Shown here in pieces: positions 1-64,000 of a DNA stretch of 64,000 nt; the first letter of the stretch is position 1; each line of letters begins with the position of its first letter. The position numbers and the translations under genes are program-made. This stretch comes from Clostridia bacterium (GTDB lineage Bacteria; Bacillota; DULZ01), in assembly GCA_012840125.1 (NCBI GenBank), contig DULZ01000044.1, forward strand, positions 17,975-81,974. Reading direction: 5' to 3'. Under the pieces are notes generated by a model. It saw only the letters and a list, made by a program, of their open reading frames with translations. It did not search any database and was not told the DNA's origin.

Positions 1-12
1 ACCGCCTGCCAT
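1..12 (-). CDS. 5' start of the next gene, truncated by the window edge (position after flgM-flgN suggests flgK)
   Basis: ATG at 12 (MAGG...) with GAGGTG RBS upstream; identity inferred from synteny only. Confidence 0.25.
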
Positions 13-40
13 CTAATTCACCTCGTGCCTTTGGGATAGC

Positions 41-520
41 TTAAACGCTTTTATCAATTAAAGCCGGCGACACTGGCGGCTGTTCCACGGTGCCGTCGGG
101 CTGGTAAGTAGATGTCTGGTTAAAAATGTTCAGCAGCTTACGGGTGTAATACAGGGACTGCTGAAGCAGCATCTGGTTTAACTCTTGCTGTTCCTTCAAA
201 AGCTCCAATTTACCATGGAGGACTCTGGCTGTTTCCCTGAGGTCCGCGGGCAAATCGGCATCACCGACCAGTTCACTCAATACCGGAGGAGAAGCTAAAC
301 CCATCTCCTGAGCAAGAGCTTCTAAAGCTTGCACCCTCTTTGCTTCCAAGGGTTGCAGTTTTGCCGCCAGCAGCTGCTGTTGCTGGACGATAGCCAGCAA
401 GCGTTCCAGATCATCCTTTTTTAGCGCTTCCGTTTGCTGGTAGGCTGCCGTCAGCAGGTCCTCAACGACGGGGATCATTTGAGACAGTACGGTTTGCAGT
501 TCTGTTACCGGGTTAGACAT
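41..520 (-). CDS. flgN: Flagellar export chaperone FlgN
   Basis: Helical protein with QQELNQMLLQQSLYY and TYQPDG C-terminal pattern, directly downstream of flgM; start moved to ATG 520. Confidence 0.8.
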   Translation of the reverse strand: MSNPVTELQTVLSQMIPVVEDLLTAAYQQTEALKKDDLERLLAIVQQQQLLAAKLQPLEAKRVQALEALAQEMGLASPPVLSELVGDADLPADLRETARVLHGKLELLKEQQELNQMLLQQSLYYTRKLLNIFNQTSTYQPDGTVEQPPVSPALIDKSV

Positions 521-528
521 GAGCACAC

Positions 529-810
529 CTACTTTTCCTCTCTCATGTGCTTCCACATGCTCTCCGCCAGCTGCCGGGGACTGACGTGATATACTCTGGC
601 CTCCAACTGGGACTTAATTCTGTCTACCAGCTCCTGCCGTATATCCGGTAACGCCATGCCCTGGCGCGCCAGTTCCTGTACTTTCTGGGCTTCCGGCGAC
701 AATTCCAGGATATCTCCTTTGGAAGTACCGTTCTTGCCCTTCGCCTTCAACTGCTGTTGCTGGTGATAAATTTGAAAAGGGTTAACCGGTCCTTTGCCAG
801 TGATTTTCAT
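529..810 (-). CDS. flgM: Anti-sigma-28 factor FlgM
   Basis: MKI start, DILELSPEA, C-terminal IRQELVDRIKSQLEARVYHV motif; sigma-28 promoter upstream. Confidence 0.88.
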   Translation of the reverse strand: MKITGKGPVNPFQIYHQQQQLKAKGKNGTSKGDILELSPEAQKVQELARQGMALPDIRQELVDRIKSQLEARVYHVSPRQLAESMWKHMREEK

Positions 811-850
811 CCATAACACCACCCGTGACTGCGATTGCTCTTTACTATAT

Positions 851-877
851 GTATCGGCACCAGGTGAATTATACTTA
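851..877 (-). promoter_or_regulatory. Sigma-28 (SigD/FliA) promoter of flgM
   Basis: TAAG-N15-GCCGATAC on minus strand versus consensus TAAA-N15-GCCGATA. Confidence 0.8.
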
Positions 878-889
878 AGAGGAAATCAC

Positions 890-1984
890 CTATTTTGTGA
901 CTCCCACTAAATTGGTGATTTCCTCTCCTATTTTCGTCAACGGTACTACTTTGTCCACTACGCCGGCTTCCACCGCCGACTTGGGCATACCGTAAACAAT
1001 ACATGAAGCCTCGTCCTGGGCTATCACATAGCCGGAGGCTTCTTTGATGGCTTTTAAACCCTTAGTGCCGTCCGAACCCATGCCGGTCATGATGACACCC
1101 AGGGCGGAAGGCCCATAGACGCGGGCCACCGATAAAAAAAGCACATCCACAGACGGCCTGAATAAGGTCTGGTAGTCGGTTTTTTCCGAAACCCGTACCC
1201 GTACTTGGCCGTTCCTTTCTTCCACCTCCGTCTGGAAACCTGCCGGGGCAATCAAAGCCTGGCCCTTTTCCACCGCATCCCCGTCTGCCGCTTCTTTCAC
1301 CGGCAAATTGCCTAGATCATTCAATCGATTAGCCAGGGACCTGGTAAAACCGGGCGGCATGTGCTGGGCCACAATTACCGCCGCATCCAGGCCTGCCGGA
1401 AGGGACTTAAATACCTCGGCCAGGGCCGCCGGCCCGCCGGTGGAAGTGCCGATGGCCACCATCGAAAGCGGCTTTTTGTCCTGCAAAGACGGGCGGGAAA
1501 CCGGTGACGGAGCTGCCGCCTCTTCCTTGGGGCAAGGCCGTCCGCCGCATAAAGCTCTCTGGCGTTCAATCCGGTCCACGGGTACCCCGGCCGCCAGCTT
1601 TACTTTGGCCCGGAGTTCCTCCGCCAGCAGCATGATGTCGGCTCGCTTTTCCGGCTTCGGTACAAAATCCACCGCCCCTAATTCCAAAGCCCGCAAAGTA
1701 ATTTGTGCCCCTGCAGTGGTAACGGCACTAAGCATCACCACCGGCAAGGGCTGGGTGTCCATTAAGGCTTTTAAAGTTTCCAAGCCCCCCATGCCCGGCA
1801 TTTCCACATCGAGGGTAATCACGTCGGGTCTAAGCCGCCGGATTTTCTCCAAGGCCTCCCTGCCTTCCCGGGCATAACCTATTACCTTGATCTGGGGGTC
1901 ACTTTCCAGCATGGCGGTGATCATCCGCCGCATGAACGCCGAATCATCGACGACAAATACTTTAACAGGGCTTTGCACCAACAT
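890..1984 (-). CDS. cheB: Chemotaxis methylesterase CheB
   Basis: Receiver domain (VVDDS, TLDVEMP) plus methylesterase motifs GTSTGG, QHMP, TGMGSDG. Confidence 0.97.
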   Translation of the reverse strand: MLVQSPVKVFVVDDSAFMRRMITAMLESDPQIKVIGYAREGREALEKIRRLRPDVITLDVEMPGMGGLETLKALMDTQPLPVVMLSAVTTAGAQITLRALELGAVDFVPKPEKRADIMLLAEELRAKVKLAAGVPVDRIERQRALCGGRPCPKEEAAAPSPVSRPSLQDKKPLSMVAIGTSTGGPAALAEVFKSLPAGLDAAVIVAQHMPPGFTRSLANRLNDLGNLPVKEAADGDAVEKGQALIAPAGFQTEVEERNGQVRVRVSEKTDYQTLFRPSVDVLFLSVARVYGPSALGVIMTGMGSDGTKGLKAIKEASGYVIAQDEASCIVYGMPKSAVEAGVVDKVVPLTKIGEEITNLVGVTK

Positions 1985-4089
1985 TACACACCTGCCTGTC
2001 CCGCCAAACCACGCACGTCAAGAATCAAGGCTACTTTACCGTCGCCCATAATGGTGGCTCCTGCCAATCCCGGGATTTGACCGATAAACTCGCCTAATGA
2101 TTTAATCACGATTTCCTGTTCCCCGATTAATTCATCGACAATAAAGCCGATGCGTTTTTCCGAAATCCCGACCACCACCACCGGCAGCCTGGTTTCCTTG
2201 CTTTCCGGTACAGGAAAATCGAGCACGTCCGCCAGTTTGAAGAGAGGCAGGACTTCACCGCGGAGCAGCACCACATCCCGCTGCTGCACCTTCTGGATGT
2301 CCTTCACTTCCACATCGATGATTTCCACCACATTGGCCAACGGGAAGGCAAAAACCTGCCGGCCTAGATACACCAGTAAGGAGCGGTTAATGGCCAGGGT
2401 CAAGGGCAGCTTGATGGTAAACTTGGTACCCTTGCCCGGGATGGTATCAATATCCACTACCCCGTTAATCTTTTCAATATGGGTCCGGACGATGTCCATA
2501 CCTACGCCGCGGCCGGATACATCGCTTACGGTTTTCGCCGTGGAAAAGCCGGGGGCGAAGATCAAGTTGATGGCTTCCCGGTCTCCCAACCTTGCCGCCG
2601 CCTCGGGGGTGATCACTCCTTTTTCCACGGCTTTTTCCCGGATCACCGCCGGATCAATGCCTTTACCGTCATCCTCCACGGTGATGACGATCTGGTTTTC
2701 CTGGTGAAATGCTCTCAGCTTAATGGTACCGGCAGCGGGTTTTCCTGCCTTCACCCGCTCCGCCGGGCTCTCGATCCCGTGGTCGATGGCGTTACGCAGC
2801 AGGTGAATCAACGGATCGCCGATTTCTTCGATAACCGTCCGGTCTAACTCCGTTTCCCGGCCTTCGATGATGAAATTGATCTCCTTCTCGGCCTTTTGCG
2901 CTAGATCCCGCACCATACGGGGAAAACGGTTAAATACCTGCTCAATGGGAAACATCCTGGCTTTCATGATTTCTTCCTGCAGGTCCCCGATAATGCGGCC
3001 GATATGTACCGTCACTTCTTCTAAAGTTTCCAACAGCCCCTCTGCGCCCAGCTTAGCCTTCAGTCCTCCATTGACATCGGCCAACCTGGTACGGTCGATG
3101 ACCAGCTCCCCCACCAGGTTCATCAAGTTCTCCAACCGCTGCACGTCCACCCGCACCGTCTGGGTGGTCCTAGCGGGCCCTTGGGGCTGGGTATAACTTT
3201 TTTGTGTTTTCGCGGCATCCGTCCCGTTGTCTTCGGACCGTTTGCCCGGTAGTACTCCCGTCACGGCTTCCGGAATTGCCGTAGCTTGCACAGGATGTAC
3301 CTCCACGGCGGCAATTTCCGAAACGGACATAATGGTATCCTGGAGCTTATCCGCCGTTGCCCTGGTGACAATCACGAATTGGAAGGAATCATCGAATTTC
3401 TCTTCCTCAATATCCTCCACCGAAGGAATGGTCTTGATCACTTCTCCCAGGTCTTTAATATTATTAAACACAATATAAGCCCTAGCCCCTTTCATGAGAC
3501 AATCAGGGACCAAGGTGACTTTCACATGCCAGACGTGGTACCCGCTGGCTTTGGCGGCAGCCGCCACATTGACTTCCACGTCATCCATGTTCAAGTCGGC
3601 GCTGTCGATGGTTTTTGGCAGCTCCCCGATCACGGGAGTGGTTTCTTCAACCGGGACCTCCGCCAAAACTTCCGGCTCCCGCGGCTTGGGGGAAGCTCCC
3701 TGGCTCTTGATGTTGCGCAGCTCTTCAATTAAAGGAGAAACATCGATCCCGTTTTCCTGCCCGCTCCTGATATTCTCTTTGAGCTCCTTCAACATATCCA
3801 AGCCGTGCAGCAGGTGATCGATGATTTCCGAGGTGACCTCTAGATGGCCGTGGCGCAGGTCATCCAGTACCCCTTCCATGGCGTGGGTTAATTGGGCCAT
3901 GTTTTCAAACCCCATGGAAGCCGACGATCCTTTCAGCGTATGGGCAGCCCGGAAAATCTTATTAAGAAGCTCCTTGTCGTCCCCTTCCTGTTCCAGGAGC
4001 ACCAGGGTTTCATCGAGAATCTGGATTTGTTCTTCCGCTTCATCCAGGAAAATACTCAAATATTGGCTGATATCAAAATCTGCAGACAT
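1984..4089 (-). CDS. cheA: Chemotaxis histidine kinase CheA
   Basis: Hpt FRAAHTLKG, P2 domain, TVRVD dimerisation domain, HATPase (NAIDHG, SGRGVGMD), C-terminal CheW domain. Confidence 0.98.
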   Translation of the reverse strand: MSADFDISQYLSIFLDEAEEQIQILDETLVLLEQEGDDKELLNKIFRAAHTLKGSSASMGFENMAQLTHAMEGVLDDLRHGHLEVTSEIIDHLLHGLDMLKELKENIRSGQENGIDVSPLIEELRNIKSQGASPKPREPEVLAEVPVEETTPVIGELPKTIDSADLNMDDVEVNVAAAAKASGYHVWHVKVTLVPDCLMKGARAYIVFNNIKDLGEVIKTIPSVEDIEEEKFDDSFQFVIVTRATADKLQDTIMSVSEIAAVEVHPVQATAIPEAVTGVLPGKRSEDNGTDAAKTQKSYTQPQGPARTTQTVRVDVQRLENLMNLVGELVIDRTRLADVNGGLKAKLGAEGLLETLEEVTVHIGRIIGDLQEEIMKARMFPIEQVFNRFPRMVRDLAQKAEKEINFIIEGRETELDRTVIEEIGDPLIHLLRNAIDHGIESPAERVKAGKPAAGTIKLRAFHQENQIVITVEDDGKGIDPAVIREKAVEKGVITPEAAARLGDREAINLIFAPGFSTAKTVSDVSGRGVGMDIVRTHIEKINGVVDIDTIPGKGTKFTIKLPLTLAINRSLLVYLGRQVFAFPLANVVEIIDVEVKDIQKVQQRDVVLLRGEVLPLFKLADVLDFPVPESKETRLPVVVVGISEKRIGFIVDELIGEQEIVIKSLGEFIGQIPGLAGATIMGDGKVALILDVRGLAGQAGV

Positions 4090-4131
4090 CCTACCGGCAC
4101 CTCCTACCCCATTGCCCCGGCAGACTGCAGG

Positions 4132-4644
4132 TTATACCTCTTTCCCTGCAGCCGCCAGTTCCCTGGTATGTTGTTCCAACGCCTTGTGTTCTGACTTATC
4201 GAGCACTTTGTCCAGATCCAGCAGAATAATCAATCTATCCTGCCATTTACCAACGCCGCGGAGGTATTCGGTCTCAATACCGCCTACAATCGCCGGTGGA
4301 GGAGGATCGATGTTGGCCGTAGGAAGTCTAAGGACTTCAGAAACGGAATCCACAATCATCCCGACGGTAACTCCCTTTACTTCCACCACGATAATGCGGG
4401 AATGGGAAGTCTCTTCCTCTAAAGGCAGGCCAAACCGCTTATGAAGATCAATGACAGGCACAATCCGGCCTCTTAAGTTAATTACTCCTTCCACAAACTC
4501 AGGCGTGCGCGGCACTTTGGTGATGCTCTGCATGCGAATAATCTCATGGACCACGGATATTTCAATGCCGTAAGTTTCATTGCCTAACTGGAAAACAACC
4601 AGCTGCTCTTCCATCGCCGTGGCGGTGCTTTTGTCTTGCTCCAT
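4132..4644 (-). CDS. cheW: Chemotaxis coupling protein CheW
   Basis: VPRTPEFVEGVINLRGRIVPVIDL, GMIVDSV; start moved to ATG 4644. Confidence 0.96.
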   Translation of the reverse strand: MEQDKSTATAMEEQLVVFQLGNETYGIEISVVHEIIRMQSITKVPRTPEFVEGVINLRGRIVPVIDLHKRFGLPLEEETSHSRIIVVEVKGVTVGMIVDSVSEVLRLPTANIDPPPPAIVGGIETEYLRGVGKWQDRLIILLDLDKVLDKSEHKALEQHTRELAAAGKEV

Positions 4645-4770
4645 GCTCAACCATCCTTTCTTCGCCGGGTTTGCTGTCAAGGGTCACAATATATACATAT
4701 TTCCATGGATTTTAACGGAATCCTTTGTGCTTTGGAACATCCCACCAAAAAACCTGGGCCCGGTCTGCGG

Positions 4771-6762
4771 TTACTGCTTGCCCACCAGGGAAAACATTTT
4801 CTGCTCGTGGGTAATCCGTTCCACCCTCGTGCCGGCATAAATCACCACGCCGGGAAAAACACGGTCGGCTTTCACCCTCTTGCCCGGTTTAATCCGCACT
4901 TCCGTCACCACTTCCGCCGGGCTCCCCAGTTCCCGCACGATTACATTACCCCCGGCCGCAATCTCGCCGCCCCGGAAGGTGCCGGGGCTGCCTTGGATGA
5001 TTACATCTCCCCCGGCAAAAATGTTGGCGCTGTAAGAACCTTTGCCGGTAATACGCACATCACCGCTGCATTCCAGGTGGGAATTCTGTACATAACCGGT
5101 CACGAGATCGGCTTTGGCGGCGGCGATATCTTCCAAGAGCACCATGGCTTGTTCCGCTTTCTCCAAAAAGCTGGCGAACATTGTATCGGCCATTTGGAGT
5201 CTCTTGATGCCCAGGGGACCGCTGCCGGAGAGCTTTTGGCACAATTCTTCATATTCTTCCGCAAAGATTCTTACTTCAGCGTATTCAATATTCTTCACCA
5301 GCTGTTCCAAGTCGGCCCTGCCTTCCTCCAGCCGCTGGGGCAGGTGGGCAAACTTCTTGCCTAACAGCATCTTGAGGATGATCCCTTCCCCCACCCTGGC
5401 CACGTCCCGGTTTTGGGCAAAAGAAGGATGCATTAAAAGCTGCCCTGCGGCAACCAGCAATTTCGGCAGTTCATCTTTCAGATCGCTGATGACGTTCATG
5501 ACCTTGCCGGCTACGGTGCTCAAGCCGCCGGCCCGCACGGTGCAGCCTACGATGTTTTTGTGGACGATCACATTACCGCCGGCCACAATGGTGGCATTGG
5601 CCGCATACCCGTTGATGATCACCTGCCCGGTGGCTTCGATGGACATTTCGTCCTGCAGACTTCCCATGACCTGGACATCGCCTTTGAAGACCACCTTGCC
5701 CACCTTGGCATCCACATCGCCGGTCAGGACGTAGGAAGGATGCACGGTCACCCGGGCGCCGCGTATTTCCGGTCTCCCGCTGATCAACGCGTAAGCTCGG
5801 CGCCCGCTTTCATCCACTTCCACCCCATTCCCGGCTACCAAAGTGATTTCCTTCGGCGGCTTCGGTTTAAGAATCCGGCCGTAAATATCCAAGCCTGACT
5901 TGCCTTCCACCGGCGGTACCACTTCGGCGATGAGCTGCCCGGCCTCCACGCTGGCCACGGCATGCCGGGCCACTCGCTGCACGAATTTTTCTTCTTCCTC
6001 CTCCGCCGGTTCCTCTTCCTCTTCCAAGTAGACGGCTTTCACGTAAGCATCTCGGGAAGGCATGGGCCTTTCTCCCTCAGCCACCAGCAGCTCGCCGGCT
6101 TGCTCATCGTTGACCAATCTCAGTAAGTTTTCCTCGTGGATGCCGCTTACAATGTTACGGCTGCTGAGAAGGTTCTTCAATTCCGCCAGGGTAATCACGG
6201 GATCCAGGTCCTCCACCAACCTGGCCTTTACCATCAGCTCCCGCCGCGGGGGGCTGTCCTGGATTTCATAAACCTTGCCCTTAGTGCGGTGAATGGTTAG
6301 AAAAGCTTGCAGGTCATCCTCACTTACCCGGAGCTCCGGTTCCCACTCCGGCTCCACTTGTTCCGCCAGGACAACGATATCGTCCCCGGAACTCACCTCC
6401 GTGGGTTTCTCAATGATTTCCCCGTTTACGATTATTTGCACATTGGGACCGGGAGCGATGACAGGGGCCAACCCGTCACCCACCGGATCCTGCACGATGA
6501 CTTGACCGTTGACGATTTGCACGGTGCCGTCCGGTGATACTTCCCCGGACGCGGCACTGTTCTCCCCGGTTTCCTCTGAGGTGGCTTTGACTGAGACTTG
6601 AATGACAGCGGGGGATTCGCCCAGTCCTAAGAAACCTCTTTTCGGTTGACGAATTACTTCAATCTCTAGTGCGTCCCTGGTGCATCCCAACTGCTGTTGG
6701 GCTTTGGCAACGGCTTCCTCGACGGTTTTCCCTTCTACCAGAATTTTCTCCTGCTTGGTCAA
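4771..6762 (-). CDS. FapA/DUF342-family protein with N-terminal Jag_N-like domain
   Basis: GKTVEEAV...KRGFLGLG at N-terminus; PVEGKSGLDIYG, GDVDAKVGKVVFKGDV and beta-helix repeats typical of DUF342. Confidence 0.75.
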   Translation of the reverse strand: MTKQEKILVEGKTVEEAVAKAQQQLGCTRDALEIEVIRQPKRGFLGLGESPAVIQVSVKATSEETGENSAASGEVSPDGTVQIVNGQVIVQDPVGDGLAPVIAPGPNVQIIVNGEIIEKPTEVSSGDDIVVLAEQVEPEWEPELRVSEDDLQAFLTIHRTKGKVYEIQDSPPRRELMVKARLVEDLDPVITLAELKNLLSSRNIVSGIHEENLLRLVNDEQAGELLVAEGERPMPSRDAYVKAVYLEEEEEPAEEEEEKFVQRVARHAVASVEAGQLIAEVVPPVEGKSGLDIYGRILKPKPPKEITLVAGNGVEVDESGRRAYALISGRPEIRGARVTVHPSYVLTGDVDAKVGKVVFKGDVQVMGSLQDEMSIEATGQVIINGYAANATIVAGGNVIVHKNIVGCTVRAGGLSTVAGKVMNVISDLKDELPKLLVAAGQLLMHPSFAQNRDVARVGEGIILKMLLGKKFAHLPQRLEEGRADLEQLVKNIEYAEVRIFAEEYEELCQKLSGSGPLGIKRLQMADTMFASFLEKAEQAMVLLEDIAAAKADLVTGYVQNSHLECSGDVRITGKGSYSANIFAGGDVIIQGSPGTFRGGEIAAGGNVIVRELGSPAEVVTEVRIKPGKRVKADRVFPGVVIYAGTRVERITHEQKMFSLVGKQ

Positions 6763-6804
6763 TGGGATTCCCTCCTTACTCTGCCACCTCCCACGTTGCT
6801 GTAA

Positions 6805-7419
6805 TTATTTTTGTTTTTCTATCTCTCTATCTAATTCAACATAAGGCGCCAGAGCTCCGCGCAGCTCCTCAGCCAAACTGCGGCGAATGCTCAACACCAT
6901 CGCTGCTTTATCCGTATAACTGCTTTCCACCACCCTGGCCTGGTATTTATCGACGAGATACATCACCCGGTTTACCTGGTCATAGCTGCAGGTCAGTGAA
7001 ATGAGTGTCTCCAGGATTTTCTGTTTCCTACCGGCAGCCACCAGGGCTTCTTCCGCGACCCCGCCGTAAGCATCAATCAAACCACGGATACCCAGTTTTT
7101 TCCCGCCGAAGTAACGGGTTACCACCACGGCCACATTAGTTAATTCCTGCTTCAGGATCGCGCCTAAGATAGGTTTGCCGGCTGTACCGCTGGGCTCGCC
7201 GTCATCATCGGAATAGGTGGTTACGTGGGGAGAAATCCCGAGAACATAAGCAGAGCAATTATGCGTGGCTTGGCGGTGCTCTTCTTTAATGGCGTTAATA
7301 AATTGGCGGGCTTGTTCTTCGCTCTCTACTTCCTTCACATGGGCTAGAAAGCGGGAACGTTCAATCACCCGCCGGATGCTGATAGATTGATTTACCGTAG
7401 TGTATTCATCCAAAATCAT
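6805..7419 (-). CDS. yigZ: YigZ/IMPACT family protein
   Basis: SRFLA, ATHNCSAY, DDGEPSGTAGKP, VVTRYFGGKKLG. Confidence 0.93.
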   Translation of the reverse strand: MILDEYTTVNQSISIRRVIERSRFLAHVKEVESEEQARQFINAIKEEHRQATHNCSAYVLGISPHVTTYSDDDGEPSGTAGKPILGAILKQELTNVAVVVTRYFGGKKLGIRGLIDAYGGVAEEALVAAGRKQKILETLISLTCSYDQVNRVMYLVDKYQARVVESSYTDKAAMVLSIRRSLAEELRGALAPYVELDREIEKQK

Positions 7420-7604
7420 AGCTGTTCCAATACGATGCGATGATCCACCAAAGCCATTTCCTTGATGCGAGCCTTCACGATCTTCTTGGTGCCGAAAATA
7501 TTCTCCATGATGATCGTATCACCGTCAGGGATCAGTTTATCCACTTTTTCCAGCAGCAGCTCTTCCCGCCCGTCCTTAATAATATAGGCATTAGATTCGC
7601 ACAT
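7416..7604 (-). CDS. cooT: CooT-family nickel-binding protein
   Basis: 62 aa, MCESNAY start, ENIFG, LVDHRI; strong RBS; 4-nt overlap with yigZ. Confidence 0.82.
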   Translation of the reverse strand: MCESNAYIIKDGREELLLEKVDKLIPDGDTIIMENIFGTKKIVKARIKEMALVDHRIVLEQL

Positions 7605-7732
7605 ATTGGACTACCTCCTAACCGTTATTAGCTCCCACGGTCACATGCAGTTTTATTGTTACCATATTGACAGGAATATTCGTTGAAAAAACAGTAAATC
7701 CCTTCTATTTGCTACAAATAATATCCTGAAGT

Positions 7733-7767
7733 CCAAAAAGCCCGAGGGGGTACCTCAGGCTTTTTGG
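7733..7767. terminator. Intrinsic terminator, probably bidirectional, after the ferredoxin
   Basis: AAAAAGCC-C-GAGG...CCTC-A-GGCTTTTT hairpin. Confidence 0.7.
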
Positions 7768-8157
7768 CTAGCCGTGGATGAGACCGGGGAGGCATTTGGC
7801 GCAAACCCAAACGCTGCTTCCTTTCAGGCGCACGGCAAATAAAGCGGCATCGTATTCCGTCCGGTGGCAGCGGGAGCAGTGGAGGGTGATCTCCTGGGTT
7901 TTCCCGGTGGCTTTCTGGGCGGCCAGGTGCTCCTCTACTGCTTCCTCGTTAAAGGCTTCCGCTTCCCTCTCTTCGATTTGCATGGCCCCGGTGGGACAGA
8001 CCCCCAGGCAGAAACCGGCGCCGTCGCAGAGTTCTTCTTTAATCAACCGGGCTTTGCCGTTGACGATTTCAATGGCTCCCTCGGCACAAGGGCTGACACA
8101 ATTCCCACAACCGTTACACAATTCCTCATCAATACGAATGATTTTGCGCACTACCAT
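7768..8157 (-). CDS. 4Fe-4S ferredoxin with C-terminal CxxC...CxxC domain
   Basis: CNGCGNCVSPC, CDGAGFCLGVCP, CSRC...CAKC; start moved to ATG 8157 (GGAG RBS). Confidence 0.85.
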   Translation of the reverse strand: MVVRKIIRIDEELCNGCGNCVSPCAEGAIEIVNGKARLIKEELCDGAGFCLGVCPTGAMQIEEREAEAFNEEAVEEHLAAQKATGKTQEITLHCSRCHRTEYDAALFAVRLKGSSVWVCAKCLPGLIHG

Positions 8158-8192
8158 CGGCAACATCTCCTTTGTTTCTTGCTTGCAAAGCC

Positions 8193-8235
8193 ATTGTATC
8201 CTATTTGTCATGGAAATAATGTTAACTATATCACA
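8193..8235 (-). promoter_or_regulatory. Class II Crp/Fnr-type promoter of the ferredoxin
   Basis: TGTGA-N6-TAACA (8220-8235) centred at -41.5 relative to a TACAAT -10 (8193-8198). Confidence 0.55.
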
Positions 8236-8286
8236 CCTGTTAACAATTTTGCCAGGTATACGATCCCAATGCAAGCCGCGGGCAGT

Positions 8287-8320
8287 AAAAAATAAATGGG
8301 AACGCGGCCGGGCGCCGGCC
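8287..8320 (-). terminator. Putative terminator of the dnaE2 cassette
   Basis: GGCCGG-N3-CCGGCC hairpin followed on the minus strand, after a short gap, by ATTTATTTTTT. Confidence 0.4.
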
Positions 8321-8439
8321 CACAGGTATAATTAGCCCTGGGCGGGGGCCCAGGGGGCAGCTTTCCATGGGTTAGCCGGCGGGAATAAGCGCCTTCATGA
8401 GCGAACACGCTGGATGCAGCTTCCGACCCGGCGTAACAG

Positions 8440-11400
8440 CTAAAAAGTCTTGCCCGGCTGCCAGCGGGAGAGCCGCGCGGCAATGATCCCGTGTCCCCGG
8501 TCCTGGACGGTGCCTTCCACCAGGATGAGACCGCTTCTTTGGCCGTAGATCTCCTGCCCGTAGCGCTGGTAAATGTCTTCAAACACCGTCACATCAACCA
8601 GGCCGTATTCATCTTCCACTGAAAAGAAGACCACCGTTTTGCCGCTCCTGGTAGGCGGGCGGTGGGGCCGCACCAGTATGCCGGCGATTTTCACCGCCGC
8701 CCCGGGGGGAAGCTCCCTGACACTGCGGCTGTGCTGGAACCCTTGCTGCTGCAACCACTGCCGGTAGTACGCCAGGGGATGGCAGCGCACATCAATCCCT
8801 AACACCTCTTTTTCCTGCCGGTGTTTTTCCCAGGGGGTGAAATCAGCGGCGATCCGCTCCTCTGCCACCGGCACCAGACCCGTTTCCTCTACTTGCTCCA
8901 AAAGGGGCACCTGCCAGAGGAGCTGCTTCCGGTTGGGATGGAGCCCGTCAAAAGCCCCGCTTAAAATCAGGTTTTCCAGGATGTGCCTGGGGGCCTTGAT
9001 CCTCTTTTGAAAATCAACAATAGAAGTATAAGGTTGGCCTGCTAAAATGGCCTGCAGCACCTCCCGGCTCATGCCCTTAACCTGGGCCAGGGAAATGCGG
9101 ATGGCGCCGTCCTCCACCAGAAAAGCGGCGCCGCTTTTATTGATATCCGGGGGCAAGATGGCAATCCCCCGGCGGCGGGCTTCCACGCATAAGGTATTGG
9201 CATCGTAATAGCCCATGGGCTGGTGGCTTAAGAGGGCGGCGAAATAATAAGCCGGGTAGTGACACGCCAGGTAAGCGGAGCGATAAGAGGTATTGGCGAA
9301 AGCCGCGGCATGGGCTTCACAGAAACCGTAGCTGGCATACCCCAAAATACAGCGAAAAATATCCTCCGCCACTTTTTGGTCCACCCCTTGGGCCTGGGCT
9401 TTGGCCACAAAGAGCTTTCCCAGCTCCTCCATTTCCTTCCGGGACCGGGAATGGCTCATCACCCGCCGCATCCGGTCCGCTTCTCCCCGGGTAAAACCGG
9501 CGACGGCGGTGGCTATTTCGATCACCTGCTCCTGGAAGAGAATAACCCCCCGGGTTTTTTTAAGGATCGGCTCCAGCTTGGGATGAAGGTAGGTGACTTC
9601 CTCCAAACCAAGTTTTCGCCGGATAAAAGGTTCCACCATGTCGCCTTTAATGGGCCCCGGTCTAATCAAGGCCAGGCTGGCCACCAGGTCCTCCTGGGTG
9701 GAAGCATGCAGGCGCTGCTGCAGGGCTCGCTGGGCCGGGCTTTCCAGTTGAAACACCCCGATAGTTTCCCCCCGGTTGATCATTTGGAAGGTGGCTTCGT
9801 CCACCGGCGGTATCCGCTCCTCGCAGAAATCTTCCCGTTCCCCGGTAAGAACCCGGACGGTATCCTCCAGCACCGACAACATCCGCAGGGAAAGGAGGTC
9901 CAGTTTCAGGAGCCCCAGTATTTCCACCCCATCTTTATCAAATTGGGTGACCACCACCCCTTTAGCCGCCCGCTGCAAAGGGGTGATGTTCGTTAAAGGC
10001 TGCCGGCTGATCACCAGTCCTCCCAGGTGGGTCCCCATAAACCGGGGCAGTCCCGCCACCTGCCCGCAGAAATGAAACAGCTGTTGGTACTTTTCCCCTT
10101 TAAGATCGCTTTTCCGGAGCTCCGGCAAGCGCTCCAAGAGGGCGGGAATAGCATCGGCATACGCATGGGGAAACAACTTGGCTATCCGGTCCAATTCTTC
10201 CGGCGCCAATCCCATGGCCCGGCCCAGGTCCCGGATGGCCGAACGGGCTTGAAAAGTATTGTACGTGCCCACGGAGGCCACATGCTCCGCCCCGTACTTC
10301 CGGTAAACGTAATCCGCCACCTGATCCCGGTAGCGGGCGTCAAAATCAATGTCAATATCCGGCTGCTCCCCTCTTTCCCGGCTCATGAAACGCTCAAACA
10401 AAAGCCCTCTCTCCAGCGCATCCACTTCCGTAATATACAAGCAGTAGCTGACCAGGGAATCCGCCGCCGAACCCCGGCCGGCATAGCGGATACCCTGCCG
10501 GCGAGCGAACATGGCCACATCCCATACCAGCAGGAAGTAGTCCGCATAACCCAGCTCATTGATCACCACTAATTCATAGTCCAACCGCTCCCGCACCCGG
10601 CGGCTGAGTTTCCCGTAGCGCCGGCGGGCACCCTCATACACCAGGCGCCGCAAGAAGCTCTCCGCCGTCTCCCCCGCCGGCAAAGAAAACTCGGGATAAT
10701 GCTTGGCGGACAGATCCAGGGGCGCCTCGCATTTCTCCGCTATCAAAAGGGTGTTTTGCACCGCTTCAGGATAATCCCGGAAAAGCGCCTCCATTTCCGC
10801 CGGTGTCTTAAGGTAATTCTCCTGGTTTAACGGGCGGTCCGGATGGATATCCGCCAGCCGGGTCAGGGTGCGCACGCAAGTTAAAAGATCATGCACCGGG
10901 AATTGCTCCGGCTCGGCGTAGTGGACGTTATTAGCGGCTACCAGGGGCGCGCCCGTCACCTGGGATAGCTGGGCCAGGCAGCGGTTTAAAGACCGGTCCC
11001 CGGGCAGCATGGTTTGTTCCAGTTCCAGGTAAAAATTTTCCCGGCCGAAAATGTCCTGGTACCGCCGCACCCGCTCCAGGGCTTCCCGGTACCTTTTTCT
11101 TAAGAGTAAAAAAGGAATCTCTCCCTTCCGGCAGCCGGACAAAGCGATTAAATCGCTATGGTATTCTTTCAGAGCAGCCAGGGTGACCCTGGGCTGTCCC
11201 CGGGGGTGATCCAGGTGGGCCCTGGTGAGAAGCCGGCAGAGGTTGGCATAGCCGCCGGCATTTTGGGCCAGCAGCACCAGGTGAAAGCCCTGCTCCAAAG
11301 TAACCTCGGCCCCGATGATGGGCCGGATCCCTACCTTTTGGCAGCGTTCCTGGAAAAAAGGCGCCCCCGCCACGTTGTCGTGATCCGTCAAGGCCAGGGC

Positions 11401-11508
11401 CGGCATCCCTAAGGCCGCCGCCTTGTCCACCAGTTCCTCCAGGCGGCTCGCCCCGTCTAAAAAAGAAAAAGGGGAATGAACATGTAGATGAACGAAATCC
11501 ACGTGCAT
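8440..11508 (-). CDS. dnaE2: Error-prone DNA polymerase III alpha subunit (DnaE2 type)
   Basis: PHP domain (HLHVHS, TDHD), RGSAADS, PDIDIDF, HLGG, FQLES, GFCEAHA, C-terminal OB fold; in a LexA-boxed cassette. Confidence 0.92.
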   Translation of the reverse strand: MHVDFVHLHVHSPFSFLDGASRLEELVDKAAALGMPALALTDHDNVAGAPFFQERCQKVGIRPIIGAEVTLEQGFHLVLLAQNAGGYANLCRLLTRAHLDHPRGQPRVTLAALKEYHSDLIALSGCRKGEIPFLLLRKRYREALERVRRYQDIFGRENFYLELEQTMLPGDRSLNRCLAQLSQVTGAPLVAANNVHYAEPEQFPVHDLLTCVRTLTRLADIHPDRPLNQENYLKTPAEMEALFRDYPEAVQNTLLIAEKCEAPLDLSAKHYPEFSLPAGETAESFLRRLVYEGARRRYGKLSRRVRERLDYELVVINELGYADYFLLVWDVAMFARRQGIRYAGRGSAADSLVSYCLYITEVDALERGLLFERFMSRERGEQPDIDIDFDARYRDQVADYVYRKYGAEHVASVGTYNTFQARSAIRDLGRAMGLAPEELDRIAKLFPHAYADAIPALLERLPELRKSDLKGEKYQQLFHFCGQVAGLPRFMGTHLGGLVISRQPLTNITPLQRAAKGVVVTQFDKDGVEILGLLKLDLLSLRMLSVLEDTVRVLTGEREDFCEERIPPVDEATFQMINRGETIGVFQLESPAQRALQQRLHASTQEDLVASLALIRPGPIKGDMVEPFIRRKLGLEEVTYLHPKLEPILKKTRGVILFQEQVIEIATAVAGFTRGEADRMRRVMSHSRSRKEMEELGKLFVAKAQAQGVDQKVAEDIFRCILGYASYGFCEAHAAAFANTSYRSAYLACHYPAYYFAALLSHQPMGYYDANTLCVEARRRGIAILPPDINKSGAAFLVEDGAIRISLAQVKGMSREVLQAILAGQPYTSIVDFQKRIKAPRHILENLILSGAFDGLHPNRKQLLWQVPLLEQVEETGLVPVAEERIAADFTPWEKHRQEKEVLGIDVRCHPLAYYRQWLQQQGFQHSRSVRELPPGAAVKIAGILVRPHRPPTRSGKTVVFFSVEDEYGLVDVTVFEDIYQRYGQEIYGQRSGLILVEGTVQDRGHGIIAARLSRWQPGKTF

Positions 11509-11512
11509 TCAC

Positions 11513-11758
11513 CTAGTCGTAGATTTTGTAAATAAACCAGGCATCCTGCCGGGTATCCAGGTAAATCTCAAAAATACTGCCCTGTACCGCGATCACGCGG
11601 TAAAAGATTTTCGTGTTTTCCCCCTCCCACCAGCAGCCCGCATCCTTCCAGCAGTCCAGAATCCGCTGGATGGGGTAGTAAGTTCCACGCCAACCAAAGC
11701 CCGCCGGCTTTCCCTCTTTTAACCGGACTTTAACGGGACATTCCAACACCCTACTCAT
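11513..11758 (-). CDS. DUF6504-like small protein
   Basis: FGWRG..YPIQRILDCW...GCWW, W-rich C-terminus; between imuB-like gene and dnaE2. Confidence 0.7.
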   Translation of the reverse strand: MSRVLECPVKVRLKEGKPAGFGWRGTYYPIQRILDCWKDAGCWWEGENTKIFYRVIAVQGSIFEIYLDTRQDAWFIYKIYD

Positions 11759-12806
11759 ATGCCTCTCTCCTAAACCGCCAGGGATCATAAAAAGCCAGCA
11801 TCTGCTCCCGCCGGCTCTTACCCCGGTTACCGGCCCGGTCCAAAAAACCTGCCGGGTAATCCTTGCGCAGCCTGGCCAGAAGCCTATTCAACTGCTCCTC
11901 TTTGGCCCGCGCCGCCTGGTTGCCGAACAGGTTCAATTGCTTGGCCGCCATGGGCTCCAAACCGCCGGCTTCCAGGTACATTTCCTTAGGCGGAGCTGTT
12001 AAACCAAGTTTTTGCCAGAGGCGAAAGGTTTCGTCCGCTAAACAAGCCCCGGAACTGCAAGGTTCGGTGAACAGCCGTTTTTGCATAAAAAGCGTTCCTT
12101 CCCGGCTCACTCCCGCCAGGATTAATTCCCGGCAGCCAAGCCATCTCGCCGCCAGGACTTGCGCCAGCTTTCCCGCTGCTGTTTCCAAAGCCGCCGTTAA
12201 ATCGGCGTCTTCGTCTTCCCGGTAAACGGGAATCCGGATGCTCTCTTGCGGCAAGTTCAAGCTGTTAACCCACTTCCCGTGGGACAAATCCCAGGCAAAA
12301 TAAGCGTCCTGGCCGAGATGGGTTTTTAATTTGGCCGGGGATAGAGCGGCGATCTCGCCCCAGGTTTGAAACCCCAGTTTTAATAAATGCTCTCTCAGCT
12401 TTAATTCCAGCGGCCAGAGCACTTCTAAAGGGAGCCTGCGCTGCACCGCCCCTGCCCGGTCCGAAGATAAGAAAAGCAAAGTCCCTTGCGGCTTTTCCTC
12501 CAGGACCAGTTCGGGAAACAGGGCTGCTCTTGTTCCCAAAAGGCTAAGCGCCCTGGCTAATAACTTGGAGGGAGCCAAGGCCAGAGTCGCTTTTTGCCCG
12601 TAGGCAGGGATCAAGGCTTCCCATATTCTATGGGCTAAGGGCCACGCCGCCTCTTCCTTGCCCAGGTCCAAGAAGAACTCCCGGGGACTGTAGGCTTCCA
12701 AATAGGGAGTGAATTGTTGATAAAAAGAGATGAGAGACTTTCTTAAGGCATAGGCATGATGCTGTTCTACAATTTCCTCGTTATCGACGGTAATAAAAGC
12801 GATCAT
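11751..12806 (-). CDS. ImuB-like inactive Y-family polymerase accessory protein
   Basis: FTPYLEAYSPREFFLD, LAPSKLLAR, LPLEVLWPL, LGFQTWGEIA, C-terminal QLNLF clamp motif; no catalytic N-terminal Asp motifs. Confidence 0.75.
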   Translation of the reverse strand: MIAFITVDNEEIVEQHHAYALRKSLISFYQQFTPYLEAYSPREFFLDLGKEEAAWPLAHRIWEALIPAYGQKATLALAPSKLLARALSLLGTRAALFPELVLEEKPQGTLLFLSSDRAGAVQRRLPLEVLWPLELKLREHLLKLGFQTWGEIAALSPAKLKTHLGQDAYFAWDLSHGKWVNSLNLPQESIRIPVYREDEDADLTAALETAAGKLAQVLAARWLGCRELILAGVSREGTLFMQKRLFTEPCSSGACLADETFRLWQKLGLTAPPKEMYLEAGGLEPMAAKQLNLFGNQAARAKEEQLNRLLARLRKDYPAGFLDRAGNRGKSRREQMLAFYDPWRFRREAYE

Positions 12807-12817
12807 GGCAACTCCCC

Positions 12818-12831
12818 CGAACATTTGTTCG
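12818..12831. promoter_or_regulatory. LexA/DinR SOS box
   Basis: CGAACATTTGTTCG, matching Firmicute CGAAC-N4-GTTCG, directly upstream of the imuB-like RBS. Confidence 0.9.
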
Positions 12832-12990
12832 TTACTTTATTATATCCGGCACCGGTTTCCTTGTCAAAGGGGAAAAAAGGGAAATACTGCAATGTTTTGG
12901 TTAAATTATCGTTGTTAATTCATAACCTGATTGTAATAATTTTGCAAGTAAATTGAATCCTGCTTGTTATTTTTCGCACTATTCATAAAT

Positions 12991-13035
12991 TAGGACATTT
13001 GTCATGTTTTCTTCCGGCAGTAAAGCTGTTAAACT
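12991..13035 (+). promoter_or_regulatory. Putative activator-dependent promoter of small ORF 13171
   Basis: Inverted repeat GACA-TT-TGTC (12994-13003) upstream of extended -10 TG-t-TAAACT (13027-13035). Confidence 0.4.
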
Positions 13036-13170
13036 GTAATCAAAAAAAGGAACTAAGGAAGAGCCCATAGTCCTATTCTGGAGGCTGAGCTTCTCGCCAA
13101 GCCCCAAGAAGGAGTCAGAGGCCGTCATCCTAAAGCTGGAGTCCTAAGAGACCGAAGGAGGTGTTGAGCA

Positions 13171-13320
13171 GTGGATGTTATGCTGCTCATGCTGGGTTCC
13201 GCAGTTTCGGCAGAAACTTTAGGGGTGAGGTTTTCTGGCTATCTAGGAGTAGGACTATTATTTATTCTCTGTTTGACTATGATTTACGGCTTGACATGCG
13301 GCCTGTTATTCTATAGCTAG
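13171..13320 (+). CDS. Small hydrophobic protein A, 49 aa (not in ORF track)
   Basis: AGGAGGTG RBS 7 nt before GTG; MDVMLLMLGSAVSAETLGVRFSGYLGVGLLFILCLTMIYGLTCGLLFYS; strong terminator directly after the stop. Confidence 0.7.
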   Translation: MDVMLLMLGSAVSAETLGVRFSGYLGVGLLFILCLTMIYGLTCGLLFYS

Positions 13321-13365
13321 AAAAGCAAAATCCATTCTGCCTAAGCGGAATGGATTTTGTTTTTC
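13321..13365 (+). terminator. Intrinsic terminator
   Basis: 15-bp stem CAAAATCCATTCTGC/GCGGAATGGATTTTG followed by a T-run. Confidence 0.85.
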
Positions 13366-13398
13366 TCCCTCGCACACCAACTCTAAGGAGGGATCGGC

Positions 13399-13566
13399 AT
13401 GTTCTTGATAATTTCGGCTTTGGCGATGCTGGTTACGGCTTTATTATCCCATCGTTTCGGCGCCAGATTCCTGTCTTACACGGCCCTATGCCTGGGCACC
13501 GTCACATCCTTTTCCCTTTGCGTCTTAACCGCCCTCGGGATCGGGCAAGCATTTACTCCCTTTTAA
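13399..13566 (+). CDS. Small hydrophobic protein B, 55 aa (not in ORF track)
   Basis: TAAGGAGG RBS before ATG; MFLIISALAMLVTALLSHRFGARFLSYTALCLGTVTSFSLCVLTALGIGQAFTPF; overlaps the response regulator 3' end by 14 nt. Confidence 0.6.
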   Translation: MFLIISALAMLVTALLSHRFGARFLSYTALCLGTVTSFSLCVLTALGIGQAFTPF

Positions 13567-14194
13567 AATTCAGCCGTTGCGCCAACACGGCGGCTTGGGA
13601 ACGATTAGTCAGGTTGAGCTTGCGGAAGATATTGCTCACGTAATTACGCACGGTTTTTTCACTCAAAAACAAGCACTGGGCAATTTCCTTATTGGTTTTA
13701 GCCTCCGCAATCAGGGCTAAAACCTTTTTTTCTTGTTCCGTCAACCCGGCCAGCTCCGGGGGATCCTGCCGGCGGATTTGCTCCCGCATCGCCGCCACTT
13801 GCTCCTTGTCCAGCAAGCTCTCGCCCTGGTACACCTTTTCAATGGATTTAATTAAATCCCCGCTCCAAACCTTTTTCAGCACATACCCTTCCGCCCCCGC
13901 CAGGACGGAGGCCATCACCGCTTCTTCATCCGCATAGGAAGTGAGCATAATGACCTTGATGGACGGATCCTGGCTGCGAATCTCCCGGCAAGCCTCAATC
14001 CCGGACATCTCCGGCATCCGCACGTCCATAATCACGATATCCGGTTTGAGTTTTAATGCCTTGTCCACCGCCTCCCTGGCACCGGCGGCTTCCCCTACCA
14101 CCTGCAGGTGCTCCTGGCTGTCAAACAAAGCCCTCAACCCCAAACGCACCACTTCATGATCATCCACGATCAAGAGAGATATTTTCCGGGACAA
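13553..14194 (-). CDS. NarL/LuxR-family response regulator
   Basis: IVDDHEVVR, MDVRMP, LTEQEKKVL...LFLSEKTVRNYVSNIFRKL HTH; likely TTG start at 14194. Confidence 0.93.
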   Translation of the reverse strand: MSRKISLLIVDDHEVVRLGLRALFDSQEHLQVVGEAAGAREAVDKALKLKPDIVIMDVRMPEMSGIEACREIRSQDPSIKVIMLTSYADEEAVMASVLAGAEGYVLKKVWSGDLIKSIEKVYQGESLLDKEQVAAMREQIRRQDPPELAGLTEQEKKVLALIAEAKTNKEIAQCLFLSEKTVRNYVSNIFRKLNLTNRSQAAVLAQRLNFKRE

Positions 14195-14236
14195 AAAAAC
14201 ACCCCCACCGAGCAATTAATCCCACATATTTACCGG

Positions 14237-15655
14237 CTAAGAACCCTGTTTCAACATGACCAAAGGAATCCTCATCTGGATCTTCGTTCCCTGGGACGGC
14301 CGGCTGGTAATGCTGAATTCCCCGCCCAGGTTTTTCACCCTTTCCGCCATATTATTCAGTCCCCGGCCGGACAAGGCGTCGCTGTCCATGATTTCATCCA
14401 TTTGGAACCCGCGGCCGTCATCGGCAATGGCGATATACAACTGTTCACCTTCCTGGCATATATTAATCGAAGCTTGCCTGGCCTGGGCATGACGGGCAAT
14501 GTTGGACAGGGCTTCGCGGAAAATATGAATCAGCTCCTGAGCCTTACGGGGATCGAAACTAATGGTATCCTCGGCCACCTGGTAAGAAAGCTGGACCTGG
14601 ATACCGCTGGCGGAAAAGCTTTCGATTAAATTCATCAGTTGATCAGGCCACTTAAGACTCCCTTCTTCCGGCTGGGTTAAATCGAGAATGAAATACCTGA
14701 TATCCCTAATAGTCCGGTCCAAATTATCCATGACGTTGGCAATGATTTCTTTCCCTTTGGCGGGAGACACATCGATAGTGGTATTGGCCACTTCCAGGCT
14801 GAGCCCGATGGCATATAAAGATTGGATGACCCCGTCGTGGAGATCCCGGCCGATGCGCAGGCGCTCTTGTAAAATCGCCTCCCGCTGCTCCGCCTCGGCC
14901 AGCTTTTTCCGGTTCTCCACATTAAAAATTTCCATAACCCTGATGATGAATCCTGCCATCCCCAACCCGGCAATGGTCCGCAGGATACCTGCCAGGGAAC
15001 TGTACCAGGCACCGGAGAAAAAGGTTAGCAAAGGAGCGTTGGGCACCTGGAGACCGCAAGCCAGGGCATACAGGCAAAAACTGGTAATAACTCCATAGAG
15101 GTTTGGTACGAGATTAGGCAAACCTACACTGCTGAATTCTTTCGCTTGCACGGTTAGAGCCAGCGCCGCTAAAATGGAACCGGGCAGCGCCAGCAAGAAT
15201 CTCGACCAGGTCAGGGCGACATGCAGCCACTGAATCCTGCCGGGTGAATAACTGAACATAAAGATCCCCAGCCACAACAACGATAGAAAGACTACCGTCA
15301 CCCGCAGGTAATAATCCTTTCCCAAAACCAGGGTGAGCACCTCTACGGCAAACCAGTAGAGCATACAGTAGGAGACGGTATTGAGGAGCACTTCCCCCAG
15401 GGTAAACCAAAAAGTTAAGTAACCCGGCACATGAGGGGCCATGCTCAGGGGAATAAAAGCACCGGCCCACTGAGCCAGCCCTTGGCACAAGCCGAATAAT
15501 CCCAACAGCCAAATTTTTTTTACTATTTTTAAATCGCTGAGGTGCTTGTACTGCTGGAACTGCAGCAGGATAATAAACCCCATCATGAAAAAAAGGAGCC
15601 CAGTGATAAAACCGGTAATATTAAATAAACGCTGGAAGGTCAGGAACAGCTCCAT
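14237..15655 (-). CDS. Membrane sensor histidine kinase (HisKA_3 type)
   Basis: Multiple N-terminal TM helices; ERLRIGRDLHDGVIQSL H-box; EALSNIARHA, DDGRGF, GRGLNNM. Confidence 0.92.
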   Translation of the reverse strand: MELFLTFQRLFNITGFITGLLFFMMGFIILLQFQQYKHLSDLKIVKKIWLLGLFGLCQGLAQWAGAFIPLSMAPHVPGYLTFWFTLGEVLLNTVSYCMLYWFAVEVLTLVLGKDYYLRVTVVFLSLLWLGIFMFSYSPGRIQWLHVALTWSRFLLALPGSILAALALTVQAKEFSSVGLPNLVPNLYGVITSFCLYALACGLQVPNAPLLTFFSGAWYSSLAGILRTIAGLGMAGFIIRVMEIFNVENRKKLAEAEQREAILQERLRIGRDLHDGVIQSLYAIGLSLEVANTTIDVSPAKGKEIIANVMDNLDRTIRDIRYFILDLTQPEEGSLKWPDQLMNLIESFSASGIQVQLSYQVAEDTISFDPRKAQELIHIFREALSNIARHAQARQASINICQEGEQLYIAIADDGRGFQMDEIMDSDALSGRGLNNMAERVKNLGGEFSITSRPSQGTKIQMRIPLVMLKQGS

Positions 15656-15762
15656 CCCGGTATCTCCTGTTGCGGAAATATAACACAGTATTGCAACTTT
15701 ATTATACGCCACGGCTATATTGATTGACAAGGGCGGCCAAGCCGGAGTTCAAGGGCTTGCGG

Positions 15763-15805
15763 TGCGAAATGGATCACATCTTTTTGCTGCCTGAACTGTT
15801 ATAAT
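15763..15805 (+). promoter_or_regulatory. Class II Crp/Fnr-type promoter
   Basis: TGCGA-N6-TCACA (15763-15778) centred at -41.5 relative to extended -10 TG-t-TATAAT (15797-15805). Confidence 0.6.
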
Positions 15806-15836
15806 TGAAGGGAGTATGCGAAGGAGGGGATGCAGC

Positions 15837-16721
15837 ATGAAATGGGATCCGGAAGCGGCACAGCGATTAGAGAGGGTTCCCTTTTTTATCAGGAAAAAAG
15901 TGAAAAGGCAGATTGAAGAATATGTAGCGGCTCAGGGAAAGGACATTGTCACCAGCGCCGATGTCACCGCCGCCAGGCAGCATTTCACCGGGGGCAGTAC
16001 TTTAACCACGGGCCAGGAAGAATTGTCCCAGCTGGATTTAGACAGGATCAGGGAGCTGGTGGAAAAAGGAGTTCCCACGGAAGCACTGGATACCAAATAC
16101 ATCAAATTCCGCCTCTGCGGCGGAGCCGCCGGGTGCCCCTTAAATCTCATGGACCAGATGAAACCCTATGCTGCGAGGCTGGCGGAAATTGCCCGGGAAC
16201 AGGGCTTGGAGACCTTTTTGGCCGGCAGCCACGACGGGCCGGTGCTCTTCCATCACCAGTTCAAGATCACTTTGTCCGGCTGTCCCAACAACTGTTCCCA
16301 ACCCCAAATTGCCGATTTTGCCGTCATCGGACAAGCCAGGCCTTCAGTCACCGGTGCCAAGTGCAACGGCTGTGAGCTTTGCGTCAAGGCCTGCAAGGAG
16401 AACGCCCTTACCGTGGACGATAACGGCCCCCACTTTGACGACGCACTATGCCTTCTATGCGGTGACTGCACCAGGTACTGCCGGAAAGAAGTCATCGTCA
16501 ACGGGCCGGAAAGATACCGGGTGTTAATCGGAGGGAAACTGGGCCGCCACCCGCACTTGGCTATCCCCTTGGCACTGGAAGCTGCCTGGGAGGAAGTAGA
16601 AGACCTGCTCCGCAAAACCATCGTCCTCTATCAAACCCAAGCCCTGGACGGGGAGCGCTTTGGGGACCTGGTCCAGCGTCTGGGAGATGACCGGGTCATT
16701 AAATTGATACGGGAACAGTAA
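15837..16721 (+). CDS. Siroheme/[4Fe-4S] sulfite-reductase-like (AsrC/Dsr-like) protein with N-terminal PCP_red-like domain
   Basis: CGGAAGC and GCPNNC siroheme-cluster motifs; ferredoxin motifs CNGCELCVKAC, CLLCGDCTRYC; GGKLG; N-terminal WDPEA...VPFFIRKKVK. Confidence 0.78.
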   Translation: MKWDPEAAQRLERVPFFIRKKVKRQIEEYVAAQGKDIVTSADVTAARQHFTGGSTLTTGQEELSQLDLDRIRELVEKGVPTEALDTKYIKFRLCGGAAGCPLNLMDQMKPYAARLAEIAREQGLETFLAGSHDGPVLFHHQFKITLSGCPNNCSQPQIADFAVIGQARPSVTGAKCNGCELCVKACKENALTVDDNGPHFDDALCLLCGDCTRYCRKEVIVNGPERYRVLIGGKLGRHPHLAIPLALEAAWEEVEDLLRKTIVLYQTQALDGERFGDLVQRLGDDRVIKLIREQ

Positions 16722-16723
16722 GA

Positions 16724-16747
16724 AAAGGGACTCTTCCGAGTCCCTTT
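16724..16747. terminator. Bidirectional terminator
   Basis: AAAGGGACTC-TTCC-GAGTCCCTTT between convergent genes. Confidence 0.8.
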
Positions 16748-16758
16748 CGCGCTAAGTA

Positions 16759-17535
16759 TTATAACCCTTTCACGGCCATCTTGTTCGCCTGATCATGACA
16801 GTTGAGACAGCTGTTGCCGTAGTTCTCCTTGTAGTGCTCGCCCTGCAGGTGAGCTTTGTGCATTGCCAAGCTCAGGGCTAAAGGACTGCCTTCAGCGTGG
16901 CACTGGACACAGGCCGATGCATTGTCGATGGGCAACTGCGGGTGACCCTCGATCTTAGCAATGGTTGCCGCGAGGCTGTAATCCTTGTCGTCGGAGACTT
17001 TCCTGTGACAATCGGTGCATCCGCCCGGTGCTTTGTCCACGGCGGCCACTTCGATAGTCACAAAGTTCGTCCCTTCCGGTGCCAGCTCACCTACCGGTAC
17101 GGTGCCATCTTCCGCCAACTTATGGCAGTGCACACAGGCAACGCTGATGGCTCCGCCGTAATGAGCGGAATGCAGTACCTTTCTCAGGCTCAGATCGCCG
17201 TCCCCATGGCAGGGCTGGCAATCAGACACGGCCTGCACCTGCATTTGCGGGTGATTCTCAATTTTTGCGATGGTATCAGCTACGGTACCATGGCAGTCGG
17301 CACAACCGGCTTTCTCTGCCGAAGATACGAAAACCATGTCCCCGCCTGCACTCGCTTCTTGTTGTTGGGGTTCCTCCGTTGCCGGTTCTTCAGCAGCCGG
17401 CTCTTCCGCGGGCTGTTCTGCCGCCGGTTGCTCCGGTTGTTGGGTGTCAGTCGATTGACCACCGCCACCGCAGCCAACTACCAGGAATAGGGCAAAAATA
17501 GCCATGGTGATAGCCACTAACAGCTTCTTGTTCAA
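16759..17535 (-). CDS. Hexaheme cytochrome c lipoprotein
   Basis: Lipobox LVVG-C; P/E/Q/A-rich linker; six CxxCH (CADCH, CQPCH, CVHCH, CTDCH, CVQCH, CLNCH); TTG start after AAGGAGGTG. Confidence 0.9.
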   Translation of the reverse strand: MNKKLLVAITMAIFALFLVVGCGGGGQSTDTQQPEQPAAEQPAEEPAAEEPATEEPQQQEASAGGDMVFVSSAEKAGCADCHGTVADTIAKIENHPQMQVQAVSDCQPCHGDGDLSLRKVLHSAHYGGAISVACVHCHKLAEDGTVPVGELAPEGTNFVTIEVAAVDKAPGGCTDCHRKVSDDKDYSLAATIAKIEGHPQLPIDNASACVQCHAEGSPLALSLAMHKAHLQGEHYKENYGNSCLNCHDQANKMAVKGL

Positions 17536-17560
17536 GAGCTTCACCTCCTTCCCCCTCCTC

Positions 17561-17614
17561 GTGTGATTAACTTCACACACCTGAATCCTACTCTTTCCAG
17601 GTGCAAATTGTCAA
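17561..17614 (-). promoter_or_regulatory. Sigma-A promoter with an operator over the start site (Rex- or Crp/Fnr-type)
   Basis: TTGACA-N18-TAGGAT, then palindrome GTGTGATTAACTTCACAC (17561-17578). Confidence 0.65.
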
Positions 17615-17737
17615 TCAATATAAGAGGGTGTTTTCTACAGCAAATTGCTAAAAAAGAGAGTATTTAATCCGAAACGGGCCATATTGCTTGTTCAAATTTT
17701 ATTAACAAAATATTAAGGTTTAGGCAATAATTATCCC

Positions 17738-20700
17738 TCAGACCGGTATCGCCTGCCCCAATTGGAAGAAATACAGGTATTTTTCTTTCACGGGCCGGCC
17801 GTAGATTTCCCCCACGGCCCTGGCATATAGTTCCAATTGATGGCGGTAACCTGCCACCACCCGGGACAAGTCATCTTCCCGGACCTGGTCGTTCTTGTAA
17901 TCGATCAGGATGATCCCATCCTCTTCCACGAGCAGGCAGTCGATGATACCCTGCACAATCACTCGTTCCGTTTCCCCTTCGCCCAAGTCCGGGTAAATCT
18001 CCCGGGCGGGTATGCCTAAAGTGAACGCCACTTCCCTTTTCACCTTTTCCGGGGGAGCCGCCGCCAGCTTTTGTCCCAGGGGACTTTGGAAGAAATCCAA
18101 GAAGCGTTTCCATCCCACGGCTTGGGCTTGTTCCGGCGTCAAGAATTCCTCTTCCACCATCTTTTCAATTTGCCGGTTAATTAACTCCTTGGTATCCACG
18201 GCGTGGAAATCCAGGTGCTGCATCACCAAATGCATGGCCGTACCCAGTTCCGCACCTGTCAAAGCCTGGGTCTCCTGCAGGAAACGGGGCCTGGCCGTGA
18301 TGGTGGCCCTGGGGATGACCGGTTGTGCCGCCTCATCCTGAACCTGCAGCCGCCGCTTTAACTCCGTGGCGGAAAGCTTGGCTGCTTTGCCGGCGGAAAG
18401 GAGGAACGGGTAGCGCCAGGTAAGACGACCCGCCAACCCTGCTTCCGCTTCCTTATCCCCTGCTGCCGGTTCCAACGGCTCCAATTTCCTAATCCTATCC
18501 CAGGGCAAACCCGCCAGCTTGTTTTCGCTGCCCGGCACCGGCAAAGGGTGCCCGGCAGGTGTGTCCCAGTAATACACTTGGAACAGGCCCGGCGGGAGAT
18601 GATGAGGGGCGCTTAGGGCAGGTCCCAACCAATCCAAGTAGGACCTGGCTTCCGCCAGCACCGGCAGGGGCAAGAGACCTCCGGCACGGCCCTTTTCCTG
18701 CCACCGCTCCTTCAGTTCTTCCGGTTCCCGGCCGGCCCCGACTAAAATCAATTTTTCCCTGGCTCGGGTCAAGGCCACGTAGAGAACCCGCAGTTCTTCA
18801 GCCAGCATGGCCTTCTGCAGGGCCGCCCTGATACCCCAGTAAGCCATGGTCGGGTATTTGACCCGCAGCTCCAAATCACAGTGCATGGGTCCGAAGCCAA
18901 AGTCCTGGTGCACCAGGGGGGTGCGGTCTAAGTCTTTGAAGTTAAAGCGGCCCCCTAAATTGGCCACGATCACCACCGGGAACTCCAGTCCCTTGCTCTT
19001 GTGAATGCTCATGATCCGGACCACATCATCGCTTTCCCCGTAGGCGCCGGCCAGTCCCAGGTCCTCGTTATCTTCCTGCAGCTTTTCAATGAAGCGCAAA
19101 AAGCGGAACAAGCCGTGCCGGCTGAAGGCATCAAACTCCCTGGCCCGGTCATAGAGGGCATAGAGATTCGCTTTGCGCTGCCGGCCCCCCGGCATGGCCC
19201 CGGCATAATCCAAGAAGGCAGTTTCCTCATAGATCTGCCAGATCAAGCGGCTTAAAGGCCCCTGCCTGGCCAGGGTCCGCCAGCGGTCCAAATTCGTCAA
19301 GAATCCCTCTAATTTCCGCGCCGGCTCCCCATCCGGCGTCCCGGCCATGTAATCCCGCAGTGCGCCCCAGAAACTTCCCCAAGGGCGGTGGAGGCGCACT
19401 TTCGCCAGCTCATTGGTATTTAAACCTACCAGGGGGGAACGGAGCACTGCCGCCAGGGGGATGTCTTGATCAGGGTTGTCAATGATTTGCAGCAGGGAGA
19501 GCATGATGCTTACTTCCGTCGCTTGAAAATAGCCGGTCCCCAGTTCGGCATAAGCGGGAATATTATACCGGTGCAGTACATCCAGCAAAACATTGGCTTT
19601 ATCCCTGGCGCTGCGGAGAAGGATGACTATGTCTTTGAAACGAACGGGACGGTAATCGTTGATGCTTTTATCCCAAACATGGCCGGGGGGCTCTCCCTCC
19701 AGGCCCACCAGCTGCCTGATCCGGTAAGCAATCAGCTGTGCTTCCTTTTCCAGGGCTGTCAGCTCCACTTCCTCCGCAGCCCCTTCACCCTCCTCGCTTC
19801 GGCTCCCGTTGATGACGTGGAATTCCACCGGCCCGGCCACCAAGGGAATCCCCGCCGGCGGTTCCGGATAATGAGCCCGGTAGATCAATTCGGCTTCTTG
19901 GTCGTAATCCAACTCCCCTGTCTTCGCAGTCATGATGCGGCGGAAGATCCAATTTACCCCGTCCACGACTTCCCGGCGGCTGCGGAAATTGGCGGACAGC
20001 AGGATCTTGCGCTGGGGGCTGCCTTCCTGCCGGGCATAAGCCAGGTACTTGGCCAGGAACAGCCCCGGGTTGGCCATCCGGAACCGGTAGATGCTTTGCT
20101 TCACGTCTCCCACCATGAATAATGACGGCAGTGCCCCATCACCGGTGTCCTCGCCGGTCAACACCCGGAGGATGAGATCCTGCAGGTCATTGGTATCCTG
20201 ATATTCATCCACCATGATTTCCCGGTATTGTTGGGCCAGCTCCCGGGCGACGGCGGAGGGCCGTACTTGCCCGGTATCATCGACACGGCACAACAGCTGC
20301 AGGCAGTAATGCTCCAGATCACTGAAGTCCAGCTGCCCCCGCCTGATTTTGGCTTGCCGGTAGGCTGCCATAACATCCCGGAGCAAGGACGCCAGCTCCC
20401 TCACGATGGGGGCCACGGCCAGCAGCTCCTGCCGGTATGCTTCCGGGCCGCGCAGGAAGTATTTTTTCAGCTCTCCCATGGTGTCCTTGGCTTCATCTCT
20501 AAGCTCCTTCACCCGCTCCTTAATCTGTTCATCCACCTGATCCGTCTTTTTGATCCCCTTGAGAGAGGCGTACTTGGTGGCCGCCAGGTACTTCTCCTGC
20601 AGCACGGACCAGGCCAGTCCTTTTTCTAAAGCCGCCAAAAGGTCTTCCAAACCGGCGTATTCCTTACGCAAATTATCCAGGTAAGCCTTGGGCCCTTTGG

Positions 20701-21424
20701 GCAATGCCGCCAGCGCCATGGCCTGCCGGTAAACATCCAGAGCCCCCTCCACCTTGAGGGCTATGGTACCGGTGAGCTCCGGGTACCAGGGCATTTCCTC
20801 CAGGGGCTTCAATGTCTCCTCCTCATAAAAAGCCAAAGCATGTTCCAGCCACCGGTCCGGGAAAGGCTGTGCCCTTAAGAAACGGGCCAGGCGCAGGATT
20901 TCCTCCGCCAGCAACCCCTCCCGCTGGCTGCCGTACATTTCCGCCAGCCGGAAAAAGGTTTCACTGCCCCCGGTGTACCTCTCTTCCAGCACCTGCTCCA
21001 GCACTTCCTGTTCCAACAGGAGGCTCTCTCGTTCGCTCAACACTTGGGCCGCCGGGTCCAGGCCCAGTTCGTAAAAATACCGCCGCACCACACTTAAACA
21101 GAAACTGTGCAGGGTGGAAATCTGGGCTTTATGCAGGAGGGCCAGCTGCCGTTTCAAGTGGTGGTTGGCGGGATCTTGATTTAATGCTTGTGCCAGGGCC
21201 TGCCCAATGCGGGTCCGCATCTCGGCGGCCGCCGCTTCGGTAAAAGTCACCACCAGCAGCCGGTCCAGGTCCAGCGGCCGGACCGGGTCCAGGAGCCGTT
21301 GAATAATTCTTTCCACCAGCACCGCCGTTTTGCCGGAACCGGCAGCGGCCGCCACCAGGATCTTCCTTTCCCGCGCCCGGATGGCTTGCTGCTGCTCCGC
21401 CGTCCACTGCACCGTCTTACTCAT
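17738..21424 (-). CDS. addA: Helicase-nuclease AddA
   Basis: AAAGSGKT, VDEYQD, GDVKQSIYRFR, SIHKSKGLEF, LYVALTRA, nuclease QGIID...IDYK. Confidence 0.97.
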   Translation of the reverse strand: MSKTVQWTAEQQQAIRARERKILVAAAAGSGKTAVLVERIIQRLLDPVRPLDLDRLLVVTFTEAAAAEMRTRIGQALAQALNQDPANHHLKRQLALLHKAQISTLHSFCLSVVRRYFYELGLDPAAQVLSERESLLLEQEVLEQVLEERYTGGSETFFRLAEMYGSQREGLLAEEILRLARFLRAQPFPDRWLEHALAFYEEETLKPLEEMPWYPELTGTIALKVEGALDVYRQAMALAALPKGPKAYLDNLRKEYAGLEDLLAALEKGLAWSVLQEKYLAATKYASLKGIKKTDQVDEQIKERVKELRDEAKDTMGELKKYFLRGPEAYRQELLAVAPIVRELASLLRDVMAAYRQAKIRRGQLDFSDLEHYCLQLLCRVDDTGQVRPSAVARELAQQYREIMVDEYQDTNDLQDLILRVLTGEDTGDGALPSLFMVGDVKQSIYRFRMANPGLFLAKYLAYARQEGSPQRKILLSANFRSRREVVDGVNWIFRRIMTAKTGELDYDQEAELIYRAHYPEPPAGIPLVAGPVEFHVINGSRSEEGEGAAEEVELTALEKEAQLIAYRIRQLVGLEGEPPGHVWDKSINDYRPVRFKDIVILLRSARDKANVLLDVLHRYNIPAYAELGTGYFQATEVSIMLSLLQIIDNPDQDIPLAAVLRSPLVGLNTNELAKVRLHRPWGSFWGALRDYMAGTPDGEPARKLEGFLTNLDRWRTLARQGPLSRLIWQIYEETAFLDYAGAMPGGRQRKANLYALYDRAREFDAFSRHGLFRFLRFIEKLQEDNEDLGLAGAYGESDDVVRIMSIHKSKGLEFPVVIVANLGGRFNFKDLDRTPLVHQDFGFGPMHCDLELRVKYPTMAYWGIRAALQKAMLAEELRVLYVALTRAREKLILVGAGREPEELKERWQEKGRAGGLLPLPVLAEARSYLDWLGPALSAPHHLPPGLFQVYYWDTPAGHPLPVPGSENKLAGLPWDRIRKLEPLEPAAGDKEAEAGLAGRLTWRYPFLLSAGKAAKLSATELKRRLQVQDEAAQPVIPRATITARPRFLQETQALTGAELGTAMHLVMQHLDFHAVDTKELINRQIEKMVEEEFLTPEQAQAVGWKRFLDFFQSPLGQKLAAAPPEKVKREVAFTLGIPAREIYPDLGEGETERVIVQGIIDCLLVEEDGIILIDYKNDQVREDDLSRVVAGYRHQLELYARAVGEIYGRPVKEKYLYFFQLGQAIPV

Positions 21425-24400
21425 GCTGCTCCCCTCCCTTCACTTCCATAGTCATCAACTGCAGCGGCATATCCCCGGCCAGGGGCGGCAAGAGGCGGTA
21501 ATCATTGCCGTCAACGAGACTGTCAAACTGGCAGCAAGGCTTGTAATCGCAGTGCCCGCAGGGTGTCTCGTTTTTCAACCGGTACGGGGCAATGGCCGTC
21601 TTCCCTTGATAAATTTCCCGGGCCAGGTCTTTAATTTTCTTGCGGGTAAAATCCCGCAGCACCGCCAGCTGCTCCTCATCCAGGACTTTGGAGCCTTTGT
21701 AAAACTCACCCTGGGTGGTAAGGCGGATATTGATGAGATCCTGCCCTGCCCCCATGCTTTTGGCCAATTCCTTGTCCTTGAGGATCCAACCTTGCATCTT
21801 CAATGCTTTGCGCAGCTCTTGTTCGGCTTCCTCCCGGCTGGGCGGGTGGTCCAGGCGCAGCACCGGGCTTTGCACGGGAAAATAAAACATTCCCCCGCCG
21901 GAAGGAGGCGCATCCATAAAGTATTGATAATTGCTCAAGGCCACATCCAGGTAAACTGGCAGTTGGAGGGACAGGCCGTAGTAGCACCGGGACAAATCCA
22001 GCTGGCGGCTGCTGCTCTTGTAATCGATCACCCTAAGATAGTACCGGTCTTGGATCCGGGCCGCATCCACCCGGTCGATCCGTCCCTGCAGTTTGATGGT
22101 CACCCCTTCTGCCAGGGGAATCTCCAGGGCCGGCCCGCCTTCCTCACCAAAAGGCAGTTCCACCGCCACCGGCTCAAAAGTCCTCAGCCTGGCATGCCGG
22201 GTCAGCATGGTGACCGCCGTCAATAGATGCTGCTCCACCAGTTTCATCCGGTGCCGGTAGGTGGAAGAGCTTAAAAAGACCCCGTGCTCCATTTCCGGCA
22301 GCAGGTTCTGGCAAATCTCCCGGGTGAGCTCCGCCAGTTCCTCATCGGACAGGTCACCCCAGGCCCGGCCTCTTTCCTTAATCTTGTGCACCAGCACCTG
22401 CAGTGCTTGGTGGTAGAAATTGCCGACTACCAGGGCGTCCACCCGGTATTGTTCCCGCACTTTAAGTTTTAAGCCGTACTGCAGGAAATAGCGGAAGGGA
22501 CAGGCGGCAAAAGTCTCCAGGCGGGAGACGCTGCTGGCAAGCTCCCTTTGGAAAAAGCTTGCCGCCACCGGCTGCTCCAGGGGCTCGGAAGCATTCCGGT
22601 AAAAAAGAGCGGCAACCATCAGCTGCATCCTGGCCCGCAACTCGGGATACTGCAGCAAATGATTATAGACGGTGAACCAGAAGGGAGATATCTCCTCTCC
22701 CCGGGTGACGCTCCGGAACCGTTCCGCCAGGTAGCTGACGGCTTTTTTCCCGTTGACCAGGTAATCCAGGACCGGCCAGTCGTCTTGTCCCGGCTCACCG
22801 GATAAATACTCCAAGGCCAGCTGCGGGAACATGTTTTTCACCTGTTGCACCAGGGGCGACGGCATTAATTCTTTGCCTGTTTCGTCGGCCTTTGGGTAGC
22901 TCAGCCAGAGGTATGCGGAAGGGCGGGTGAAAGCGATATAAGCCAGGAACTGCTCATGGAAAAGAGCCAGCTTGCTGGTGGGAGCCAGCTCCAACCGGTT
23001 CCGGGCCAGTTCTTCCCGCTCGCCGTCGCTGAAAATCTCATCTTCTTTGATCCGGGCGGGGAAAACCCCTTCGTTCAGCCCCAGGATGAAAGCAGCTTTC
23101 AGTTCCGGCTGCCGGGAGCGGTCGGTGGAACCCACCAGTACCTGGTCCAGGGCCGGCGGGATGAGCCCCAGCTTCATGTTTTGCAGTCCTGCCTCCAGGA
23201 TTTTGGCGTATTCCGGCAGGCTCATTTCTTCCCGCCCCAGGGCCGTCACCATCTGATCAAACAAGTCCATCACCTGATCCCATACTTGCTTGTGCTCCAA
23301 GGCTTTCTCCGGCTCACCCCGGTTTTCCGCCTCCCGGCACCAGCGATCCAGGGTTTGCGGCACCCGCAAATCCCGCAGCAGGTCATACAGGCCGGCGGTG
23401 AGCACCTGCACCGGCCAGGTCCCCCGCCCGGCCAGCTGCCGGTAGAACTTTTTCAGGGCGGCCGTCCCCTTCTCCCGCCAGCGGTTAATACGCTCCCGGG
23501 CCTGCTGCCCGGCCCCGGTATCCGCAAAACCAAAATGCCAGGCTTCCTCCTGCAGCCACCGGCTGCCCCTGATCCCATACTGCAAGACATAGTTTTCCAG
23601 CTCGTCCACCTCGTGCCGCTCCATGGGCACCAGGTCCGTTTTCAGATACCGGAACAAGGGCTCGTAGGACCAGTAAGTATTAACGGTTTCCAGGGCGGAA
23701 ATGAGCAGCTCCACCAGGGGGTGGTGGGTGACGGGTCTTTTCATGTCCATGAAAAAGGGAATCTCGTACTCCTGGAACACGGTGGCCACCAGTTCCCCGT
23801 AAAGAGACATGTCGCGCAGGATGACCGCCATATCCCGGTAGCGGTAACCCTTTTCCCGGGCCAAGCGCTGGATCTCCCGCGCCACGCCTTCCACTTCCAC
23901 GCGCCTGGTGGCGGCACTCACCAGCCGCAGGTCGGCCGGGGCGCAGGGATAGGAAGCTTTAGGTTCTTGATAGTGTTTTTCCAGGAATCCCAAGGCAGGG
24001 TTGGTGAACCGTTGAGCCCTTTCCCCGGGCACCAGGATTTTCGGCGCCTCCATGGTTACCTCCAGCTGTTCCGCCAGTTCCACCAGCTTCCGGTAGGTAA
24101 TGAGGGTGGGATGGAATAAATCCATCTCTGCCGCGTCCCCGTCGATGTCTTGCGGGTCCAGGCATAAAGTGATATTGACCTGGCGGCAGTAGCCCATGAG
24201 ACTACCCAGTACCTTCATCTCCTGGGGGGTAAAACCGTTAAAGGTGTCCACCCAAATGCGGGCTTCCTTCAGGGAAGGCGCCAGGGGGATCCGCTCCGAC
24301 AGGAGATTAAGATAATCGTCGGGATCCGTGTGATTAACGGCCAGGGATGCCTCAAAGGCCTCATACAATAAAACCAGGTCATGCAGCTTGCGGGCCAGCA

Positions 24401-24869
24401 CCAGGTCCCCCCGGCCCCCGGCCTTCAACCTGTTATATTGCTCCCGGAGGTGGCTTGGGGTGACGTTATAACTCTTAAACTCCTTGAAGGTACCGGCCAG
24501 TTTGGCCACAAAACCCGGCTCCCTGACCAGGTGATGAAAAATCTGCAGGGATTTTTCCTGCTGCAGCAGCAGGGAGCGCAGGAGCATCGTTTTCCCCAAC
24601 TCGTCCAAATACTGCCGGTTGGTGCCTCCCGCTTCTTGGAAAACCAGCCAGCCCAACCGGCGAAAGCTCATCACCTGGGCCCGCATCAAACCTTCCCTCC
24701 GATGATGGGTCAGGAGGGCTTTCTCCATCTGGAAACTGGCTTGTTCAGGCACCAGCAGGATCAGCGGCGGTCCGTCCACCGGGTCCCTTTGCAGCCAGCC
24801 GGTGATTTCCGCCAGGCAAGTACTCGTTTTGCCGGTCCCTGCCCGGCCTAGGATAAAGCGCAAACTCAC
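21417..24869 (-). CDS. addB: Helicase-nuclease subunit AddB
   Basis: GRAGTGKT, LVPEQ, ACPFRYF, GRIDRVD, IDYKS, C-terminal CGHCDYKPCC Fe-S ligands. Confidence 0.97.
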   Translation of the reverse strand: MSLRFILGRAGTGKTSTCLAEITGWLQRDPVDGPPLILLVPEQASFQMEKALLTHHRREGLMRAQVMSFRRLGWLVFQEAGGTNRQYLDELGKTMLLRSLLLQQEKSLQIFHHLVREPGFVAKLAGTFKEFKSYNVTPSHLREQYNRLKAGGRGDLVLARKLHDLVLLYEAFEASLAVNHTDPDDYLNLLSERIPLAPSLKEARIWVDTFNGFTPQEMKVLGSLMGYCRQVNITLCLDPQDIDGDAAEMDLFHPTLITYRKLVELAEQLEVTMEAPKILVPGERAQRFTNPALGFLEKHYQEPKASYPCAPADLRLVSAATRRVEVEGVAREIQRLAREKGYRYRDMAVILRDMSLYGELVATVFQEYEIPFFMDMKRPVTHHPLVELLISALETVNTYWSYEPLFRYLKTDLVPMERHEVDELENYVLQYGIRGSRWLQEEAWHFGFADTGAGQQARERINRWREKGTAALKKFYRQLAGRGTWPVQVLTAGLYDLLRDLRVPQTLDRWCREAENRGEPEKALEHKQVWDQVMDLFDQMVTALGREEMSLPEYAKILEAGLQNMKLGLIPPALDQVLVGSTDRSRQPELKAAFILGLNEGVFPARIKEDEIFSDGEREELARNRLELAPTSKLALFHEQFLAYIAFTRPSAYLWLSYPKADETGKELMPSPLVQQVKNMFPQLALEYLSGEPGQDDWPVLDYLVNGKKAVSYLAERFRSVTRGEEISPFWFTVYNHLLQYPELRARMQLMVAALFYRNASEPLEQPVAASFFQRELASSVSRLETFAACPFRYFLQYGLKLKVREQYRVDALVVGNFYHQALQVLVHKIKERGRAWGDLSDEELAELTREICQNLLPEMEHGVFLSSSTYRHRMKLVEQHLLTAVTMLTRHARLRTFEPVAVELPFGEEGGPALEIPLAEGVTIKLQGRIDRVDAARIQDRYYLRVIDYKSSSRQLDLSRCYYGLSLQLPVYLDVALSNYQYFMDAPPSGGGMFYFPVQSPVLRLDHPPSREEAEQELRKALKMQGWILKDKELAKSMGAGQDLINIRLTTQGEFYKGSKVLDEEQLAVLRDFTRKKIKDLAREIYQGKTAIAPYRLKNETPCGHCDYKPCCQFDSLVDGNDYRLLPPLAGDMPLQLMTMEVKGGEQHE

Positions 24870-24872
24870 CTG

Positions 24873-27800
24873 CTACCACCCCTTCATCTCCACCGGCACA
24901 CCCCAGGCTTCCAGTTCTTTACGGTGGGACAAGCAAAAGATTTGCCTGTCTCCGGCCAGAGCCTGTAACAGGTCCCGCACCACGGTGAGCCGGTTTTCAT
25001 CATAATTGAGAAAAGGATCATCAAAGATAAAAGGCAAATGGATTGCCCCGGCCAGCAAATCGCCGATGGCCAGCCGTAAGGCCAGGAACAACTGGTCCCT
25101 GGTCCCCTGGCTGAACTGGCCGGGATTTCTTTCCTTCCCTTGTTCCAGCAATTTGACAGAAAAATCCTCCGTGACCACCACTTCCCGGCCGGTGCCGGTA
25201 AAAAGCCGGAAATAGTGAGTAGCTTGCTCCGCCAGCCGTTCCCGGTAGGAGGCGTTATAATCATCGATAGCCGCTTTCAGTTCCCGGTAAGCCACCGCCA
25301 GGACCTCCGCCTCAAAAGCCAGGGCTTGTCTTTGTTCTTCCAGCGCAGCCAGCTCCTCCAGCCCTTGGGCGATATTCAGGGGCCTTTGCCCCTCCAGGTA
25401 ACCTTGCTGCCGCCGGAGTTCCTGGTCCCGCTCTTTCAATTCTTCCTCCTGCCGGGCCAGCTGTTGGATCTCCTCTTCCAACAGCCGGTATTGTTCCTCC
25501 AGCTCCTGCCACCCGGCGCCTTGGGTAAAGGCCGGCAGTCCGGGATGCTGCCGGGCCAGCTGCTGCAGCTGATCCAGGACCAGCCGGGCCTGGTTATCCG
25601 TTTCCAACAGCTTTTGGGCCAATTCCTTCGCATCCTTCACCGCTACGCCGGCTAACAGCCCCTGCCGCTGCCCCTCCAGCTGGCTGAGCCGCTGCCGTTT
25701 CCGTTGAAACTCCGCCCACAAGTCCCCGGTGGCTTTGGGATCGCCGGACCCCGGTGCCAGGTAAGCAGCATAGGTATCTTTCATGCCGGCCATTTCTCCC
25801 GCCACCAGTTCCTTCCTCTCCCGGGCAGCCTTCAGGTCTTGCCCCAGCTGTTCCATGGTCTTGAGCAGGCCGCTTTTTTCTTCCCGGAGCTCCCGGTACC
25901 GGAGGGCATCTGCCTCAACCTGCTCCGGGGAACTGTCCCACCGGTAGGGAGCCACTTTCTCCTGCCAAAAAGCCAGTTTTTCCTCCCACTGTGCCGGTAG
26001 GTCCCCCAGTTCCGCCTCCTTGTTTTGTAAGCCCGTTAACCGGTCATAGACAGCTTGCCACTGTTCACAAGACCGGCGTACAGCCTGCCAAGCGGCCTCA
26101 TCCATCCCGGCCAGCCAGGCCGCCAGTTCCGGCATTTTTTGGCACCGCTGCCCTAAAATACCGGCTAACCGCGCCAGTTTCCGGCACCAAGGAGGCCCTT
26201 CCTCCGGGGCTATCAGGGCCGGATCCCTGCCTTGAAACTCTTCCCCGGTCATCTGGTCGATTTGCCCCTGCAGGGCTTCCGCCCGCTGCTCCAATTCCTT
26301 AAAGGCCGCGAAGGCTTGGGGTAGACTTTCCCCAAAAGCCTCTTCCTGCCTCTTCAGCAAGGCATGGAAATCCTCCAGCTGCTTCCGCGCTGAGACCAGT
26401 TCCCGTTCTAACCCGGCCAAAGCCGCTGCCTCTTCCGGAGCCCTGCCCGGGGTTGCTTTGAAGACAACCCGGGCCAGTACCCAACCGGCCGCGGCACCCA
26501 GGCACCCACCCAGCAGCAGCCCAATCCCTTCGGCGGTCATCCAGCCCAAGACCGCCACTAGGCAAGCCAGGCCGGCGGTGATCAGGAGGGACTTCTGCCG
26601 GCGGGCGGCTGCCGCAGCCTCTTCCCGCCGCCTGTCTTCCCACCGGGCTTCTTGCCATGCCCTCTCTTTTTCTTTGACGCGGGTTTCTAAAGCCAGCTTC
26701 AAGGCCCGGTAATCGGCTAAAGCCTCTTCTTGGGCCCGGGTTAAATCTTTAAAACAAGCGTACCGGGCGCCCATTTCCTCTCGTATAGACGCCAGTTCCT
26801 CCCGGTACTCCTCTATTTTCTGCCATAACCTGAGCAGGCGCTGGGAGGCCGGTACCAGGTTGTCCAGCTCGGTGAGTGGGTGGGGCCCCAGTTCGCCCCA
26901 GGGAGGCAGCTGCGCCAGTTCCCCGGCACAGCGCGCCTGTTCCTCTTTTAATGCCTGCAGGTTATCCAGCAGCGTTCGGTATTCCAGGTGAAGTTTCCGG
27001 CATTCCCGGAAATCCGCCGGCAGGTGGGGTTTTTCCGCAAACACGGCCAGCTCCTCCAGCTGCCGGTCCAGCACCGCTAAATCCTCCCTTTTACCATCCA
27101 GAGCGGTTTGCAGCCGGTGGATTTCCTTTTCCAGCCTCTGCTCCTCCTCTGCCAGGTCCACCAACCGGTCAAGGGCTTCCGGCAGTTCCGCCGGGGCCTT
27201 GAGAAAAGGGGCATACCTGTCCGCCAGCTCGGCTTGTTCCCGGTCCAGGGTCTCTTCCAGCACCCGCAGCTTGTCCCCCGCTTCCCGCAGCTCTAACTGC
27301 CGGGACAGGATCTCCCGGTAGCGTTCCTGCAGCTGCCGGCCCTGGCGCCAGGCTTCTTGGAGCCGTTTTTTCCGGGCCAGGGTTTTACCGGTCCGTTCCA
27401 ATTCCTTTTCCAATTCCGCCCTGGCCGACAAAACGGACTGCAGGCGGTTAACCGTGGCTTCTCCCGCCTCAATTTCCCCTGCCAAGGCTTCCACCCGCTG
27501 CTCAAGTTCCTCCAGGGGCCGGTCTTTGGTACCGTCCCGGGGAAAACCGTACTGCTTCAGGAAACGGGTAAGCCCGCTCAACTCGCTTTTGAGCTGTTCC
27601 AGGGCTTTGCCGAAATGCCCGCCGGAACCGGAGAGCAAGGACTGCACGTGCTCGGAAAGCTGCTCTCCTTCCGGCAGCGGTTGTTCCACGCAAAAGGAAC
27701 TGGTGAATCCTTCGCCGGTGGTGATACCGATCAGTTTTTTCAGGTGCTTGGGGTAAACGCCGGAGTCTTTGAGGGCCCTGGGGTTGTGCTCCCCGCTGAA

Positions 27801-28142
27801 CAGGACATGCCACTGTCCCTGCCGGTCCTCCGCCAGTTCCACCCGGTGACTGTCAAAATTCCGCTTGACCCGGTAGCGGCGGTCATCGACAGCAAAAATC
27901 ACTTCCCCTTCAAAAGCGCCGCCGTCTTCCCAGGAGCGGTAGCGGTCCGTGCCGAATTGATCCGGGTTGCTGCTGGTGGGCAAGCCGAAGAGCACGGCCC
28001 TTAATCCGGCCACCAGGGTGGATTTTCCCGCTTCATTGGGGGCCGCCAGGACATTCAGCCCGTCCCTTAAATCTACCTGCACCCCGTCCCGGTAAATACC
28101 GAAACCTCTTAAACCGATGCTCAACCATTTAACTTTGGCCAA
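24873..28142 (-). CDS. SMC/Rad50-like ATPase, YhaN (SbcE)-like, with a central hydrophobic hairpin
   Basis: Walker A APNEAGKST, long coiled coil, FSQGTRDQLFLALR signature, Walker B FIFDDPFLNYD. Confidence 0.85.
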   Translation of the reverse strand: MAKVKWLSIGLRGFGIYRDGVQVDLRDGLNVLAAPNEAGKSTLVAGLRAVLFGLPTSSNPDQFGTDRYRSWEDGGAFEGEVIFAVDDRRYRVKRNFDSHRVELAEDRQGQWHVLFSGEHNPRALKDSGVYPKHLKKLIGITTGEGFTSSFCVEQPLPEGEQLSEHVQSLLSGSGGHFGKALEQLKSELSGLTRFLKQYGFPRDGTKDRPLEELEQRVEALAGEIEAGEATVNRLQSVLSARAELEKELERTGKTLARKKRLQEAWRQGRQLQERYREILSRQLELREAGDKLRVLEETLDREQAELADRYAPFLKAPAELPEALDRLVDLAEEEQRLEKEIHRLQTALDGKREDLAVLDRQLEELAVFAEKPHLPADFRECRKLHLEYRTLLDNLQALKEEQARCAGELAQLPPWGELGPHPLTELDNLVPASQRLLRLWQKIEEYREELASIREEMGARYACFKDLTRAQEEALADYRALKLALETRVKEKERAWQEARWEDRRREEAAAAARRQKSLLITAGLACLVAVLGWMTAEGIGLLLGGCLGAAAGWVLARVVFKATPGRAPEEAAALAGLERELVSARKQLEDFHALLKRQEEAFGESLPQAFAAFKELEQRAEALQGQIDQMTGEEFQGRDPALIAPEEGPPWCRKLARLAGILGQRCQKMPELAAWLAGMDEAAWQAVRRSCEQWQAVYDRLTGLQNKEAELGDLPAQWEEKLAFWQEKVAPYRWDSSPEQVEADALRYRELREEKSGLLKTMEQLGQDLKAARERKELVAGEMAGMKDTYAAYLAPGSGDPKATGDLWAEFQRKRQRLSQLEGQRQGLLAGVAVKDAKELAQKLLETDNQARLVLDQLQQLARQHPGLPAFTQGAGWQELEEQYRLLEEEIQQLARQEEELKERDQELRRQQGYLEGQRPLNIAQGLEELAALEEQRQALAFEAEVLAVAYRELKAAIDDYNASYRERLAEQATHYFRLFTGTGREVVVTEDFSVKLLEQGKERNPGQFSQGTRDQLFLALRLAIGDLLAGAIHLPFIFDDPFLNYDENRLTVVRDLLQALAGDRQIFCLSHRKELEAWGVPVEMKGW

Positions 28143-29280
28143 TGCGTTTTCCCCCCTGTAAGGCGAGGATACCCTGGGTAAGGGCCCGGTTCAGCAGCCG
28201 TTTTTCTTCCTCGGATGCTGCTTGCTGCAGCCGCTCTTTCATGCGCCGGATGAAAAAGCCGGTGATGGTTTTATCCTGGGACCACCGTTCTAACTGATCC
28301 GGAGAGAGAAAATAGGAGCGGTCCACCAGCTCCAGGTAACGGAAATGATGCCTGACCCTTTCCTGCAGCCGCCGGCAGTCCAAGGGGAAGTCAACAATGC
28401 CCTGCAGTTCCACTTGCACCAGAGCCCCGGGATCTGCCTCCGCGGCAATAAGGGCCGCCAGGGAGGCTTCGTCCGCCGCCTGGCTGATATCCAACTGCCG
28501 CAGCTGGAACCGGGGCACCTGCACCGGCAGCCCGGTCAATTTAATCCCTGTACCGGGTTCCCATTCCCCCAGCACCAGCTCCCCCGTACCCAAATCATGA
28601 AATCCCTTGCCGGCGGCCATACCGGGGTACACACCCAAGCCGCCGCCGATTTTAATCGCCCGGTAACGGTGGAAATGGCCTAATGCCACGTAGTCATAGT
28701 TGGCTCGCGCCAGGCCCTCCGGGTCTAGAGGCAAGCTTCTTTCTCCCCCCTGCCAGTTATAGGAGCCGTGAAAAATCCCCAGGTGAAACCCTTCCTGCTG
28801 CACTCTGGGAAAGTCTTCTATAGGGGGTTCCGCCCTGGTCACCCCTCCCACGTAGGCCAGGCTGTAAACATACAGTTGATGCCCTTTTATTTCCGCCTGC
28901 AGCACCGGTTCCGGCATGGGGTTCGTCACCAGCAAACCGGGCCAGCGATCCTGGGCCTCCCGGTAAACGCTGTCCCGGTACGTGAATTCGTCATGATTGC
29001 CCGGCACGGTAATCACCAGCTTCCCGGCGTCAATGCACCTTTGCAGCTGGCGGACAGCATATTCCACCAGCTCCGGGCCCGGCCGGTGGGTTTCAAACAA
29101 ATCCCCGGCAATGATCACCAGGTCGATTTCCCGGTCCGGGGCCAGGGCATAGGCTACCGCCTGCGCCAGCACCTGATCTCTTTCCTGTTGGATTTGCTTT
29201 GCCAGGTCCGGTTCCATAAAAGAAGGGTGCCAGCCCAAGTGCAAGTCCGATAGGTGCAAAAAACGGATCAACTGCCCCAC
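28129..29280 (-). CDS. Mre11/SbcD-family metallophosphoesterase, YhaO-like
   Basis: SDLHLG, AGDLFE, PGNHD, FHG, LGHFH. Confidence 0.9.
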   Translation of the reverse strand: MGQLIRFLHLSDLHLGWHPSFMEPDLAKQIQQERDQVLAQAVAYALAPDREIDLVIIAGDLFETHRPGPELVEYAVRQLQRCIDAGKLVITVPGNHDEFTYRDSVYREAQDRWPGLLVTNPMPEPVLQAEIKGHQLYVYSLAYVGGVTRAEPPIEDFPRVQQEGFHLGIFHGSYNWQGGERSLPLDPEGLARANYDYVALGHFHRYRAIKIGGGLGVYPGMAAGKGFHDLGTGELVLGEWEPGTGIKLTGLPVQVPRFQLRQLDISQAADEASLAALIAAEADPGALVQVELQGIVDFPLDCRRLQERVRHHFRYLELVDRSYFLSPDQLERWSQDKTITGFFIRRMKERLQQAASEEEKRLLNRALTQGILALQGGKRIGQS

Positions 29281-29286
29281 CTACCT

Positions 29287-30225
29287 CTATTCATTGAAAA
29301 TATAACGTTCCAGGGTGCGGATGTAAGGCCAGCTTTCCTGGGAGTAGTTGTGCTTCGCCTGCAAGAATTTATCTACTTCCGCGTCCAGGTAATCCGCCTG
29401 GTGCAGGATAGCCGCTTCCAGGAATTTGGGCCTTTTAGGCGACTGCCACTCGTAGCGACCGTGATGGCTGACAATCATATGTAATACCTTCAGTTTCAGC
29501 GTCTCCGGGAAATCGGGAAGGGACCGGATCCGGTCCTGCACCAGGTTAGCCCCCATCACGATATGGCCCAACAGCCTGCCGGCGTCGGTGTAGTCGATGA
29601 ACAGGTCGTACCGGTATTCGTAGATCTTGCCTATATCGTGCAGTACGGCCCCGGTTAACAACAGGTCCCGGTCAATGCCTTCATAAGCGGCGGCAATCTG
29701 CTCAGCTAATCTCATCACATTCAGGGTATGTTCCAACAGCCCGCCCAGGTAGGCTTGGTGATGGGATTTAGCCGCCGGTGCCCGGCGAAACTGCTCCGCC
29801 AGGGTTTCATCGGCAAAAACCTGCCGGAGGAGGTTTTGCAGGTGCGGGTTGGCCACCTGCGCAATTTTTTGCTGCAGTTCCTCCCACATTTCCGCCACAT
29901 CCCGGGGGGAAGTGGGCAGGAAGTAGACCAGGTCCGCCGGTTTGACGTTAACTTTTTTCACCGTTTCCAAGGTGATCTGGGGTCGCTGGTTATAAGTGGT
30001 GACAACACCCTTCACCAGCACAAAATCGGCGATATTTAATCCGGCGGCTTCATCTTCCGCGTTGTCCCACAGCTTGGCATCTATTTCTCCGGTTTTATCC
30101 CCCAGGGACAGGGATAAAAACTTGCCCGGCTTTTCTTTAAAGGGAAGCAGTTCCTTGCGCCTCACTTGGAAGACATTGTAAACGGGCTGCCCTATCTCCA
30201 ATTCTGCCACAAACTTTTTTTGCAA
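29287..30225 (-). CDS. yhaM: 3'-5' exoribonuclease YhaM (OB fold + HD domain)
   Basis: DKTGEIDAKLW OB fold; HHQAYLGGLLEHT, LHDIGK, SHHG, ADYLDA. Confidence 0.9.
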   Translation of the reverse strand: MQKKFVAELEIGQPVYNVFQVRRKELLPFKEKPGKFLSLSLGDKTGEIDAKLWDNAEDEAAGLNIADFVLVKGVVTTYNQRPQITLETVKKVNVKPADLVYFLPTSPRDVAEMWEELQQKIAQVANPHLQNLLRQVFADETLAEQFRRAPAAKSHHQAYLGGLLEHTLNVMRLAEQIAAAYEGIDRDLLLTGAVLHDIGKIYEYRYDLFIDYTDAGRLLGHIVMGANLVQDRIRSLPDFPETLKLKVLHMIVSHHGRYEWQSPKRPKFLEAAILHQADYLDAEVDKFLQAKHNYSQESWPYIRTLERYIFNE

Positions 30226-30393
30226 ACTGATGCACCTCCTGCGCCATGATTACTTCCCGTTCCATGAAAAGGAATCCTGCCGCCCGGATAGATTTTATCG
30301 GCCACACCCGTGATCCTTCAGGGTGTAGCAGTTATTTGTTACCAAAATAAACTATATTAAAAGGTAATTTCCCGCGAAAAAGGAGGATAGGGC

Positions 30394-30597
30394 ATGAAGA
30401 TCCAGCCGGAATTCCTGAATTTGCTGCGCAGCCTAAAACCCTTCGTCAACGAACAGGGGGTTGTGGCTTTAACCACTTTGGAGAATGTGTTTGAGATCTT
30501 GGAAGACCCGAAAGTGCAGGCCCTGTACAAGAACATGGAGACATTTGCCGCCATGCGGAAAACCAGGCCAACGCAGCCCGGCGAAGATACAACGTAA
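30394..30597 (+). CDS. Hypothetical protein, 67 aa
   Basis: AGGAGG RBS; plausible helical sequence; no family recognised. Confidence 0.65.
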   Translation: MKIQPEFLNLLRSLKPFVNEQGVVALTTLENVFEILEDPKVQALYKNMETFAAMRKTRPTQPGEDTT

Positions 30598-30664
30598 ACG
30601 GCATGCATAACACCGGGGCAAATGGGGAAACATGGAAGCAGGACCAAGCATAAGGAGGGCTTCC

Positions 30665-30823
30665 ATGGCGAGACAGTGCAGTTTTACCGATTGCTGGTGG
30701 TATGAAAAGGAAGCGGAACAGGCGCTCCACGGGGACGGGGGAGGTTGACTGCACCCTGATCCCGCAGGCTGCGATCCCAACCGCTTAACGGCCAACGGAA
30801 AACCCCATTGCTTCTTGACCTAA
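30665..30823 (+). CDS. Small Cys-rich ORF with an in-frame TGA at 30746-30748 (candidate selenoprotein or nonsense pseudogene)
   Basis: TAAGGAGG RBS; MARQCSFTDCWWYEKEAEQALHGDGGG-TGA-LHPDPAGCDPNRLTANGKPHCFLT-TAA. Confidence 0.4.
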
Positions 30824-30876
30824 CTGCAAAAGGGGAAGGCACTAGCCTTCCTCAGTTTTTTGGCCCCACCAATAAG

Positions 30877-30939
30877 GCGATTGGTATTAATCGGTGGCTT
30901 CAAAGGAGCCCTATTTGGGGATGAGCTCGGTCGCCCTCG
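30877..30939 (+). repeat. Partial diverged copy of the element at 44473-44668, in opposite orientation
   Basis: 22-nt identical core AAGGAGCCCTATTTGGGGATGA within a ~63-nt alignment. Confidence 0.75.
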
Positions 30940-30946
30940 TGCCGAT

Positions 30947-30983
30947 CGGCAAAAGGGAAGGCATCGTGCCTTCCCTTTTGCCG
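30947..30983. terminator. Terminator of the ahb operon
   Basis: Perfect 17-bp stem CGGCAAAAGGGAAGGCA-TCG-TGCCTTCCCTTTTGCCG right after the ahbB stop. Confidence 0.75.
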
Positions 30984-31463
30984 TTAAGCTCCGTTTTCGA
31001 CATAATAGCGCATGCTGGATTTCTTCAGCTCCCGGGTACTGTACAAGATCCGGTAATTGGCGACGCCTACCTGCTCCGACAGCCGTTTCGCCATGGCCTC
31101 GCATTCCTCCCGGGATTGACCGTGAATCATCGTGTAAAGGCTGTAGGGCCAGCCGGGGAATTCAGGTCTGTGGTAACAATGGGTTACTTCCGGGCAGGCC
31201 GCCAGCTTCTTCCCTACTTCTTCCGCCTCTTCCTCCTTCACCTGCCACACCACCATGGCGTTAGCGGTGAATCCTGCTTCCCGGTGCCGGATGGCCGCGC
31301 CCAAGCGGCGGATCATTCCCTGCTCTTTCATCCAGCGGATCTTTTCCAGCAGCAGGTCTTCATCGATGTTGAGCTTCTCTGCCACGGCGGCATAAGGCCT
31401 GGGCACCAGGGGCAGATCCCCCTGCAGTTCACGAATAATGGCCTTATCCAGTTCCGTCAGCAT
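30984..31463 (-). CDS. ahbB: Siroheme decarboxylase subunit AhbB
   Basis: Lrp/AsnC-like fold: LQGDLPLVPRPY, VTHCYHRP, YTMIHG, ELKKSSM. Confidence 0.88.
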   Translation of the reverse strand: MLTELDKAIIRELQGDLPLVPRPYAAVAEKLNIDEDLLLEKIRWMKEQGMIRRLGAAIRHREAGFTANAMVVWQVKEEEAEEVGKKLAACPEVTHCYHRPEFPGWPYSLYTMIHGQSREECEAMAKRLSEQVGVANYRILYSTRELKKSSMRYYVENGA

Positions 31464-31939
31464 CAGGCGCTCCCTCCCAGGAAGTCGAAGTTGACCTTGA
31501 TCTTGAAAAAGCGCTTGGCGGGCAGATTGAGTACTTCCACCCCGAACCGGCTCTCCATCTCCCGGATGATTTCCTCAATACGCTCCTTGGAATGGGCGAT
31601 GACCGTAAACCACATGTTGTACTCGTGTTCCCGCAGGTAGTTGTGGGTCACTTCAACCAAACCGTTGATGTATTCCGCCACTTGGTCCATCTGATCTTCG
31701 GAGACCTTCGCCGCACACAAGGTGCTGACGTAACCAAGCTTGCGGGAATCAAAAATGGCTCCCATGCGGCGGATATAACCGGCTTCTTTAAACCGCTTCA
31801 GCATCTCCAGCACTTCTGCTTCACTGAGCCCGAACTTTTGCCCTAATTCCTTAAAGGGCTCCTTGGCGATGGGTAAATTGGTTTGCACCTCGTTGAGCAC
31901 GGCTCTCTCCAGCTCTGTCAGCACTGGGCCTTTTTCCAA
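31463..31939 (-). CDS. ahbA: Siroheme decarboxylase subunit AhbA
   Basis: VQTNLPIAKEPF, IRRMGAIFD, STLCAAKV, VTHNYLR..EYNMWFT. Confidence 0.88.
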   Translation of the reverse strand: MEKGPVLTELERAVLNEVQTNLPIAKEPFKELGQKFGLSEAEVLEMLKRFKEAGYIRRMGAIFDSRKLGYVSTLCAAKVSEDQMDQVAEYINGLVEVTHNYLREHEYNMWFTVIAHSKERIEEIIREMESRFGVEVLNLPAKRFFKIKVNFDFLGGSA

Positions 31940-31941
31940 CC

Positions 31942-32937
31942 TTATACCCCCCGTCGACCATGATAGAGACACCAAGGTTCTTCCGCCATGTAGTCCTGAT
32001 CATGATAGAAATATGCCCTGGCCCGGCAGCCGCCGCAGATCTTCTTGTACTTACAGGAACCGCAGCCGCCCTTGTAGTTAAGGGTGCGCAGCTCTTGGAA
32101 AACCGGATGGGTTTCCCACAACCGGCTGAAAGGAATGTCCCGCACATTGCCCAAAGGTATATTCAGGTAAGCGCAAGGCTGCACATCGCCTTTGGGACTG
32201 ATGATGCAATAATGGGTCCCTGCGAGACACCCTCGCTGGAAACGCATGTCCATGCCCATTTCCTTGGCAATGCGCATGAACTGGGGCGCGCAGGTGGGCT
32301 TGAGCTCAATGTCCACCTGTTTTTGCTTCTCCAGGATCCGGGTCAGGACCCGTTCATAAGCCTCGGCTCGTAAGGATTCTTCCTCGATATTAACCGCCCG
32401 GCCGGTGGGCACCAGAAAGAAAAAGTGATGGGCCACGGCACCGATTTCCACGGCGAAATCGGTGATGGCTTCCAGTTCCTCCTGGTTCCAATCAAAGACC
32501 GTGGTATGCACTTGAAAAGGCAGCCCCGCCTCCCGGCAGTTCTTCATACCCTGGATGGCTTCCCGGTAAGCACCCCTGTACCGGCGCAGTTCATCGTGTT
32601 TTTCTTCATTTAGGCTGTCCAGGCTGATACCGGCTCCCATCAAGCCGGCTTCCTTCAGCTTCCGGGCCGCTTCCGGGGTAATCAAGGTACCGTTAGTGCC
32701 TAACACGGGCCTTAACCCCAAGCTTTTCGCATAAGCCACCAGTTCATAAAGATCCGGCCGCATGAGGGGCTCGCCGCCGCTGAAAATCATGATTTTAAAG
32801 CCGGCCTTGGCTATCTCCTCCAACATGGCCTTGGCTTCTGCGGTGGACAGCTCCTCGGCTGCCTTGGCCCCTGCATCCCGGTAGCAGTGATCGCAATACA
32901 TATTGCACTGGTTGGTGGAATTCCAAGAAATAATCAA
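31942..32937 (-). CDS. ahbD: Radical SAM heme b synthase AhbD (NirJ2-like)
   Basis: CNMYCDHC, SGGEPL, KPTCAPQF, SPASM cysteines GCLAG...CGSC...CGGC. Confidence 0.88.
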   Translation of the reverse strand: MIISWNSTNQCNMYCDHCYRDAGAKAAEELSTAEAKAMLEEIAKAGFKIMIFSGGEPLMRPDLYELVAYAKSLGLRPVLGTNGTLITPEAARKLKEAGLMGAGISLDSLNEEKHDELRRYRGAYREAIQGMKNCREAGLPFQVHTTVFDWNQEELEAITDFAVEIGAVAHHFFFLVPTGRAVNIEEESLRAEAYERVLTRILEKQKQVDIELKPTCAPQFMRIAKEMGMDMRFQRGCLAGTHYCIISPKGDVQPCAYLNIPLGNVRDIPFSRLWETHPVFQELRTLNYKGGCGSCKYKKICGGCRARAYFYHDQDYMAEEPWCLYHGRRGV

Positions 32938-32963
32938 AAAGCTAACCCCCTTCCCGGCAACCC

Positions 32964-34139
32964 TTAAGCCAAGCCGATTTCCTCATCGGTGAGGTAGCAG
33001 GCCGGATCCGCCTCCCAGAAATCGCCGGTAACGGCTTCCGCCCTGGCCCTGAAGTTGCCGTTGCATACATCCAACCACCGGCAAGCGGCACAACGCCCTT
33101 TGAGTAAAGGCTTCCTGTTTTTCAAGCCGCCGAGAATCGGGTGGGACACGTCGGACCAGATTTCACCGAAAGGACGTTCCCGGACGTTGCCGAAAGTATG
33201 GTTTTGGGTGAACTGATCCGGGTGCACGTTGCCGTGCCAGTCCACGGCCCCGATGGCGATACCGGTCCGGTTCCCGCCGTTGCGCTTAAGAAGCTTCAGG
33301 ATTTCCTCCGCCCTGGCGCTGTCTTTTTCTTTCATCTTGAGATAGATGTAAATGCCGTCGGCATGGTTATCCACCGTTAAGATTTCCTTGTCCAGGCCGC
33401 GCCGGTGGAAATCTAAGGTCCTGGCCATAATCAAATCCAAGGCCGCCCTGGTTTCTTCATGGGTAATATCCTCTTCCACCATTTTACTGCCGCGCCCGGA
33501 GTACACTAGATGGTAAAAACACACCCGGGGAATCCCCACTTCTTCAATCAGGTTGAAAATGGCTTCCAATTCCCCGTAATTATGACGATTAATCGTAAAT
33601 CTCAGGCCCACCCGCTGGCCCACCGCCAGGCAGTTCTCGATCCCCCGGAGGGCCGCCTCAAAAGCACCTTTCTTGCCGCGAAACTCGTCATTCTTCTCGC
33701 CGATGCCGTCCAAACTGATGCCCACGTAACCAACGCCGATATCCTTGATTTCCTGGGCCACCTGCCGGTCAATCAAAGTGCCGTTGGTCGAAAGGGTGGG
33801 ACGAATACCCTTTTCCCGGGCATACCGGGCCAACTCCAGCACATCGGGCCTGGCCAGCGGTTCACCGCCGGACAGGAGCAGTACCGGCACCCTGAAATCC
33901 GCCAGGTCGTCGATGAACTGCTTGGCTTCCTCCGTGGTAAGTTCTCCCTCATATTTCTTGGCTTCCGCCCCGGCATAGCAATGGATGCAGTTGAGATTGC
34001 AGGTACGGGTACAGTTCCAAACTACCACGGGGCCCATTTCCGTCGTGGCACCGTGCACGGCACCCCTGGAACCATGGCTGTAACGCAGGCTGTCACCGAA
34101 AAAACTTGTATCACATAACAACTTGGTCACGCTGATCAA
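32964..34139 (-). CDS. ahbC: Radical SAM Fe-coproporphyrin III synthase AhbC (NirJ1-like)
   Basis: MISVTKLLC start, WNCTRTCNLNCIHCY, HPDQF, CNGNFRARA. Confidence 0.88.
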   Translation of the reverse strand: MISVTKLLCDTSFFGDSLRYSHGSRGAVHGATTEMGPVVVWNCTRTCNLNCIHCYAGAEAKKYEGELTTEEAKQFIDDLADFRVPVLLLSGGEPLARPDVLELARYAREKGIRPTLSTNGTLIDRQVAQEIKDIGVGYVGISLDGIGEKNDEFRGKKGAFEAALRGIENCLAVGQRVGLRFTINRHNYGELEAIFNLIEEVGIPRVCFYHLVYSGRGSKMVEEDITHEETRAALDLIMARTLDFHRRGLDKEILTVDNHADGIYIYLKMKEKDSARAEEILKLLKRNGGNRTGIAIGAVDWHGNVHPDQFTQNHTFGNVRERPFGEIWSDVSHPILGGLKNRKPLLKGRCAACRWLDVCNGNFRARAEAVTGDFWEADPACYLTDEEIGLA

Positions 34140-34220
34140 AGTAATCCCATCCTTTATATAAAATAGTAACTATTACCGGCAAATAATGCAAGAACATTCC
34201 GGTAGACTTTCCCCCGGCTG

Positions 34221-35768
34221 CTACGCCGGCGGCCCACCGGCAAAGTTGGCTACAATAGCTTGTACCAACCCGTTAACGGTGTACTCCCGGGCCGTGACAT
34301 CCACCCGGAGACCCAAATCCTCTGCCGTTTTCGTAGTAATGGGACCAATAGAAACTAGTTTAACACCCTCCAACAGCCGTTCCCGCTCTTCCGGCGGCAG
34401 GAGTTCCACAAAATTGCGGACCGTAGATGAACTGGTAAAGGTCACGATGTCCACTTTTTTATCCCGCAAAGCTTCCAGCAGGGCTTCCCGCCCCCGCGTG
34501 CTTTTCACCGTGCGGTAGACAGTTACCTCCGTTACTTGGCCGCCCAGTTCCCGCAGCGCTTCCGCCAGCACTTTCCTGGCAATGTCCGCCCTGGGCAGGA
34601 GAACTTTTTCCCCGGGCCGGATTTTATCTTTCAGGCCTTCAATGATGGCTTCCGCCACGTACTCCTCGGGCATGTATTCGACCCGCAAGGCATACTTTTC
34701 TAAAGCTTCTCTCGTTTTGGGCCCGATGGCACAGATCTTGATGCCGTACAATTTCCGCACATCGTAACCCAAGCTCAAAAGCCGCTGGAAAAAGCTCTTC
34801 ACCCCGTTGACGCTGGTGAAGATTACCCACTGGTATCCTTCCAGGGCGTGAATGGCTGCATCCACCGGCGCCCAATCCAGGGGGCTCTCAATCTCGATAG
34901 TAGGGCATTCCATTACCGCCGCCCCCAGTTCCTTGAGAGCCGAAGATAAGGCACTGGCCTGTTCCCTCGCCCTGGTCACCACCACCCGGCGGCCGAACAA
35001 GGGCTGCTTTTCAAACCACATGAGTTTCTCCCGCAGCTTCACCACTTCGCCCACGATAATGATAGCCGGGTTGCTGAAATTGGCGGCCCGGGCCTTTTCC
35101 ACAATGTCCGCCAGGGTTCCGGTCAAGGTCTCCTGTTCCGGCCTGGTGCCCCACCGGATCAAGGCGACAGGGGTACTGCCGTCCCGGCCGTGGGCCAAAA
35201 GCCGGTCGACAATTTTCGGCAAATTGGCCATGCCCATTAAGAAGACCAAGGTACCCAGCCCGGTGGCCAGCTTCGCCCAGTCAATGCTGGACTCTTCTTT
35301 CGCCGGGTCTTCATTACCGGTAATAATCCCGATGGTGGAAGTGCAATCCCGGTGGGTGACGGGGATGCCGGCATAGGCGGGTACCGCCACGGCGGAAGTA
35401 ATACCGGGCACAATTTCAAAAGGAATCCCGTGTTCCGCCAGGACTTCGGCTTCTTCCCCACCCCGGCCGAAAACAAAGGGGTCGCCCCCCTTGACCCTGG
35501 TCACTACTTTCCCTTCCAAGGCTTTATCTTTCAAAAGCTCGTTAATCTCCTCTTGTTTAAGGGTGTGGCGTTCCGGTGATTTCCCCACATAGATTAATTC
35601 CGCTGCCGGACCGGCATGTTCCAGGATCGCCGGGTGCACCAGCCGGTCGTAGACGATCACGTCGGCTTTGGCAATAGCTTCCCTGCCCTTTAAAGTTAAC
35701 AGCCCGGGATCCCCGGGACCGGCCCCAACTAAATAAACATAACCTTTTCCTCTATTCACAGGCCTCAA
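34221..35768 (-). CDS. cobA: Uroporphyrinogen-III C-methyltransferase/synthase fusion CobA-HemD
   Basis: VGAGPGDPGLLT, KGGDPFVFGRGGEE; HemD part VVTRA, FTSVNGV, FTSSSTV. Confidence 0.95.
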   Translation of the reverse strand: MRPVNRGKGYVYLVGAGPGDPGLLTLKGREAIAKADVIVYDRLVHPAILEHAGPAAELIYVGKSPERHTLKQEEINELLKDKALEGKVVTRVKGGDPFVFGRGGEEAEVLAEHGIPFEIVPGITSAVAVPAYAGIPVTHRDCTSTIGIITGNEDPAKEESSIDWAKLATGLGTLVFLMGMANLPKIVDRLLAHGRDGSTPVALIRWGTRPEQETLTGTLADIVEKARAANFSNPAIIIVGEVVKLREKLMWFEKQPLFGRRVVVTRAREQASALSSALKELGAAVMECPTIEIESPLDWAPVDAAIHALEGYQWVIFTSVNGVKSFFQRLLSLGYDVRKLYGIKICAIGPKTREALEKYALRVEYMPEEYVAEAIIEGLKDKIRPGEKVLLPRADIARKVLAEALRELGGQVTEVTVYRTVKSTRGREALLEALRDKKVDIVTFTSSSTVRNFVELLPPEERERLLEGVKLVSIGPITTKTAEDLGLRVDVTAREYTVNGLVQAIVANFAGGPPA

Positions 35769-36690
35769 ACTCCTGTCGTAATTGATTTAATATTCCCTGA
35801 GCTCCTTCCGCCAGGAGCCTGCGGGCTAACTCTTGACCCAGTTTTTCCGGTTCCTCGGGTGAACCGGCTTCTATACCCCTTACAACTCTCGCGCCGTCCA
35901 GGCTGGCTACCAAGCCTCGCAGCACCAGTTTGCCCTCCTCCAACCGGGCCAGTGCCCCGATGGGGATCTGGCACCCGCCTTCCAAGGTGCGCAGGAAAGC
36001 CCTTTCCGCCCGCACCGCTGCCGTCGTATCCGGATCGGCGATTTTTTGCAGGAGAGACAGCAGTTCCCGGTCATTCTCCCTGATCTCCACCCCGATGGCC
36101 CCTTGCCCGACGGCGGGTAAACACAAATCATAGGGAATGTGCTGGGTCACCAGGTGGTCATAACCCAGCCTCTGCACCCCGGCCGCCGCCAGGATAATGG
36201 CATCGAAACCTTCCCTTTCCATTTTGGCGATCCTGGTGCCCACATTGCCCCGGAGGTCTTCGATCTTTAAATCAGGGCGGTGAGATAGAAGCTGGGCCCG
36301 CCGCCTTAAGCTGCTGGTACCCACTTTGGCCCCTTGGGGCAGTGTGTCCAGGGTATAGCCAAAAGGCGACAGCAGGACATCGCCCGGTTCAGCTCTTTTC
36401 ATGACGGCGCCGAGGCGCAGCCCCGGGGGCAGCTGGGTAGGCAGGTCTTTCATGCTGTGAACTGCCAGGTCAATTTCTCCCTGGAGCATCGCCATCTCCA
36501 ACTCTTTGGTAAAAAGCCCCTTATCGCCGATTTTGGCCAGGGCCACATCCAGCAGCTTGTCCCCTTTCGTTTTAATCTTTTTAACGGTGAAGGTCAACTG
36601 CGGATGAGCCGCCTGCAGTGCTGCAAGAACACAGTCCGTTTGCCACAAAGCAAGAGCGCTGTCCCTGGTGCCAATAACGATTTCCCTCAC
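35752..36690 (-). CDS. hemC: Hydroxymethylbilane synthase
   Basis: GTRDSALALWQ, KGLFTKELE, AVHSMKD, GTSSLRR, LEGGCQIP. Confidence 0.98.
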   Translation of the reverse strand: MREIVIGTRDSALALWQTDCVLAALQAAHPQLTFTVKKIKTKGDKLLDVALAKIGDKGLFTKELEMAMLQGEIDLAVHSMKDLPTQLPPGLRLGAVMKRAEPGDVLLSPFGYTLDTLPQGAKVGTSSLRRRAQLLSHRPDLKIEDLRGNVGTRIAKMEREGFDAIILAAAGVQRLGYDHLVTQHIPYDLCLPAVGQGAIGVEIRENDRELLSLLQKIADPDTTAAVRAERAFLRTLEGGCQIPIGALARLEEGKLVLRGLVASLDGARVVRGIEAGSPEEPEKLGQELARRLLAEGAQGILNQLRQEFEACE

Positions 36691-38025
36691 CTAATTACCT
36701 CCGTCCCATTTACCGCTGTAGATCTGCTTCAACTGTTCGCGGTTTAATCTGTTTTCCTCGTCCGGTACATCCAGGTCAAAAAGGTTCTGCAGGACCTCCG
36801 TGTACAGGTGACCCTGCCGGGTATTGGCATATTCTTTCAAGTTGACAATAGGGCTGTGAATCAGCTGGTTGACAATGGAGTTGGCTAGAGAACACACTAC
36901 CTTTTTCTCTTTATCCGACAGCTTGGGCAGCCGCCTTAAGGCCCTTTCCAGCTCCCTCTCTTTAATGGCATTGGCCTTGTCCCGCAGCGCCACAATCGTC
37001 GGCACTACAAACAAGGTGCCCAGCCATTTGAAGAAAACATCGATCTCTTCCTCGATTAATATTTCCGCTTGTTTGGCGGCTTGCTTGCGCTCTTCTAAAT
37101 TCTGGTCAATGACGTGACGCAAATCGTCGATGTCGTAAAGCTTCGCCATGGACAATGAGCCTACCTCAGGATCAATGTCCCGGGGCACGGCAATATCGAT
37201 GAACAACAAAGGCCGTTCTCTCTGCGCCAGTGCTCCTTCCACGTCTTCCTTACGAAACACATAACCGGGAGCTGCGGTACAGCTAATTAGAATATCCGCC
37301 GTTGCCAGGTAGCTGTTCAATGCTTCCAGTTTGACGGCTCTACCGCCCAGCTTTTCGGCCAGGGCCACCGCCTTGTTATAGGAACGGTTGGTGACAAATA
37401 CCGTGTCCACCCCGTTGGCTACCAGGTAGCTCACGGCCAGCTGGCTCATTTTGCCTGCTCCCATCACTAAAACCGAACGGCCGCGGAGTTCCCCGTAAAA
37501 GGACCGGGCCAGTTCTACTGCCGCATAGCTAATGGAAACGGCATTCTGATCGATTTTGGTTTCGGTGCGCACTTTCTTGCCCACCGAAATGGCTTGTTGA
37601 AACAACGTATTTAATATATTGTTGGTAGCACCTAATTCACAGGCCCGCTCATAGGCCTCCCGCACCTGACCTAAGATCTGGGTTTCCCCCAAGATCATGG
37701 AATCCAACCCCGCCGCCACCCGGAACAGGTGCTTTACGGCATCATACAGGACGTACCGGTACAGGTAATCCATGTTTTCCGCCACATCCAGGGCCCCATA
37801 CTCAGTTAAGAAGGCATAGATGCTGCTGGTACCCACCTCCACATCTGTGGTGGCGATATAAACCTCGGTCCGGTTACAGGTTGACAAAATAGCACAGCCT
37901 TCTACGGCCGGTTTCCCACGCAATTGACGAAGCGCGTCAGCCAATTCCCTGTGGCTGAAAGCAAACTTTTCTCGAATCTCCACCGGGGCTGTCTTGTGGT
38001 TGATGCCAACTACGACGATAAACAT
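36691..38025 (-). CDS. hemA: Glutamyl-tRNA reductase
   Basis: GINHKTAP, LSTCNRTE, GLDSMILGETQILGQ, GAGKM, DIAVPRDI. Confidence 0.98.
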   Translation of the reverse strand: MFIVVVGINHKTAPVEIREKFAFSHRELADALRQLRGKPAVEGCAILSTCNRTEVYIATTDVEVGTSSIYAFLTEYGALDVAENMDYLYRYVLYDAVKHLFRVAAGLDSMILGETQILGQVREAYERACELGATNNILNTLFQQAISVGKKVRTETKIDQNAVSISYAAVELARSFYGELRGRSVLVMGAGKMSQLAVSYLVANGVDTVFVTNRSYNKAVALAEKLGGRAVKLEALNSYLATADILISCTAAPGYVFRKEDVEGALAQRERPLLFIDIAVPRDIDPEVGSLSMAKLYDIDDLRHVIDQNLEERKQAAKQAEILIEEEIDVFFKWLGTLFVVPTIVALRDKANAIKERELERALRRLPKLSDKEKKVVCSLANSIVNQLIHSPIVNLKEYANTRQGHLYTEVLQNLFDLDVPDEENRLNREQLKQIYSGKWDGGN

Positions 38026-38651
38026 TGGTTGATCCGCTCCTCAAGCAGCTGAAACTGATCCTGCCTAATCAGCTCCAACAAATCGGAATAGCTTTCCACC
38101 AGACGGCGAAACATCATTTCCCGCTGCCCTTGACACGGCACACGGGCCAATACCATCTCCCTTGCCCGTCCTAAATATTCTAATAGTATTGCATATTCAT
38201 TTCCATATTGTTGCTCCAATTCCTGCCGGATCTTTTTGGCCAGGGCAGGACTTTTTCCGCCGGTGGAAATACTGATGGTAAGATCCCCGCGACGAACAAC
38301 CGCCGGCACGATAAAGCTGCAGTACTCCGGATCATCTACAACGTTGATAGGGATATTGCGCGCAAAACAATCCATGGCCACCCTCCGGTTCAACTCCCTG
38401 GAATCGGTGGCGCTGATGGCGATAAAAACCTGTTCCAGATCCTCCTCACAGTACTCCCTGCCTGCATAATCAATCCGCCCTGCTTGCGCCAACTGCAAGA
38501 TGGCCTCCGTGGCCTCGGGGCTCACTACCTTTACCAGGGCCCGGCACTCCAGCAAGGACTTAACCTTACGCTCTGCTACCCTTCCCCCGCCCACGACTAG
38601 GCATTTCTTGCCGGTCAGGTTCAGGGATACGGCGTAATAAGGTGTCTCCAT
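38010..38651 (-). CDS. sirC: Precorrin-2 dehydrogenase/sirohydrochlorin ferrochelatase (SirC/CysG-N type)
   Basis: VVGGGRVAERK, NVVDDPEYCSFIVPA, ISTGGKSPALA. Confidence 0.9.
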   Translation of the reverse strand: METPYYAVSLNLTGKKCLVVGGGRVAERKVKSLLECRALVKVVSPEATEAILQLAQAGRIDYAGREYCEEDLEQVFIAISATDSRELNRRVAMDCFARNIPINVVDDPEYCSFIVPAVVRRGDLTISISTGGKSPALAKKIRQELEQQYGNEYAILLEYLGRAREMVLARVPCQGQREMMFRRLVESYSDLLELIRQDQFQLLEERINQCLSS

Positions 38652-38676
38652 GTTGTTGTCCTCCCGTAGGTCTGGC

Positions 38677-38694
38677 TTGTGTAAGATTTCGCTA
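38677..38694. promoter_or_regulatory. Weak Rex-like operator upstream of the heme operon
   Basis: TTGTGTA-AGAT-TTCGCTA, 11/14 matches to TTGTGAA-N4-TTCACAA. Confidence 0.3.
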
Positions 38695-38764
38695 TCATTA
38701 TTTATAATCCTTCCTGACGAAACTTTAACATAATATTAACCTATTTATTGCATCTTGTATACAG

Positions 38765-39967
38765 TTATTTCGACAATGCTTCAGCCCCCGCCTGCCTGGC
38801 CAAGTCGTAGATTTCCTTGAGAGGCCGGGCGTATTTTGCGGCAATGAAGCGGCAGTCCTCATATTCCGGTGCAATATTGTACACCTCTTCTCCCAGGCGG
38901 GCTACTTTAACCCGTACAGTCTCCGGGCCCCAGGCGCCGGTGACGGGTATAGTCTCATAGGGCAGCATGTATTTTTCCACCGGGTAAACCCTGAGACCGA
39001 TGGAAGTGGTTTCCCGCAAGACAACCTGCTGCATGAGCTGCAAGCGTTCCGGCGCACACAAGACTTTCAACATCACTGCCGGCCGGTTTTTTTTCACCTG
39101 CAGGGGCACCAGGGATACATCCATGGCTCCATGTTCATACAGCAGCCGGAACAGGTGATCATAGATTTCCGGGTTCATGTCATCAATGTTCACTTCCAAC
39201 ATGAGGGCCGGTTCTTTAAGGAGCCGGTCTTCGCCCCTGGCCGTGGTTTGACCCGCTTTCACACCGATCACCAGCCGCAGCAAGTTGGGAATGGCCAGTT
39301 CCCAGCCCCCGGCACCGTAACCCACCCGGCAAATCTCCATAGGGGGCAAGCTGCCGTAACCACGGCAGTAAGCAGTAAGAATGGCGGCGCCGGTGGGAGT
39401 CGCCAGCTCTTTGGCAATGTCCCCGCCGTAAACGGGCACCCCTTGCAGCAGTTCCAGGGTGGCCGGGGCCGGTACGGGCAAGACACCGTGGGCGCATTGC
39501 ACCAAACCGGTACCGGTCCTAACCGGGGACGCGTACACCTCCTCAATCCCCAACCGCCACAGGCCGCAGGCGGCCCCGACAATGTCCACAATGGCATCCA
39601 CCGCGCCCACTTCATGAAAATGAATTTTATCCGGCGTGGTGCCGTGGATCCTGGCTTCCGCCCCGGCCAATCTCCGGAAGATGGCGATGCTCTTTTCTTT
39701 CACCGGTTCCGGCAGCCGGCTCTTGAGGATAATGTCCTCAATGTCGGCCAGGTGCCGGTGAGCCTTTTCCTCCCCGGTCACCACGGTCACCTTGGTGCCG
39801 GAGACACCATGCTTCAACACCGTTTCCGCTTTGATTTCATAACCGTCGATGCCCAAAAGGCGCAAATCATCTTTGAGAGTATCTAAAGGTAAGCCGGCAT
39901 CGATTAACGCGCCCAGCACCATATCCCCGCTGATCCCGGCAAAACAATCAAAATAACCTATGTACAT
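38765..39967 (-). CDS. larC: Nickel-pincer cofactor Ni-insertion protein LarC
   Basis: DCFAGISGDM, HFHEVGAVD, TPTGAA, EVNIDD, ETTSIG, PEYEDC. Confidence 0.93.
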   Translation of the reverse strand: MYIGYFDCFAGISGDMVLGALIDAGLPLDTLKDDLRLLGIDGYEIKAETVLKHGVSGTKVTVVTGEEKAHRHLADIEDIILKSRLPEPVKEKSIAIFRRLAGAEARIHGTTPDKIHFHEVGAVDAIVDIVGAACGLWRLGIEEVYASPVRTGTGLVQCAHGVLPVPAPATLELLQGVPVYGGDIAKELATPTGAAILTAYCRGYGSLPPMEICRVGYGAGGWELAIPNLLRLVIGVKAGQTTARGEDRLLKEPALMLEVNIDDMNPEIYDHLFRLLYEHGAMDVSLVPLQVKKNRPAVMLKVLCAPERLQLMQQVVLRETTSIGLRVYPVEKYMLPYETIPVTGAWGPETVRVKVARLGEEVYNIAPEYEDCRFIAAKYARPLKEIYDLARQAGAEALSK

Positions 39968-40086
39968 AACCAGCCTCCCAACTTGTTAATTAAGGACGCC
40001 TGATACCCGGCGCCGGCACCATTATCAATGTTCCCGCTCCGAATATTTTTCCCCAACAGACTCAAACTAGTATAAGCACACCGGTC

Positions 40087-41517
40087 TTGTGGACCGTTGA
40101 GATCGAGGTGGATACATTGTCTGACCAATTCCGGAAATACTGGCCCTATTTGGCTTGGGGCATCCCCGTCATCGGCGGGTATTTCGGCATCAAATACCTG
40201 GCCGAAAAGATGGTAAAAGACAACATCAAAAAAGCCACCCGGCTCATCTTAACGGAGAAATACGATGAAAACATGTGGGAATTGGTATCAGCCACCCGCC
40301 GCTTTACCCCGCAAACCATCGTGGAAAACAGCCTAAGGGCCCAGTCAGGCAAAGCCATCGACCGGCCTTTAGGAACTCCTAAAAAATTCCCGTCTTTCGA
40401 TGACTTGATGTTTAACATGGCCCAACTCCATACCATGCCGACGGCGGATCTGAAGCTCATCGATTTAACCACCGTCATCGGCAAAAAAGCGGCCCGGCCC
40501 TTGCGCCTATCCATGCCGGTCATGGTCTCCGCCATGGCTTACGGCATCGCTTTAAGTGAACCTTTTAAAATCGCCCTCGCCCTGGGGGCGACTATGGCCG
40601 GTACTGCCACCAACACGGGAGAAGGACCCTTCTTACCCAGCGAAAGAAAAGCTGCTCAACAGTTAATTTTACAATATAACCGGGGGAATTGGAACAAAGA
40701 CCCGGAAATTGTACGGCAGGCAGACATGCTGGAACTGCAGTTCGGCCAGGGGGCCACCGGGGGCACCGCCCACACCATCTCCGGCAAGGACATGACCCCT
40801 GCCTTGCGCCGCCGTTTCGGCATCAGCAGCCATCAATCCGTGACGGCCCACGCCCGCATACCCGGTATCAATTCAGCCCAGGATTTAATTCGCACCATCA
40901 AGGAACTGCGAAAAACTACCGACGGCATCCCCATCGGGGTGAAACTGGGGGCCGGCAAGTATTTGGAAAAAGACCTGGACGTGGCCCTGGCCGCCGGTGT
41001 CGATGTCATCTGCCTGGACGGCGCCGAAGCGGCCACCAAAGGTTCCCACCCGATCCTGCAGGATGATTTCGGGGTACCAACTCTTTTTGCCCTCATCAGG
41101 GCCCAGAACTACCTGGAAAGAACGGGAAGGAGAAAAGACGTGGATCTGGTAATCTCCGGGGGCATCCGCACTCCCGGCCACGTCTTAAAAGCCGTTGCCC
41201 TGGGCGCCGATGCCGTGTACATGGGCAGTGCGGCGATCTTCGCCACCAGCGACGTCCAAACCGTGAAGACCATTCCCTCGGAACCCCCTACCCAGATCGC
41301 CTGGGAGACCGGTAAATATGCCCGGAAATTCAACATCGAAGAAGGAGCCCAATCATTATATCGATTCCTCACGGCTACCGCCGACGAAATACGGGCCGGC
41401 CTGCAGGCTTTGGGAAAGAAATCCCTCAAAGAGGTAGGCAAAGAAGATCTCATGGCCCTATCCAAGGAAATCGCCGAAGCCGCCGGCGTACCCACCGTCT
41501 ACCAGCCCTGCCGGTAA
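40087..41517 (+). CDS. FMN-binding glutamate synthase family protein
   Basis: N-terminal TM helix; AMAYG, NTGEG, FGQGA, GVKLG, DGAEAAT, ISGG, LGADAVY. Confidence 0.82.
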   Translation: MWTVEIEVDTLSDQFRKYWPYLAWGIPVIGGYFGIKYLAEKMVKDNIKKATRLILTEKYDENMWELVSATRRFTPQTIVENSLRAQSGKAIDRPLGTPKKFPSFDDLMFNMAQLHTMPTADLKLIDLTTVIGKKAARPLRLSMPVMVSAMAYGIALSEPFKIALALGATMAGTATNTGEGPFLPSERKAAQQLILQYNRGNWNKDPEIVRQADMLELQFGQGATGGTAHTISGKDMTPALRRRFGISSHQSVTAHARIPGINSAQDLIRTIKELRKTTDGIPIGVKLGAGKYLEKDLDVALAAGVDVICLDGAEAATKGSHPILQDDFGVPTLFALIRAQNYLERTGRRKDVDLVISGGIRTPGHVLKAVALGADAVYMGSAAIFATSDVQTVKTIPSEPPTQIAWETGKYARKFNIEEGAQSLYRFLTATADEIRAGLQALGKKSLKEVGKEDLMALSKEIAEAAGVPTVYQPCR

Positions 41518-41562
41518 AAAAGCACAGGGGACATGCAGCCGTCCCCTGTGCTTTACCCGGAA

Positions 41563-41811
41563 TTAGATGCGGGTAATACCGTCAACATTGATGTTCTTAG
41601 AGCCTTTTTCCACGAAAGATTTACAGCAGGTTTCCATGCAGCTGTTGACGGGGGTAGGTGTTACGTTTTTCGCCTGCGTGGCGTCAAATCGCTCAGGCAG
41701 GGAATCTCCCAACCGGTCGGTGGTCACCAGGATCTCGTTGGCTGAACACTTATTTCCCTGGCTCCAATAGTGACAGTTGCTGACGCTGCAGTGAACGTGT
41801 TGTTGCTGCAT
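41563..41811 (-). CDS. DUF1540-like Cys-rich protein
   Basis: HCSVSNCHYW...CSANEILV and ETCCKSF motifs. Confidence 0.78.
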   Translation of the reverse strand: MQQQHVHCSVSNCHYWSQGNKCSANEILVTTDRLGDSLPERFDATQAKNVTPTPVNSCMETCCKSFVEKGSKNINVDGITRI

Positions 41812-41874
41812 TGATTCAACACCTCCTGTACAATAGTTTGAGCCAGGCGCCGGGATTTAGCCCAGCAATTTTTG

Positions 41875-41907
41875 CAAAAAAACAAGGCAGGGGATCGATC
41901 CCTGCCT
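41875..41907 (-). terminator. Terminator after the hybB-like gene
   Basis: AGGCAGGG/CCCTGCCT stem with a T-run on the minus strand. Confidence 0.6.
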
Positions 41908-41920
41908 AGCTGGAAACATT

Positions 41921-43081
41921 TTACGCCGCTTGAGCGTTTTTCCCGGCTTCCTCCGCCCCGGCATGCTCATGCCCGGCAAAAAGGTTGAAATTTTCGGCAA
42001 TAAAAGTGTATACCAGTACCCCCGCGGCAACCAGCATCGCCGTCACGCTGATCTCCATCCAGCTGGGAAAATAGGACCCGCCGGCTGCGCCCGCCATCCC
42101 AATTAGAGCCACGTTGAACCGGTTCAGCATCACGCCGCCCACCACAAGTGCACCAATTGTCGCAAGCCCCTGGCTGTTACGCCGTACAGCGGGAATAGAA
42201 GCCATGATGCCGGGAGCAATCACACCGACGACCATTTCCAGCAGCCACATGTTGCTTTCCAAGGAAGTGGTGAAGACGGTGCCAAGCTGGCCCCGCACGT
42301 ACAAGTCCGTCACTTTCACTAGGAAGTAAATGCCTAAGATGACCGGTAACCCTTTGGCAAAATCAGCCAAGATCGGAGTCTCCGACTTGAGCCCAAAAGC
42401 ACGGGTGGCTAAGCTTGTTTCCACGATAACCATCCCGATCCCCACCGCCAGGGCGCTCAGGAAAAACATGATGGGCAGGATCGGGGTCCACCACAGGGGA
42501 TGGAGTTTAGACGGTACCAGGAGAAACAGGGAGCCCAAGGAAGACTGGTGCAAAGTAGAAAGAATGATACCGGCACCAACCAGCGGAATAGTAATGCGGT
42601 GCAAAACCCTGATCGCCTTTTGCCGGCGGAATCTTTCGAACACCACCGGGCTGAACTCCAGCGCCAGCACCGTTAAATACAGCATGACACACCAGGCAAC
42701 CTCAAACATCACGGACCGGGGCTGCCACATAACGATGGGATGCCAGATGTTGTAGTATTTACCCAAGTCAAAGACCAGTCCCATCGCCACCAGCACATAA
42801 CCGATGAAGCCCGTTAAAATGGCCGGTCTTAAAAGGGGAGCAAATTTCTTCTTATTAAAGATGTAAACCGCTGCCGCCGTAGTAAAGGCGCCGGCAGCCA
42901 GGGCCACTCCACAAATCACGTCGAAAGCAATCCACAATCCCCAGGGATACTGGTCCGTGAGATTGGTTGCCGCCCCTAATCCTTTAAAAAAGCGCACGTA
43001 ACTGGATACTAAACCGAGGAGGACTATGGCGATCAATACTCCCCTGGTAGGTGTCATTTTGAAAGTCCACTTCCGCTTCAT
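41921..43081 (-). CDS. hybB: NrfD/HybB-family quinone-interacting membrane subunit
   Basis: TNLTDQYPWGLWIAFD, DLGKYYNIWHP, SVMFEVAWCV, LSTLHQSSLG, LNRFNV. Confidence 0.85.
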   Translation of the reverse strand: MKRKWTFKMTPTRGVLIAIVLLGLVSSYVRFFKGLGAATNLTDQYPWGLWIAFDVICGVALAAGAFTTAAAVYIFNKKKFAPLLRPAILTGFIGYVLVAMGLVFDLGKYYNIWHPIVMWQPRSVMFEVAWCVMLYLTVLALEFSPVVFERFRRQKAIRVLHRITIPLVGAGIILSTLHQSSLGSLFLLVPSKLHPLWWTPILPIMFFLSALAVGIGMVIVETSLATRAFGLKSETPILADFAKGLPVILGIYFLVKVTDLYVRGQLGTVFTTSLESNMWLLEMVVGVIAPGIMASIPAVRRNSQGLATIGALVVGGVMLNRFNVALIGMAGAAGGSYFPSWMEISVTAMLVAAGVLVYTFIAENFNLFAGHEHAGAEEAGKNAQAA

Positions 43082-43938
43082 TGCTTATCACCCCGATCCT
43101 TAGTCAACTGGTAAGCTGTTCCCAAGACCAGCGCACCCCCCACCACCACGGCGGGAATCTTGGATAGAGCCATCTGGGTGTATTCGGGCAGGGGCCGGGT
43201 TCCCACATTGGACGGGAAGCCCAACTGTTCAAAGGGTACATCTGACAGGAACATGAAAGATGTTCCTCCCACTTCTGCCAGGCCGTAAATATGAGGTACA
43301 TACTTATCAGGTTCGGCTTGCAGGCGAGCTTTTGCTTCCGCCACCAGCTCTTCCCTGGTGCCGAACAAAGTGGCTTTAGTGGGACAAGCGGAGGCACAAG
43401 CCGTTGGTTCCCCTGCTTTAACCTTATCCGCACAGAAAATGCATTTCCGGATCACGGGAAACGGGCTGTCCCATTGGTATTTCGGCACATTAAAAGGACA
43501 AGCCACCATGCAGTACCTGCACCCCATGCACTTGCCCCCGTCGTAAACCACCGGTCCTTCCGGTGTTTTAATCAAAGCCCCCACCAGGCAAGCGGAGACG
43601 CAAGCGGGATCATGGCAGTGGAAACATTGATGCCTGACAAAACGTTTTTCCTTGCTGCCCTTTATATCTACTTCATAAGACTTTACGGCCACCCAGGTCT
43701 CGGCGTCCAATACTTCATTTTGCGTACCGGACAGCCCGTTCTGCTGCTGGCATGCCATGTAGCACATACCGCAGCCGATACACTTGGTAATATCAATTAA
43801 CATGCCTTTGGCCTCCGGGCTTAGCGCAGGTGACGACCCGTGACCGGAGCCAATACCTGCTTGCGCTTTGCCTGCGGGGAACAAGGCTAAAGCGGCAGCG
43901 CCGAGACCGGCCATTTTCAGGAATTTTCTTCTATTCAT
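43078..43938 (-). CDS. hybA: Tat-exported 4x[4Fe-4S] protein, HybA/NrfC-like
   Basis: MNRRKFLK Tat signal; CIGCGMC, CFHCHDPAC, CMGCRYC, CIFC...ACASACP; C-terminal TM anchor. Confidence 0.88.
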   Translation of the reverse strand: MNRRKFLKMAGLGAAALALFPAGKAQAGIGSGHGSSPALSPEAKGMLIDITKCIGCGMCYMACQQQNGLSGTQNEVLDAETWVAVKSYEVDIKGSKEKRFVRHQCFHCHDPACVSACLVGALIKTPEGPVVYDGGKCMGCRYCMVACPFNVPKYQWDSPFPVIRKCIFCADKVKAGEPTACASACPTKATLFGTREELVAEAKARLQAEPDKYVPHIYGLAEVGGTSFMFLSDVPFEQLGFPSNVGTRPLPEYTQMALSKIPAVVVGGALVLGTAYQLTKDRGDKQ

Positions 43939-43985
43939 ACGGTATCAACCTCTACTTTCAAGCTCAGTTTTGCACCAGGCAGAAA

Positions 43986-44035
43986 TTGTGAATAATTTCT
44001 CTTTTATGGCTATATTTAGTGAAATATTTCTCTTT
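43986..44035. promoter_or_regulatory. Tandem Rex-like sites upstream of hybA
   Basis: TTGTGAATAATTTCTCTT and TAGTGAAATATTTCTCTT, 31 bp apart. Confidence 0.45.
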
Positions 44036-44065
44036 CTTCCTGAAAAATTTTTCGCGGGGCTTTTT

Positions 44066-44209
44066 TTACAGCAAACAACACACCATTAACCCCAACATCA
44101 AAGAGATGATTAGCCCGCCGCAGCTCACCAGTAACCAAGCCAGCAGCCCTTTCTTCTCACACCGGCATTCCAACGCGGCCAGCCCCGCCATGATTAAGGC
44201 AATATCCAT
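44066..44209 (-). CDS. Small hydrophobic Cys-rich protein C, 47 aa (not in ORF track)
   Basis: AAAGGGGGG RBS; extended -10 TG-c-TAAACT (44243-44251); MDIALIMAGLAALECRCEKKGLLAWLLVSCGGLIISLMLGLMVCCLL. Confidence 0.5.
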   Translation of the reverse strand: MDIALIMAGLAALECRCEKKGLLAWLLVSCGGLIISLMLGLMVCCLL

Positions 44210-44472
44210 AATTTTAACCCCCCTTTGTATTCTCTTACCTAGAGTTTAGCAAGAAATGATTGCAATGCAGGGGGATTATCCTGTCTTCTCACTGGCGGTT
44301 TTCTTGTCTTTTTCTTTCAAAAAATAATAGACAATGACATTTAATATACTACAGCAATAGTTCTTAGGAATTTTGTTGCATATCTCATGAATTTAATTAT
44401 CTTTTAGCAATCTAACCGGTTATATTGCCCAGGATTTTTATTAGTTTTTCGCAATATTATGGGCAAGAAAAT

Positions 44473-44668
44473 CAGACTGTAGACAAAAGGGTGTTCGGTG
44501 TTAATCCCAGGGCTGGGGAGCGAGGGAGCTCGAGAGAAAACGCCAACCTCTGAGCGCCGAAAGAATCGAATGGGAGGCGTCCGAGAGCCACCGAGGTCAT
44601 CCCCAAATAGGGCTCCTTGCAGCCGGCGATTAACACCGAACGCAAAGGAGCAGTTTGTCAACAAGCTG
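44473..44668. mobile_element. MITE-like element, 196 bp, with IS1182-like ends
   Basis: Terminal IR CAGACTGTAGACAAA / TTTGTCAACAAGCTG (12/15); internal IR GTGTTCGGTGTTAATC / GATTAACACCGAACGC (15/16); partial second copy at 30877; no transposase. Confidence 0.65.
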
Positions 44669-44694
44669 CAAGATAATACCATATTTATTGATGC

Positions 44695-45615
44695 TTAAGG
44701 CAGCATTCCGTCCATTTCCCCGCCTGCCTGGCCGGTCAAGGTGATCACCAGTTGTCCCGGCACACAGACGATGGATTGTCCCGGCCGGCTGATAAACCCG
44801 GTCCTGACACAGGCTTGATCAGGGCAGCCCGCAGCCTGGATGCGGATTTTACCTTCCCGCACCTCCACGGTATAGGTGTGGCCCCGGCCTTGTACCGGAT
44901 ACACCCCGTCCTCCTCCAGGGAAACCTTTAGAATCCTTTCCCCGCCCACTTTGACTTCCGCCATACCAGCGGCAGCGCCTTTCGCGCCTGGCCCAGTGAA
45001 CGGAACAGCAACGCTTAAGACCAGGCAACATGCCAAGAGGCTCACAGCCTTCCAGTCGGGGCGGCAAAAGGAAACGGATCTTCCCTCGAAAAGCTTGATC
45101 AGGGGACGACTCAGGCCTGCTACCAGGGCACCGCAGGGCACGGCTGCCAGGGTGAGCATCGGTAAATACCAGGCCAGGGCCCCATGACTCAAAAGAAAAC
45201 GTGCCGCCAGCAGCTGCCCCCAGTTATGGGCGACGGCACCGGCCATACTGGTCGTCACCAGGTCCCCCTTGTCTTGGCGGAACGCCTGCCAGGCATACAT
45301 GACCAGGATACTGGCCAATCCCCCGGTCAAGCCCAGGTAGAATCCTATGGATAATAATTTGCCTGTCAGGATGCCCCCCAGGACCTGGCGGCACACCACC
45401 AAAACAAAAGCCGGCCTCCAACCCCAGAGCTCCAACGCCAAGAGCGCCGCGGTATTGGCCAGCCCCAGCTTCACACCGGGTAATCCTAACGGGGGCAACA
45501 TCCCCTCCACCGCCTGCAGTATAAGAGCCAGTGCCAGCAGCACCCCCAAACGGGCCACCGGCTGGGCCCCTCTTAACCCGAGGGCGGCAGGTTTGGTTAG
45601 GGACAATTCTTTCAT
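44695..45615 (-). CDS. Fusion of a Gx-transporter (HepS-I-like) domain and a NusG-domain-II-like protein
   Basis: N-terminal PGVKLGLAN, GAVAHNWGQ; extra TM helix; C-terminal GCPDQACVRTGFI...IVCVP. Confidence 0.8.
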   Translation of the reverse strand: MKELSLTKPAALGLRGAQPVARLGVLLALALILQAVEGMLPPLGLPGVKLGLANTAALLALELWGWRPAFVLVVCRQVLGGILTGKLLSIGFYLGLTGGLASILVMYAWQAFRQDKGDLVTTSMAGAVAHNWGQLLAARFLLSHGALAWYLPMLTLAAVPCGALVAGLSRPLIKLFEGRSVSFCRPDWKAVSLLACCLVLSVAVPFTGPGAKGAAAGMAEVKVGGERILKVSLEEDGVYPVQGRGHTYTVEVREGKIRIQAAGCPDQACVRTGFISRPGQSIVCVPGQLVITLTGQAGGEMDGMLP

Positions 45616-45625
45616 AGCAGAACAC

Positions 45626-46657
45626 CTACTCAGGAAAGGATATGGAATCTTTCACGCCGCTGCTCACTTGTACATTCAAGTCCCGGTCAATCATGACACA
45701 ATCCACGCCGGGCCAGTTCTCCACCAGGGCCATGCCTGCTTCCGGCCCCAGGATAAAGACGGCTGTGGCCAGCCCATCCGCCAGCACCCCGCTGGGCGCC
45801 AGGATCGTCACACTGGTTAACTCCCGGGCCGGATAACCGGTAAAGGGATGCAATAAATGAGAAAAACGCTGTCCTTCGTAAAAGCGATAACGCTGGTAAT
45901 CACCGGAAGTGGTGACCGCCCGGTCCTGTACCGTCACCACGGCTATTGCCCGGGACGGGTCCCGCGGGTGGCGGATGCCCAGTTTCCAGGGCCGGCCTTC
46001 CGGATGCCGGCCCAGGACGTAATAATCACCACCGAAATCGATCAAGGCGTTTTCGATCCCCCAGCTTTTCACAAGGGCAGCAATCAGGTCCACAGCATAG
46101 CCTTTGGCGATACCTCCCACATCCAACTTCATCCCGGGCTGGGCCAGCTGCACCAGCCCGCGGGCCGGATCGAGCTTAAGCTCCCGGTAATCCACTAACC
46201 GGCAGGCTTGGGCCACCTCCGCCTGCCCGGGGGGTTGCCAGTTCTCCTGCGCCTCCGGTTTTGAGGCAGGCCCGATCTGCCACAGCTCCGCCAAGGGACC
46301 GATGGTGGGATCAAAATAACCTCCCGTCCTGGCGGCCAAGTCCCGGGCTTGTATCAATAAATCCATGGTCTTATCGCTCACGGGAACCTGTTGACCGGCC
46401 TGGGCATTAATGCGGCTGATGTCGCTGTCAGGGGAAAAACGGTTGAACAACCGGTCCATCTCCGCCAGCTCATTGATCACGGCTTCTTTTTGCGCACCGG
46501 TCAAGCCGGGGGTGGTTAAGCGGAAATAGGTATCCATGCTGAAGGTCTCCAACTGTTCCAGTCGGGGAGGTGGCTCTTTAGTGCAGCCCGGCCAAACCAC
46601 GGCCCCAAGAAGCACCAAGCACCACAGGCTCGCCCGGGCCAGTTTTTTCCCTCCCAT
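45626..46657 (-). CDS. apbE: FAD:protein FMN transferase lipoprotein ApbE
   Basis: Lipobox WPGC; SMDT, FDPTIGPL, DVGGIAKGY, TSGDYQR, ADGLATA. Confidence 0.93.
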   Translation of the reverse strand: MGGKKLARASLWCLVLLGAVVWPGCTKEPPPRLEQLETFSMDTYFRLTTPGLTGAQKEAVINELAEMDRLFNRFSPDSDISRINAQAGQQVPVSDKTMDLLIQARDLAARTGGYFDPTIGPLAELWQIGPASKPEAQENWQPPGQAEVAQACRLVDYRELKLDPARGLVQLAQPGMKLDVGGIAKGYAVDLIAALVKSWGIENALIDFGGDYYVLGRHPEGRPWKLGIRHPRDPSRAIAVVTVQDRAVTTSGDYQRYRFYEGQRFSHLLHPFTGYPARELTSVTILAPSGVLADGLATAVFILGPEAGMALVENWPGVDCVMIDRDLNVQVSSGVKDSISFPE

Positions 46658-46687
46658 GTCCTTCCCCTTTCATCATGCGGTTAGGCA

Positions 46688-47518
46688 TTAAGCCAGCAGT
46701 TTTTGTTCCGGGGATACGGTTTTCGTCAGTTCGATACAACCGGACGGGCATTTAGCGGCACAAGCACCGCAAGCGATGCATTTCGTCACATCTACCTGTG
46801 CCAGGTTGTTCACCATGGACACGGCTTGCTGCTCGCAGGCCTTCACGCAGGCCCGGCATGCCAAACAACCGACCTGGCAGTACTCCCTGACCATCTTTCC
46901 TTTATCATGGGAATTGCAGCGAACTACTAAAGGCACATCATAGTCCATTACAGCCAAAACTCTACGAGGACAAGCTGCCGCACAAGCACCGCAGCCGGTG
47001 CACTTTTCTTTATCCACCACCGGCAGGTGATCTTCGCCCAGGGTGATGGCACCGAAAACGCACACGGTGGTGCAGGTCCCCAAGCCCAGGCAGCCTTCAT
47101 GGCACCCCTTGGGACTGGACCCGATCAGGGACGCGGCCCGGCAGTCCTTGATCCCCTCGTATTGAGCCAACCACCTGGCCAGCTTGTAATCACCCCGGCA
47201 GCGTACCTTCACCACTTGTTTTTTCCGGGTTCCGGAAGCTTCTACCCCCAGAATGGCACAGATTTCTTTTTTCGCCTCGGCATCAACCACCCGGCAAGCA
47301 TCCACCGAGGCCGCTCCCGCCGCCAGGGCTTCAGTATAACCGGAACAGCCGCTGCAGCCGCAGCTGCCGCAGTTGGCGCCCGGCAAGAAGGAAGCCAGCA
47401 GCTCCACTTTGGGATCGCTGTCCACCTTGAACTTACCTGCCGCCCAGGCCAACCCTGCCGCAAACACAACCCCCAGTCCACCCATTACACCGGCGGAAAC
47501 CAAGACTTCCTTTAGCAT
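46688..47518 (-). CDS. rnfB: Rnf subunit B (polyferredoxin)
   Basis: TM anchor, LPGANCGSCG, GCLGLGTC, CTGCGAC, GCLACRAC, CIACGAC. Confidence 0.92.
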   Translation of the reverse strand: MLKEVLVSAGVMGGLGVVFAAGLAWAAGKFKVDSDPKVELLASFLPGANCGSCGCSGCSGYTEALAAGAASVDACRVVDAEAKKEICAILGVEASGTRKKQVVKVRCRGDYKLARWLAQYEGIKDCRAASLIGSSPKGCHEGCLGLGTCTTVCVFGAITLGEDHLPVVDKEKCTGCGACAAACPRRVLAVMDYDVPLVVRCNSHDKGKMVREYCQVGCLACRACVKACEQQAVSMVNNLAQVDVTKCIACGACAAKCPSGCIELTKTVSPEQKLLA

Positions 47519-47551
47519 TGTTGTTCCCCCTTTCCTTTTTTACTATCAGGC

Positions 47552-48133
47552 TCACATAGGCACTAACCCGGAAAAGCCCAGAAAAGCCATCGACATGATA
47601 CCGGCGATGATTAGGGCCAAGCTGGTCCCTTTAAAGGCCGGCGGCACGTCCGCAAATTCCAGTTCTTCCCTGATACCCGCCATCATCACCAGGGCAAATG
47701 TGAAACCTGCACCCGCTCCAATGGCAAAGACCGTGGTTTCCAAGAAAGTGTACGTGCTTCCGGCCACAATTAACGCAATGCCGAGGATGGCACAGTTAGT
47801 GGTAATCAAGGCCAAATAAATACCCATGGCTTGATACAACTGCGGGAAAAACTTTTTCAGCATCATCTCCAGCAGCTGCACTAAACAAGCAATCATCAAA
47901 ATGAATACCACGATTTTCATAAACTCCAGGCCCAAGGGATCCAGGATGTATTCGTAGACCAGCCAAGAAGCCATGGCGGACACCACAAGTACAAATGACG
48001 CGGCCAACCCCATGCCCCAGGCGGCATCCAGTTTCCGGGTCATGCCCAGGAAAGGACAGATGCCCAGGAAACGCGCCAGCACAAAGTTGTTGACCAGGGC
48101 GGATCCTACCAGCAAGAGCAGCAACTCTTTCAT
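47552..48133 (-). CDS. rnfA: Rnf subunit A
   Basis: NNFVLARFLGICPF, LITTNCAILG, AGIREE; both Fe-S Cys present. Confidence 0.95.
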   Translation of the reverse strand: MKELLLLLVGSALVNNFVLARFLGICPFLGMTRKLDAAWGMGLAASFVLVVSAMASWLVYEYILDPLGLEFMKIVVFILMIACLVQLLEMMLKKFFPQLYQAMGIYLALITTNCAILGIALIVAGSTYTFLETTVFAIGAGAGFTFALVMMAGIREELEFADVPPAFKGTSLALIIAGIMSMAFLGFSGLVPM

Positions 48134-48789
48134 GATTTCGCGGCCTCCTTCCCGACCAGCCTAATTTGATGCCTAGCGGCCTGCTGGAATTGACGCGCCC
48201 GGCGCATTTCCACAAAGTTGAGGACAAAGACGATGAGGCCCATGGTCAGGAAAGCCCCGGGAGGCATCTGCATGATCTTCCACGGTATAAAGCTTTCCCC
48301 CATGATTTGAAAACCAAACAGAGTGCCGGCACCCAGCAGTTCCCTGACGCAGCCGATGAAAGTCAAAGCCCAGGTAAAGCCTAAACCAGTGCCGACGGCA
48401 TCGGTAACAGCCCGGGAAATGGGCATTTTGGAGGCAAAGGCTTCGGCTCGCCCCAGGATAATGCAGTTCACGACGATGAGAGGCACAAATATGCCTAGAA
48501 TTTTATAAATCTCCGGCAGCATGGCTTTTAATAACAGATCCACAATGGTCACAAAAGTAGCGATAATCACGATATAGGCGGGGATGCGAATCTGGCTGGG
48601 AATTAGCTTTTTCAAAGCCGAGATGATGGTGCTGGAGCAGATTAAAACCGCCGTCGTAGCCAACCCCATGATCAAACCGCTTTCCGCAGAAGTGGTCACC
48701 GCCAGCGGGGGACACATCCCGATCAACATCCTAAAGGTCGGGTTTTCCCGGAACAGGCCCCGCAGGATATCATCAAAATGATGTTGCAT
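48130..48789 (-). CDS. rnfE: Rnf subunit E
   Basis: ENP...GMCPPLAVT, IRIP, PLIVVNCIILGRAE, PPGAF. Confidence 0.95.
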   Translation of the reverse strand: MQHHFDDILRGLFRENPTFRMLIGMCPPLAVTTSAESGLIMGLATTAVLICSSTIISALKKLIPSQIRIPAYIVIIATFVTIVDLLLKAMLPEIYKILGIFVPLIVVNCIILGRAEAFASKMPISRAVTDAVGTGLGFTWALTFIGCVRELLGAGTLFGFQIMGESFIPWKIMQMPPGAFLTMGLIVFVLNFVEMRRARQFQQAARHQIRLVGKEAAKS

Positions 48790-48801
48790 CTTTATCCCTC
48801 C

Positions 48802-49359
48802 TTACTCCTCTCCTACATAGGCCAGCACCTGCTGCACCGTAGTGCCCACCGTAGCCGTCACCGCTACCGAGGAAACGGTAGCCCCGGTAATGCCGTCCAC
48901 GTCTTGGCCTACGGCAAAGGGATCCCCCACCGGTTTCCCTGGAAACTGGCTCAAAAAGGCTTCATCGGTTTCAATGCGGGAACCCAAGCCCGGCGTCTCC
49001 CCGTGGCTCAACACTTTGATGCCGGCCAGGGAGTTAGTGCTGAGATCGATGCCGACGGCTATTTTCATCTCCCCGCCGTAGCCCGTTCCCACGGCCTCAT
49101 ACGCAATACCGATCCTGCGGTTGTTTTCATCCAACCCTTCATAGACTTGGGTGACCCCGGCCGGCAGCTCCCCCTGCGCTTCCACCGCTTGGAAACGCTG
49201 GGCCGCAGGCAGCACTTCCTTAAAGCCTTTACTGATCATTTCCTCCATCTGCCTGGCTTCCACGATGGGCATGGTAAAACTGTAAAACGCTCCTAATCCG
49301 CCACCGGAAATCGCTGCAATGAGACCGAGAGTCAAAATCAACTTGATGGCATTTTTCAT
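48802..49359 (-). CDS. rnfG: Rnf subunit G (covalent FMN)
   Basis: TM anchor, GYGG, HGETPGLG, intact DGITGAT flavinylation motif. Confidence 0.93.
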   Translation of the reverse strand: MKNAIKLILTLGLIAAISGGGLGAFYSFTMPIVEARQMEEMISKGFKEVLPAAQRFQAVEAQGELPAGVTQVYEGLDENNRRIGIAYEAVGTGYGGEMKIAVGIDLSTNSLAGIKVLSHGETPGLGSRIETDEAFLSQFPGKPVGDPFAVGQDVDGITGATVSSVAVTATVGTTVQQVLAYVGEE

Positions 49360-50306
49360 ATGGCGGCTCCCCTCCTTTTAGCCCGCAAGAAACGATTGAG
49401 CATGGGCGTTAAACCGTTCATGAGCAAGACAGCGTAAAAAAGGGCATCGGGATTCTGCCCGTAGTATCGCATCACAACCGTAAACAAACCCACACCTATC
49501 CCAAACACCAACCTGCCCCAAGGGGTAATCGGGTTGGTAACCGGGTCCCCGGCCAGGTAAAAAGCTCCCAGGATTAATCCCCCTACCAGCAAATGCCACA
49601 GGGGATCTTCGCCCACCAGGAGCATGAAAATGCCCACCGCGGCCAGCATACCGAGGGGGATTCTCCAATCCACGTAACCCTTGGCCACCAGTACCAGGCC
49701 TCCCAAAACCAGCGCCACCACGGCGAATTCCGCCATGAAACTACCCGTACTTCCCAGAAGCAGGGATTGATAACCGGGTAACGCTTCCCCGGCTTTCCAC
49801 AAATCCATCGGGCTTGGCACTCCCGTACCGCCGGAGAAAGGCAGGGTCCAATTGCTAACCTGTTCCGGGAAGGAAACAGCCAGGAAAACACGGCCTACCA
49901 CCGCCGGATTAAATGGGTTGCACCCGGTTCCACCGAAGACCTGCTTGCCAATGGTAATGGCAAAGACAGCACCCAGCATCGCTGCCCAAAAAGGCACCGT
50001 CGGGGGCAGGGTCAAAGCCAGAATCAACCCTGTTAAAACAGCCGTACCGTCCATGAGGCTTAAAGGCTTGTTTCTCAGTTTCAGGCAAGCTGCCTCCGTC
50101 AAGACCGCCGTACCCACACAGAGGGACAGCACCAGCAGGGCCGGCCAGCCGAACAGGTACAGCACCCAGAGCACCGCCGGCATTAATGAACCAATAGTCC
50201 AGTACACAATCTTGTCTACGGAAATGGCCGCATGAATGTGAGGCGGCGGGGAAGTAATCAGCCTCAAATGATAGATTCTTTTTTCCTCGGCCTTTAGCAC
50301 AGACAT
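49356..50306 (-). CDS. rnfD: Rnf subunit D, divergent flavinylation loop
   Basis: TSPPPH, KQVFGG...NPFNPA, GDPVTNP, LLMN; WTLPFSGGTGVPSP instead of D-x-x-(T/S)-x-A-T-P; start ATG 50306. Confidence 0.88.
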   Translation of the reverse strand: MSVLKAEEKRIYHLRLITSPPPHIHAAISVDKIVYWTIGSLMPAVLWVLYLFGWPALLVLSLCVGTAVLTEAACLKLRNKPLSLMDGTAVLTGLILALTLPPTVPFWAAMLGAVFAITIGKQVFGGTGCNPFNPAVVGRVFLAVSFPEQVSNWTLPFSGGTGVPSPMDLWKAGEALPGYQSLLLGSTGSFMAEFAVVALVLGGLVLVAKGYVDWRIPLGMLAAVGIFMLLVGEDPLWHLLVGGLILGAFYLAGDPVTNPITPWGRLVFGIGVGLFTVVMRYYGQNPDALFYAVLLMNGLTPMLNRFLRAKRRGAAI

Positions 50307-50332
50307 TTTTGTCACCTCCTTGACCAACGCTC

Positions 50333-51598
50333 CTAGCTGACCAGCATCTTTTTCGCCAGTCTCAGTAACTGCAGTAAGGGTTTCCCGGCAGGGCAAACAT
50401 AAGAGCACCGGCCGCACTCATTACACAACAAAACCCCTTCTACCTTGGCCGCTTCCCAGTTTTGTCGCGCTGCATAAGCGGCAATTCGCTGGGGCAATAG
50501 TTTAACCTGGCAGACTTGGTAGCACCGGCCGCAGTGAATGCAAGCCCGGTCCAGGTAATGAAAAACCTCATCTTCACAGAAAGTCAGGATGGAAAAAACT
50601 CCTTTGCCGACAGGCAAGTCAAGCCTGGGTACGGAAGTACCGTTGAGAGCGCAGCCTACCACCACCTTGGCCAGCTCCGTTTCCTTGACTTCGGCGGAAA
50701 TGAGCACTTCTCCCAGGTCAGTTCCCAACGGCACTTGATAATAGCCCGGTCTCCTGACCCCGTTTCCTTCCACCAAAATCAACTGTTCCATATACGGTTC
50801 TCCCAGGAACAGGGCCCGGTGAATTGCCCTGGCTTGCTGCAGAGTGACCGGCAAAATCTCTTCCGCCAGCGGCGAGGCGCCCCGCTCCAGGGGACGACCG
50901 GCGATTTCTTCCACCGCCCATTTCACCGGCATATCGGGTGAATTCCCGGCACCGGGCAAAGTCCTGGCTTTAGGGAATTCGCTCAACAATGTCTTAAGGG
51001 TGGGACTGGGGTGGCTGTGCCAGACTAACCCAGCCTCCGGGTACAGTGTGAATAAGACCCGCAAGCCGGAGATTACCTCATGAAACCAAGGAGGCAACTC
51101 TTCCCCACCGGACCCGTTAAGCGCCCCCACCCACCCGTGGAGAAGGAGGGTATGGATGCCGGCTCCGGGAGACGGCAGCCCGTACACAAAAGTGGTCCCG
51201 TCCACAAAAGTAATCACAATCCCCGCTGCATTTAATCGTTCATAAATCTCCGCCGCCGTCATGCCATTTATACCTGTTATTTTGGACAACTCTACACTTT
51301 CCCCCAAACCGTCATTCTCCACCACTACCGTGGTGGCCGGCACACCTTCACAGTTATCCATCACCGCAATTTGTTTCACTCTACCGCTCACGGGACTGTG
51401 AACCGCTGCCCCTCCGGTCACCGCCACCGGCTGTCCCCGTAAAACTCTCGTGCCGGGCTCCACCAGCACCTCACAGGGCAAATCTTGACGCTGGCACGGT
51501 ATCCTGACCACCGGCGGAAGGGTCACAGGCAGTATCTCCAGGTCATGGGGAACAGATTGCTTCTTTTCGTCATGTTTTCCGAAAGTCGATGATATCAT
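50333..51598 (-). CDS. rnfC: Rnf subunit C homolog lacking FMN/NADH motifs
   Basis: VHSPVSG, AAGIV, SLBB region and two Fe-S motifs (CIHCGRC, CNECGRCSYVCP) kept; GGAGFP, NGAECEP, YPQG, GGPMMG replaced. Confidence 0.85.
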   Translation of the reverse strand: MISSTFGKHDEKKQSVPHDLEILPVTLPPVVRIPCQRQDLPCEVLVEPGTRVLRGQPVAVTGGAAVHSPVSGRVKQIAVMDNCEGVPATTVVVENDGLGESVELSKITGINGMTAAEIYERLNAAGIVITFVDGTTFVYGLPSPGAGIHTLLLHGWVGALNGSGGEELPPWFHEVISGLRVLFTLYPEAGLVWHSHPSPTLKTLLSEFPKARTLPGAGNSPDMPVKWAVEEIAGRPLERGASPLAEEILPVTLQQARAIHRALFLGEPYMEQLILVEGNGVRRPGYYQVPLGTDLGEVLISAEVKETELAKVVVGCALNGTSVPRLDLPVGKGVFSILTFCEDEVFHYLDRACIHCGRCYQVCQVKLLPQRIAAYAARQNWEAAKVEGVLLCNECGRCSYVCPAGKPLLQLLRLAKKMLVS

Positions 51599-51610
51599 AT
51601 AGTTGCCCCC

Positions 51611-51712
51611 TTGTGATAGTGTTAATTATCTCTAATTATTCTAACATCTTGAGGATTCGCAATTCTAAGCAAATACTGGCGGACTGATAACTTTTTTCTA
51701 ACAATTGTCTAA
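51611..51712 (-). promoter_or_regulatory. rnf operon promoter region
   Basis: Extended -10 TG-t-TAGAAT (51638-51646); Rex-like TTGTGATAGTGTTAATTA (51611-51628); TTAGA direct repeat at 11-bp spacing (51697-51712). Confidence 0.5.
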
Positions 51713-51743
51713 TGCTGGTTGCCATCCCATTACTTAGACAAAG

Positions 51744-51808
51744 AAAGACCCGCAAGCAGGCAACGGCCCCCGAACACTTCCGGCCGGTCATGCTTGCGGG
51801 CTCTTTTT
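51744..51808. terminator. Long-loop hairpin after the two-component operon
   Basis: CCCGCAAGCA / TGCTTGCGGG stem flanked by A- and T-runs. Confidence 0.5.
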
Positions 51809-51818
51809 CCGGCATTTT

Positions 51819-52541
51819 TTAATCCGCATTTCTCACTTGTACCTCTCCGCCGCCGAACTTGTAACCTACCCCCCAGACGGTTTTAATGTAGCGCGGATTG
51901 GATGGGTCTTTCTCGATTTTTTCCCGCAGGCGACTGACCATTACTGTGACGTTATCTGCATCACCTATATAATCGCTGTCCCAGATCTGGTCCAACAAGT
52001 TCTCTCTCGTAAAAACATAGTCGGGATGAGATGCGAGCAACCACAACAGCTTAAACTCTTTCGGCGTCAGCTGTACCTCTTTACCGTCGAGCATTACCAA
52101 ATGCCCGCGCAAATCGATAAAGAGACCATTGCATTTAATGACATTGGGTTCTGCCGCTTTACTGCTCCTTTGCCCGGCGGTCCTTCGCAACATGGCTTGC
52201 ACCCGGAGAGCCAGCTCCGAAGGGCTGAATGGCTTGGTGAGGTAATCATCGCCACCCATCCTGAAGCCCAGCAGCCGGTCTAACTCGTCCCCCCGGGCGG
52301 ACAGGATGATAATGGGCACATCCGATTCTTCTCTCATCACCCGGCAGACCTCAAAGCCATCAACTTTCGGCAGCATCAAATCCAGGATCACCAGGTCGGG
52401 TTTTTCGCGCCGGAACACTTCAATGGCCTCTTCCCCGTCGCTGGCGGTAATGATTTCGTGCCCCTCCCTGGACAGCCGGTGCACAATCACCTTTAGAATA
52501 TCAGGTTCATCGTCTACCGCCAAGATTCTGCTACCTGCCAT
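51819..52541 (-). CDS. OmpR-family response regulator
   Basis: VDDEP, LDLMLP, GGDDYLTKPF, LTPKEF, IKTVWGVGY winged HTH. Confidence 0.95.
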   Translation of the reverse strand: MAGSRILAVDDEPDILKVIVHRLSREGHEIITASDGEEAIEVFRREKPDLVILDLMLPKVDGFEVCRVMREESDVPIIILSARGDELDRLLGFRMGGDDYLTKPFSPSELALRVQAMLRRTAGQRSSKAAEPNVIKCNGLFIDLRGHLVMLDGKEVQLTPKEFKLLWLLASHPDYVFTRENLLDQIWDSDYIGDADNVTVMVSRLREKIEKDPSNPRYIKTVWGVGYKFGGGEVQVRNAD

Positions 52542-54225
52542 CTTCTGTCACCCCCGCTTCTTTTAAGATTTTTGGTATCGTAAAGTAAAAATTGGATCCC
52601 ATACCTAAATCGCTTTCCACCCAGATCCTCCCCCCATGCATTTCCACAAAGCTCTTCGCAATAGCCAGGCCCAATCCTGTGCCCGGGTGCTTGCGGGTAG
52701 ACGAACCGTCCACTTGACGGAACGCCTCAAAAATATATTCCTGTTGTTCGGGAGCAATGCCTATCCCCGTGTCGCTGACGCAGACCAGCACTTCCTGCTC
52801 ATGCTCCTTATAGCAAGCTTTGATGCGCACCAATCCTCCCGCATCAGTGAATTTCACGGCATTGCTGATCAAGTTGACCAGGACCTGATCTACTTTCTCC
52901 TTGTCTGCGTACACCTCTGTACCGGGAAGTTCTTCCTCCACCAGTATCCTGACTTCCTTTTTTAAGGCGATGGGCTCCATGCGATGGGCCACATCCCGGA
53001 TCACATCTGCCATGGCAAACCAGGAAGGCAGTAAACCCATCTTTTTCGCTTCGATTTTGGCCATATCCAGAATAGCATTGATGGAAGTCAACAATCGCTG
53101 GCTGCCTCGCAGGACGTCGTTGAGGTATTCTTTTTGCAGGTCTGTCAACTCTCCTCCCACCCCCTCTAACAGGAGCTCCACAAAGGCCGTAATGGAAGTC
53201 AGCGGTGTGCGGAGCTCATGGCTCACGCTGGCCAGGAACTCTGACTTTAACTTATTCGCTTCCGCCAAACGGCGGTTGGCTTTCCGCAACTCTTCCTGCT
53301 GCTGCTTCAGAATCTCGTTGGCATGCCGCAGTTCGGCGGTTCGCTCGGCCACCTGGTGTTCCAGGTCATCGTAATATCGTTTCAGGCGGGTGGCCATACT
53401 GTCCAATTGCTTCGCCAGCTGGCGAATTTCCACCGGAATGGTAATGTTAGGCAAGGGATAATCCAAGTGCCCTTCCCCGATGGCCGTGGCGGCCCAAGCC
53501 AGTTTCGTCAACGGGCGTTCCACCAGCTGCCGCACAAACCAGTAAATAGCCAGGGCACTTAACACGATGAGGGAGCCGGTGATGGCCACTTGGGCGATGG
53601 TTTCAGTACGCAGGGTTTCCTCCAGCACCACCATGGGTATCCCTAGACTCACGGCCCCGGCCAGTTCCCCCAGTTCATACCGGGGTACTTCCTGGGAAAA
53701 GGCAATGCGGCTGTCATTGCTGTGACAAGTCAGGCAGGGCTCTTCAATATGGATCGGCAATAAATACCGGAAATACCTCCTGCCGTCGATGGTATCAATG
53801 CCCCAGGCCTCTTGGGCATTCTGACCTGCCCGCAGTTGGCCTAACAGCTCCAGCTCAAATGCATCGGGTGCATGGAGGTCATCACTGCTAGGCAGCCAGA
53901 TTTCTTTAAAAAACCAGGCCTCATCCCCGCGAAACAGCTCCCGCACCCCTTTTTCCGCCGCCGCCGGGTCCAAGTGTTCAAACTGGGCCAGGTTCTTGGG
54001 ATCGGTACCGGGATAGTAATACTGGTAACTCTCTGCCACGAAAGCCCGCGTAGCCAAAAACTGGGACGCAGCCACCCTGGCCTTGTCCATCAGTTCGGCT
54101 TCCGCCCTGGCTTTTTGCCGCTCGAAAGTCCAAACAAAACTTACCACGGACACCCAGATGGTAATGATGGCCAGACACAAAACCAACCGGACTCCCAGCT
54201 TGTCAAGCAATCTGGCGTTTTTCAT
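52531..54225 (-). CDS. Sensor histidine kinase with an extracytoplasmic heme-c (DUF3365-like) domain and HAMP
   Basis: TM - YFRYLLPIHIEEPCLTCH - TM, HAMP, SHELRTPL, NLISNAVKF, GTGLGL. Confidence 0.9.
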   Translation of the reverse strand: MKNARLLDKLGVRLVLCLAIITIWVSVVSFVWTFERQKARAEAELMDKARVAASQFLATRAFVAESYQYYYPGTDPKNLAQFEHLDPAAAEKGVRELFRGDEAWFFKEIWLPSSDDLHAPDAFELELLGQLRAGQNAQEAWGIDTIDGRRYFRYLLPIHIEEPCLTCHSNDSRIAFSQEVPRYELGELAGAVSLGIPMVVLEETLRTETIAQVAITGSLIVLSALAIYWFVRQLVERPLTKLAWAATAIGEGHLDYPLPNITIPVEIRQLAKQLDSMATRLKRYYDDLEHQVAERTAELRHANEILKQQQEELRKANRRLAEANKLKSEFLASVSHELRTPLTSITAFVELLLEGVGGELTDLQKEYLNDVLRGSQRLLTSINAILDMAKIEAKKMGLLPSWFAMADVIRDVAHRMEPIALKKEVRILVEEELPGTEVYADKEKVDQVLVNLISNAVKFTDAGGLVRIKACYKEHEQEVLVCVSDTGIGIAPEQQEYIFEAFRQVDGSSTRKHPGTGLGLAIAKSFVEMHGGRIWVESDLGMGSNFYFTIPKILKEAGVTEDGR

Positions 54226-54355
54226 CGGTACCGTCTCCGTTCTGATAAAATAAAGCAACACAAACTCAAAGAAAGGTTAACTTCTATGCAATATTTTAAC
54301 ATGTTCTAGCGTTCACAAACAAGGTTAAAACAGGTAATTTTGATTATTTCATCGA

Positions 54356-54637
54356 CTATTTTTTATTCTCTTCCCCCGCCTGGTATAGTAAATCACAGGC
54401 TTTTTCTACCAGGTGGGCGGGAACGTATATTTCCACACCGAAGGAAGATCCCGTATAAATCTTCGCCAGGCTGCTGTACCCGGGATACCGGCGCATGGTC
54501 GGAACCTCATTGGTTTCCAGCCAACCTGTAATAATGTCTGCTTCCACATCGTTCAACACACTCTGCAAGAAGACCCAACTGCTGCTTCCGTTATGCTCTG
54601 CCTCTCCGGCATCGGATGAGCCAAACGGCATGGGCAT
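54356..54637 (-). CDS. DUF2007-like putative signal-transducing protein
   Basis: W.FL, EADIITGWLETNEVP, VEIYVP...A..LL pattern. Confidence 0.65.
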   Translation of the reverse strand: MPMPFGSSDAGEAEHNGSSSWVFLQSVLNDVEADIITGWLETNEVPTMRRYPGYSSLAKIYTGSSFGVEIYVPAHLVEKACDLLYQAGEENKK

Positions 54638-54821
54638 GGCCGGTCACCTCGGCATTCCTGTGATTTTTCTAGTTTGAACCCCATATGCCTCTACCATACA
54701 TATTACGCTTCTTAAGACTGTATTTCCTGCTCCGGAATTTTTTCTTGCTGAAACCCGCCAGCAGGATTACAATATGACTATCTAATATTTACCAGTTTTC
54801 TGGGGGGAGGAATAAAATTGC

Positions 54822-55889
54822 ATGAAAGACTTGCTGTTCGCGTTTAACTGCATCGAAGAAAATTCGCGCCATGGATTGTTGGGAGAATGCGCCGGTCCTC
54901 ATACCGTGGAACTGCTGCATCAAACCCTCCATGCCGCCGGTCACCGGGTCTGGCCCATCAATGTGCAATCCCCGGAACAGTTGACCTCCTATCTCCAAAC
55001 CATACCCCGGCCGGTCATGGCCTTTGTCTACGCAGAAGGTTTTATCCAACAGCCTGAAACTTTATGGAATGGAGCAGGGCAGAGCCTGTTACGGGAAATA
55101 TTATCACAGCACCATATTCCTTCCACTCATTCCACGGCGGAAGTAATGCAGCTTTGCCGTCACAAGCATTTAACCTCTACCCGGTTGGCAGCCTTCGGCT
55201 TACCGGTACCCCCGTTTATTACCGGCACGCCGAGCCGGTTTTTGCTTTCCCGGGAAGAGCCTGCGCTGGACTTTCCCTTGTTTGTCAAACCCGCCAGCGG
55301 CGGCGCCAGCTTGGGTATCGACGAAAGTTCCGTAGTGTTTAACCAAAGCCAGCTCAAACGAAAAATCGAACTGCTTTACCAGCAACTGGGCGACCTGCCG
55401 GTGATAATTGAAACCTACCTGCCCGGACGCGAATATACGGTTGGGGTGATCGGCAACGAGATCAAGTACGTCCTTCCCCCCATGGCTTTTTCTCCGGAAA
55501 CGGGAATTAGGGACTTGGAAAGAAAAAGAAATCCCCTGGACAACTCCTGGGAATTTCTAGCACCGGGCGACCCGCGCTGGCACCGGATCGTGAGTTTGGC
55601 TCATGCTGCTTTTGATGCCCTGAAAGCTTCCGATGTCGTCAGGATCGATTTGAAAGAGGACAGGCACGGGAACATCCATATCATCGATGTCAACGGCACC
55701 CCCGCCCTCGGCGCCAACGCTTCCCTGGTAGCCATGGCGGAATACATTGACATCAGCTACACCCAGCTCATCAGTACCATCTTGAAGAGCAGCTATGAAC
55801 GGCACCGGCTCGACCCGCCGGGCAGGCTGCTGGAGCTGGCCGCCGAAGGCATTGACAAGCTGATCTCTTATGCCACCCTGGTGGCATGA
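54822..55889 (+). CDS. D-Ala-D-Ala-ligase-like ATP-grasp enzyme
   Basis: FVKPASGGASLGI, ETYLPGREYTVG, RIDL, DVNGTP; N-terminus not typical of Ddl. Confidence 0.75.
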   Translation: MKDLLFAFNCIEENSRHGLLGECAGPHTVELLHQTLHAAGHRVWPINVQSPEQLTSYLQTIPRPVMAFVYAEGFIQQPETLWNGAGQSLLREILSQHHIPSTHSTAEVMQLCRHKHLTSTRLAAFGLPVPPFITGTPSRFLLSREEPALDFPLFVKPASGGASLGIDESSVVFNQSQLKRKIELLYQQLGDLPVIIETYLPGREYTVGVIGNEIKYVLPPMAFSPETGIRDLERKRNPLDNSWEFLAPGDPRWHRIVSLAHAAFDALKASDVVRIDLKEDRHGNIHIIDVNGTPALGANASLVAMAEYIDISYTQLISTILKSSYERHRLDPPGRLLELAAEGIDKLISYATLVA

Positions 55890-55896
55890 CACGAGC

Positions 55897-55934
55897 AAAA
55901 AGGCCCTACCTGCACCACAGGTACGGCCTTTTTT
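55897..55934. terminator. Bidirectional terminator
   Basis: AAAAAGGCC-C-TACCTG...CAGGTA-C-GGCCTTTTT. Confidence 0.8.
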
Positions 55935-55941
55935 CATCTAT

Positions 55942-57306
55942 TTACTTAATAGCCGGCAAGCAAGCCAGGCTGGCTTTAATGAATTCTTCATTATGCTCCA
56001 CGTCTTCCATGCCGCCGGACAGGTAGTGATCATAAGCCGTCAGGTCAAAATGGCCGTGACCGCTTAAAGTAAAGAGAATAACCTTGTCCTCGCCGGCTTC
56101 CTTGGCCCGGTTGGCCTCCCGGATGGCGGCGGCAATGGCATGGGCGCTTTCCGGCGCCGGTAGGATGCCTTCTGTCTTGGCGAACAAAGTAGCTGCTTGG
56201 AAGACCTCGGTCTGGACCACAGCCAGCGCTTCCACCAACCCGTCATGGTACAGCTGGCTCACCAGGGGTGAATCCCCGTGATAGCGCAGCCCCCCGGCAT
56301 GAATCCCCGGCGGCATGAATTCATGTCCCAGAGTATACATCCTCATCAGCGGAGTCAGCTTGGCAGTATCCCCGTAATCATAAGCAAACTCCCCGCGGGT
56401 CAGGGTGGGACAGGCTGCCGGTTCCACGGCCAACAGCCGCGGCCCTTTACCGGCCAGGACATCCGGTACGAAGGGGAAAGCCGTCCCGCCAAAATTACTG
56501 CCTCCGCCGCAGCACGCAATGACCACGTCAGGATAAGCATCCACCAGGGCCAGCTGTGCTTTGGCTTCCAGGCCGATAATCGTCTGGTGCAGCACCACGT
56601 GATTCAACACGCTGCCCAGGGCGTAATTGGTATCATCCCGACCGGCGGCTTCTTCCACCGCTTCACTGATAGCAATACCCAAACTGCCCGGGTTGTCCGG
56701 GTCCTTGGCCAGGACCTGTCGCCCCGCTTCAGTCAAATTGCTGGGGCTGGGAATGACGGTAGCGCCGAAAACCTCCATTAAGGACTTGCGATAAGGCTTC
56801 TGCTGGGAGGAGATTTTCACCATGAACACCCGGCATTCCAAACCGAAATAATTGCATGCCAAGCTCAAAGCCGTACCCCACTGGCCCGCTCCCGTTTCCG
56901 TGGTGAGCCGTTTAATGCCGGCCTTCTTGTTATAGTAAGCCTGCGGGATGGAGGTGTTCAGCTTGTGGCTGCCCGCCGGGCTTACCCCTTCATACTTGTA
57001 ATAAATCTTGGCAGGCGTGTCCAGGGCTTTTTCCAATTGGAAAGCCCGGTACAAAGGCGAAGGTCTCCACAACCGGTACAATTCCTGCACTTCTTCAGGA
57101 ATGTCAATCCAACGTTCGGTGGATACTTCTTGTTTAATCAACTCTTCGGGGAAAATCGCCGCCAAATCCTGCGGGCCGGCCGGTTCCTGGGTAACCGGGT
57201 TTAGAGGCGGGGCCGGTTTATTCGGCATATCAGCCTGCACATTATACCAGCGGGTAGGCATGTCCTTTTCGGGTAAGAAAATTTTGGTTGGATGGAATTT
57301 GCTCAT
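55942..57306 (-). CDS. trpB2: Tryptophan synthase beta-like PLP enzyme TrpB2
   Basis: [51 protein letters not shown]. Confidence 0.95.
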
Positions 57307-57455
57307 CTTTATCTCTCCTCTCCTTGTCTCATCTCGAGCACACTTGCTTGTATTGTATCCAAAATCTCCTTCCTTGTCTACTGTTTTGCCAAAAAATTCG
57401 ACTGCATGAACCTCCCCCTTTTTGCCAAAAATAAGGCTCGAGGAGGTAGTATGTC

Positions 57456-57740
57456 ATGAACCAGGTACGGGGTACTTTACCCAAGAAATCACCGGAAGGC
57501 GTCAAGGAACTCCAATCCCAATTGTGTAAACTGGGTTATGAGTTTGCCGAGGACATGGCGGAAATCTCTTTCTCCCGGCCGGGCCGCCTGGAATCAGTGC
57601 TAGCGGAAGTCACCCCTTTAGCGGAAAAGGCAGGCTGGGATGTCCGCCGGGAACTATATTTGGAAGAAACCAATCCTGAACTGACTGCCAAATCCATCTA
57701 CGAAAGGGGGCGCATCCTCAGGTTATACCCGACCCATTAA
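57456..57740 (+). CDS. Hypothetical protein
   Basis: GAGGAGG RBS; 94-aa ORF heading the spore-coat genes. Confidence 0.6.
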   Translation: MNQVRGTLPKKSPEGVKELQSQLCKLGYEFAEDMAEISFSRPGRLESVLAEVTPLAEKAGWDVRRELYLEETNPELTAKSIYERGRILRLYPTH

Positions 57741-57760
57741 ATCAAAAGGAGGTGAACCGT

Positions 57761-57958
57761 GTGCCCAACTTAACGGCCATGGAATGCTTGCTGTTAAGCG
57801 AGCATTTCAAATCTGAAACAGGCATGATCAACATGCTCCAGTATGCCGGCCAAAACACTTCCGACGCCCGCTGCCGGAAACTGTGTGAAACCATGCTGCA
57901 GGAGCATCAACAGCAGTTCCGGAGCCTGGCCCAGTATATTGAACAGATGAATTATTAA
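57761..57958 (+). CDS. Spore coat protein, Coat F/ferritin-like small protein
   Basis: LTAME.LLLSEH, YAGQNTSD..CR, HQQQF..L; GTG start after AGGAGG. Confidence 0.6.
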   Translation: MPNLTAMECLLLSEHFKSETGMINMLQYAGQNTSDARCRKLCETMLQEHQQQFRSLAQYIEQMNY

Positions 57959-57974
57959 TAAAGGAGGGGACTAA

Positions 57975-58238
57975 ATGCCTCAGCTTTCCGATAAGGACAT
58001 GATGCAAATCATCCTGGACAAGCATAAGCATTGTGCCGTAAAGCTAATCCAGCTGGCCATGGAATGTTCCGACTTCGGTCTCCGCAATGAGGTCCTCAAG
58101 ACCCTGGACATGTGTCTTAAGCACCAGCACCATACTTATGAACTGATGCGCCAGCTGGGCTGGTATCAGACCACGCCCGCCTCCCCGGATGAAATCAGGG
58201 GGCTCAAAAATCTCATCAACCAGCAAGCCATGGTATAA
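57975..58238 (+). CDS. Spore coat protein, Coat F family
   Basis: LSDKDMM, ECSD..LR, LMRQLGWYQ..PA. Confidence 0.75.
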   Translation: MPQLSDKDMMQIILDKHKHCAVKLIQLAMECSDFGLRNEVLKTLDMCLKHQHHTYELMRQLGWYQTTPASPDEIRGLKNLINQQAMV

Positions 58239-58243
58239 TGAAA

Positions 58244-58265
58244 GGGCTGTCCAATCGGACAGCCC
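58244..58265. terminator. Terminator hairpin
   Basis: GGGCTGTCC-AATC-GGACAGCCC. Confidence 0.6.
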
Positions 58266-58362
58266 CTAGGTTGTTTTAACCCGCAGAAACAAATACGCCG
58301 GCGTTCTCTTTAATTCCCCCAAAGCTTCCCTTAGGGTGACAAATTTGGGCTAGGATGAGCTG

Positions 58363-59631
58363 TTACGCACTTGATAAATCTATAATCTCACCTATTCGGG
58401 GGACAATAGCCCTAACTCCTTTCTGACGGAGCATATGAGCTAGTTCGTCCCCTTTTTCGCGCGCTACATGGGTTATAACAACTATTGGATCTCCCTTTAT
58501 CTTCCTTAACATATCCTCAATATCTTTCCAATCTGGGTGGACTTTCCATGTAAATCGAGTTACTCTAGCTTTAATCCCATCAACTGCGCCTTTAAGTACT
58601 TGATCGCCTTTTGTTCCTTCATATAAGAAACCTGTAAAAATTATGCTGTTATTCTCTGATATCCCCAAGCGGTCTATGAGCTCCTTTGTGGCACCAGAGC
58701 TACCCATGGCGTCGGTGGCCAGAATTACAGCTTCCCCTTTTTGGGGTATGTCCGAAATACGGCAAAATTCCTTGATTTTTTCATTATCACAAATATTTGT
58801 TATTTGTGCCGGACATTTTATTCCGGATCTTTCTGGGTCACGCAGAAAACCTCTTAATCCCGCAAGAATTGGAGCCTCTACATATATTGGCACATTAACC
58901 TTTAGTGCGCTGCTTAATAAAATCAAAATTTCTTGAGAGCGTCCAATGCGGGGAACGGGCAGAAGAACGCTCCCCCCCTTACTAACCGTAGCTGTAATTG
59001 CTTCCAAAAGCTGCTCATAAATACTATCCTGCCTTATAACAGCAGCCCCATATGCTCCATCCAAAACTACGGCATCAGCATGGCCGCTAAACTCAGGAGG
59101 AGAAATGAATAAGCTTGAAGTGGACCAATCGCCTGTGTATATTATTCGCTTGTCACCCCACATGATATCAAACCATGCTGAACCTGGTACGTGGCCACTG
59201 GGATTAAAGCAAATCTCGCAGTCTTTAATTTTTATCTTGACCCCGAAATCAACAGGGTGTAAGGGTAAAGATAATACATGCTCCATTTCGTAGGGCTTCT
59301 TATGCCCCATAGAATCAACTGCCTGTAACCAAGCAGAACAACTTTTGGTAACCTCCGGTACAACTAAATGATGCGTATATATCGGCCTCTGAATTCCTAA
59401 TTTTGTAAGAACCGGGAGGGCTCCGCAGTGATCTTCGTGAGCGTGGCTTAAAAAAGTAGCGTCAATACGAGTTAATAGATTAACATCCCACTGAGGGTAC
59501 TCCCCTGCCTTAAAAGCAGTAAATGTACGTTTAACGCCGCAATCCATTAGTATAAAGCCATTTCCATCCCCCAATAGAAAGCAAGAACGTCCTTGCTCGG
59601 AGACTCCTCCCCAGCAGTACAACTTTAACAT
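58363..59631 (-). CDS. Metallo-beta-lactamase/beta-CASP-type hydrolase
   Basis: HAHEDH, GHVPGS, YTGD, DGAYG, GRSQE, VHPD. Confidence 0.85.
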   Translation of the reverse strand: MLKLYCWGGVSEQGRSCFLLGDGNGFILMDCGVKRTFTAFKAGEYPQWDVNLLTRIDATFLSHAHEDHCGALPVLTKLGIQRPIYTHHLVVPEVTKSCSAWLQAVDSMGHKKPYEMEHVLSLPLHPVDFGVKIKIKDCEICFNPSGHVPGSAWFDIMWGDKRIIYTGDWSTSSLFISPPEFSGHADAVVLDGAYGAAVIRQDSIYEQLLEAITATVSKGGSVLLPVPRIGRSQEILILLSSALKVNVPIYVEAPILAGLRGFLRDPERSGIKCPAQITNICDNEKIKEFCRISDIPQKGEAVILATDAMGSSGATKELIDRLGISENNSIIFTGFLYEGTKGDQVLKGAVDGIKARVTRFTWKVHPDWKDIEDMLRKIKGDPIVVITHVAREKGDELAHMLRQKGVRAIVPRIGEIIDLSSA

Positions 59632-59744
59632 CGACTAACCCCCTGTTTCTGTGACGGCTTAAAAACAAACTTGCTTCGCCATTTAAGGATTCTATCTTTC
59701 GGCAACGCGTCGGCCCAAATAGAGCTTCCGGAAAAACTCGTTTC

Positions 59745-60989
59745 TTATGCCCCGAACTTGGATGTAAAACCCATCAAATCCATTAGAACATTGAAGAAAG
59801 CCGAGCCAGTAATTCTGCCCAATCCACCACCGGCGCAACTTCTCTCTCCGAAGTGAGTTTGCAGGTCGCTTCGTACCGCAGGTCCCCACATGGCCGCAGG
59901 AACTGGATCGCCTGAATGATCACGTATGCTACATGGAGTGGAGTGATCGCCGGTTATGGCTACATGAACACCTGCTTCTAAACCGTCCAACAAGTTCCCT
60001 ACTAGCAAGTCTAGTTTTTCTGCGACCTCTATCTTGAGGTCCCATCTTCCGTCGTGACCCGCAAGGTCTCCTGCCTTTACATGAATTACTACTAAATCGA
60101 ACTTCTTTATCAATTCTAAGGCTAACCTGGCTTTGGCCACAGGATCAAAATCATAAGAGCCGGTTATACCTTCACCTGAGAACACCTCAAGTCCCGCCAT
60201 TCTTCCTATAGCAAGCACAGTGTTTTCACCGGTTATAAGAGCTCCTTTCAGCCCTTTATAACGCTCGCCGAGGGGCGGAATAGCGTTAACAATCCCTGCG
60301 CCGCGCGTTAGGACTGCATTGGCTGGCGGTAACCCAGCCGCCTCTCTGGCAAGGTTGACTGGGTGTGCTTTCAATTTTTCTTTTGCTATATCAAGGAACT
60401 TCTGCACCAATCTAGCGGTCTTAGCAGCTTCGGGGGTATTGTCCAGCGGGCAAACTTTGCGCATTGGCTGTCCTTCACAAGCAGTACCGGGATCTGAATC
60501 AGAGACAGCTGGGCTAAGACCGGGCCCGCGGAGTACCAGTACGGCCCTATGTTCCGTACCGGCAGCGAAGAAAGCAACTGTATCTTCGCCCAAGTAAATC
60601 TTATTAAGGCAGGAGGCTAGTTCACTTGTTCCCTCTTTTATGCGGCCCGCTCTTCTGTCGACTACTATACCTTTCTCATCGATGGTGGCAAAATTACACC
60701 TGAAAGCCACATCGCCCGCCTCAAGCTGTAACCCAGCCCCCAAGGCCTCAATAGGACCACGACCCTTATAGCATTTAAAGGGATCGTATCCTAAGGCACA
60801 CAGCGTGCCTACATCTGTACCACAGGGAACCCCTGGGGCGTAGGGATCCACCAACCCAACAATACCGCTACAAGCCAGCCGGTCCAGGTTGGGAGTGTTG
60901 GCTGCTTCTAACGGCGTCTTCCCCTTCAACTCCGAAACAGGACGGTCACCAAGACCATCTGCAATTACCAGCACACCTTTTGTCTTCAT
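59745..60989 (-). CDS. ApgM-like cofactor-independent phosphoglycerate mutase family enzyme
   Basis: ADGLGD, TPLEAANTPNLD, YKGRGPIEALG, DRRAGRI, DLAGHDG, GDHSTP; GTD where GSD is expected. Confidence 0.85.
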   Translation of the reverse strand: MKTKGVLVIADGLGDRPVSELKGKTPLEAANTPNLDRLACSGIVGLVDPYAPGVPCGTDVGTLCALGYDPFKCYKGRGPIEALGAGLQLEAGDVAFRCNFATIDEKGIVVDRRAGRIKEGTSELASCLNKIYLGEDTVAFFAAGTEHRAVLVLRGPGLSPAVSDSDPGTACEGQPMRKVCPLDNTPEAAKTARLVQKFLDIAKEKLKAHPVNLAREAAGLPPANAVLTRGAGIVNAIPPLGERYKGLKGALITGENTVLAIGRMAGLEVFSGEGITGSYDFDPVAKARLALELIKKFDLVVIHVKAGDLAGHDGRWDLKIEVAEKLDLLVGNLLDGLEAGVHVAITGDHSTPCSIRDHSGDPVPAAMWGPAVRSDLQTHFGERSCAGGGLGRITGSAFFNVLMDLMGFTSKFGA

Positions 60990-61024
60990 CAGCTACTTCT
61001 CCTTTTATGCTTTTTTATGGCTGC

Positions 61025-61795
61025 TTAAAGTACCATATGCCTCCGGAAATATAGGAGCGCTCCGGCAACGAGCACAGTCGCTGCCCACGAAATTCCTGTC
61101 TTGGTAGAAGTTATTTCTTTAACATAACTCAACTCCACCTTTACGGAGGACCCTGTCGGTACACCTGGGGCATCCTCGTTGCCAGACAATTCCACAGTTA
61201 TACCGCTTGAATTATTGTCTCGTACTACTTTAAAGTCTTCCTTAGGAGAAGTGACCGCGAACACTTCACAACCCGGGGGCAAGGTAACCCTGCAAGTGTA
61301 TTTTCCTATGCCATAGGGAGTGTTGTTTTTGAAATTATAACTGAAATTCCTGAGATCGCCTCTGCTGGTTGGGCCACCTTCTGCATTTGTCTTATTGCTT
61401 TTTGCCTCTTTAAAAAGTTCCGGGACGAGATAAGTTATTTTTAGAGTTACTTCTTTAATTTCGCCGCTGTCTTTGACATTCCACTGATACCATTTATTAC
61501 CGCCATATTTTACTTCCTTGGGTTCCGGGTCTTCTACTGCAGCACCTGTAACCTCAGTCTGAACCCAGCTACCCTTTAGAGCAGGTTGGGGTAAAACTAT
61601 AGCCCCTTCGGGTCCCGGCTTTCCTTTCCAGATAACTTCTAGCTTCGCATCACCATTGGCGGAAGCCACTATCTTTTCTTCCAACTCATTATTAACTTGC
61701 TCTGCTTGCACCGGCGACGACCACTGCGCTAGGAGTATCAAGCCCAGGCAGATACTCCATACTGTTATCAATAGCCCTCTCATGAGCCCTCTCAT
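61025..61795 (-). CDS. Hypothetical exported, membrane-anchored protein
   Basis: Signal-peptide-like N-terminus, C-terminal TM helix plus RRH; RBS present. Confidence 0.7.
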   Translation of the reverse strand: MRGLMRGLLITVWSICLGLILLAQWSSPVQAEQVNNELEEKIVASANGDAKLEVIWKGKPGPEGAIVLPQPALKGSWVQTEVTGAAVEDPEPKEVKYGGNKWYQWNVKDSGEIKEVTLKITYLVPELFKEAKSNKTNAEGGPTSRGDLRNFSYNFKNNTPYGIGKYTCRVTLPPGCEVFAVTSPKEDFKVVRDNNSSGITVELSGNEDAPGVPTGSSVKVELSYVKEITSTKTGISWAATVLVAGALLYFRRHMVL

Positions 61796-61820
61796 AGAAC
61801 ACCCTCTCCCCTATTGACTT

Positions 61821-63296
61821 TTAATATAGCCCGATCCATTTAAACCACGTCACGGCGGCCAGGCACATGAGCGCGCATTTTACGAGCAACACGATTACTC
61901 CGTAGAAGAGCTGATTAGTAACGGTGAACTGGCCCGTCGAATAGAAAATCAAATTCGGCTTGCAGTTAGGCGGCAAGGTTATGCTATCAGCGATGGTGAA
62001 AGCTGCTGGTAGGGCCAAAGCCAACGGATTGTAGCCTGTCACTTTAGCCAGTTCGATTATGGTTGGTAACAAAATAGCGGTCCGAACTGTTTTGGATGTA
62101 AAGACCATATGGCTGAAACTTGATATGAATACTACTGCGGCGAATACCAGTATAAACGGTAGCTGAGACAAGTTGGCTGCTCCAAAAATACGGCTTAACG
62201 CCCACGATGCGATACCCGCATTCTCAAGAGCCATACCTACTGCGTAGGCTCCACAGCTAAAAATCATAAGATCCCAAGGGATCTGGGTCTCTTTCCAGTT
62301 CAACAGACCTGTTAGATACATGAGAGTCGCAGCCAGAATGGCAACCATTACGAGCGAAATATTAAACCCGAACATTTTTACATGGTAAGGTCCCGTTGCC
62401 CATAGGAATACTGTGAGTACAAATATACCTAAGGCCTTCCATTCTTCTCGATTCAAGCGGCCCATATTTTTTATTTCTGCTCCCATTTTTTCCAGCCCCT
62501 GGCCCTTAGGAGTTCTGACCTCAGGAGGATAGAGCAGAAGACCGATAAAGTAACCAAGTATCATAGTCATAAAGGCTATGGGCATAGCGGCCAGGAACCA
62601 CTGACCCCAACTTACGTTTACACCGGCAAGGTCTTTAAGGAATCCTACAGCCATTATTTGCGGAGCAGTAGCCGTCAAAATGCCACTAGTGCTAATATTA
62701 TTTGCCTGAAGTTCCTGAATCATCAGTAATCTACCAAAATTAGATTTACCTGGGATAGCTCCATAAGCCTCGGCTAGTGCTAAAGCCAGGGGCAACATGA
62801 TAGCAGCCCGCGCCGTAGTGGAAGGGACAACTAAGGTAATTATGAAGTTGACAATAATCATCACCAGAAGGGCCGTTTTGGCTGTCTTACCGAATTTCGT
62901 GATCATGAATAATGCCAGCCTTTTGCCTAACCCCGTTTTCTCCATACCTGAGGTAATAATAAAGGCTGCAACCATGAGCCATATTACGTCATAGCCGAAA
63001 ACACCCAGGATAGATTTTTCATCCCATGCTCCTGTAATTGCCAGCAAAACAATAGCCACCAAGGCCGTTACATATACCGGGATGGCTTCGGAAACCCATA
63101 GTATCAGGGCCAAAAAGAATACTGCGGCGGCGGCCTTGCCCTGCATCGTTACACCCGCCGGCGCAGGCATAGTGTACAACAAAGTAAAAACTATAATGGC
63201 AAGAGGCAGTCCTAAATACGTGAGCCATTTTTCAGAAGGGCTCTTATTACGTTGAGCCAATAGGTTTTTGGGAGCCGTTTTTTCTCTACTTGTCAT
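61821..63296 (-). CDS. DASS/SLC13-family Na+-coupled anion symporter
   Basis: WVSEAIP, VPSTTARAAI, TATAPQ, IPWD, TLPP..KPN; many TM helices. Confidence 0.9.
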   Translation of the reverse strand: MTSREKTAPKNLLAQRNKSPSEKWLTYLGLPLAIIVFTLLYTMPAPAGVTMQGKAAAAVFFLALILWVSEAIPVYVTALVAIVLLAITGAWDEKSILGVFGYDVIWLMVAAFIITSGMEKTGLGKRLALFMITKFGKTAKTALLVMIIVNFIITLVVPSTTARAAIMLPLALALAEAYGAIPGKSNFGRLLMIQELQANNISTSGILTATAPQIMAVGFLKDLAGVNVSWGQWFLAAMPIAFMTMILGYFIGLLLYPPEVRTPKGQGLEKMGAEIKNMGRLNREEWKALGIFVLTVFLWATGPYHVKMFGFNISLVMVAILAATLMYLTGLLNWKETQIPWDLMIFSCGAYAVGMALENAGIASWALSRIFGAANLSQLPFILVFAAVVFISSFSHMVFTSKTVRTAILLPTIIELAKVTGYNPLALALPAAFTIADSITLPPNCKPNLIFYSTGQFTVTNQLFYGVIVLLVKCALMCLAAVTWFKWIGLY

Positions 63297-63485
63297 ACCT
63301 TTTAACCTTACCTCCTTAACGTTTTAATTTTCTTAATGCTTATATCTGATTTAATATTTCTACCTATTCTCAATCTTTCTACTTAATCGCGGCCTAGTTT
63401 TTTTCTAAAGCTACATCAAGTCTTTTCAAGTAAGAGTTTATTTAGAAGGAATTCAGATGTACAATACCGAATTATTTATCTAATT

Positions 63486-63503
63486 GATAAGGCTAACCTT
63501 ATC
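63486..63503. promoter_or_regulatory. Inverted repeat in the divergent LysR/DASS promoter region
   Basis: GATAAGG-CTAA-CCTTATC; one base longer than the T-N11-A LysR rule. Confidence 0.4.
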
Positions 63504-63523
63504 GATTGGAAAGGAGTCCGGCC

Positions 63524-64000
63524 ATGACCTTAAGGCAGCTTCGTACTTTCTGCTGTGTAGTAGAAGAGGGGGCTTTTCACAAGGCCGCAGAACGCTTGTT
63601 CCTGACCCAACCAGCCGTAAGCCAACAGATAAATCTCCTTGAACGATATTATGGAACTAAGTTATTCGTGCGTAAGGGTAGAAAAATTTCCCTTACCCCG
63701 GAAGGTCGCTTCTTGTACGAACTAGCAAAACAGATTTTGTCCGCCATCGATGAAATTCCAGTAAAGTTTGAGGAGCTTCGCAGTACCGGCATAAAGACGA
63801 TATCTATAGGGGCTTCCAGTTTGACAGGAACTTATATACTCCCCACGGCCCTAAACATATATAGGAGATTGTACCCAGGTATCAAAATCTCTCTTGAAAT
63901 AGGCTATGCTAAGGATATAATTCAAAAGCTTCGTGAGCGCCAACTTGATTTTGGTTTTTTTGGAAAGCACCCAAGCTGGTCAGAAAATGGAGAGCTAAGG
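63524..64000 (+). CDS. LysR-family transcriptional regulator, truncated by the window end (not in ORF track)
   Basis: GGAAAGGAG RBS; MTLRQLRTFCCVVEEGAFHKAAERLFLTQPAVSQQINLLE...LTPEG. Confidence 0.95.
   Translation, partial: MTLRQLRTFCCVVEEGAFHKAAERLFLTQPAVSQQINLLERYYGTKLFVRKGRKISLTPEGRFLYELAKQILSAIDEIPVKFEELRSTGIKTISIGASSLTGTYILPTALNIYRRLYPGIKISLEIGYAKDIIQKLRERQLDFGFFGKHPSWSENGELR

What the first reader, a model, noticed from the sequence alone, without database searches (positions are those of the whole stretch)
49356..50306. RnfD lacks the ApbE flavinylation motif
Seen: the loop after the conserved WT reads LPFSGGTGVPSPM where canonical RnfD has D-x-x-(T/S)-x-A-T-P-L; only a Ser aligns with the FMN-bearing Thr. 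Known: covalent FMN on RnfD is the entry point from RnfG back across the membrane. Inference: a second, independent break in the return path, consistent with the RnfC change and more suggestive of redesign than of random decay.
Basis: partly seen in the sequence, partly recalled or inferred. Interest (0 to 1): 0.7.

Follow-up and report, generated by a model that had tools for sequence, protein, structure and literature searches.

The report
RnfD without its flavin-attachment site
The membrane subunit RnfD of this bacterium's only Rnf respiratory complex has lost the sequence to which a flavin is normally welded. The same loss goes together with loss of the NAD(H) site in RnfC here and in at least three unrelated lineages, which marks a class of Rnf complexes that most likely do not use NAD+.

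Summary
In RnfD (49356-50306, minus strand) the loop W153-M167 reads WTLPFSGGTGVPSPM. Ser165 aligns with the FMN-bearing Thr156 of A. woodii and Thr153 of C. tetanomorphum. The Asp, the Ser/Thr and the Ala of the ApbE motif are gone.

This is not decay. The change defines one monophyletic Bacillota clade (100/100 support). The gene is under purifying selection (dN/dS 0.07-0.11), and Ser165, Pro166 and Trp170 are invariant while the six residues before them vary freely.

Every clade member also has an RnfC without the GGAxFP, ECEP and YPQG motifs but with both [4Fe-4S] motifs. The same double loss recurs independently in two Thermodesulfobacteriota-type lineages and in Methanosarcinales/ANME-2 archaea. 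The archaeal type is the MmcA-linked Rnf, which in M. acetivorans does not use NAD.

Two exceptions show that the losses can be uncoupled. L114 has lost only the RnfC site and L111 only the RnfD acceptor.

The riboflavin ligands N133 and D254 and the RnfC clusters are kept, so the D/C arm is remodelled rather than dead. Most likely RnfD carries no covalent FMN, and electrons leave from RnfG on the outer face towards the Tat-exported Fe-S/NrfD pair encoded downstream. I rate it a new variant of a known kind.

The parts
49356..50306 (-). rnfD, 316 aa (P0001), variant without the ApbE flavinylation motif
   Evidence: PF03116 318.7 bits and TIGR01946 268.5 bits. AF2 model has pLDDT 86 and TM-score 0.86 to A. 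woodii RnfD 9eri_D. Strong Shine-Dalgarno sequence before the ATG at 50306.
49806..49850 (-). Loop W153-M167 (WTLPFSGGTGVPSPM). The Ser165 codon AGC at 49812-49814 takes the place of the FMN-bearing Thr.
   Evidence: Alignment to 9eri_D and 7zc6_D. S165, P166 and W170 are invariant in the clade while residues 158-164 are hypervariable. The Ser codon is AGY in all nine clade loci. Ser165 directly precedes helix 166-172 in the model.
49908..49910 (-). Codon of N133, equivalent to the riboflavin ligand N123 of A. woodii RnfD; retained
   Evidence: Invariant in the clade and in canonical RnfDs. Ligand role taken from PMC11889175.
49545..49547 (-). Codon of D254, equivalent to the riboflavin ligand D249 (A. 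woodii) and D248 (C. tetanomorphum); retained
50333..51598 (-). rnfC, 421 aa. The NuoF-like FMN/NADH motifs are lost; two CxxCxxCxxxCP motifs are kept.
   Evidence: Pfam finds only RnfC_N plus Fer4 domains, and TIGR01945 scores 195.6 bits against a cut-off of 246. Alignments to 7zc6_C and 9eri_C and to canonical RnfCs show the lost motifs. A genome-wide PF01512 search does not hit it.
48802..49359 (-). rnfG, 185 aa, one FMN_bind domain with the canonical DGITGAT motif
   Evidence: PF04205 59 bits; motif read in the sequence.
48130..48789 (-). rnfE, with the GMCP and VNCIILG cysteines
   Evidence: PF02508 217 bits; sequence.
47552..48133 (-). rnfA, with the GICP and TNCAILG cysteines
   Evidence: PF02508 196 bits; sequence.
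46688..47518 (-). rnfB, a polyferredoxin
   Evidence: FeS and Fer4 domains; NF041836 and PRK07118 about 241-243 bits.
45626..46657 (-). apbE, a lipoprotein-type flavin transferase and the only ApbE of the genome
   Evidence: PF02424 288 bits. It is the only match above the family cut-off in the genome.
44695..45615 (-). Fusion of Hpre_diP_synt_I (Gx-transporter-like) and NusG_II domains
   Evidence: The same gene also sits next to canonical rnf operons, so it is not specific to the variant.
43078..43938 (-). Tat-exported 4x[Fe-S] protein (Fer4_11) with a C-terminal membrane anchor
   Evidence: The twin-arginine signal MNRRKFLKMAGLGAAALA is read in the sequence; PF13247 72.7 bits. Homologues lie next to the rnf operon in the clade loci whose flank reaches that far. 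Among about 90 canonical loci only one (L107) has a hit to it.
41921..43081 (-). NrfD-family (quinone-interacting) membrane protein
   Evidence: PF03916 71 bits. Syntenic in L002/L006, L004 and L109.
51819..54261 (-). OmpR-type response regulator plus a histidine kinase with a Tll0287-like CxxCH sensor domain, directly upstream of rnfC
   Evidence: The same pair lies upstream of the variant rnf operon in L002, L004 and L109.

Best explanation
This rnfD belongs to a small Bacillota clade of Rnf complexes that have been rewired away from NAD+.

Shown:
- The ApbE recognition motif in the periplasmic loop of RnfD is gone. Only Ser165-Pro166 remain.
- The NuoF-like FMN/NADH site of RnfC is gone.
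- Both genes are under purifying selection.
- The two losses are evolutionarily coupled, here and in at least three other lineages.

Inferred:
- RnfD no longer carries a covalently bound FMN.
- Ser165 is kept as the N-cap of the short helix 166-172, or possibly as a hydrogen-bond partner, and not as a flavinylation site.
- Electrons from ferredoxin still run from RnfB through the RnfA/E [2Fe-2S] centre to the covalent FMN of RnfG on the outer face. Ion pumping sits in RnfA/E according to the A. woodii work.
- From RnfG they mainly leave outward, most probably to the Tat-exported Fe-S protein and NrfD-type subunit encoded downstream, and so to menaquinone. This parallels the methanogen Rnf, which passes electrons by way of the cytochrome MmcA to methanophenazine.
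- The RnfD/RnfC arm keeps its riboflavin ligands and two [4Fe-4S] clusters. It therefore remains a scaffold and probably a minor or alternative one-electron path. Its cytoplasmic partner is unknown.
For: Motif loss:
- The alignments to solved RnfDs and to 104 canonical homologues show the loss.

Not decay:
- The clade is monophyletic with 100/100 support and sits behind the longest stem branch in the tree.
- dN/dS is 0.07-0.11 for rnfD and 0.12-0.20 for rnfC.

No new recognition motif:
- The residues upstream of Ser165 differ in sequence and in length between clade members.
- The RnfG domains of the same organisms all keep D-x-x-T/S-x-A-T.
- The genome has a single ApbE, and it has a second canonical substrate with DLDGVSGAT.

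Coupling with RnfC:
- All 13 clade loci with both genes readable pair the variant RnfD with an RnfC lacking GGxxFP, ECEP and YPxG.
- Nearly all of the roughly 90 loci outside the clade have a canonical RnfC; the one clear exception there is L108/L114 (RnfC site lost, RnfD motif kept).
- In an independent metagenome scan, about 45 loci without the acceptor, from Thermodesulfobacteriota-type and Methanosarcinales/ANME-2-type lineages, all have an RnfC without GGxxFP and (bar three weak E-x-E-P matches) ECEP. All 12 loci with the Thr acceptor and a readable RnfC have a canonical RnfC.
- The tree needs about 6 losses of the acceptor.

Outward partner:
- The Tat-exported Fe-S gene lies next to the variant operon wherever the flank is available (the NrfD gene with it in L002/L006, L004 and L109). 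Among canonical loci only L107 has an Fe-S hit and none an NrfD hit.
- menA is present on the same contig.
- RnfG has grown to 2-3 FMN domains in some clade members.

Pocket remodelling:
- The clade has its own substitutions beside or in FMN(RnfD)-cavity elements. Examples are T194 to F/Y and S195 to A next to C. tetanomorphum E185, and the N5-contacting S284 replaced by F290 or A.
Against: - No biochemical data exist for this complex.
- Ser is a legitimate ApbE acceptor. Single substitutions of the motif's Asp, Gly or Ala only lower flavinylation (PMC12052999), so flavinylation of Ser165 is not excluded. Its invariance would also fit that reading.
- The riboflavin ligands N133 and D254 and all eight RnfC cluster cysteines are conserved in every NAD-site-less lineage. 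This argues that electrons still pass through RnfD and RnfC, and my model does not explain that.
- L111 (Thr to Asn with a near-canonical RnfC) shows that a complex can apparently do without the covalent link while keeping NAD+. L114 shows the converse.
- The link from RnfG to the Fe-S/NrfD pair rests on synteny only. The subclade L003/L110 has the Fe-S gene without NrfD.
- The window's own RnfG has only one FMN domain.
Confidence: 0.55

Rival explanations
1. The flavin site of RnfD is still occupied, without the canonical covalent link. Either FMN is bound non-covalently, with Ser165 hydrogen-bonding the phosphate, or the covalent FMN of RnfG docks into the vacated pocket, as has been modelled for the two-subunit NQR/RNF-like complexes. 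Electrons then still cross RnfD through riboflavin to the two [4Fe-4S] clusters of RnfC. RnfC exchanges them with a cytoplasmic one-electron partner other than NAD+.
For: - The riboflavin ligands N133 and D254 are invariant.
- The RnfC cluster motifs are kept under purifying selection in every lineage that lost the NAD(H) site.
- R139/K and E193 (C. tetanomorphum R130 and E185, which flank the FMN) are kept.
- The NQR/RNF-like precedent has an RnfD-like subunit without a flavinylation site and with a docking RnfG-like FMN (PMC11334425).
- L111 lacks the acceptor but keeps a near-canonical RnfC.
Against: - Several residues conserved in canonical RnfD near the FMN are replaced by bulky or non-polar ones: T194 to F/Y, S195 to A, S190 to F, and S284 to F290 or A.
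- No candidate cytoplasmic partner is encoded in the conserved neighbourhood.
- The archaeal type has deleted the whole loop and partly lost the Asp ligand.
Confidence: 0.25
2. Ser165 is flavinylated by the operon's ApbE despite the non-canonical context. RnfD then keeps its covalent FMN, and only the RnfC end of the path has changed.
For: - Ser165 and Pro166 are invariant over 16 sequences of 52-100% identity, and the Ser codon AGY shows only synonymous variation.
- Ser acceptors occur naturally in RnfD (L030, L024 and L083 read ...ASPL).
- ApbE tolerates single motif substitutions.
- apbE is encoded in the operon.
Against: - All four other motif positions are lost and the upstream residues vary in sequence and length, so no alternative recognition motif is conserved.
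- Natural Ser-acceptor RnfDs keep the A-S context and mostly the Asp.
- The same single ApbE serves RnfG and a NapH/NosR-like protein, both with strictly canonical motifs.
- The other NAD-site-less lineages have Pro, Leu or Met at this position, or a deletion.
- Ser, like the Asn seen in L111, P0140 and P0149, is a typical helix N-cap residue (general structural knowledge).
Confidence: 0.15
3. Relaxed selection or incipient pseudogenisation of a dispensable Rnf.
For: Two cofactor sites are lost in one operon. RnfC is the fastest-evolving subunit.
Against: - All eight genes are intact in every clade member.
- dN/dS is 0.02-0.2.
- This is the only Rnf in a 97%-complete genome.
- Clade-specific invariant residues exist.
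- Synteny is conserved, including a dedicated two-component system.
Confidence: 0.03

Closest known systems
Canonical Rnf, the Na+/H+-translocating ferredoxin:NAD+ oxidoreductase (A. woodii 9ERI, C. tetanomorphum 7ZC6, A. vinelandii 8AHX)
   Same: - Same six-gene operon rnfCDGEAB.
- Same RnfD fold (TM-score 0.86).
- Same riboflavin ligands.
- RnfG flavinylation motif, RnfA/E cysteines, RnfB polyferredoxin and the RnfC [4Fe-4S] motifs are all present.
   Different: - No D-x-x-[ST]-x-A-T motif in RnfD; a Ser stands in place of the FMN-bearing Thr.
- RnfC lacks the GGAxFP, ECEP and YPQG motifs of the FMN/NADH site.
- A Tat-exported Fe-S/NrfD pair and a haem-sensor two-component system are attached to the operon.
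Methanosarcinales-type Rnf with the multihaem cytochrome MmcA (M. acetivorans ferredoxin:methanophenazine oxidoreductase; NCBIfam rnfC_Methano and rnfD_Methano)
   Same: - Does not use NAD(P) (PMC4023990).
- In relatives from Methanosarcinales, ANME-2 and Methanoperedens, RnfD has no flavinylation site and RnfC lacks the NAD(H)/FMN motifs but keeps two clusters.
- RnfG keeps its motif, and an extracytoplasmic redox protein is encoded beside the operon.
   Different: - It is an independent lineage. The window's RnfD scores 202 bits on rnfD_Methano against a cut-off of 400.
- In the archaea the whole loop of about 19 residues is deleted, whereas here it is kept with Ser-Pro.
- The partner there is a c-type cytochrome and methanophenazine. 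Here it is a Tat-exported Fe-S protein, NrfD and presumably menaquinone.
- I did not read M. acetivorans' own sequence. The nearest named relative I read is from Methanohalophilus sp. (P0331).
Thermodesulfobacteriota-type Rnf lineages from sediment metagenomes (groups A and B)
   Same: The acceptor Thr of RnfD is replaced (by Pro, Leu or Met). RnfC has no GGxxFP and, bar three weak E-x-E-P matches, no ECEP, but keeps two clusters. RnfG is canonical.
   Different: - Separate origin in the tree.
- No Ser at the acceptor position.
- No Fe-S/NrfD homologue detected in the flanks.
- These complexes are uncharacterised.
Two-subunit NQR/RNF-like systems (Meheust et al. 2021, PMC8238504; Huang et al. 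2024, PMC11334425)
   Same: The RnfD/NqrB-like subunit lacks the conserved flavinylation Thr and is paired with a flavinylated RnfG/NqrC-like subunit. Electron flow to the outside is proposed to be one-way.
   Different: Those systems keep the RnfD-side path, fused to an NAD-binding domain (PF00175), and lack RnfA, RnfB, RnfC and RnfE. Here the full six-subunit set is present and it is the NAD end that is lost.
Na+-NQR (NqrA-F)
   Same: It is an Rnf descendant whose RnfC homologue NqrA lost its cofactors and which delivers electrons to a membrane quinone.
   Different: - NqrB keeps the covalent FMN (T236).
- NqrA has lost the Fe-S clusters as well.
- NqrF replaces RnfB.
- The window's RnfD scores far below the NqrB cut-offs: 133 bits against 414.

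Membership tests
RnfD / NqrB family (PF03116; TIGR01946 rnfD) | Full-length profile match above the curated cut-offs | tested here: met
   PF03116 318.7 bits (cut-off 27.7); TIGR01946 268.5 bits (cut-off 207).
RnfD / NqrB family (PF03116; TIGR01946 rnfD) | Ten-helix RnfD fold | tested here: met
   AF2 model with pLDDT 86 and pTM 0.85. Foldseek TM-score is 0.86 to 9eri_D and 0.86 to 7zc6_D.
RnfD / NqrB family (PF03116; TIGR01946 rnfD) | Encoded within an rnfCDGEAB operon | tested here: met
RnfD / NqrB family (PF03116; TIGR01946 rnfD) | Riboflavin ligands (A. woodii N123 and D249) | tested here: met
   N133 and D254 are invariant.
RnfD / NqrB family (PF03116; TIGR01946 rnfD) | FMN-bearing Thr in the periplasmic loop (A. 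woodii T156, C. tetanomorphum T153) | tested here: not met
   Ser165 aligns there.
ApbE substrate (flavinylation motif D-x-x-[S/T]-G-A-[S/T]) | Asp at position -6 | tested here: not met
   Gly159; no clade member has Asp here.
ApbE substrate (flavinylation motif D-x-x-[S/T]-G-A-[S/T]) | Ser/Thr at position -3 and a small residue at -2 | tested here: not met
   Gly162 and Val163. In the clade these positions hold P, G, T, V or I and V, I, A or T.
ApbE substrate (flavinylation motif D-x-x-[S/T]-G-A-[S/T]) | Ala at position -1 | tested here: not met
   Pro164. The clade has P, S, A, Q, R and others; Ala occurs in 3 of 16.
ApbE substrate (flavinylation motif D-x-x-[S/T]-G-A-[S/T]) | Hydroxyl acceptor (Ser or Thr) | tested here: met
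   Ser165 is invariant in the clade.
ApbE substrate (flavinylation motif D-x-x-[S/T]-G-A-[S/T]) | Covalent FMN actually attached | not testable with these tools
   Needs in-gel fluorescence or mass spectrometry.
Ferredoxin:NAD+ oxidoreductase (canonical Rnf function) | NuoF-like FMN/NADH site in RnfC (GGAxFP, ECEP, YPQG; PF01512) | tested here: not met
   No PF01512 hit in the protein scan or in the whole-genome scan, and the motifs are replaced.
Ferredoxin:NAD+ oxidoreductase (canonical Rnf function) | Ferredoxin-side path: RnfB clusters, RnfA/E cysteines and the RnfG flavinylation motif | tested here: met
   The sequences show GICP/TNCAILG in RnfA, GMCP/VNCIILG in RnfE and DGITGAT in RnfG.
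Methanogen-type Rnf (NF041838 rnfD_Methano, NF041837 rnfC_Methano, with MmcA) | Equivalog score above the cut-off | tested here: not met
   rnfD_Methano 201.8 bits against 400; rnfC_Methano 161.6 bits against 650.
Methanogen-type Rnf (NF041838 rnfD_Methano, NF041837 rnfC_Methano, with MmcA) | MmcA-type multihaem cytochrome encoded with the operon | tested here: not met
   No cytochrome lies between the two-component system and rnfC or downstream of rnfB. The archaeal loci have one scoring 359 bits on TIGR04314.
NQR/RNF-like two-subunit system | RnfD-like domain fused to a cytosolic NAD-binding domain (PF00175), and no RnfA/B/C/E | tested here: not met
   A 316-aa protein with the single domain PF03116; the full operon is present.
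Na+-NQR subunit NqrB | Equivalog score above the cut-off | tested here: not met
   NF003756 133 bits against 414; TIGR01937 123 bits against 350.

The most novel reading that the evidence does not exclude
The joint loss of the RnfD flavinylation site and the RnfC NAD(H)/FMN site is a general, convergent signature of Rnf complexes that are not ferredoxin:NAD+ oxidoreductases. These complexes would release electrons from RnfG on the outer face of the membrane. In this Bacillota clade the outlet would be a Tat-exported Fe-S/NrfD pair, which makes the complex an ion-pumping ferredoxin:menaquinone oxidoreductase, a bacterial counterpart of the methanogen Rnf-MmcA system. The signature would also re-label many Thermodesulfobacteriota 'Rnf' complexes.
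Probability: 0.4. Interest if true: 0.75.

Novelty: new variant of a known kind. Interest (0 to 1): 0.6.

Why it matters
Genome annotation pipelines call all these operons "RnfABCDGE" (ferredoxin:NAD+ oxidoreductase), and metabolic models built on such names would inherit that function. If the RnfD and RnfC site losses together mark NAD-independent complexes, two short motifs would be enough to sort Rnf operons by function. That would change the inferred energy metabolism of this Bacillota clade, of many Thermodesulfobacteriota MAGs and of ANME/Methanosarcinales.

It also gives a natural experiment on what the covalent FMN of RnfD is for. Lineages that drop NAD+ drop the covalent link, yet they keep riboflavin ligation (fully here, less strictly in the archaeal type) and the RnfC clusters. 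No current model explains that, and it can be tested directly.

Tried and rejected
- I first considered a gapped alignment that puts 'FSGGT' on 'xSGAT', so that Thr161 would be the acceptor. I rejected it. HMMER alignments to three solved RnfDs and MAFFT with 120 homologues all place Ser165-Pro166-Met167 on T-P-L, and Thr161 is not conserved in the clade.
- I looked for a second Rnf or ApbE in the genome that could supply the missing functions. There is none.
I therefore could not measure distances from the substituted residues to the flavin pocket, and relied on residue numbers given in the structure papers.
- The enrichment of clade-specific substitutions in the four cavity helices is only about twofold (4 of 13 against roughly 1.9 expected) and I do not claim it as significant.
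- dN/dS for the window against L109 has near-saturated dS (1.7-2.0). The unsaturated pairs L003/L110 and L003/L088 were used as well. Rows with about 25-30% identity come from loci that lack the gene and were ignored.
- Contexts of other acceptor-less RnfDs were mostly unhelpful. P0140 and P0146 are orphan genes without an operon, and P0149, P0158 and P0162 sit on contigs too short to show RnfC.
- Literature searches found no description of an Rnf with an NrfD/Fe-S partner or of this clade.
- One preprint states that the cofactor sites of M. acetivorans RnfC and RnfD are conserved. The archaeal sequences I read do not support that for RnfD.
Full report
**The gene and the observation**

The minus strand of the window carries one operon. 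In order it holds rnfC (50333-51598), rnfD (49356-50306), rnfG, rnfE, rnfA, rnfB and apbE. These are followed by a Gx-transporter/NusG_II fusion, a Tat-exported Fe-S protein and an NrfD-family protein. A haem-sensor histidine kinase and an OmpR-type regulator lie upstream.

The ATG at 50306 follows a strong Shine-Dalgarno sequence and matches the N-termini of homologues. The 316-aa product is an unambiguous RnfD. It scores 318.7 bits on PF03116 and 268.5 bits on TIGR01946, above the cut-off. Its AlphaFold model (pLDDT 86) superposes on A. woodii RnfD with a TM-score of 0.86.

HMMER alignments to the solved chains put Ser165 of the loop WTLPFSGGTGVPSPM on the FMN-bearing threonine. That residue is T156 in A. 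woodii and T153 in C. tetanomorphum. The Asp, the Ser/Thr and the Ala of the ApbE motif are replaced by Gly, Gly and Pro.

**How unusual it is**

In 104 non-clade homologues the motif is D (97%), A (95%) and T (100%), followed by P-L.

The window's protein belongs to a tight group: P0003-P0016 plus P0036, together with loci L002-L006, L086-L088, L109 and L110. All members read x(5-12)-S-P-[LM]-[ED]-x-W. Ser165, Pro166 and Trp170 are invariant, while the preceding residues vary in sequence and in length.

- Among 1.84 billion representative proteins, the whole group collapses into one 50%-identity cluster.
- In a maximum-likelihood tree it is monophyletic (100/100) and sits on the longest internal branch, nested among canonical Bacillota RnfDs.
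- The nearest outgroup, P0017/L127, has a canonical operon.
- The genome holds no second RnfD.

**Decay or design**

All genes of the operon are intact in every member. dN/dS is 0.07-0.11 for rnfD and 0.12-0.20 for rnfC, including pairs with unsaturated dS. The Ser165 codon is AGC or AGT throughout, one step from the ACY codon of Thr. There are clade-specific invariant substitutions: M34V, V37T, S88T, L95I, S190F, F237W, M251L, T253G and M255P. Some lie next to elements of the FMN(RnfD) cavity. T194 and S195, beside C. tetanomorphum E185, become F/Y and A. The position of the N5-contacting S284 holds F290 or A. This is a selected, remodelled protein and not a decaying one.

**What is kept**

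The riboflavin ligands N133 and D254 (A. woodii N123 and D249) are invariant. So are R139/K and E193. RnfC keeps both CxxCxxCxxxCP motifs. The cytoplasmic half of the RnfD/RnfC arm therefore still looks like an electron-transfer module. For that reason I do not accept 'break in the return path' as shown.

**Is Ser165 flavinylated?**

Serine is a legitimate acceptor, and single substitutions of the Asp, Gly or Ala only reduce flavinylation (PMC12052999).

Several points argue against flavinylation:
- All other motif positions are lost and no replacement motif is conserved.
- Natural Ser-acceptor RnfDs keep the A-S context, and mostly the Asp.
- The genome has a single ApbE. Its other substrates are RnfG and a NapH/NosR-like protein on contig C45, and both keep strictly canonical motifs.
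- In the other NAD-site-less lineages the position holds Pro, Leu or Met, or is deleted.
- In the model Ser165 directly precedes helix 166-172. Ser, like the Asn found in other acceptor-less RnfDs, is a typical N-cap residue. This last point is my inference from general structural knowledge.

I put flavinylation of Ser165 at about 15%.

**Co-occurrence with the RnfC change**

All 13 clade loci in which both genes can be read pair the variant RnfD with an RnfC lacking GGxxFP, ECEP and YPxG. Nearly all of the roughly 90 loci outside the clade have a canonical RnfC; the one clear exception is L108/L114, described below.

That is only one evolutionary event, so I looked for independent cases. Nine of 149 diverse representatives lack any hydroxyl acceptor. 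A metagenome scan seeded with three of them returned 74 loci, which fall into four sets:
- Group A (...EYPPLEV) and group B (Leu or Met at the acceptor) carry names from Thermodesulfobacteriota. 75 of the 118 nearest homologues have Pro at the acceptor position.
- Group C has the whole loop deleted. It is Methanosarcinales/ANME-2/Methanoperedens. It scores 370 bits on rnfD_Methano and 404 bits on rnfC_Methano. An MmcA-type cytochrome scoring above its cut-off lies upstream.
- All acceptor-less loci have an RnfC without GGxxFP and (bar three weak E-x-E-P matches) ECEP but with two cluster motifs.
- The 12 loci with the Thr acceptor and a readable RnfC in the same scan all have a canonical RnfC.

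A tree needs about six losses of the acceptor, with a bootstrap range of 5-7.

Two exceptions exist. L114, a third rnf operon of genome G021, has lost the RnfC GMGGAxFP segment but keeps DAATTATPR in RnfD. L111 has Thr replaced by Asn in an otherwise intact motif, together with a near-canonical RnfC. The two losses are therefore strongly but not absolutely coupled.

**Functional reading**

According to the A. woodii work, electrons run from RnfB through the RnfA/E [2Fe-2S] centre to FMN(RnfG), FMN(RnfD), riboflavin, the RnfC clusters, FMN(RnfC) and finally NAD+. Ion translocation is located in RnfA/E (PMC11889175).

[quoted passage not shown] Its relatives show exactly the double loss seen here.

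In the window's clade the conserved extra genes are a Tat-exported, membrane-anchored four-cluster protein and an NrfD-type quinone-interacting subunit. The Fe-S gene is present in every clade locus whose flank reaches that far and the NrfD gene in L002/L006, L004 and L109. Among the canonical loci only L107 has an Fe-S hit and none has an NrfD hit. menA lies 6 kb beyond the window on the same contig. RnfG has expanded to two or three FMN domains in several clade members.

The most economical model is a ferredoxin-driven pump whose electrons leave from RnfG on the outer face to the Fe-S/NrfD pair and then to menaquinone. The conserved riboflavin ligands and RnfC clusters remain unexplained by this model. 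The main rival is that the RnfD pocket is still served, either by non-covalent FMN or by docking of the RnfG flavin as modelled for NQR/RNF-like systems (PMC11334425), and that RnfC talks to an unknown one-electron partner.

**Novelty**

RnfD-like proteins without the flavinylation threonine have been described for the two-subunit NQR/RNF-like systems. The NAD-independence of the methanogen Rnf is also known.

I found no description of three things:
- this Bacillota clade;
- its Ser-Pro remnant and its Fe-S/NrfD partner;
- the general coupling of the RnfD and RnfC losses across lineages.

One preprint states that the cofactor sites of M. acetivorans RnfC and RnfD are conserved. The archaeal RnfD sequences I read, which include a Methanohalophilus protein, lack the loop.

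I class the finding as a new variant of a known kind.

**Limits**

There are no model coordinates for distance measurements. Taxon names of the Thermodesulfobacteriota and archaeal groups come from source annotations of MAG proteins. The correlation was not tested with a formal phylogenetic method.

Noticed in passing
L114 (G021:C10:129000-147000), rnfC at 7187-8413 and rnfD at 8449-9468: This is a third rnf operon of a Bacillota genome that also has two canonical ones. Its RnfC has deleted the GMGGAxFP segment and reads NCAVSEP and RYPPLAEK. Its RnfD keeps a canonical DAATTATPR, and an ApbE gene follows rnfB. So the NAD(H)-site loss can occur without the RnfD loss.
   Followed up: partly
L111, rnfD at 7001-7930: A full rnfCDGEAB operon whose RnfD reads DGITAANPI (acceptor Thr replaced by Asn, rest of the motif intact). 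Its RnfC is near-canonical (GGEAVP, NGTECEP, RYPQGSEK). This looks like a recent loss of the covalent link alone.
   Followed up: partly
L172-L191 and L198; proteins P0271-P0345: RnfD of Methanosarcinales, ANME-2, Methanoperedens and Methanocellales has the whole flavinylation loop of about 19 residues deleted, and RnfC lacks the NAD(H)/FMN motifs. An MmcA-type cytochrome with 8 CxxCH motifs lies upstream. This is at odds with a published statement that the RnfC and RnfD cofactor sites are conserved in M. acetivorans (bioRxiv 10.1101/2022.07.20.500911).
   Followed up: partly
L128-L158, L160, L162 and L186; proteins P0388-P0505: This is a large group of RnfDs named as Thermodesulfobacteriota/'Deltaproteobacteria'. 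The acceptor position holds Pro in 75 of 118, or Leu/Met. They are paired with RnfCs lacking GGxxFP and (bar three weak E-x-E-P matches) ECEP. No multihaem cytochrome or Fe-S/NrfD homologue was seen in the flanks.
   Followed up: partly
L124 (6001-6966) and L126 (141-1103): Stand-alone RnfD-like genes without any other rnf gene nearby. One lies between ribosomal protein L5 and rpoA. Both lack the acceptor Thr.
   Followed up: no
rnfG of L004, L005, L087, L002 and L110 (two domains) and of L003 and L088 (three domains); window 48802-49359 (one domain): The number of FMN_bind domains in RnfG varies from 1 to 3 within the clade, joined by Pro/Glu-rich linkers. Each domain keeps D-x-x-T/S-x-A-T, with Gly, Ala or Met at the variable position.
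   Followed up: partly
G000:C45:3-1217 (minus strand), outside the window: The second FMN_bind protein of the genome. It has an N-terminal membrane helix, a DLDGVSGAT flavinylation motif and a polytopic NapH/NosR-like domain with two CxxxCP motifs. It is another canonical ApbE substrate.
   Followed up: partly
G000:C36:88013-88843, about 6 kb beyond the window's end: A menA homologue (245 bits on TIGR00751, cut-off 102) lies on the same contig as the rnf operon. A second, weaker one lies on C100.
   Followed up: no
window 50307-50417: A longer GTG-started reading frame (353 aa) overlaps the end of rnfC. The ATG at 50306, with its Shine-Dalgarno sequence and agreement with homologues' N-termini, is the likely true start. 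The clade has a conserved N-terminal extension of about 10 residues (IYxLTLITSPPPH) that is absent from canonical RnfD and has low pLDDT.
   Followed up: partly

Follow-up and report, generated by a model that had tools for sequence, protein, structure and literature searches.

A horizontally inserted, LysR-controlled gene island with a transporter-linked beta-CASP hydrolase, a candidate operon for uptake and catabolism of an organic phosphate anion

Beta-CASP enzymes, as far as they have been described, have to our knowledge been treated as nucleic-acid nucleases, the best known being the ribonucleases TTHA0252, RNase J, aCPSF1/FttA, CPSF73, IntS11 and Cas14. Elsewhere in the metallo-beta-lactamase (MBL) fold, PhnP is a phosphodiesterase that acts on a small cyclic phosphate, and Salmonella PgtP provides an inducible phosphoglycerate uptake system. 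Other close described relatives of the genes considered here are the DASS exchangers LaINDY (PDB 6WU1) and plastid DiT1/DiT2.1 (9MCR/9MCU), the archaeal-type phosphoglycerate mutase (PGM) ApgM of Pyrococcus horikoshii (2ZKT), and the AfuABC sugar-phosphate and P5PA pyridoxal-phosphate ABC importers. Relatives of the ribonucleases, the exchangers and ApgM lie side by side at the end of the window, the whole 64,000-nucleotide stretch of DNA that was analysed. These two importers include the best structurally solved matches to the binding protein that stands in for the DASS carrier in Type B loci (below); no such system is in the window, and they inform the substrate class by analogy only.

The genes occupy an insertion of approximately 6.55 kb that starts at window position 58266 and ends approximately 670 bp beyond the window (58266..64000, on to approximately window-equivalent 64671). 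Its content is exactly a LysR gene divergent from genes for a DASS carrier, an anchored beta-sandwich protein, an ApgM and a beta-CASP hydrolase, and all five are present as a sequence-only reading of this DNA had described them. That reading also noted an AT-rich composition, and the GC and codon profiles agree: the island has a GC of 0.459 where the genome averages 0.535 (sd 0.027), placing it in the lowest 0.4% of 6.5-kb genome windows (n=1,923), and the GC3 of the five genes is 0.37-0.48 against 0.61-0.71 in flanking genes. The low-GC stretch stops just 3' of the LysR gene. The AT-richness is genuine and greatly exceeds what chance would give. The island is flanked by direct repeats of approximately 146 bp. 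The left copy (58120..58265, plus strand) comprises the 3' end of a CoatF gene and a terminator hairpin (GGGCTGTCCAATCGGACAGCCC), and pairs with a right copy past the window end (window-equivalent 64672-64818); the two (L002:1095-1240 and L002:7647-7793) are 97-99% identical and 6552-6553 bp apart. In three relatives (L182, L180 and L181) the CoatF and orf188-MGL genes adjoin, revealing an empty site, and the empty site of relative G005 carries one repeat copy. Every long open reading frame of the island is accounted for, with no integrase or transposase within it; an Rfam search of the island gave no match, and promoter and terminator scans gave matches no more numerous than in shuffled sequence. 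Deviant composition, flanking repeats and an empty site in relatives mark the insertion as a genomic island, and with copies of its genes at 88-93% identity in other genera they strongly support the proposed horizontal acquisition of a mobile module.

The same gene order (Type A) is found in Clostridium lamae and in three metagenome contigs (L104, L105 and L108), and consecutive accessions indicate it in Thermanaeromonas toyohensis and in a single assembly of Neomoorella thermoacetica. The sequence-only reading had staked its module on the four genes divergent from LysR being conserved together, and they are, in at least five sequenced loci and three genomes inferred from protein records. One further genome, G123, carries LysR, DASS, anchored protein and ApgM without the hydrolase. 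Distant Firmicutes retain the five-gene order at identities of 30-58% amid unrelated flanks, and each of the other Type A loci has different flanks. The genes are rare: among 401 genomes sampled in the phylum, the hydrolase clade occurs in four and the DASS/anchored pair in two. Cultured carriers are T. toyohensis, N. glycerini, C. lamae, C. asparagiforme and Paenibacillus, and since the module is mobile and carried by cultured strains, experiments are feasible.

On balance, we somewhat favour reading the island as a self-contained operon, horizontally inserted and induced by its substrate, for the uptake and catabolism of an extracellular organic phosphate anion. Its chemistry, order of steps and substrate class, as we infer them, would be as follows. 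The LysR protein would bind a dyad in the 228-bp divergent region and, with the compound or its product bound, switch on the four-gene operon. The anion would enter through the DASS carrier, possibly in exchange for an internal anion, with the help of a dedicated single-pass beta-sandwich ectoprotein. In the cytoplasm the beta-CASP enzyme, its two-metal centre kept and its substrate side remodelled, would cleave a phosphodiester, cyclic-phosphate or phosphoanhydride bond, and ApgM would interconvert the released 3-/2-phosphoglycerate, passing it to lower glycolysis. Such an operon would be analogous to PgtP in its inducible uptake, although the transporter family and regulators of PgtP are unrelated to those of the island, and to PhnP in its MBL-fold cleavage of a metabolite phosphodiester, although PhnP is not a beta-CASP enzyme.

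The hydrolase gene (58363..59631, minus strand) encodes a 422-aa cytoplasmic protein that was placed in a transporter-linked beta-CASP clade by Pfam, motifs, an AF2 model, context and a phylogenetic tree. Pfam Lactamase_B and Beta-Casp both score above cut-off (34.7 bits against 27.7 for Beta-Casp), and the model (pLDDT 92.9) has the two-domain fold of an MBL domain with an inserted CASP domain that is common to the beta-CASP ribonucleases, with Foldseek TM scores of 0.80-0.88 to 2YCB, 9BCT, 6V4X and 2DKF (aCPSF1, CPSF73 and TTHA0252 are among the matches). The MBL and beta-CASP motifs are intact (D30, H63-A-H65-E-D67-H68, H147, D168, D191, motif B His365 and motif C His388) and invariant or nearly so across 71 sequences, the metal ligands and motifs HxHxDH, H147, D168, His365 and His388 being common to the ribonucleases as well. 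The RMMBL domain, however, scores 21.4 bits against a cut-off of 21.6, and all equivalog models fall far under theirs (aCPSF1, 157.6 against 580; RNase J, 29-33 against 400-820). On the tree, RNase-type beta-CASPs form one clade with 100% support and every transporter-linked sequence falls outside it; the island enzyme occupies the branch closest to the RNase clade and is without four clade-consensus residues (S11, N143, R268 and F335). All 36 transporter-linked sequences carry HAHEDH where the ribonucleases have HxHLDH, K-V-H for S-G-H, D307 for serine, and invariant W101 and W153, and the clade has D-x-A-Y for E-x-T-Y. In 35 RNase-type sequences the S-G-H, E-x-T-Y, S307 and G-G elements do not vary, whereas all 36 transporter-linked sequences have other residues there. 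Judged from sequence, neither the RNA-specificity domain nor the RNase-type substrate-side residues expected for a nucleic-acid substrate appear to be present.

The best solved sequence match of the hydrolase is Cas14 (PDB 8YHD, E 1.6e-32), and the NF045584 model gives 116.5 bits, which could suggest a defence or CRISPR-type-VII-like nuclease module. The cut-off of that model is 800, PADLOC gave no match for any of the five proteins, there are no cas genes or repeats, and the genes around it encode transporters and a metabolic enzyme, so that this explanation is effectively refuted.

Across approximately 55 loci of the hydrolase clade, a small-molecule importer (counted as a DASS carrier or an AfuA/PhnS-like ABC system) adjoins wherever the contig extends far enough to reveal one. 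The regulator nearby is usually LysR or dCache-AraC, and a PGM-type enzyme is often there too, whereas the described ribonucleases belong to RNA-processing contexts. Type B loci (approximately 25) combine LysR, an AfuA/PhnS-like ABC system and the hydrolase without a PGM; Type C loci (approximately 12) combine dCache-AraC, an ABC system and a permuted GpmI-like gene. Type B without a PGM, and genome G123 without the hydrolase, suggest that the two enzymes do not have to work one after the other. Recruitment of the PGM-type partner drew on at least two ApgM clades and a GpmI lineage, and, in single cases, an enolase gene adjoins the hydrolase gene (L006) and a PEP carboxylase gene adjoins the LysR gene (L091). 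The Type B binding protein matches its nearest solved relatives with 94.5 bits (E 6e-26), and the ligands of these relatives are sugar phosphates and PLP (PMC4546632).

Taken with phylogeny and motifs, these contexts indicate that the transporter-linked beta-CASP is not an ordinary RNase. This type of hydrolase is almost always beside nutrient importers, suggesting that it probably cleaves an imported phosphate compound and not RNA. Loose or chance adjacency of an auxiliary glycolytic ApgM, an RNase (acting, for example, on the operon mRNA) and a DASS carrier for ordinary di-/tricarboxylates would agree with the canonical ApgM active site, with the full fold, complete nuclease catalytic motifs and motif-C histidine typical of RNA-specific members in the hydrolase, and with the dicarboxylate cargo of the nearest solved DASS relatives. 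It is nonetheless improbable, given the five-gene order kept at such low identity among unrelated flanks, a hydrolase clade outside the RNases that follows importers in three operon designs, and substrate-side motifs that differ at RNase-fixed positions. A similarly low probability attaches to salvage of imported dinucleotides, cyclic nucleotides or nucleotide-diphospho compounds. Cargo of this kind would be anionic, and a small nucleotide would be a natural substrate for a 5'-3' exo/endonuclease fold with its catalytic machinery; yet no cluster contains nucleoside or pentose-phosphate enzymes, the recurrent partner is of the phosphoglycerate-mutase and not the phosphopentomutase type, and the S-G-H motif on the phosphate/RNA side is replaced.

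Phosphorus scavenging, in which an organophosphate diester is imported mainly for its phosphate and the PGM tidies the carbon skeleton, draws on the Type B and C ABC systems, which belong to the AfuA/PhnS/ferric cluster handling phosphorylated ligands, and on Type B, which has an importer and hydrolase only. We regard it as unlikely, because all loci seen are under LysR or dCache-AraC control with no Pho-type two-component system, and because PGM-type enzymes, recruited several times over, together with neighbouring enolase and PEP carboxylase genes, point to carbon use. Under the favoured reading of an uptake-and-catabolism operon, a beta-CASP clade with altered motifs in 36 of 36 members and wired into three importer-operon designs presents a directly testable case of fold recruitment to small-molecule metabolism. 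The literature search found no report of a beta-CASP enzyme together with phosphoglycerate mutase, and the titles and abstracts on beta-CASP, ABC transporters and operons nowhere tie the fold to small-molecule uptake. It is possible, and we put it forward tentatively, that this would be both the first beta-CASP clade to act on an imported metabolite and not on nucleic acid, and the first DASS carrier with a dedicated single-pass ectodomain subunit. The automatic names 'Ribonuclease', 'RNA processing exonuclease', 'phosphoglycerate mutase' and 'hypothetical protein' are probably misleading.

The ApgM gene (59745..60989, minus strand) encodes a 414-aa archaeal-type cofactor-independent phosphoglycerate mutase paralogue that passes the cut-offs of TIGR00306 (412.7 bits against 320) and, marginally, NF003104 (489.6 against 489), and matches P. 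horikoshii 2ZKT over its full length (E 2e-107). It keeps the G-T-D nucleophile motif. Among 102 general ApgMs, 74 positions are at least 97% invariant, and the island protein retains 73 of them, including those for catalysis, metal and substrate; the exception is G260A. This active site is indistinguishable from that of housekeeping ApgMs and thus tells nothing specific about the substrate. The sequence-only reading had been prepared to abandon its module if both enzymes proved ordinary; the mutase does look ordinary at its active site, but the hydrolase does not look like an ordinary RNase. What sets the island group apart from known ApgMs is a small common signature near the nucleophile (Y50, C56 and C64), LysR control beside a transporter, and its status as an island-borne extra copy in GpmI-bearing bacteria. 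Canonical GpmI is present elsewhere in 5 of 5 other carrier genomes tested. Among the genomes of its family, the island copy is the sole ApgM; family relatives have none, and GpmI is present in 4 of 5 relatives. Because gpmI, tpi and eno are all absent from this draft assembly, apparently unassembled, we infer the extra-paralogue status in this genome from relatives, in which gpmI and eno are adjacent. With tpi and eno missing from the draft as well, ApgM as the sole PGM of the genome was rejected, and other PGM candidates were dismissed: the Metalloenzyme match on C98 is deoB, and the sole His_Phos match is CobC beside cobD.

Phosphonate catabolism could be proposed on the basis that PhpG, an ApgM-family enzyme, acts in phosphonate biosynthesis (the island ApgM scores 269 bits against a cut-off of 545) and that the LysR and binding proteins weakly resemble, below threshold, models of 2-aminoethylphosphonate systems. 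Every phosphonate-model score is far under cut-off, and no C-P lyase, phosphonatase, PhnA/PhnX/PhnW-type or PEP-mutase gene is present in any locus examined. This makes phosphonate catabolism very improbable, and no evidence tested here favours the phosphono-carboxylate option of the sequence-only reading. For the favoured operon, a speculative cargo is a glycerate polyphosphate, for example 2,3-bisphosphoglycerate or cyclic 2,3-diphosphoglycerate (cDPG), from methanogens or blood cells, which the hydrolase would open and the mutase would feed to glycolysis. The cDPG idea is weakened by the habitats of the carriers, many of which are gut or soil mesophiles, whereas PMC10690619 describes cDPG as exclusive to hyperthermophilic methanogens.

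The DASS carrier (491 aa; 61821..63296, minus strand) matches PF00939 over residues 30-490 (276.1 bits) and TIGR00785 above cut-off (247.4 against 198.6). Among solved structures it is closest to the exchanger-type DiT and LaINDY (9MCU and 6WU1), and its orthologues in all other Type A loci are 52-58% identical. Unlike in the described exchangers, its gene is always followed by one for a dedicated single-pass beta-sandwich ectoprotein (61025..61795, minus strand), an exported protein of 256 aa that combines a signal peptide with a beta-sandwich ectodomain and a C-terminal transmembrane anchor. This protein has no Pfam or NCBIfam match and four sequence relatives among 5.8 billion proteins. Its AF2 model (pLDDT 77) has a ribophorin-I-like ectodomain (Z 11.5 to ribophorin I), and fold searches returned generic beta-sandwiches only (ribophorin I, M1-peptidase N-domains and ITIH1), with no binding-protein fold. 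In the Atlas it has unnamed look-alike clusters and DUF2207/DUF5803 leads only. It holds the same position in every Type A locus and tracks the DASS carrier and not the enzymes, being present in 2 of 2 genomes with the DASS orthologue and 0 of 399 others. This exact tracking fits a candidate DASS accessory subunit, the role that the sequence-only reading had proposed. We know of no dedicated single-pass ectoprotein partner for a characterised bacterial DASS carrier, and such a partner, if true, would be new for the family.

The LysR gene (63524..64000, plus strand, ending at window-equivalent 64417) starts at 63506 (TTG) or, more likely, at 63524 (ATG after AAAGGAG), giving a protein of 297-303 aa of which approximately 159 N-terminal residues are encoded in the window and 417 bp lie past its end. 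HTH_1 and LysR_substrate domains, divergent orientation and a T-N11-A dyad identify it as a LysR-type regulator. The best NCBIfam match of the full-length protein was LysR_Sec_metab (NF040786), and assignment to this selenium-metabolism-associated type was rejected at 225.7 bits against an equivalog cut-off of 250. The 228-bp divergent control region (63297..63523; GC 0.32) contains the dyad TTATC-N5-GATAA (TTATCTAATTGATAA) at 63476-63490. Mesophilic Type A loci have ATAAC-N5-GTTAT at the equivalent position and a further related site closer to the DASS start; the dyads are conserved in position.

The low-GC island of five genes shows a mobile, apparently inducible import module; its signature enzyme would be a hydrolase of the beta-CASP type that no longer serves in RNA processing. 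Four of the genes lie on the minus strand and the fifth is a divergent regulator. The four encode a 422-aa beta-CASP metallo-beta-lactamase-fold protein (58363-59631, minus strand); a 414-aa archaeal-type cofactor-independent phosphoglycerate mutase, ApgM (59745-60989, minus strand; TIGR00306 at 412.7 bits and NF003104 at 489.6, against a cut-off of 489 for the latter); a 256-aa protein that matches no family and bears a signal peptide and, at its C-terminus, a membrane anchor (61025-61795, minus strand); and a DASS anion carrier (61821-63296, minus strand; TIGR00785 at 247.4 versus a cut-off of 198.6). The LysR regulator starts at 63524 on the plus strand, with an ATG behind AAAGGAG, and ends 417 bp beyond the window; it scores below the cut-off of its best NCBIfam match, a selenium-associated LysR model (225.7 versus 250). 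The 228-bp region between LysR and DASS has a GC of 0.32 and contains the dyad TTATC-N5-GATAA at 63476-63490. Mesophilic loci with the window layout (Type A) possess ATAAC-N5-GTTAT at the same position and a second related site closer to the DASS start, and this putative arrangement of sites matches the usual LysR layout. An Rfam scan found no riboswitch or other family.

The island is an insertion with exact borders. Its GC is 0.459 versus a mean of 0.535 (sd 0.027) for the 2.47-Mb draft genome, which holds the window on contig C36, placing the island among the lowest 0.4% of 6.5-kb windows, and GC3 is 0.37-0.48 in the five island genes versus 0.61-0.71 in the flanking genes. A direct repeat of ~146 bp, with copies 97-99% identical and 6,552 bp apart, lies on either side, and sequence comparison places the left copy at 58120-58265 and the right copy ~670 bp beyond where the window stops. 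It is made up of the last part of CoatF and the terminator hairpin of that gene. Three genomes from the family of this bacterium have the site empty: CoatF directly adjoins the orf188-methionine-gamma-lyase-aldolase block, with one copy of the repeat sequence, and the gap measures 64 bp at locus L182. The sequence-only reading had proposed an AT-rich, horizontally acquired cluster, and the composition, the bracketing repeat and the empty site in three relatives all bear this out. No integrase was found within the island. A 116-aa ORF at window-equivalent positions 64480-64830 (L002:7455-7805, minus strand) overlaps the right repeat copy, a duplicated CoatF 3' end, and is probably not a gene. 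Immediately left of the island, at 54822-57306, are genes for a D-Ala-D-Ala-ligase-like ATP-grasp protein and for a TrpB-like PLP enzyme (NF009057, 749.7 bits), both taken as native because the relative G002 has them too, at its empty site.

Copies whose proteins are 88-93% identical are present in Thermanaeromonas toyohensis ToBE and one Neomoorella thermoacetica assembly, where consecutive accessions give the same gene order, and copies at 64-85% identity are present in N. glycerini. The order LysR, divergent from DASS - anchored protein - ApgM - beta-CASP, is also found in Clostridium lamae (L004) and in the metagenome contigs L104, L105 and L108, upholding the earlier expectation that the four genes are conserved together. 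Identity to the window copy in the other Type A loci is 54-58% for DASS, 42-47% for ApgM, 29-33% for the beta-CASP protein and about 21-25% for the anchored protein. Type A loci keep this order between unrelated flanks, which carry EF-G/EF-Tu, FBP aldolase or an integrase fragment, and the five genes therefore constitute a unit; such conservation is difficult to square with adjacency by chance.

A set of ~55 loci was gathered from a genome-collection scan, a metagenome scan and a 401-genome phylum sample, in which the beta-CASP clade was found in 4 genomes. Type A is represented by 5 sequenced loci and the partial locus L111. Type B, present in ~25 loci including Paenibacillus, has LysR divergent from an ABC ATPase, a binding protein, a fused permease and the beta-CASP gene. 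Type C, present in ~12 loci with carriers that include C. asparagiforme and Clostridiales VE202-15, combines a membrane dCache-AraC sensor, an ABC importer, a circularly permuted GpmI-type protein and the beta-CASP gene. In phylogenetic trees from quick searches, with SH-aLRT as the only support measure, 35 RNase-type beta-CASPs form one clade with 100% support and all transporter-linked proteins sit outside it. Type A contexts fall into three sub-clades interleaved with Types B and C, indicating that the importer was swapped around a constant enzyme.

The transporter-linked beta-CASPs retain all metal ligands, together with the motif B and C histidines, and residues fixed in the RNase group are altered in all 36 of 36 sequences. 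Their signature comprises HAHEDH versus HxHLDH in the RNase group, D-x-A-Y versus E-x-T-Y, K-V-H versus S-G-H and D307 versus S, with W101 and W153 invariant; the PDB holds TTHA0252 mutants at precisely the S378 and H380 positions. The model of the window beta-CASP (pLDDT 92.9) superposes on aCPSF1/FttA, CPSF73, IntS11, TTHA0252 and Cas14 with TM scores of 0.80-0.88, and no signal peptide was found in the protein. A role in defence is supported by no tested evidence, and defence-system models match none of the island proteins; a nucleotide-salvage role likewise finds no support in the evidence tested.

Among 5.8 billion proteins, just four are related in sequence to the anchored protein, and a profile of nine orthologues (A3) also matches a 253-aa protein of genome G123 with a probability of 97%. 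Its model (pLDDT 77) consists of a beta-sandwich ectodomain followed by a transmembrane helix, with ribophorin I as the closest fold match (Z 11.5) and DUF2207/DUF5803 as Atlas look-alikes; a binding-protein fold was rejected on the outcome of these fold searches. In the sample of 401 genomes, hits to the DASS orthologue and hits to the profile of the anchored protein fall in the same two, the window's own and G123, and the beta-CASP clade genomes are a different set. The anchored protein was never found in the Type B or C operons of the ~55 loci, and is thus tied to the DASS carrier, whose nearest solved relatives are the exchanger-type DiT and LaINDY. In G123 (L185, contig C20, 7390-12010), LysR is divergent from DASS - anchored protein - ApgM, the beta-CASP gene is absent, and the unrelated genes prkA-yhbH(DUF444)-spoVR come directly afterwards.

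Of the 74 positions with at least 97% invariance among 102 general ApgMs, the window ApgM keeps 73, and the G-T-D nucleophile motif is kept as well. Cluster-linked ApgMs have a small signature in common (Y50, C56, C64) and form two separately supported clades, and Type C has the permuted GpmI-type protein in place of ApgM. Recruitment of a PGM-type enzyme thus took place more than once, and this points to ordinary PGM chemistry as the need of the pathway. Canonical GpmI is encoded elsewhere in the genome in 5/5 other carrier genomes tested and is present in 4/5 family relatives, adjoining enolase in G002 and G005; no ApgM was found in the family relatives examined. The window's own draft genome, 97% complete, lacks gpmI, tpi and eno. 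Given the gpmI-eno adjacency in the two relatives, this glycolytic block was probably left unassembled and the absence is probably an assembly gap, on which reading the window ApgM would be an extra paralogue in this strain. Enolase lies beside the beta-CASP gene in L006 and PEP carboxylase beside LysR in L091, single cases that fit lower glycolysis.

The enzyme families, the kinship of the Type B binding protein with AfuA and P5PA, the recurring PGM partner and the anion carrier suggest that the substrate would be an organic phosphate anion with a diester, cyclic or anhydride bond, and phosphoglycerate would be the likely product. AfuA and P5PA, the nearest solved relatives of that binding protein, bind sugar phosphates and pyridoxal phosphate, respectively (PMC4546632). 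The specific candidates 2,3-bisphosphoglycerate and cyclic 2,3-diphosphoglycerate are guesses, and the latter is described as confined to hyperthermophilic methanogens (PMC10690619), a restriction at odds with carriers from gut and soil. The phosphonate part of the earlier proposal gained no tested evidence in its favour. As Type B is without PGM and G123 without the hydrolase, beta-CASP and PGM may act independently on related cargoes.

Several Type B and C loci exhibit further variation. Type C regulators of ~740 aa beside the beta-CASP gene (L006:5734-7965, L003:9303-11522, L016:5763-7976) possess a dCache_1 match of 27.5 bits, short of the 45-bit cut-off, and end in an AraC HTH, which implies putative sensing of an extracellular ligand. 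The beta-CASP gene of L016 (7986-9252) is split into two overlapping ORFs, likely by a frameshift, and in the Type B contigs L135, L136, L138 and L139 (~10001-11560) the beta-CASP match is in two pieces ~240-290 bp apart, suggesting an inserted segment. One LysR-ABC operon is flanked by two clade beta-CASP genes in L102 and L126, and a conserved ORF of ~285-290 aa with no Pfam match overlaps the beta-CASP end in two Type B loci (L095:8042-8899, minus strand; L096:10058-10930, plus strand). The permuted GpmI-type proteins (L003:5393-7048, L005:5471-7045; also in G042, G043 and G044) have their halves swapped, with profile positions ~201-504 first and then 2-207, and their summed score of 447.9 is above the TIGR01307 cut-off. 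A genome has 1-2 of them in addition to a normal GpmI, with one copy linked to the beta-CASP/ABC operon.
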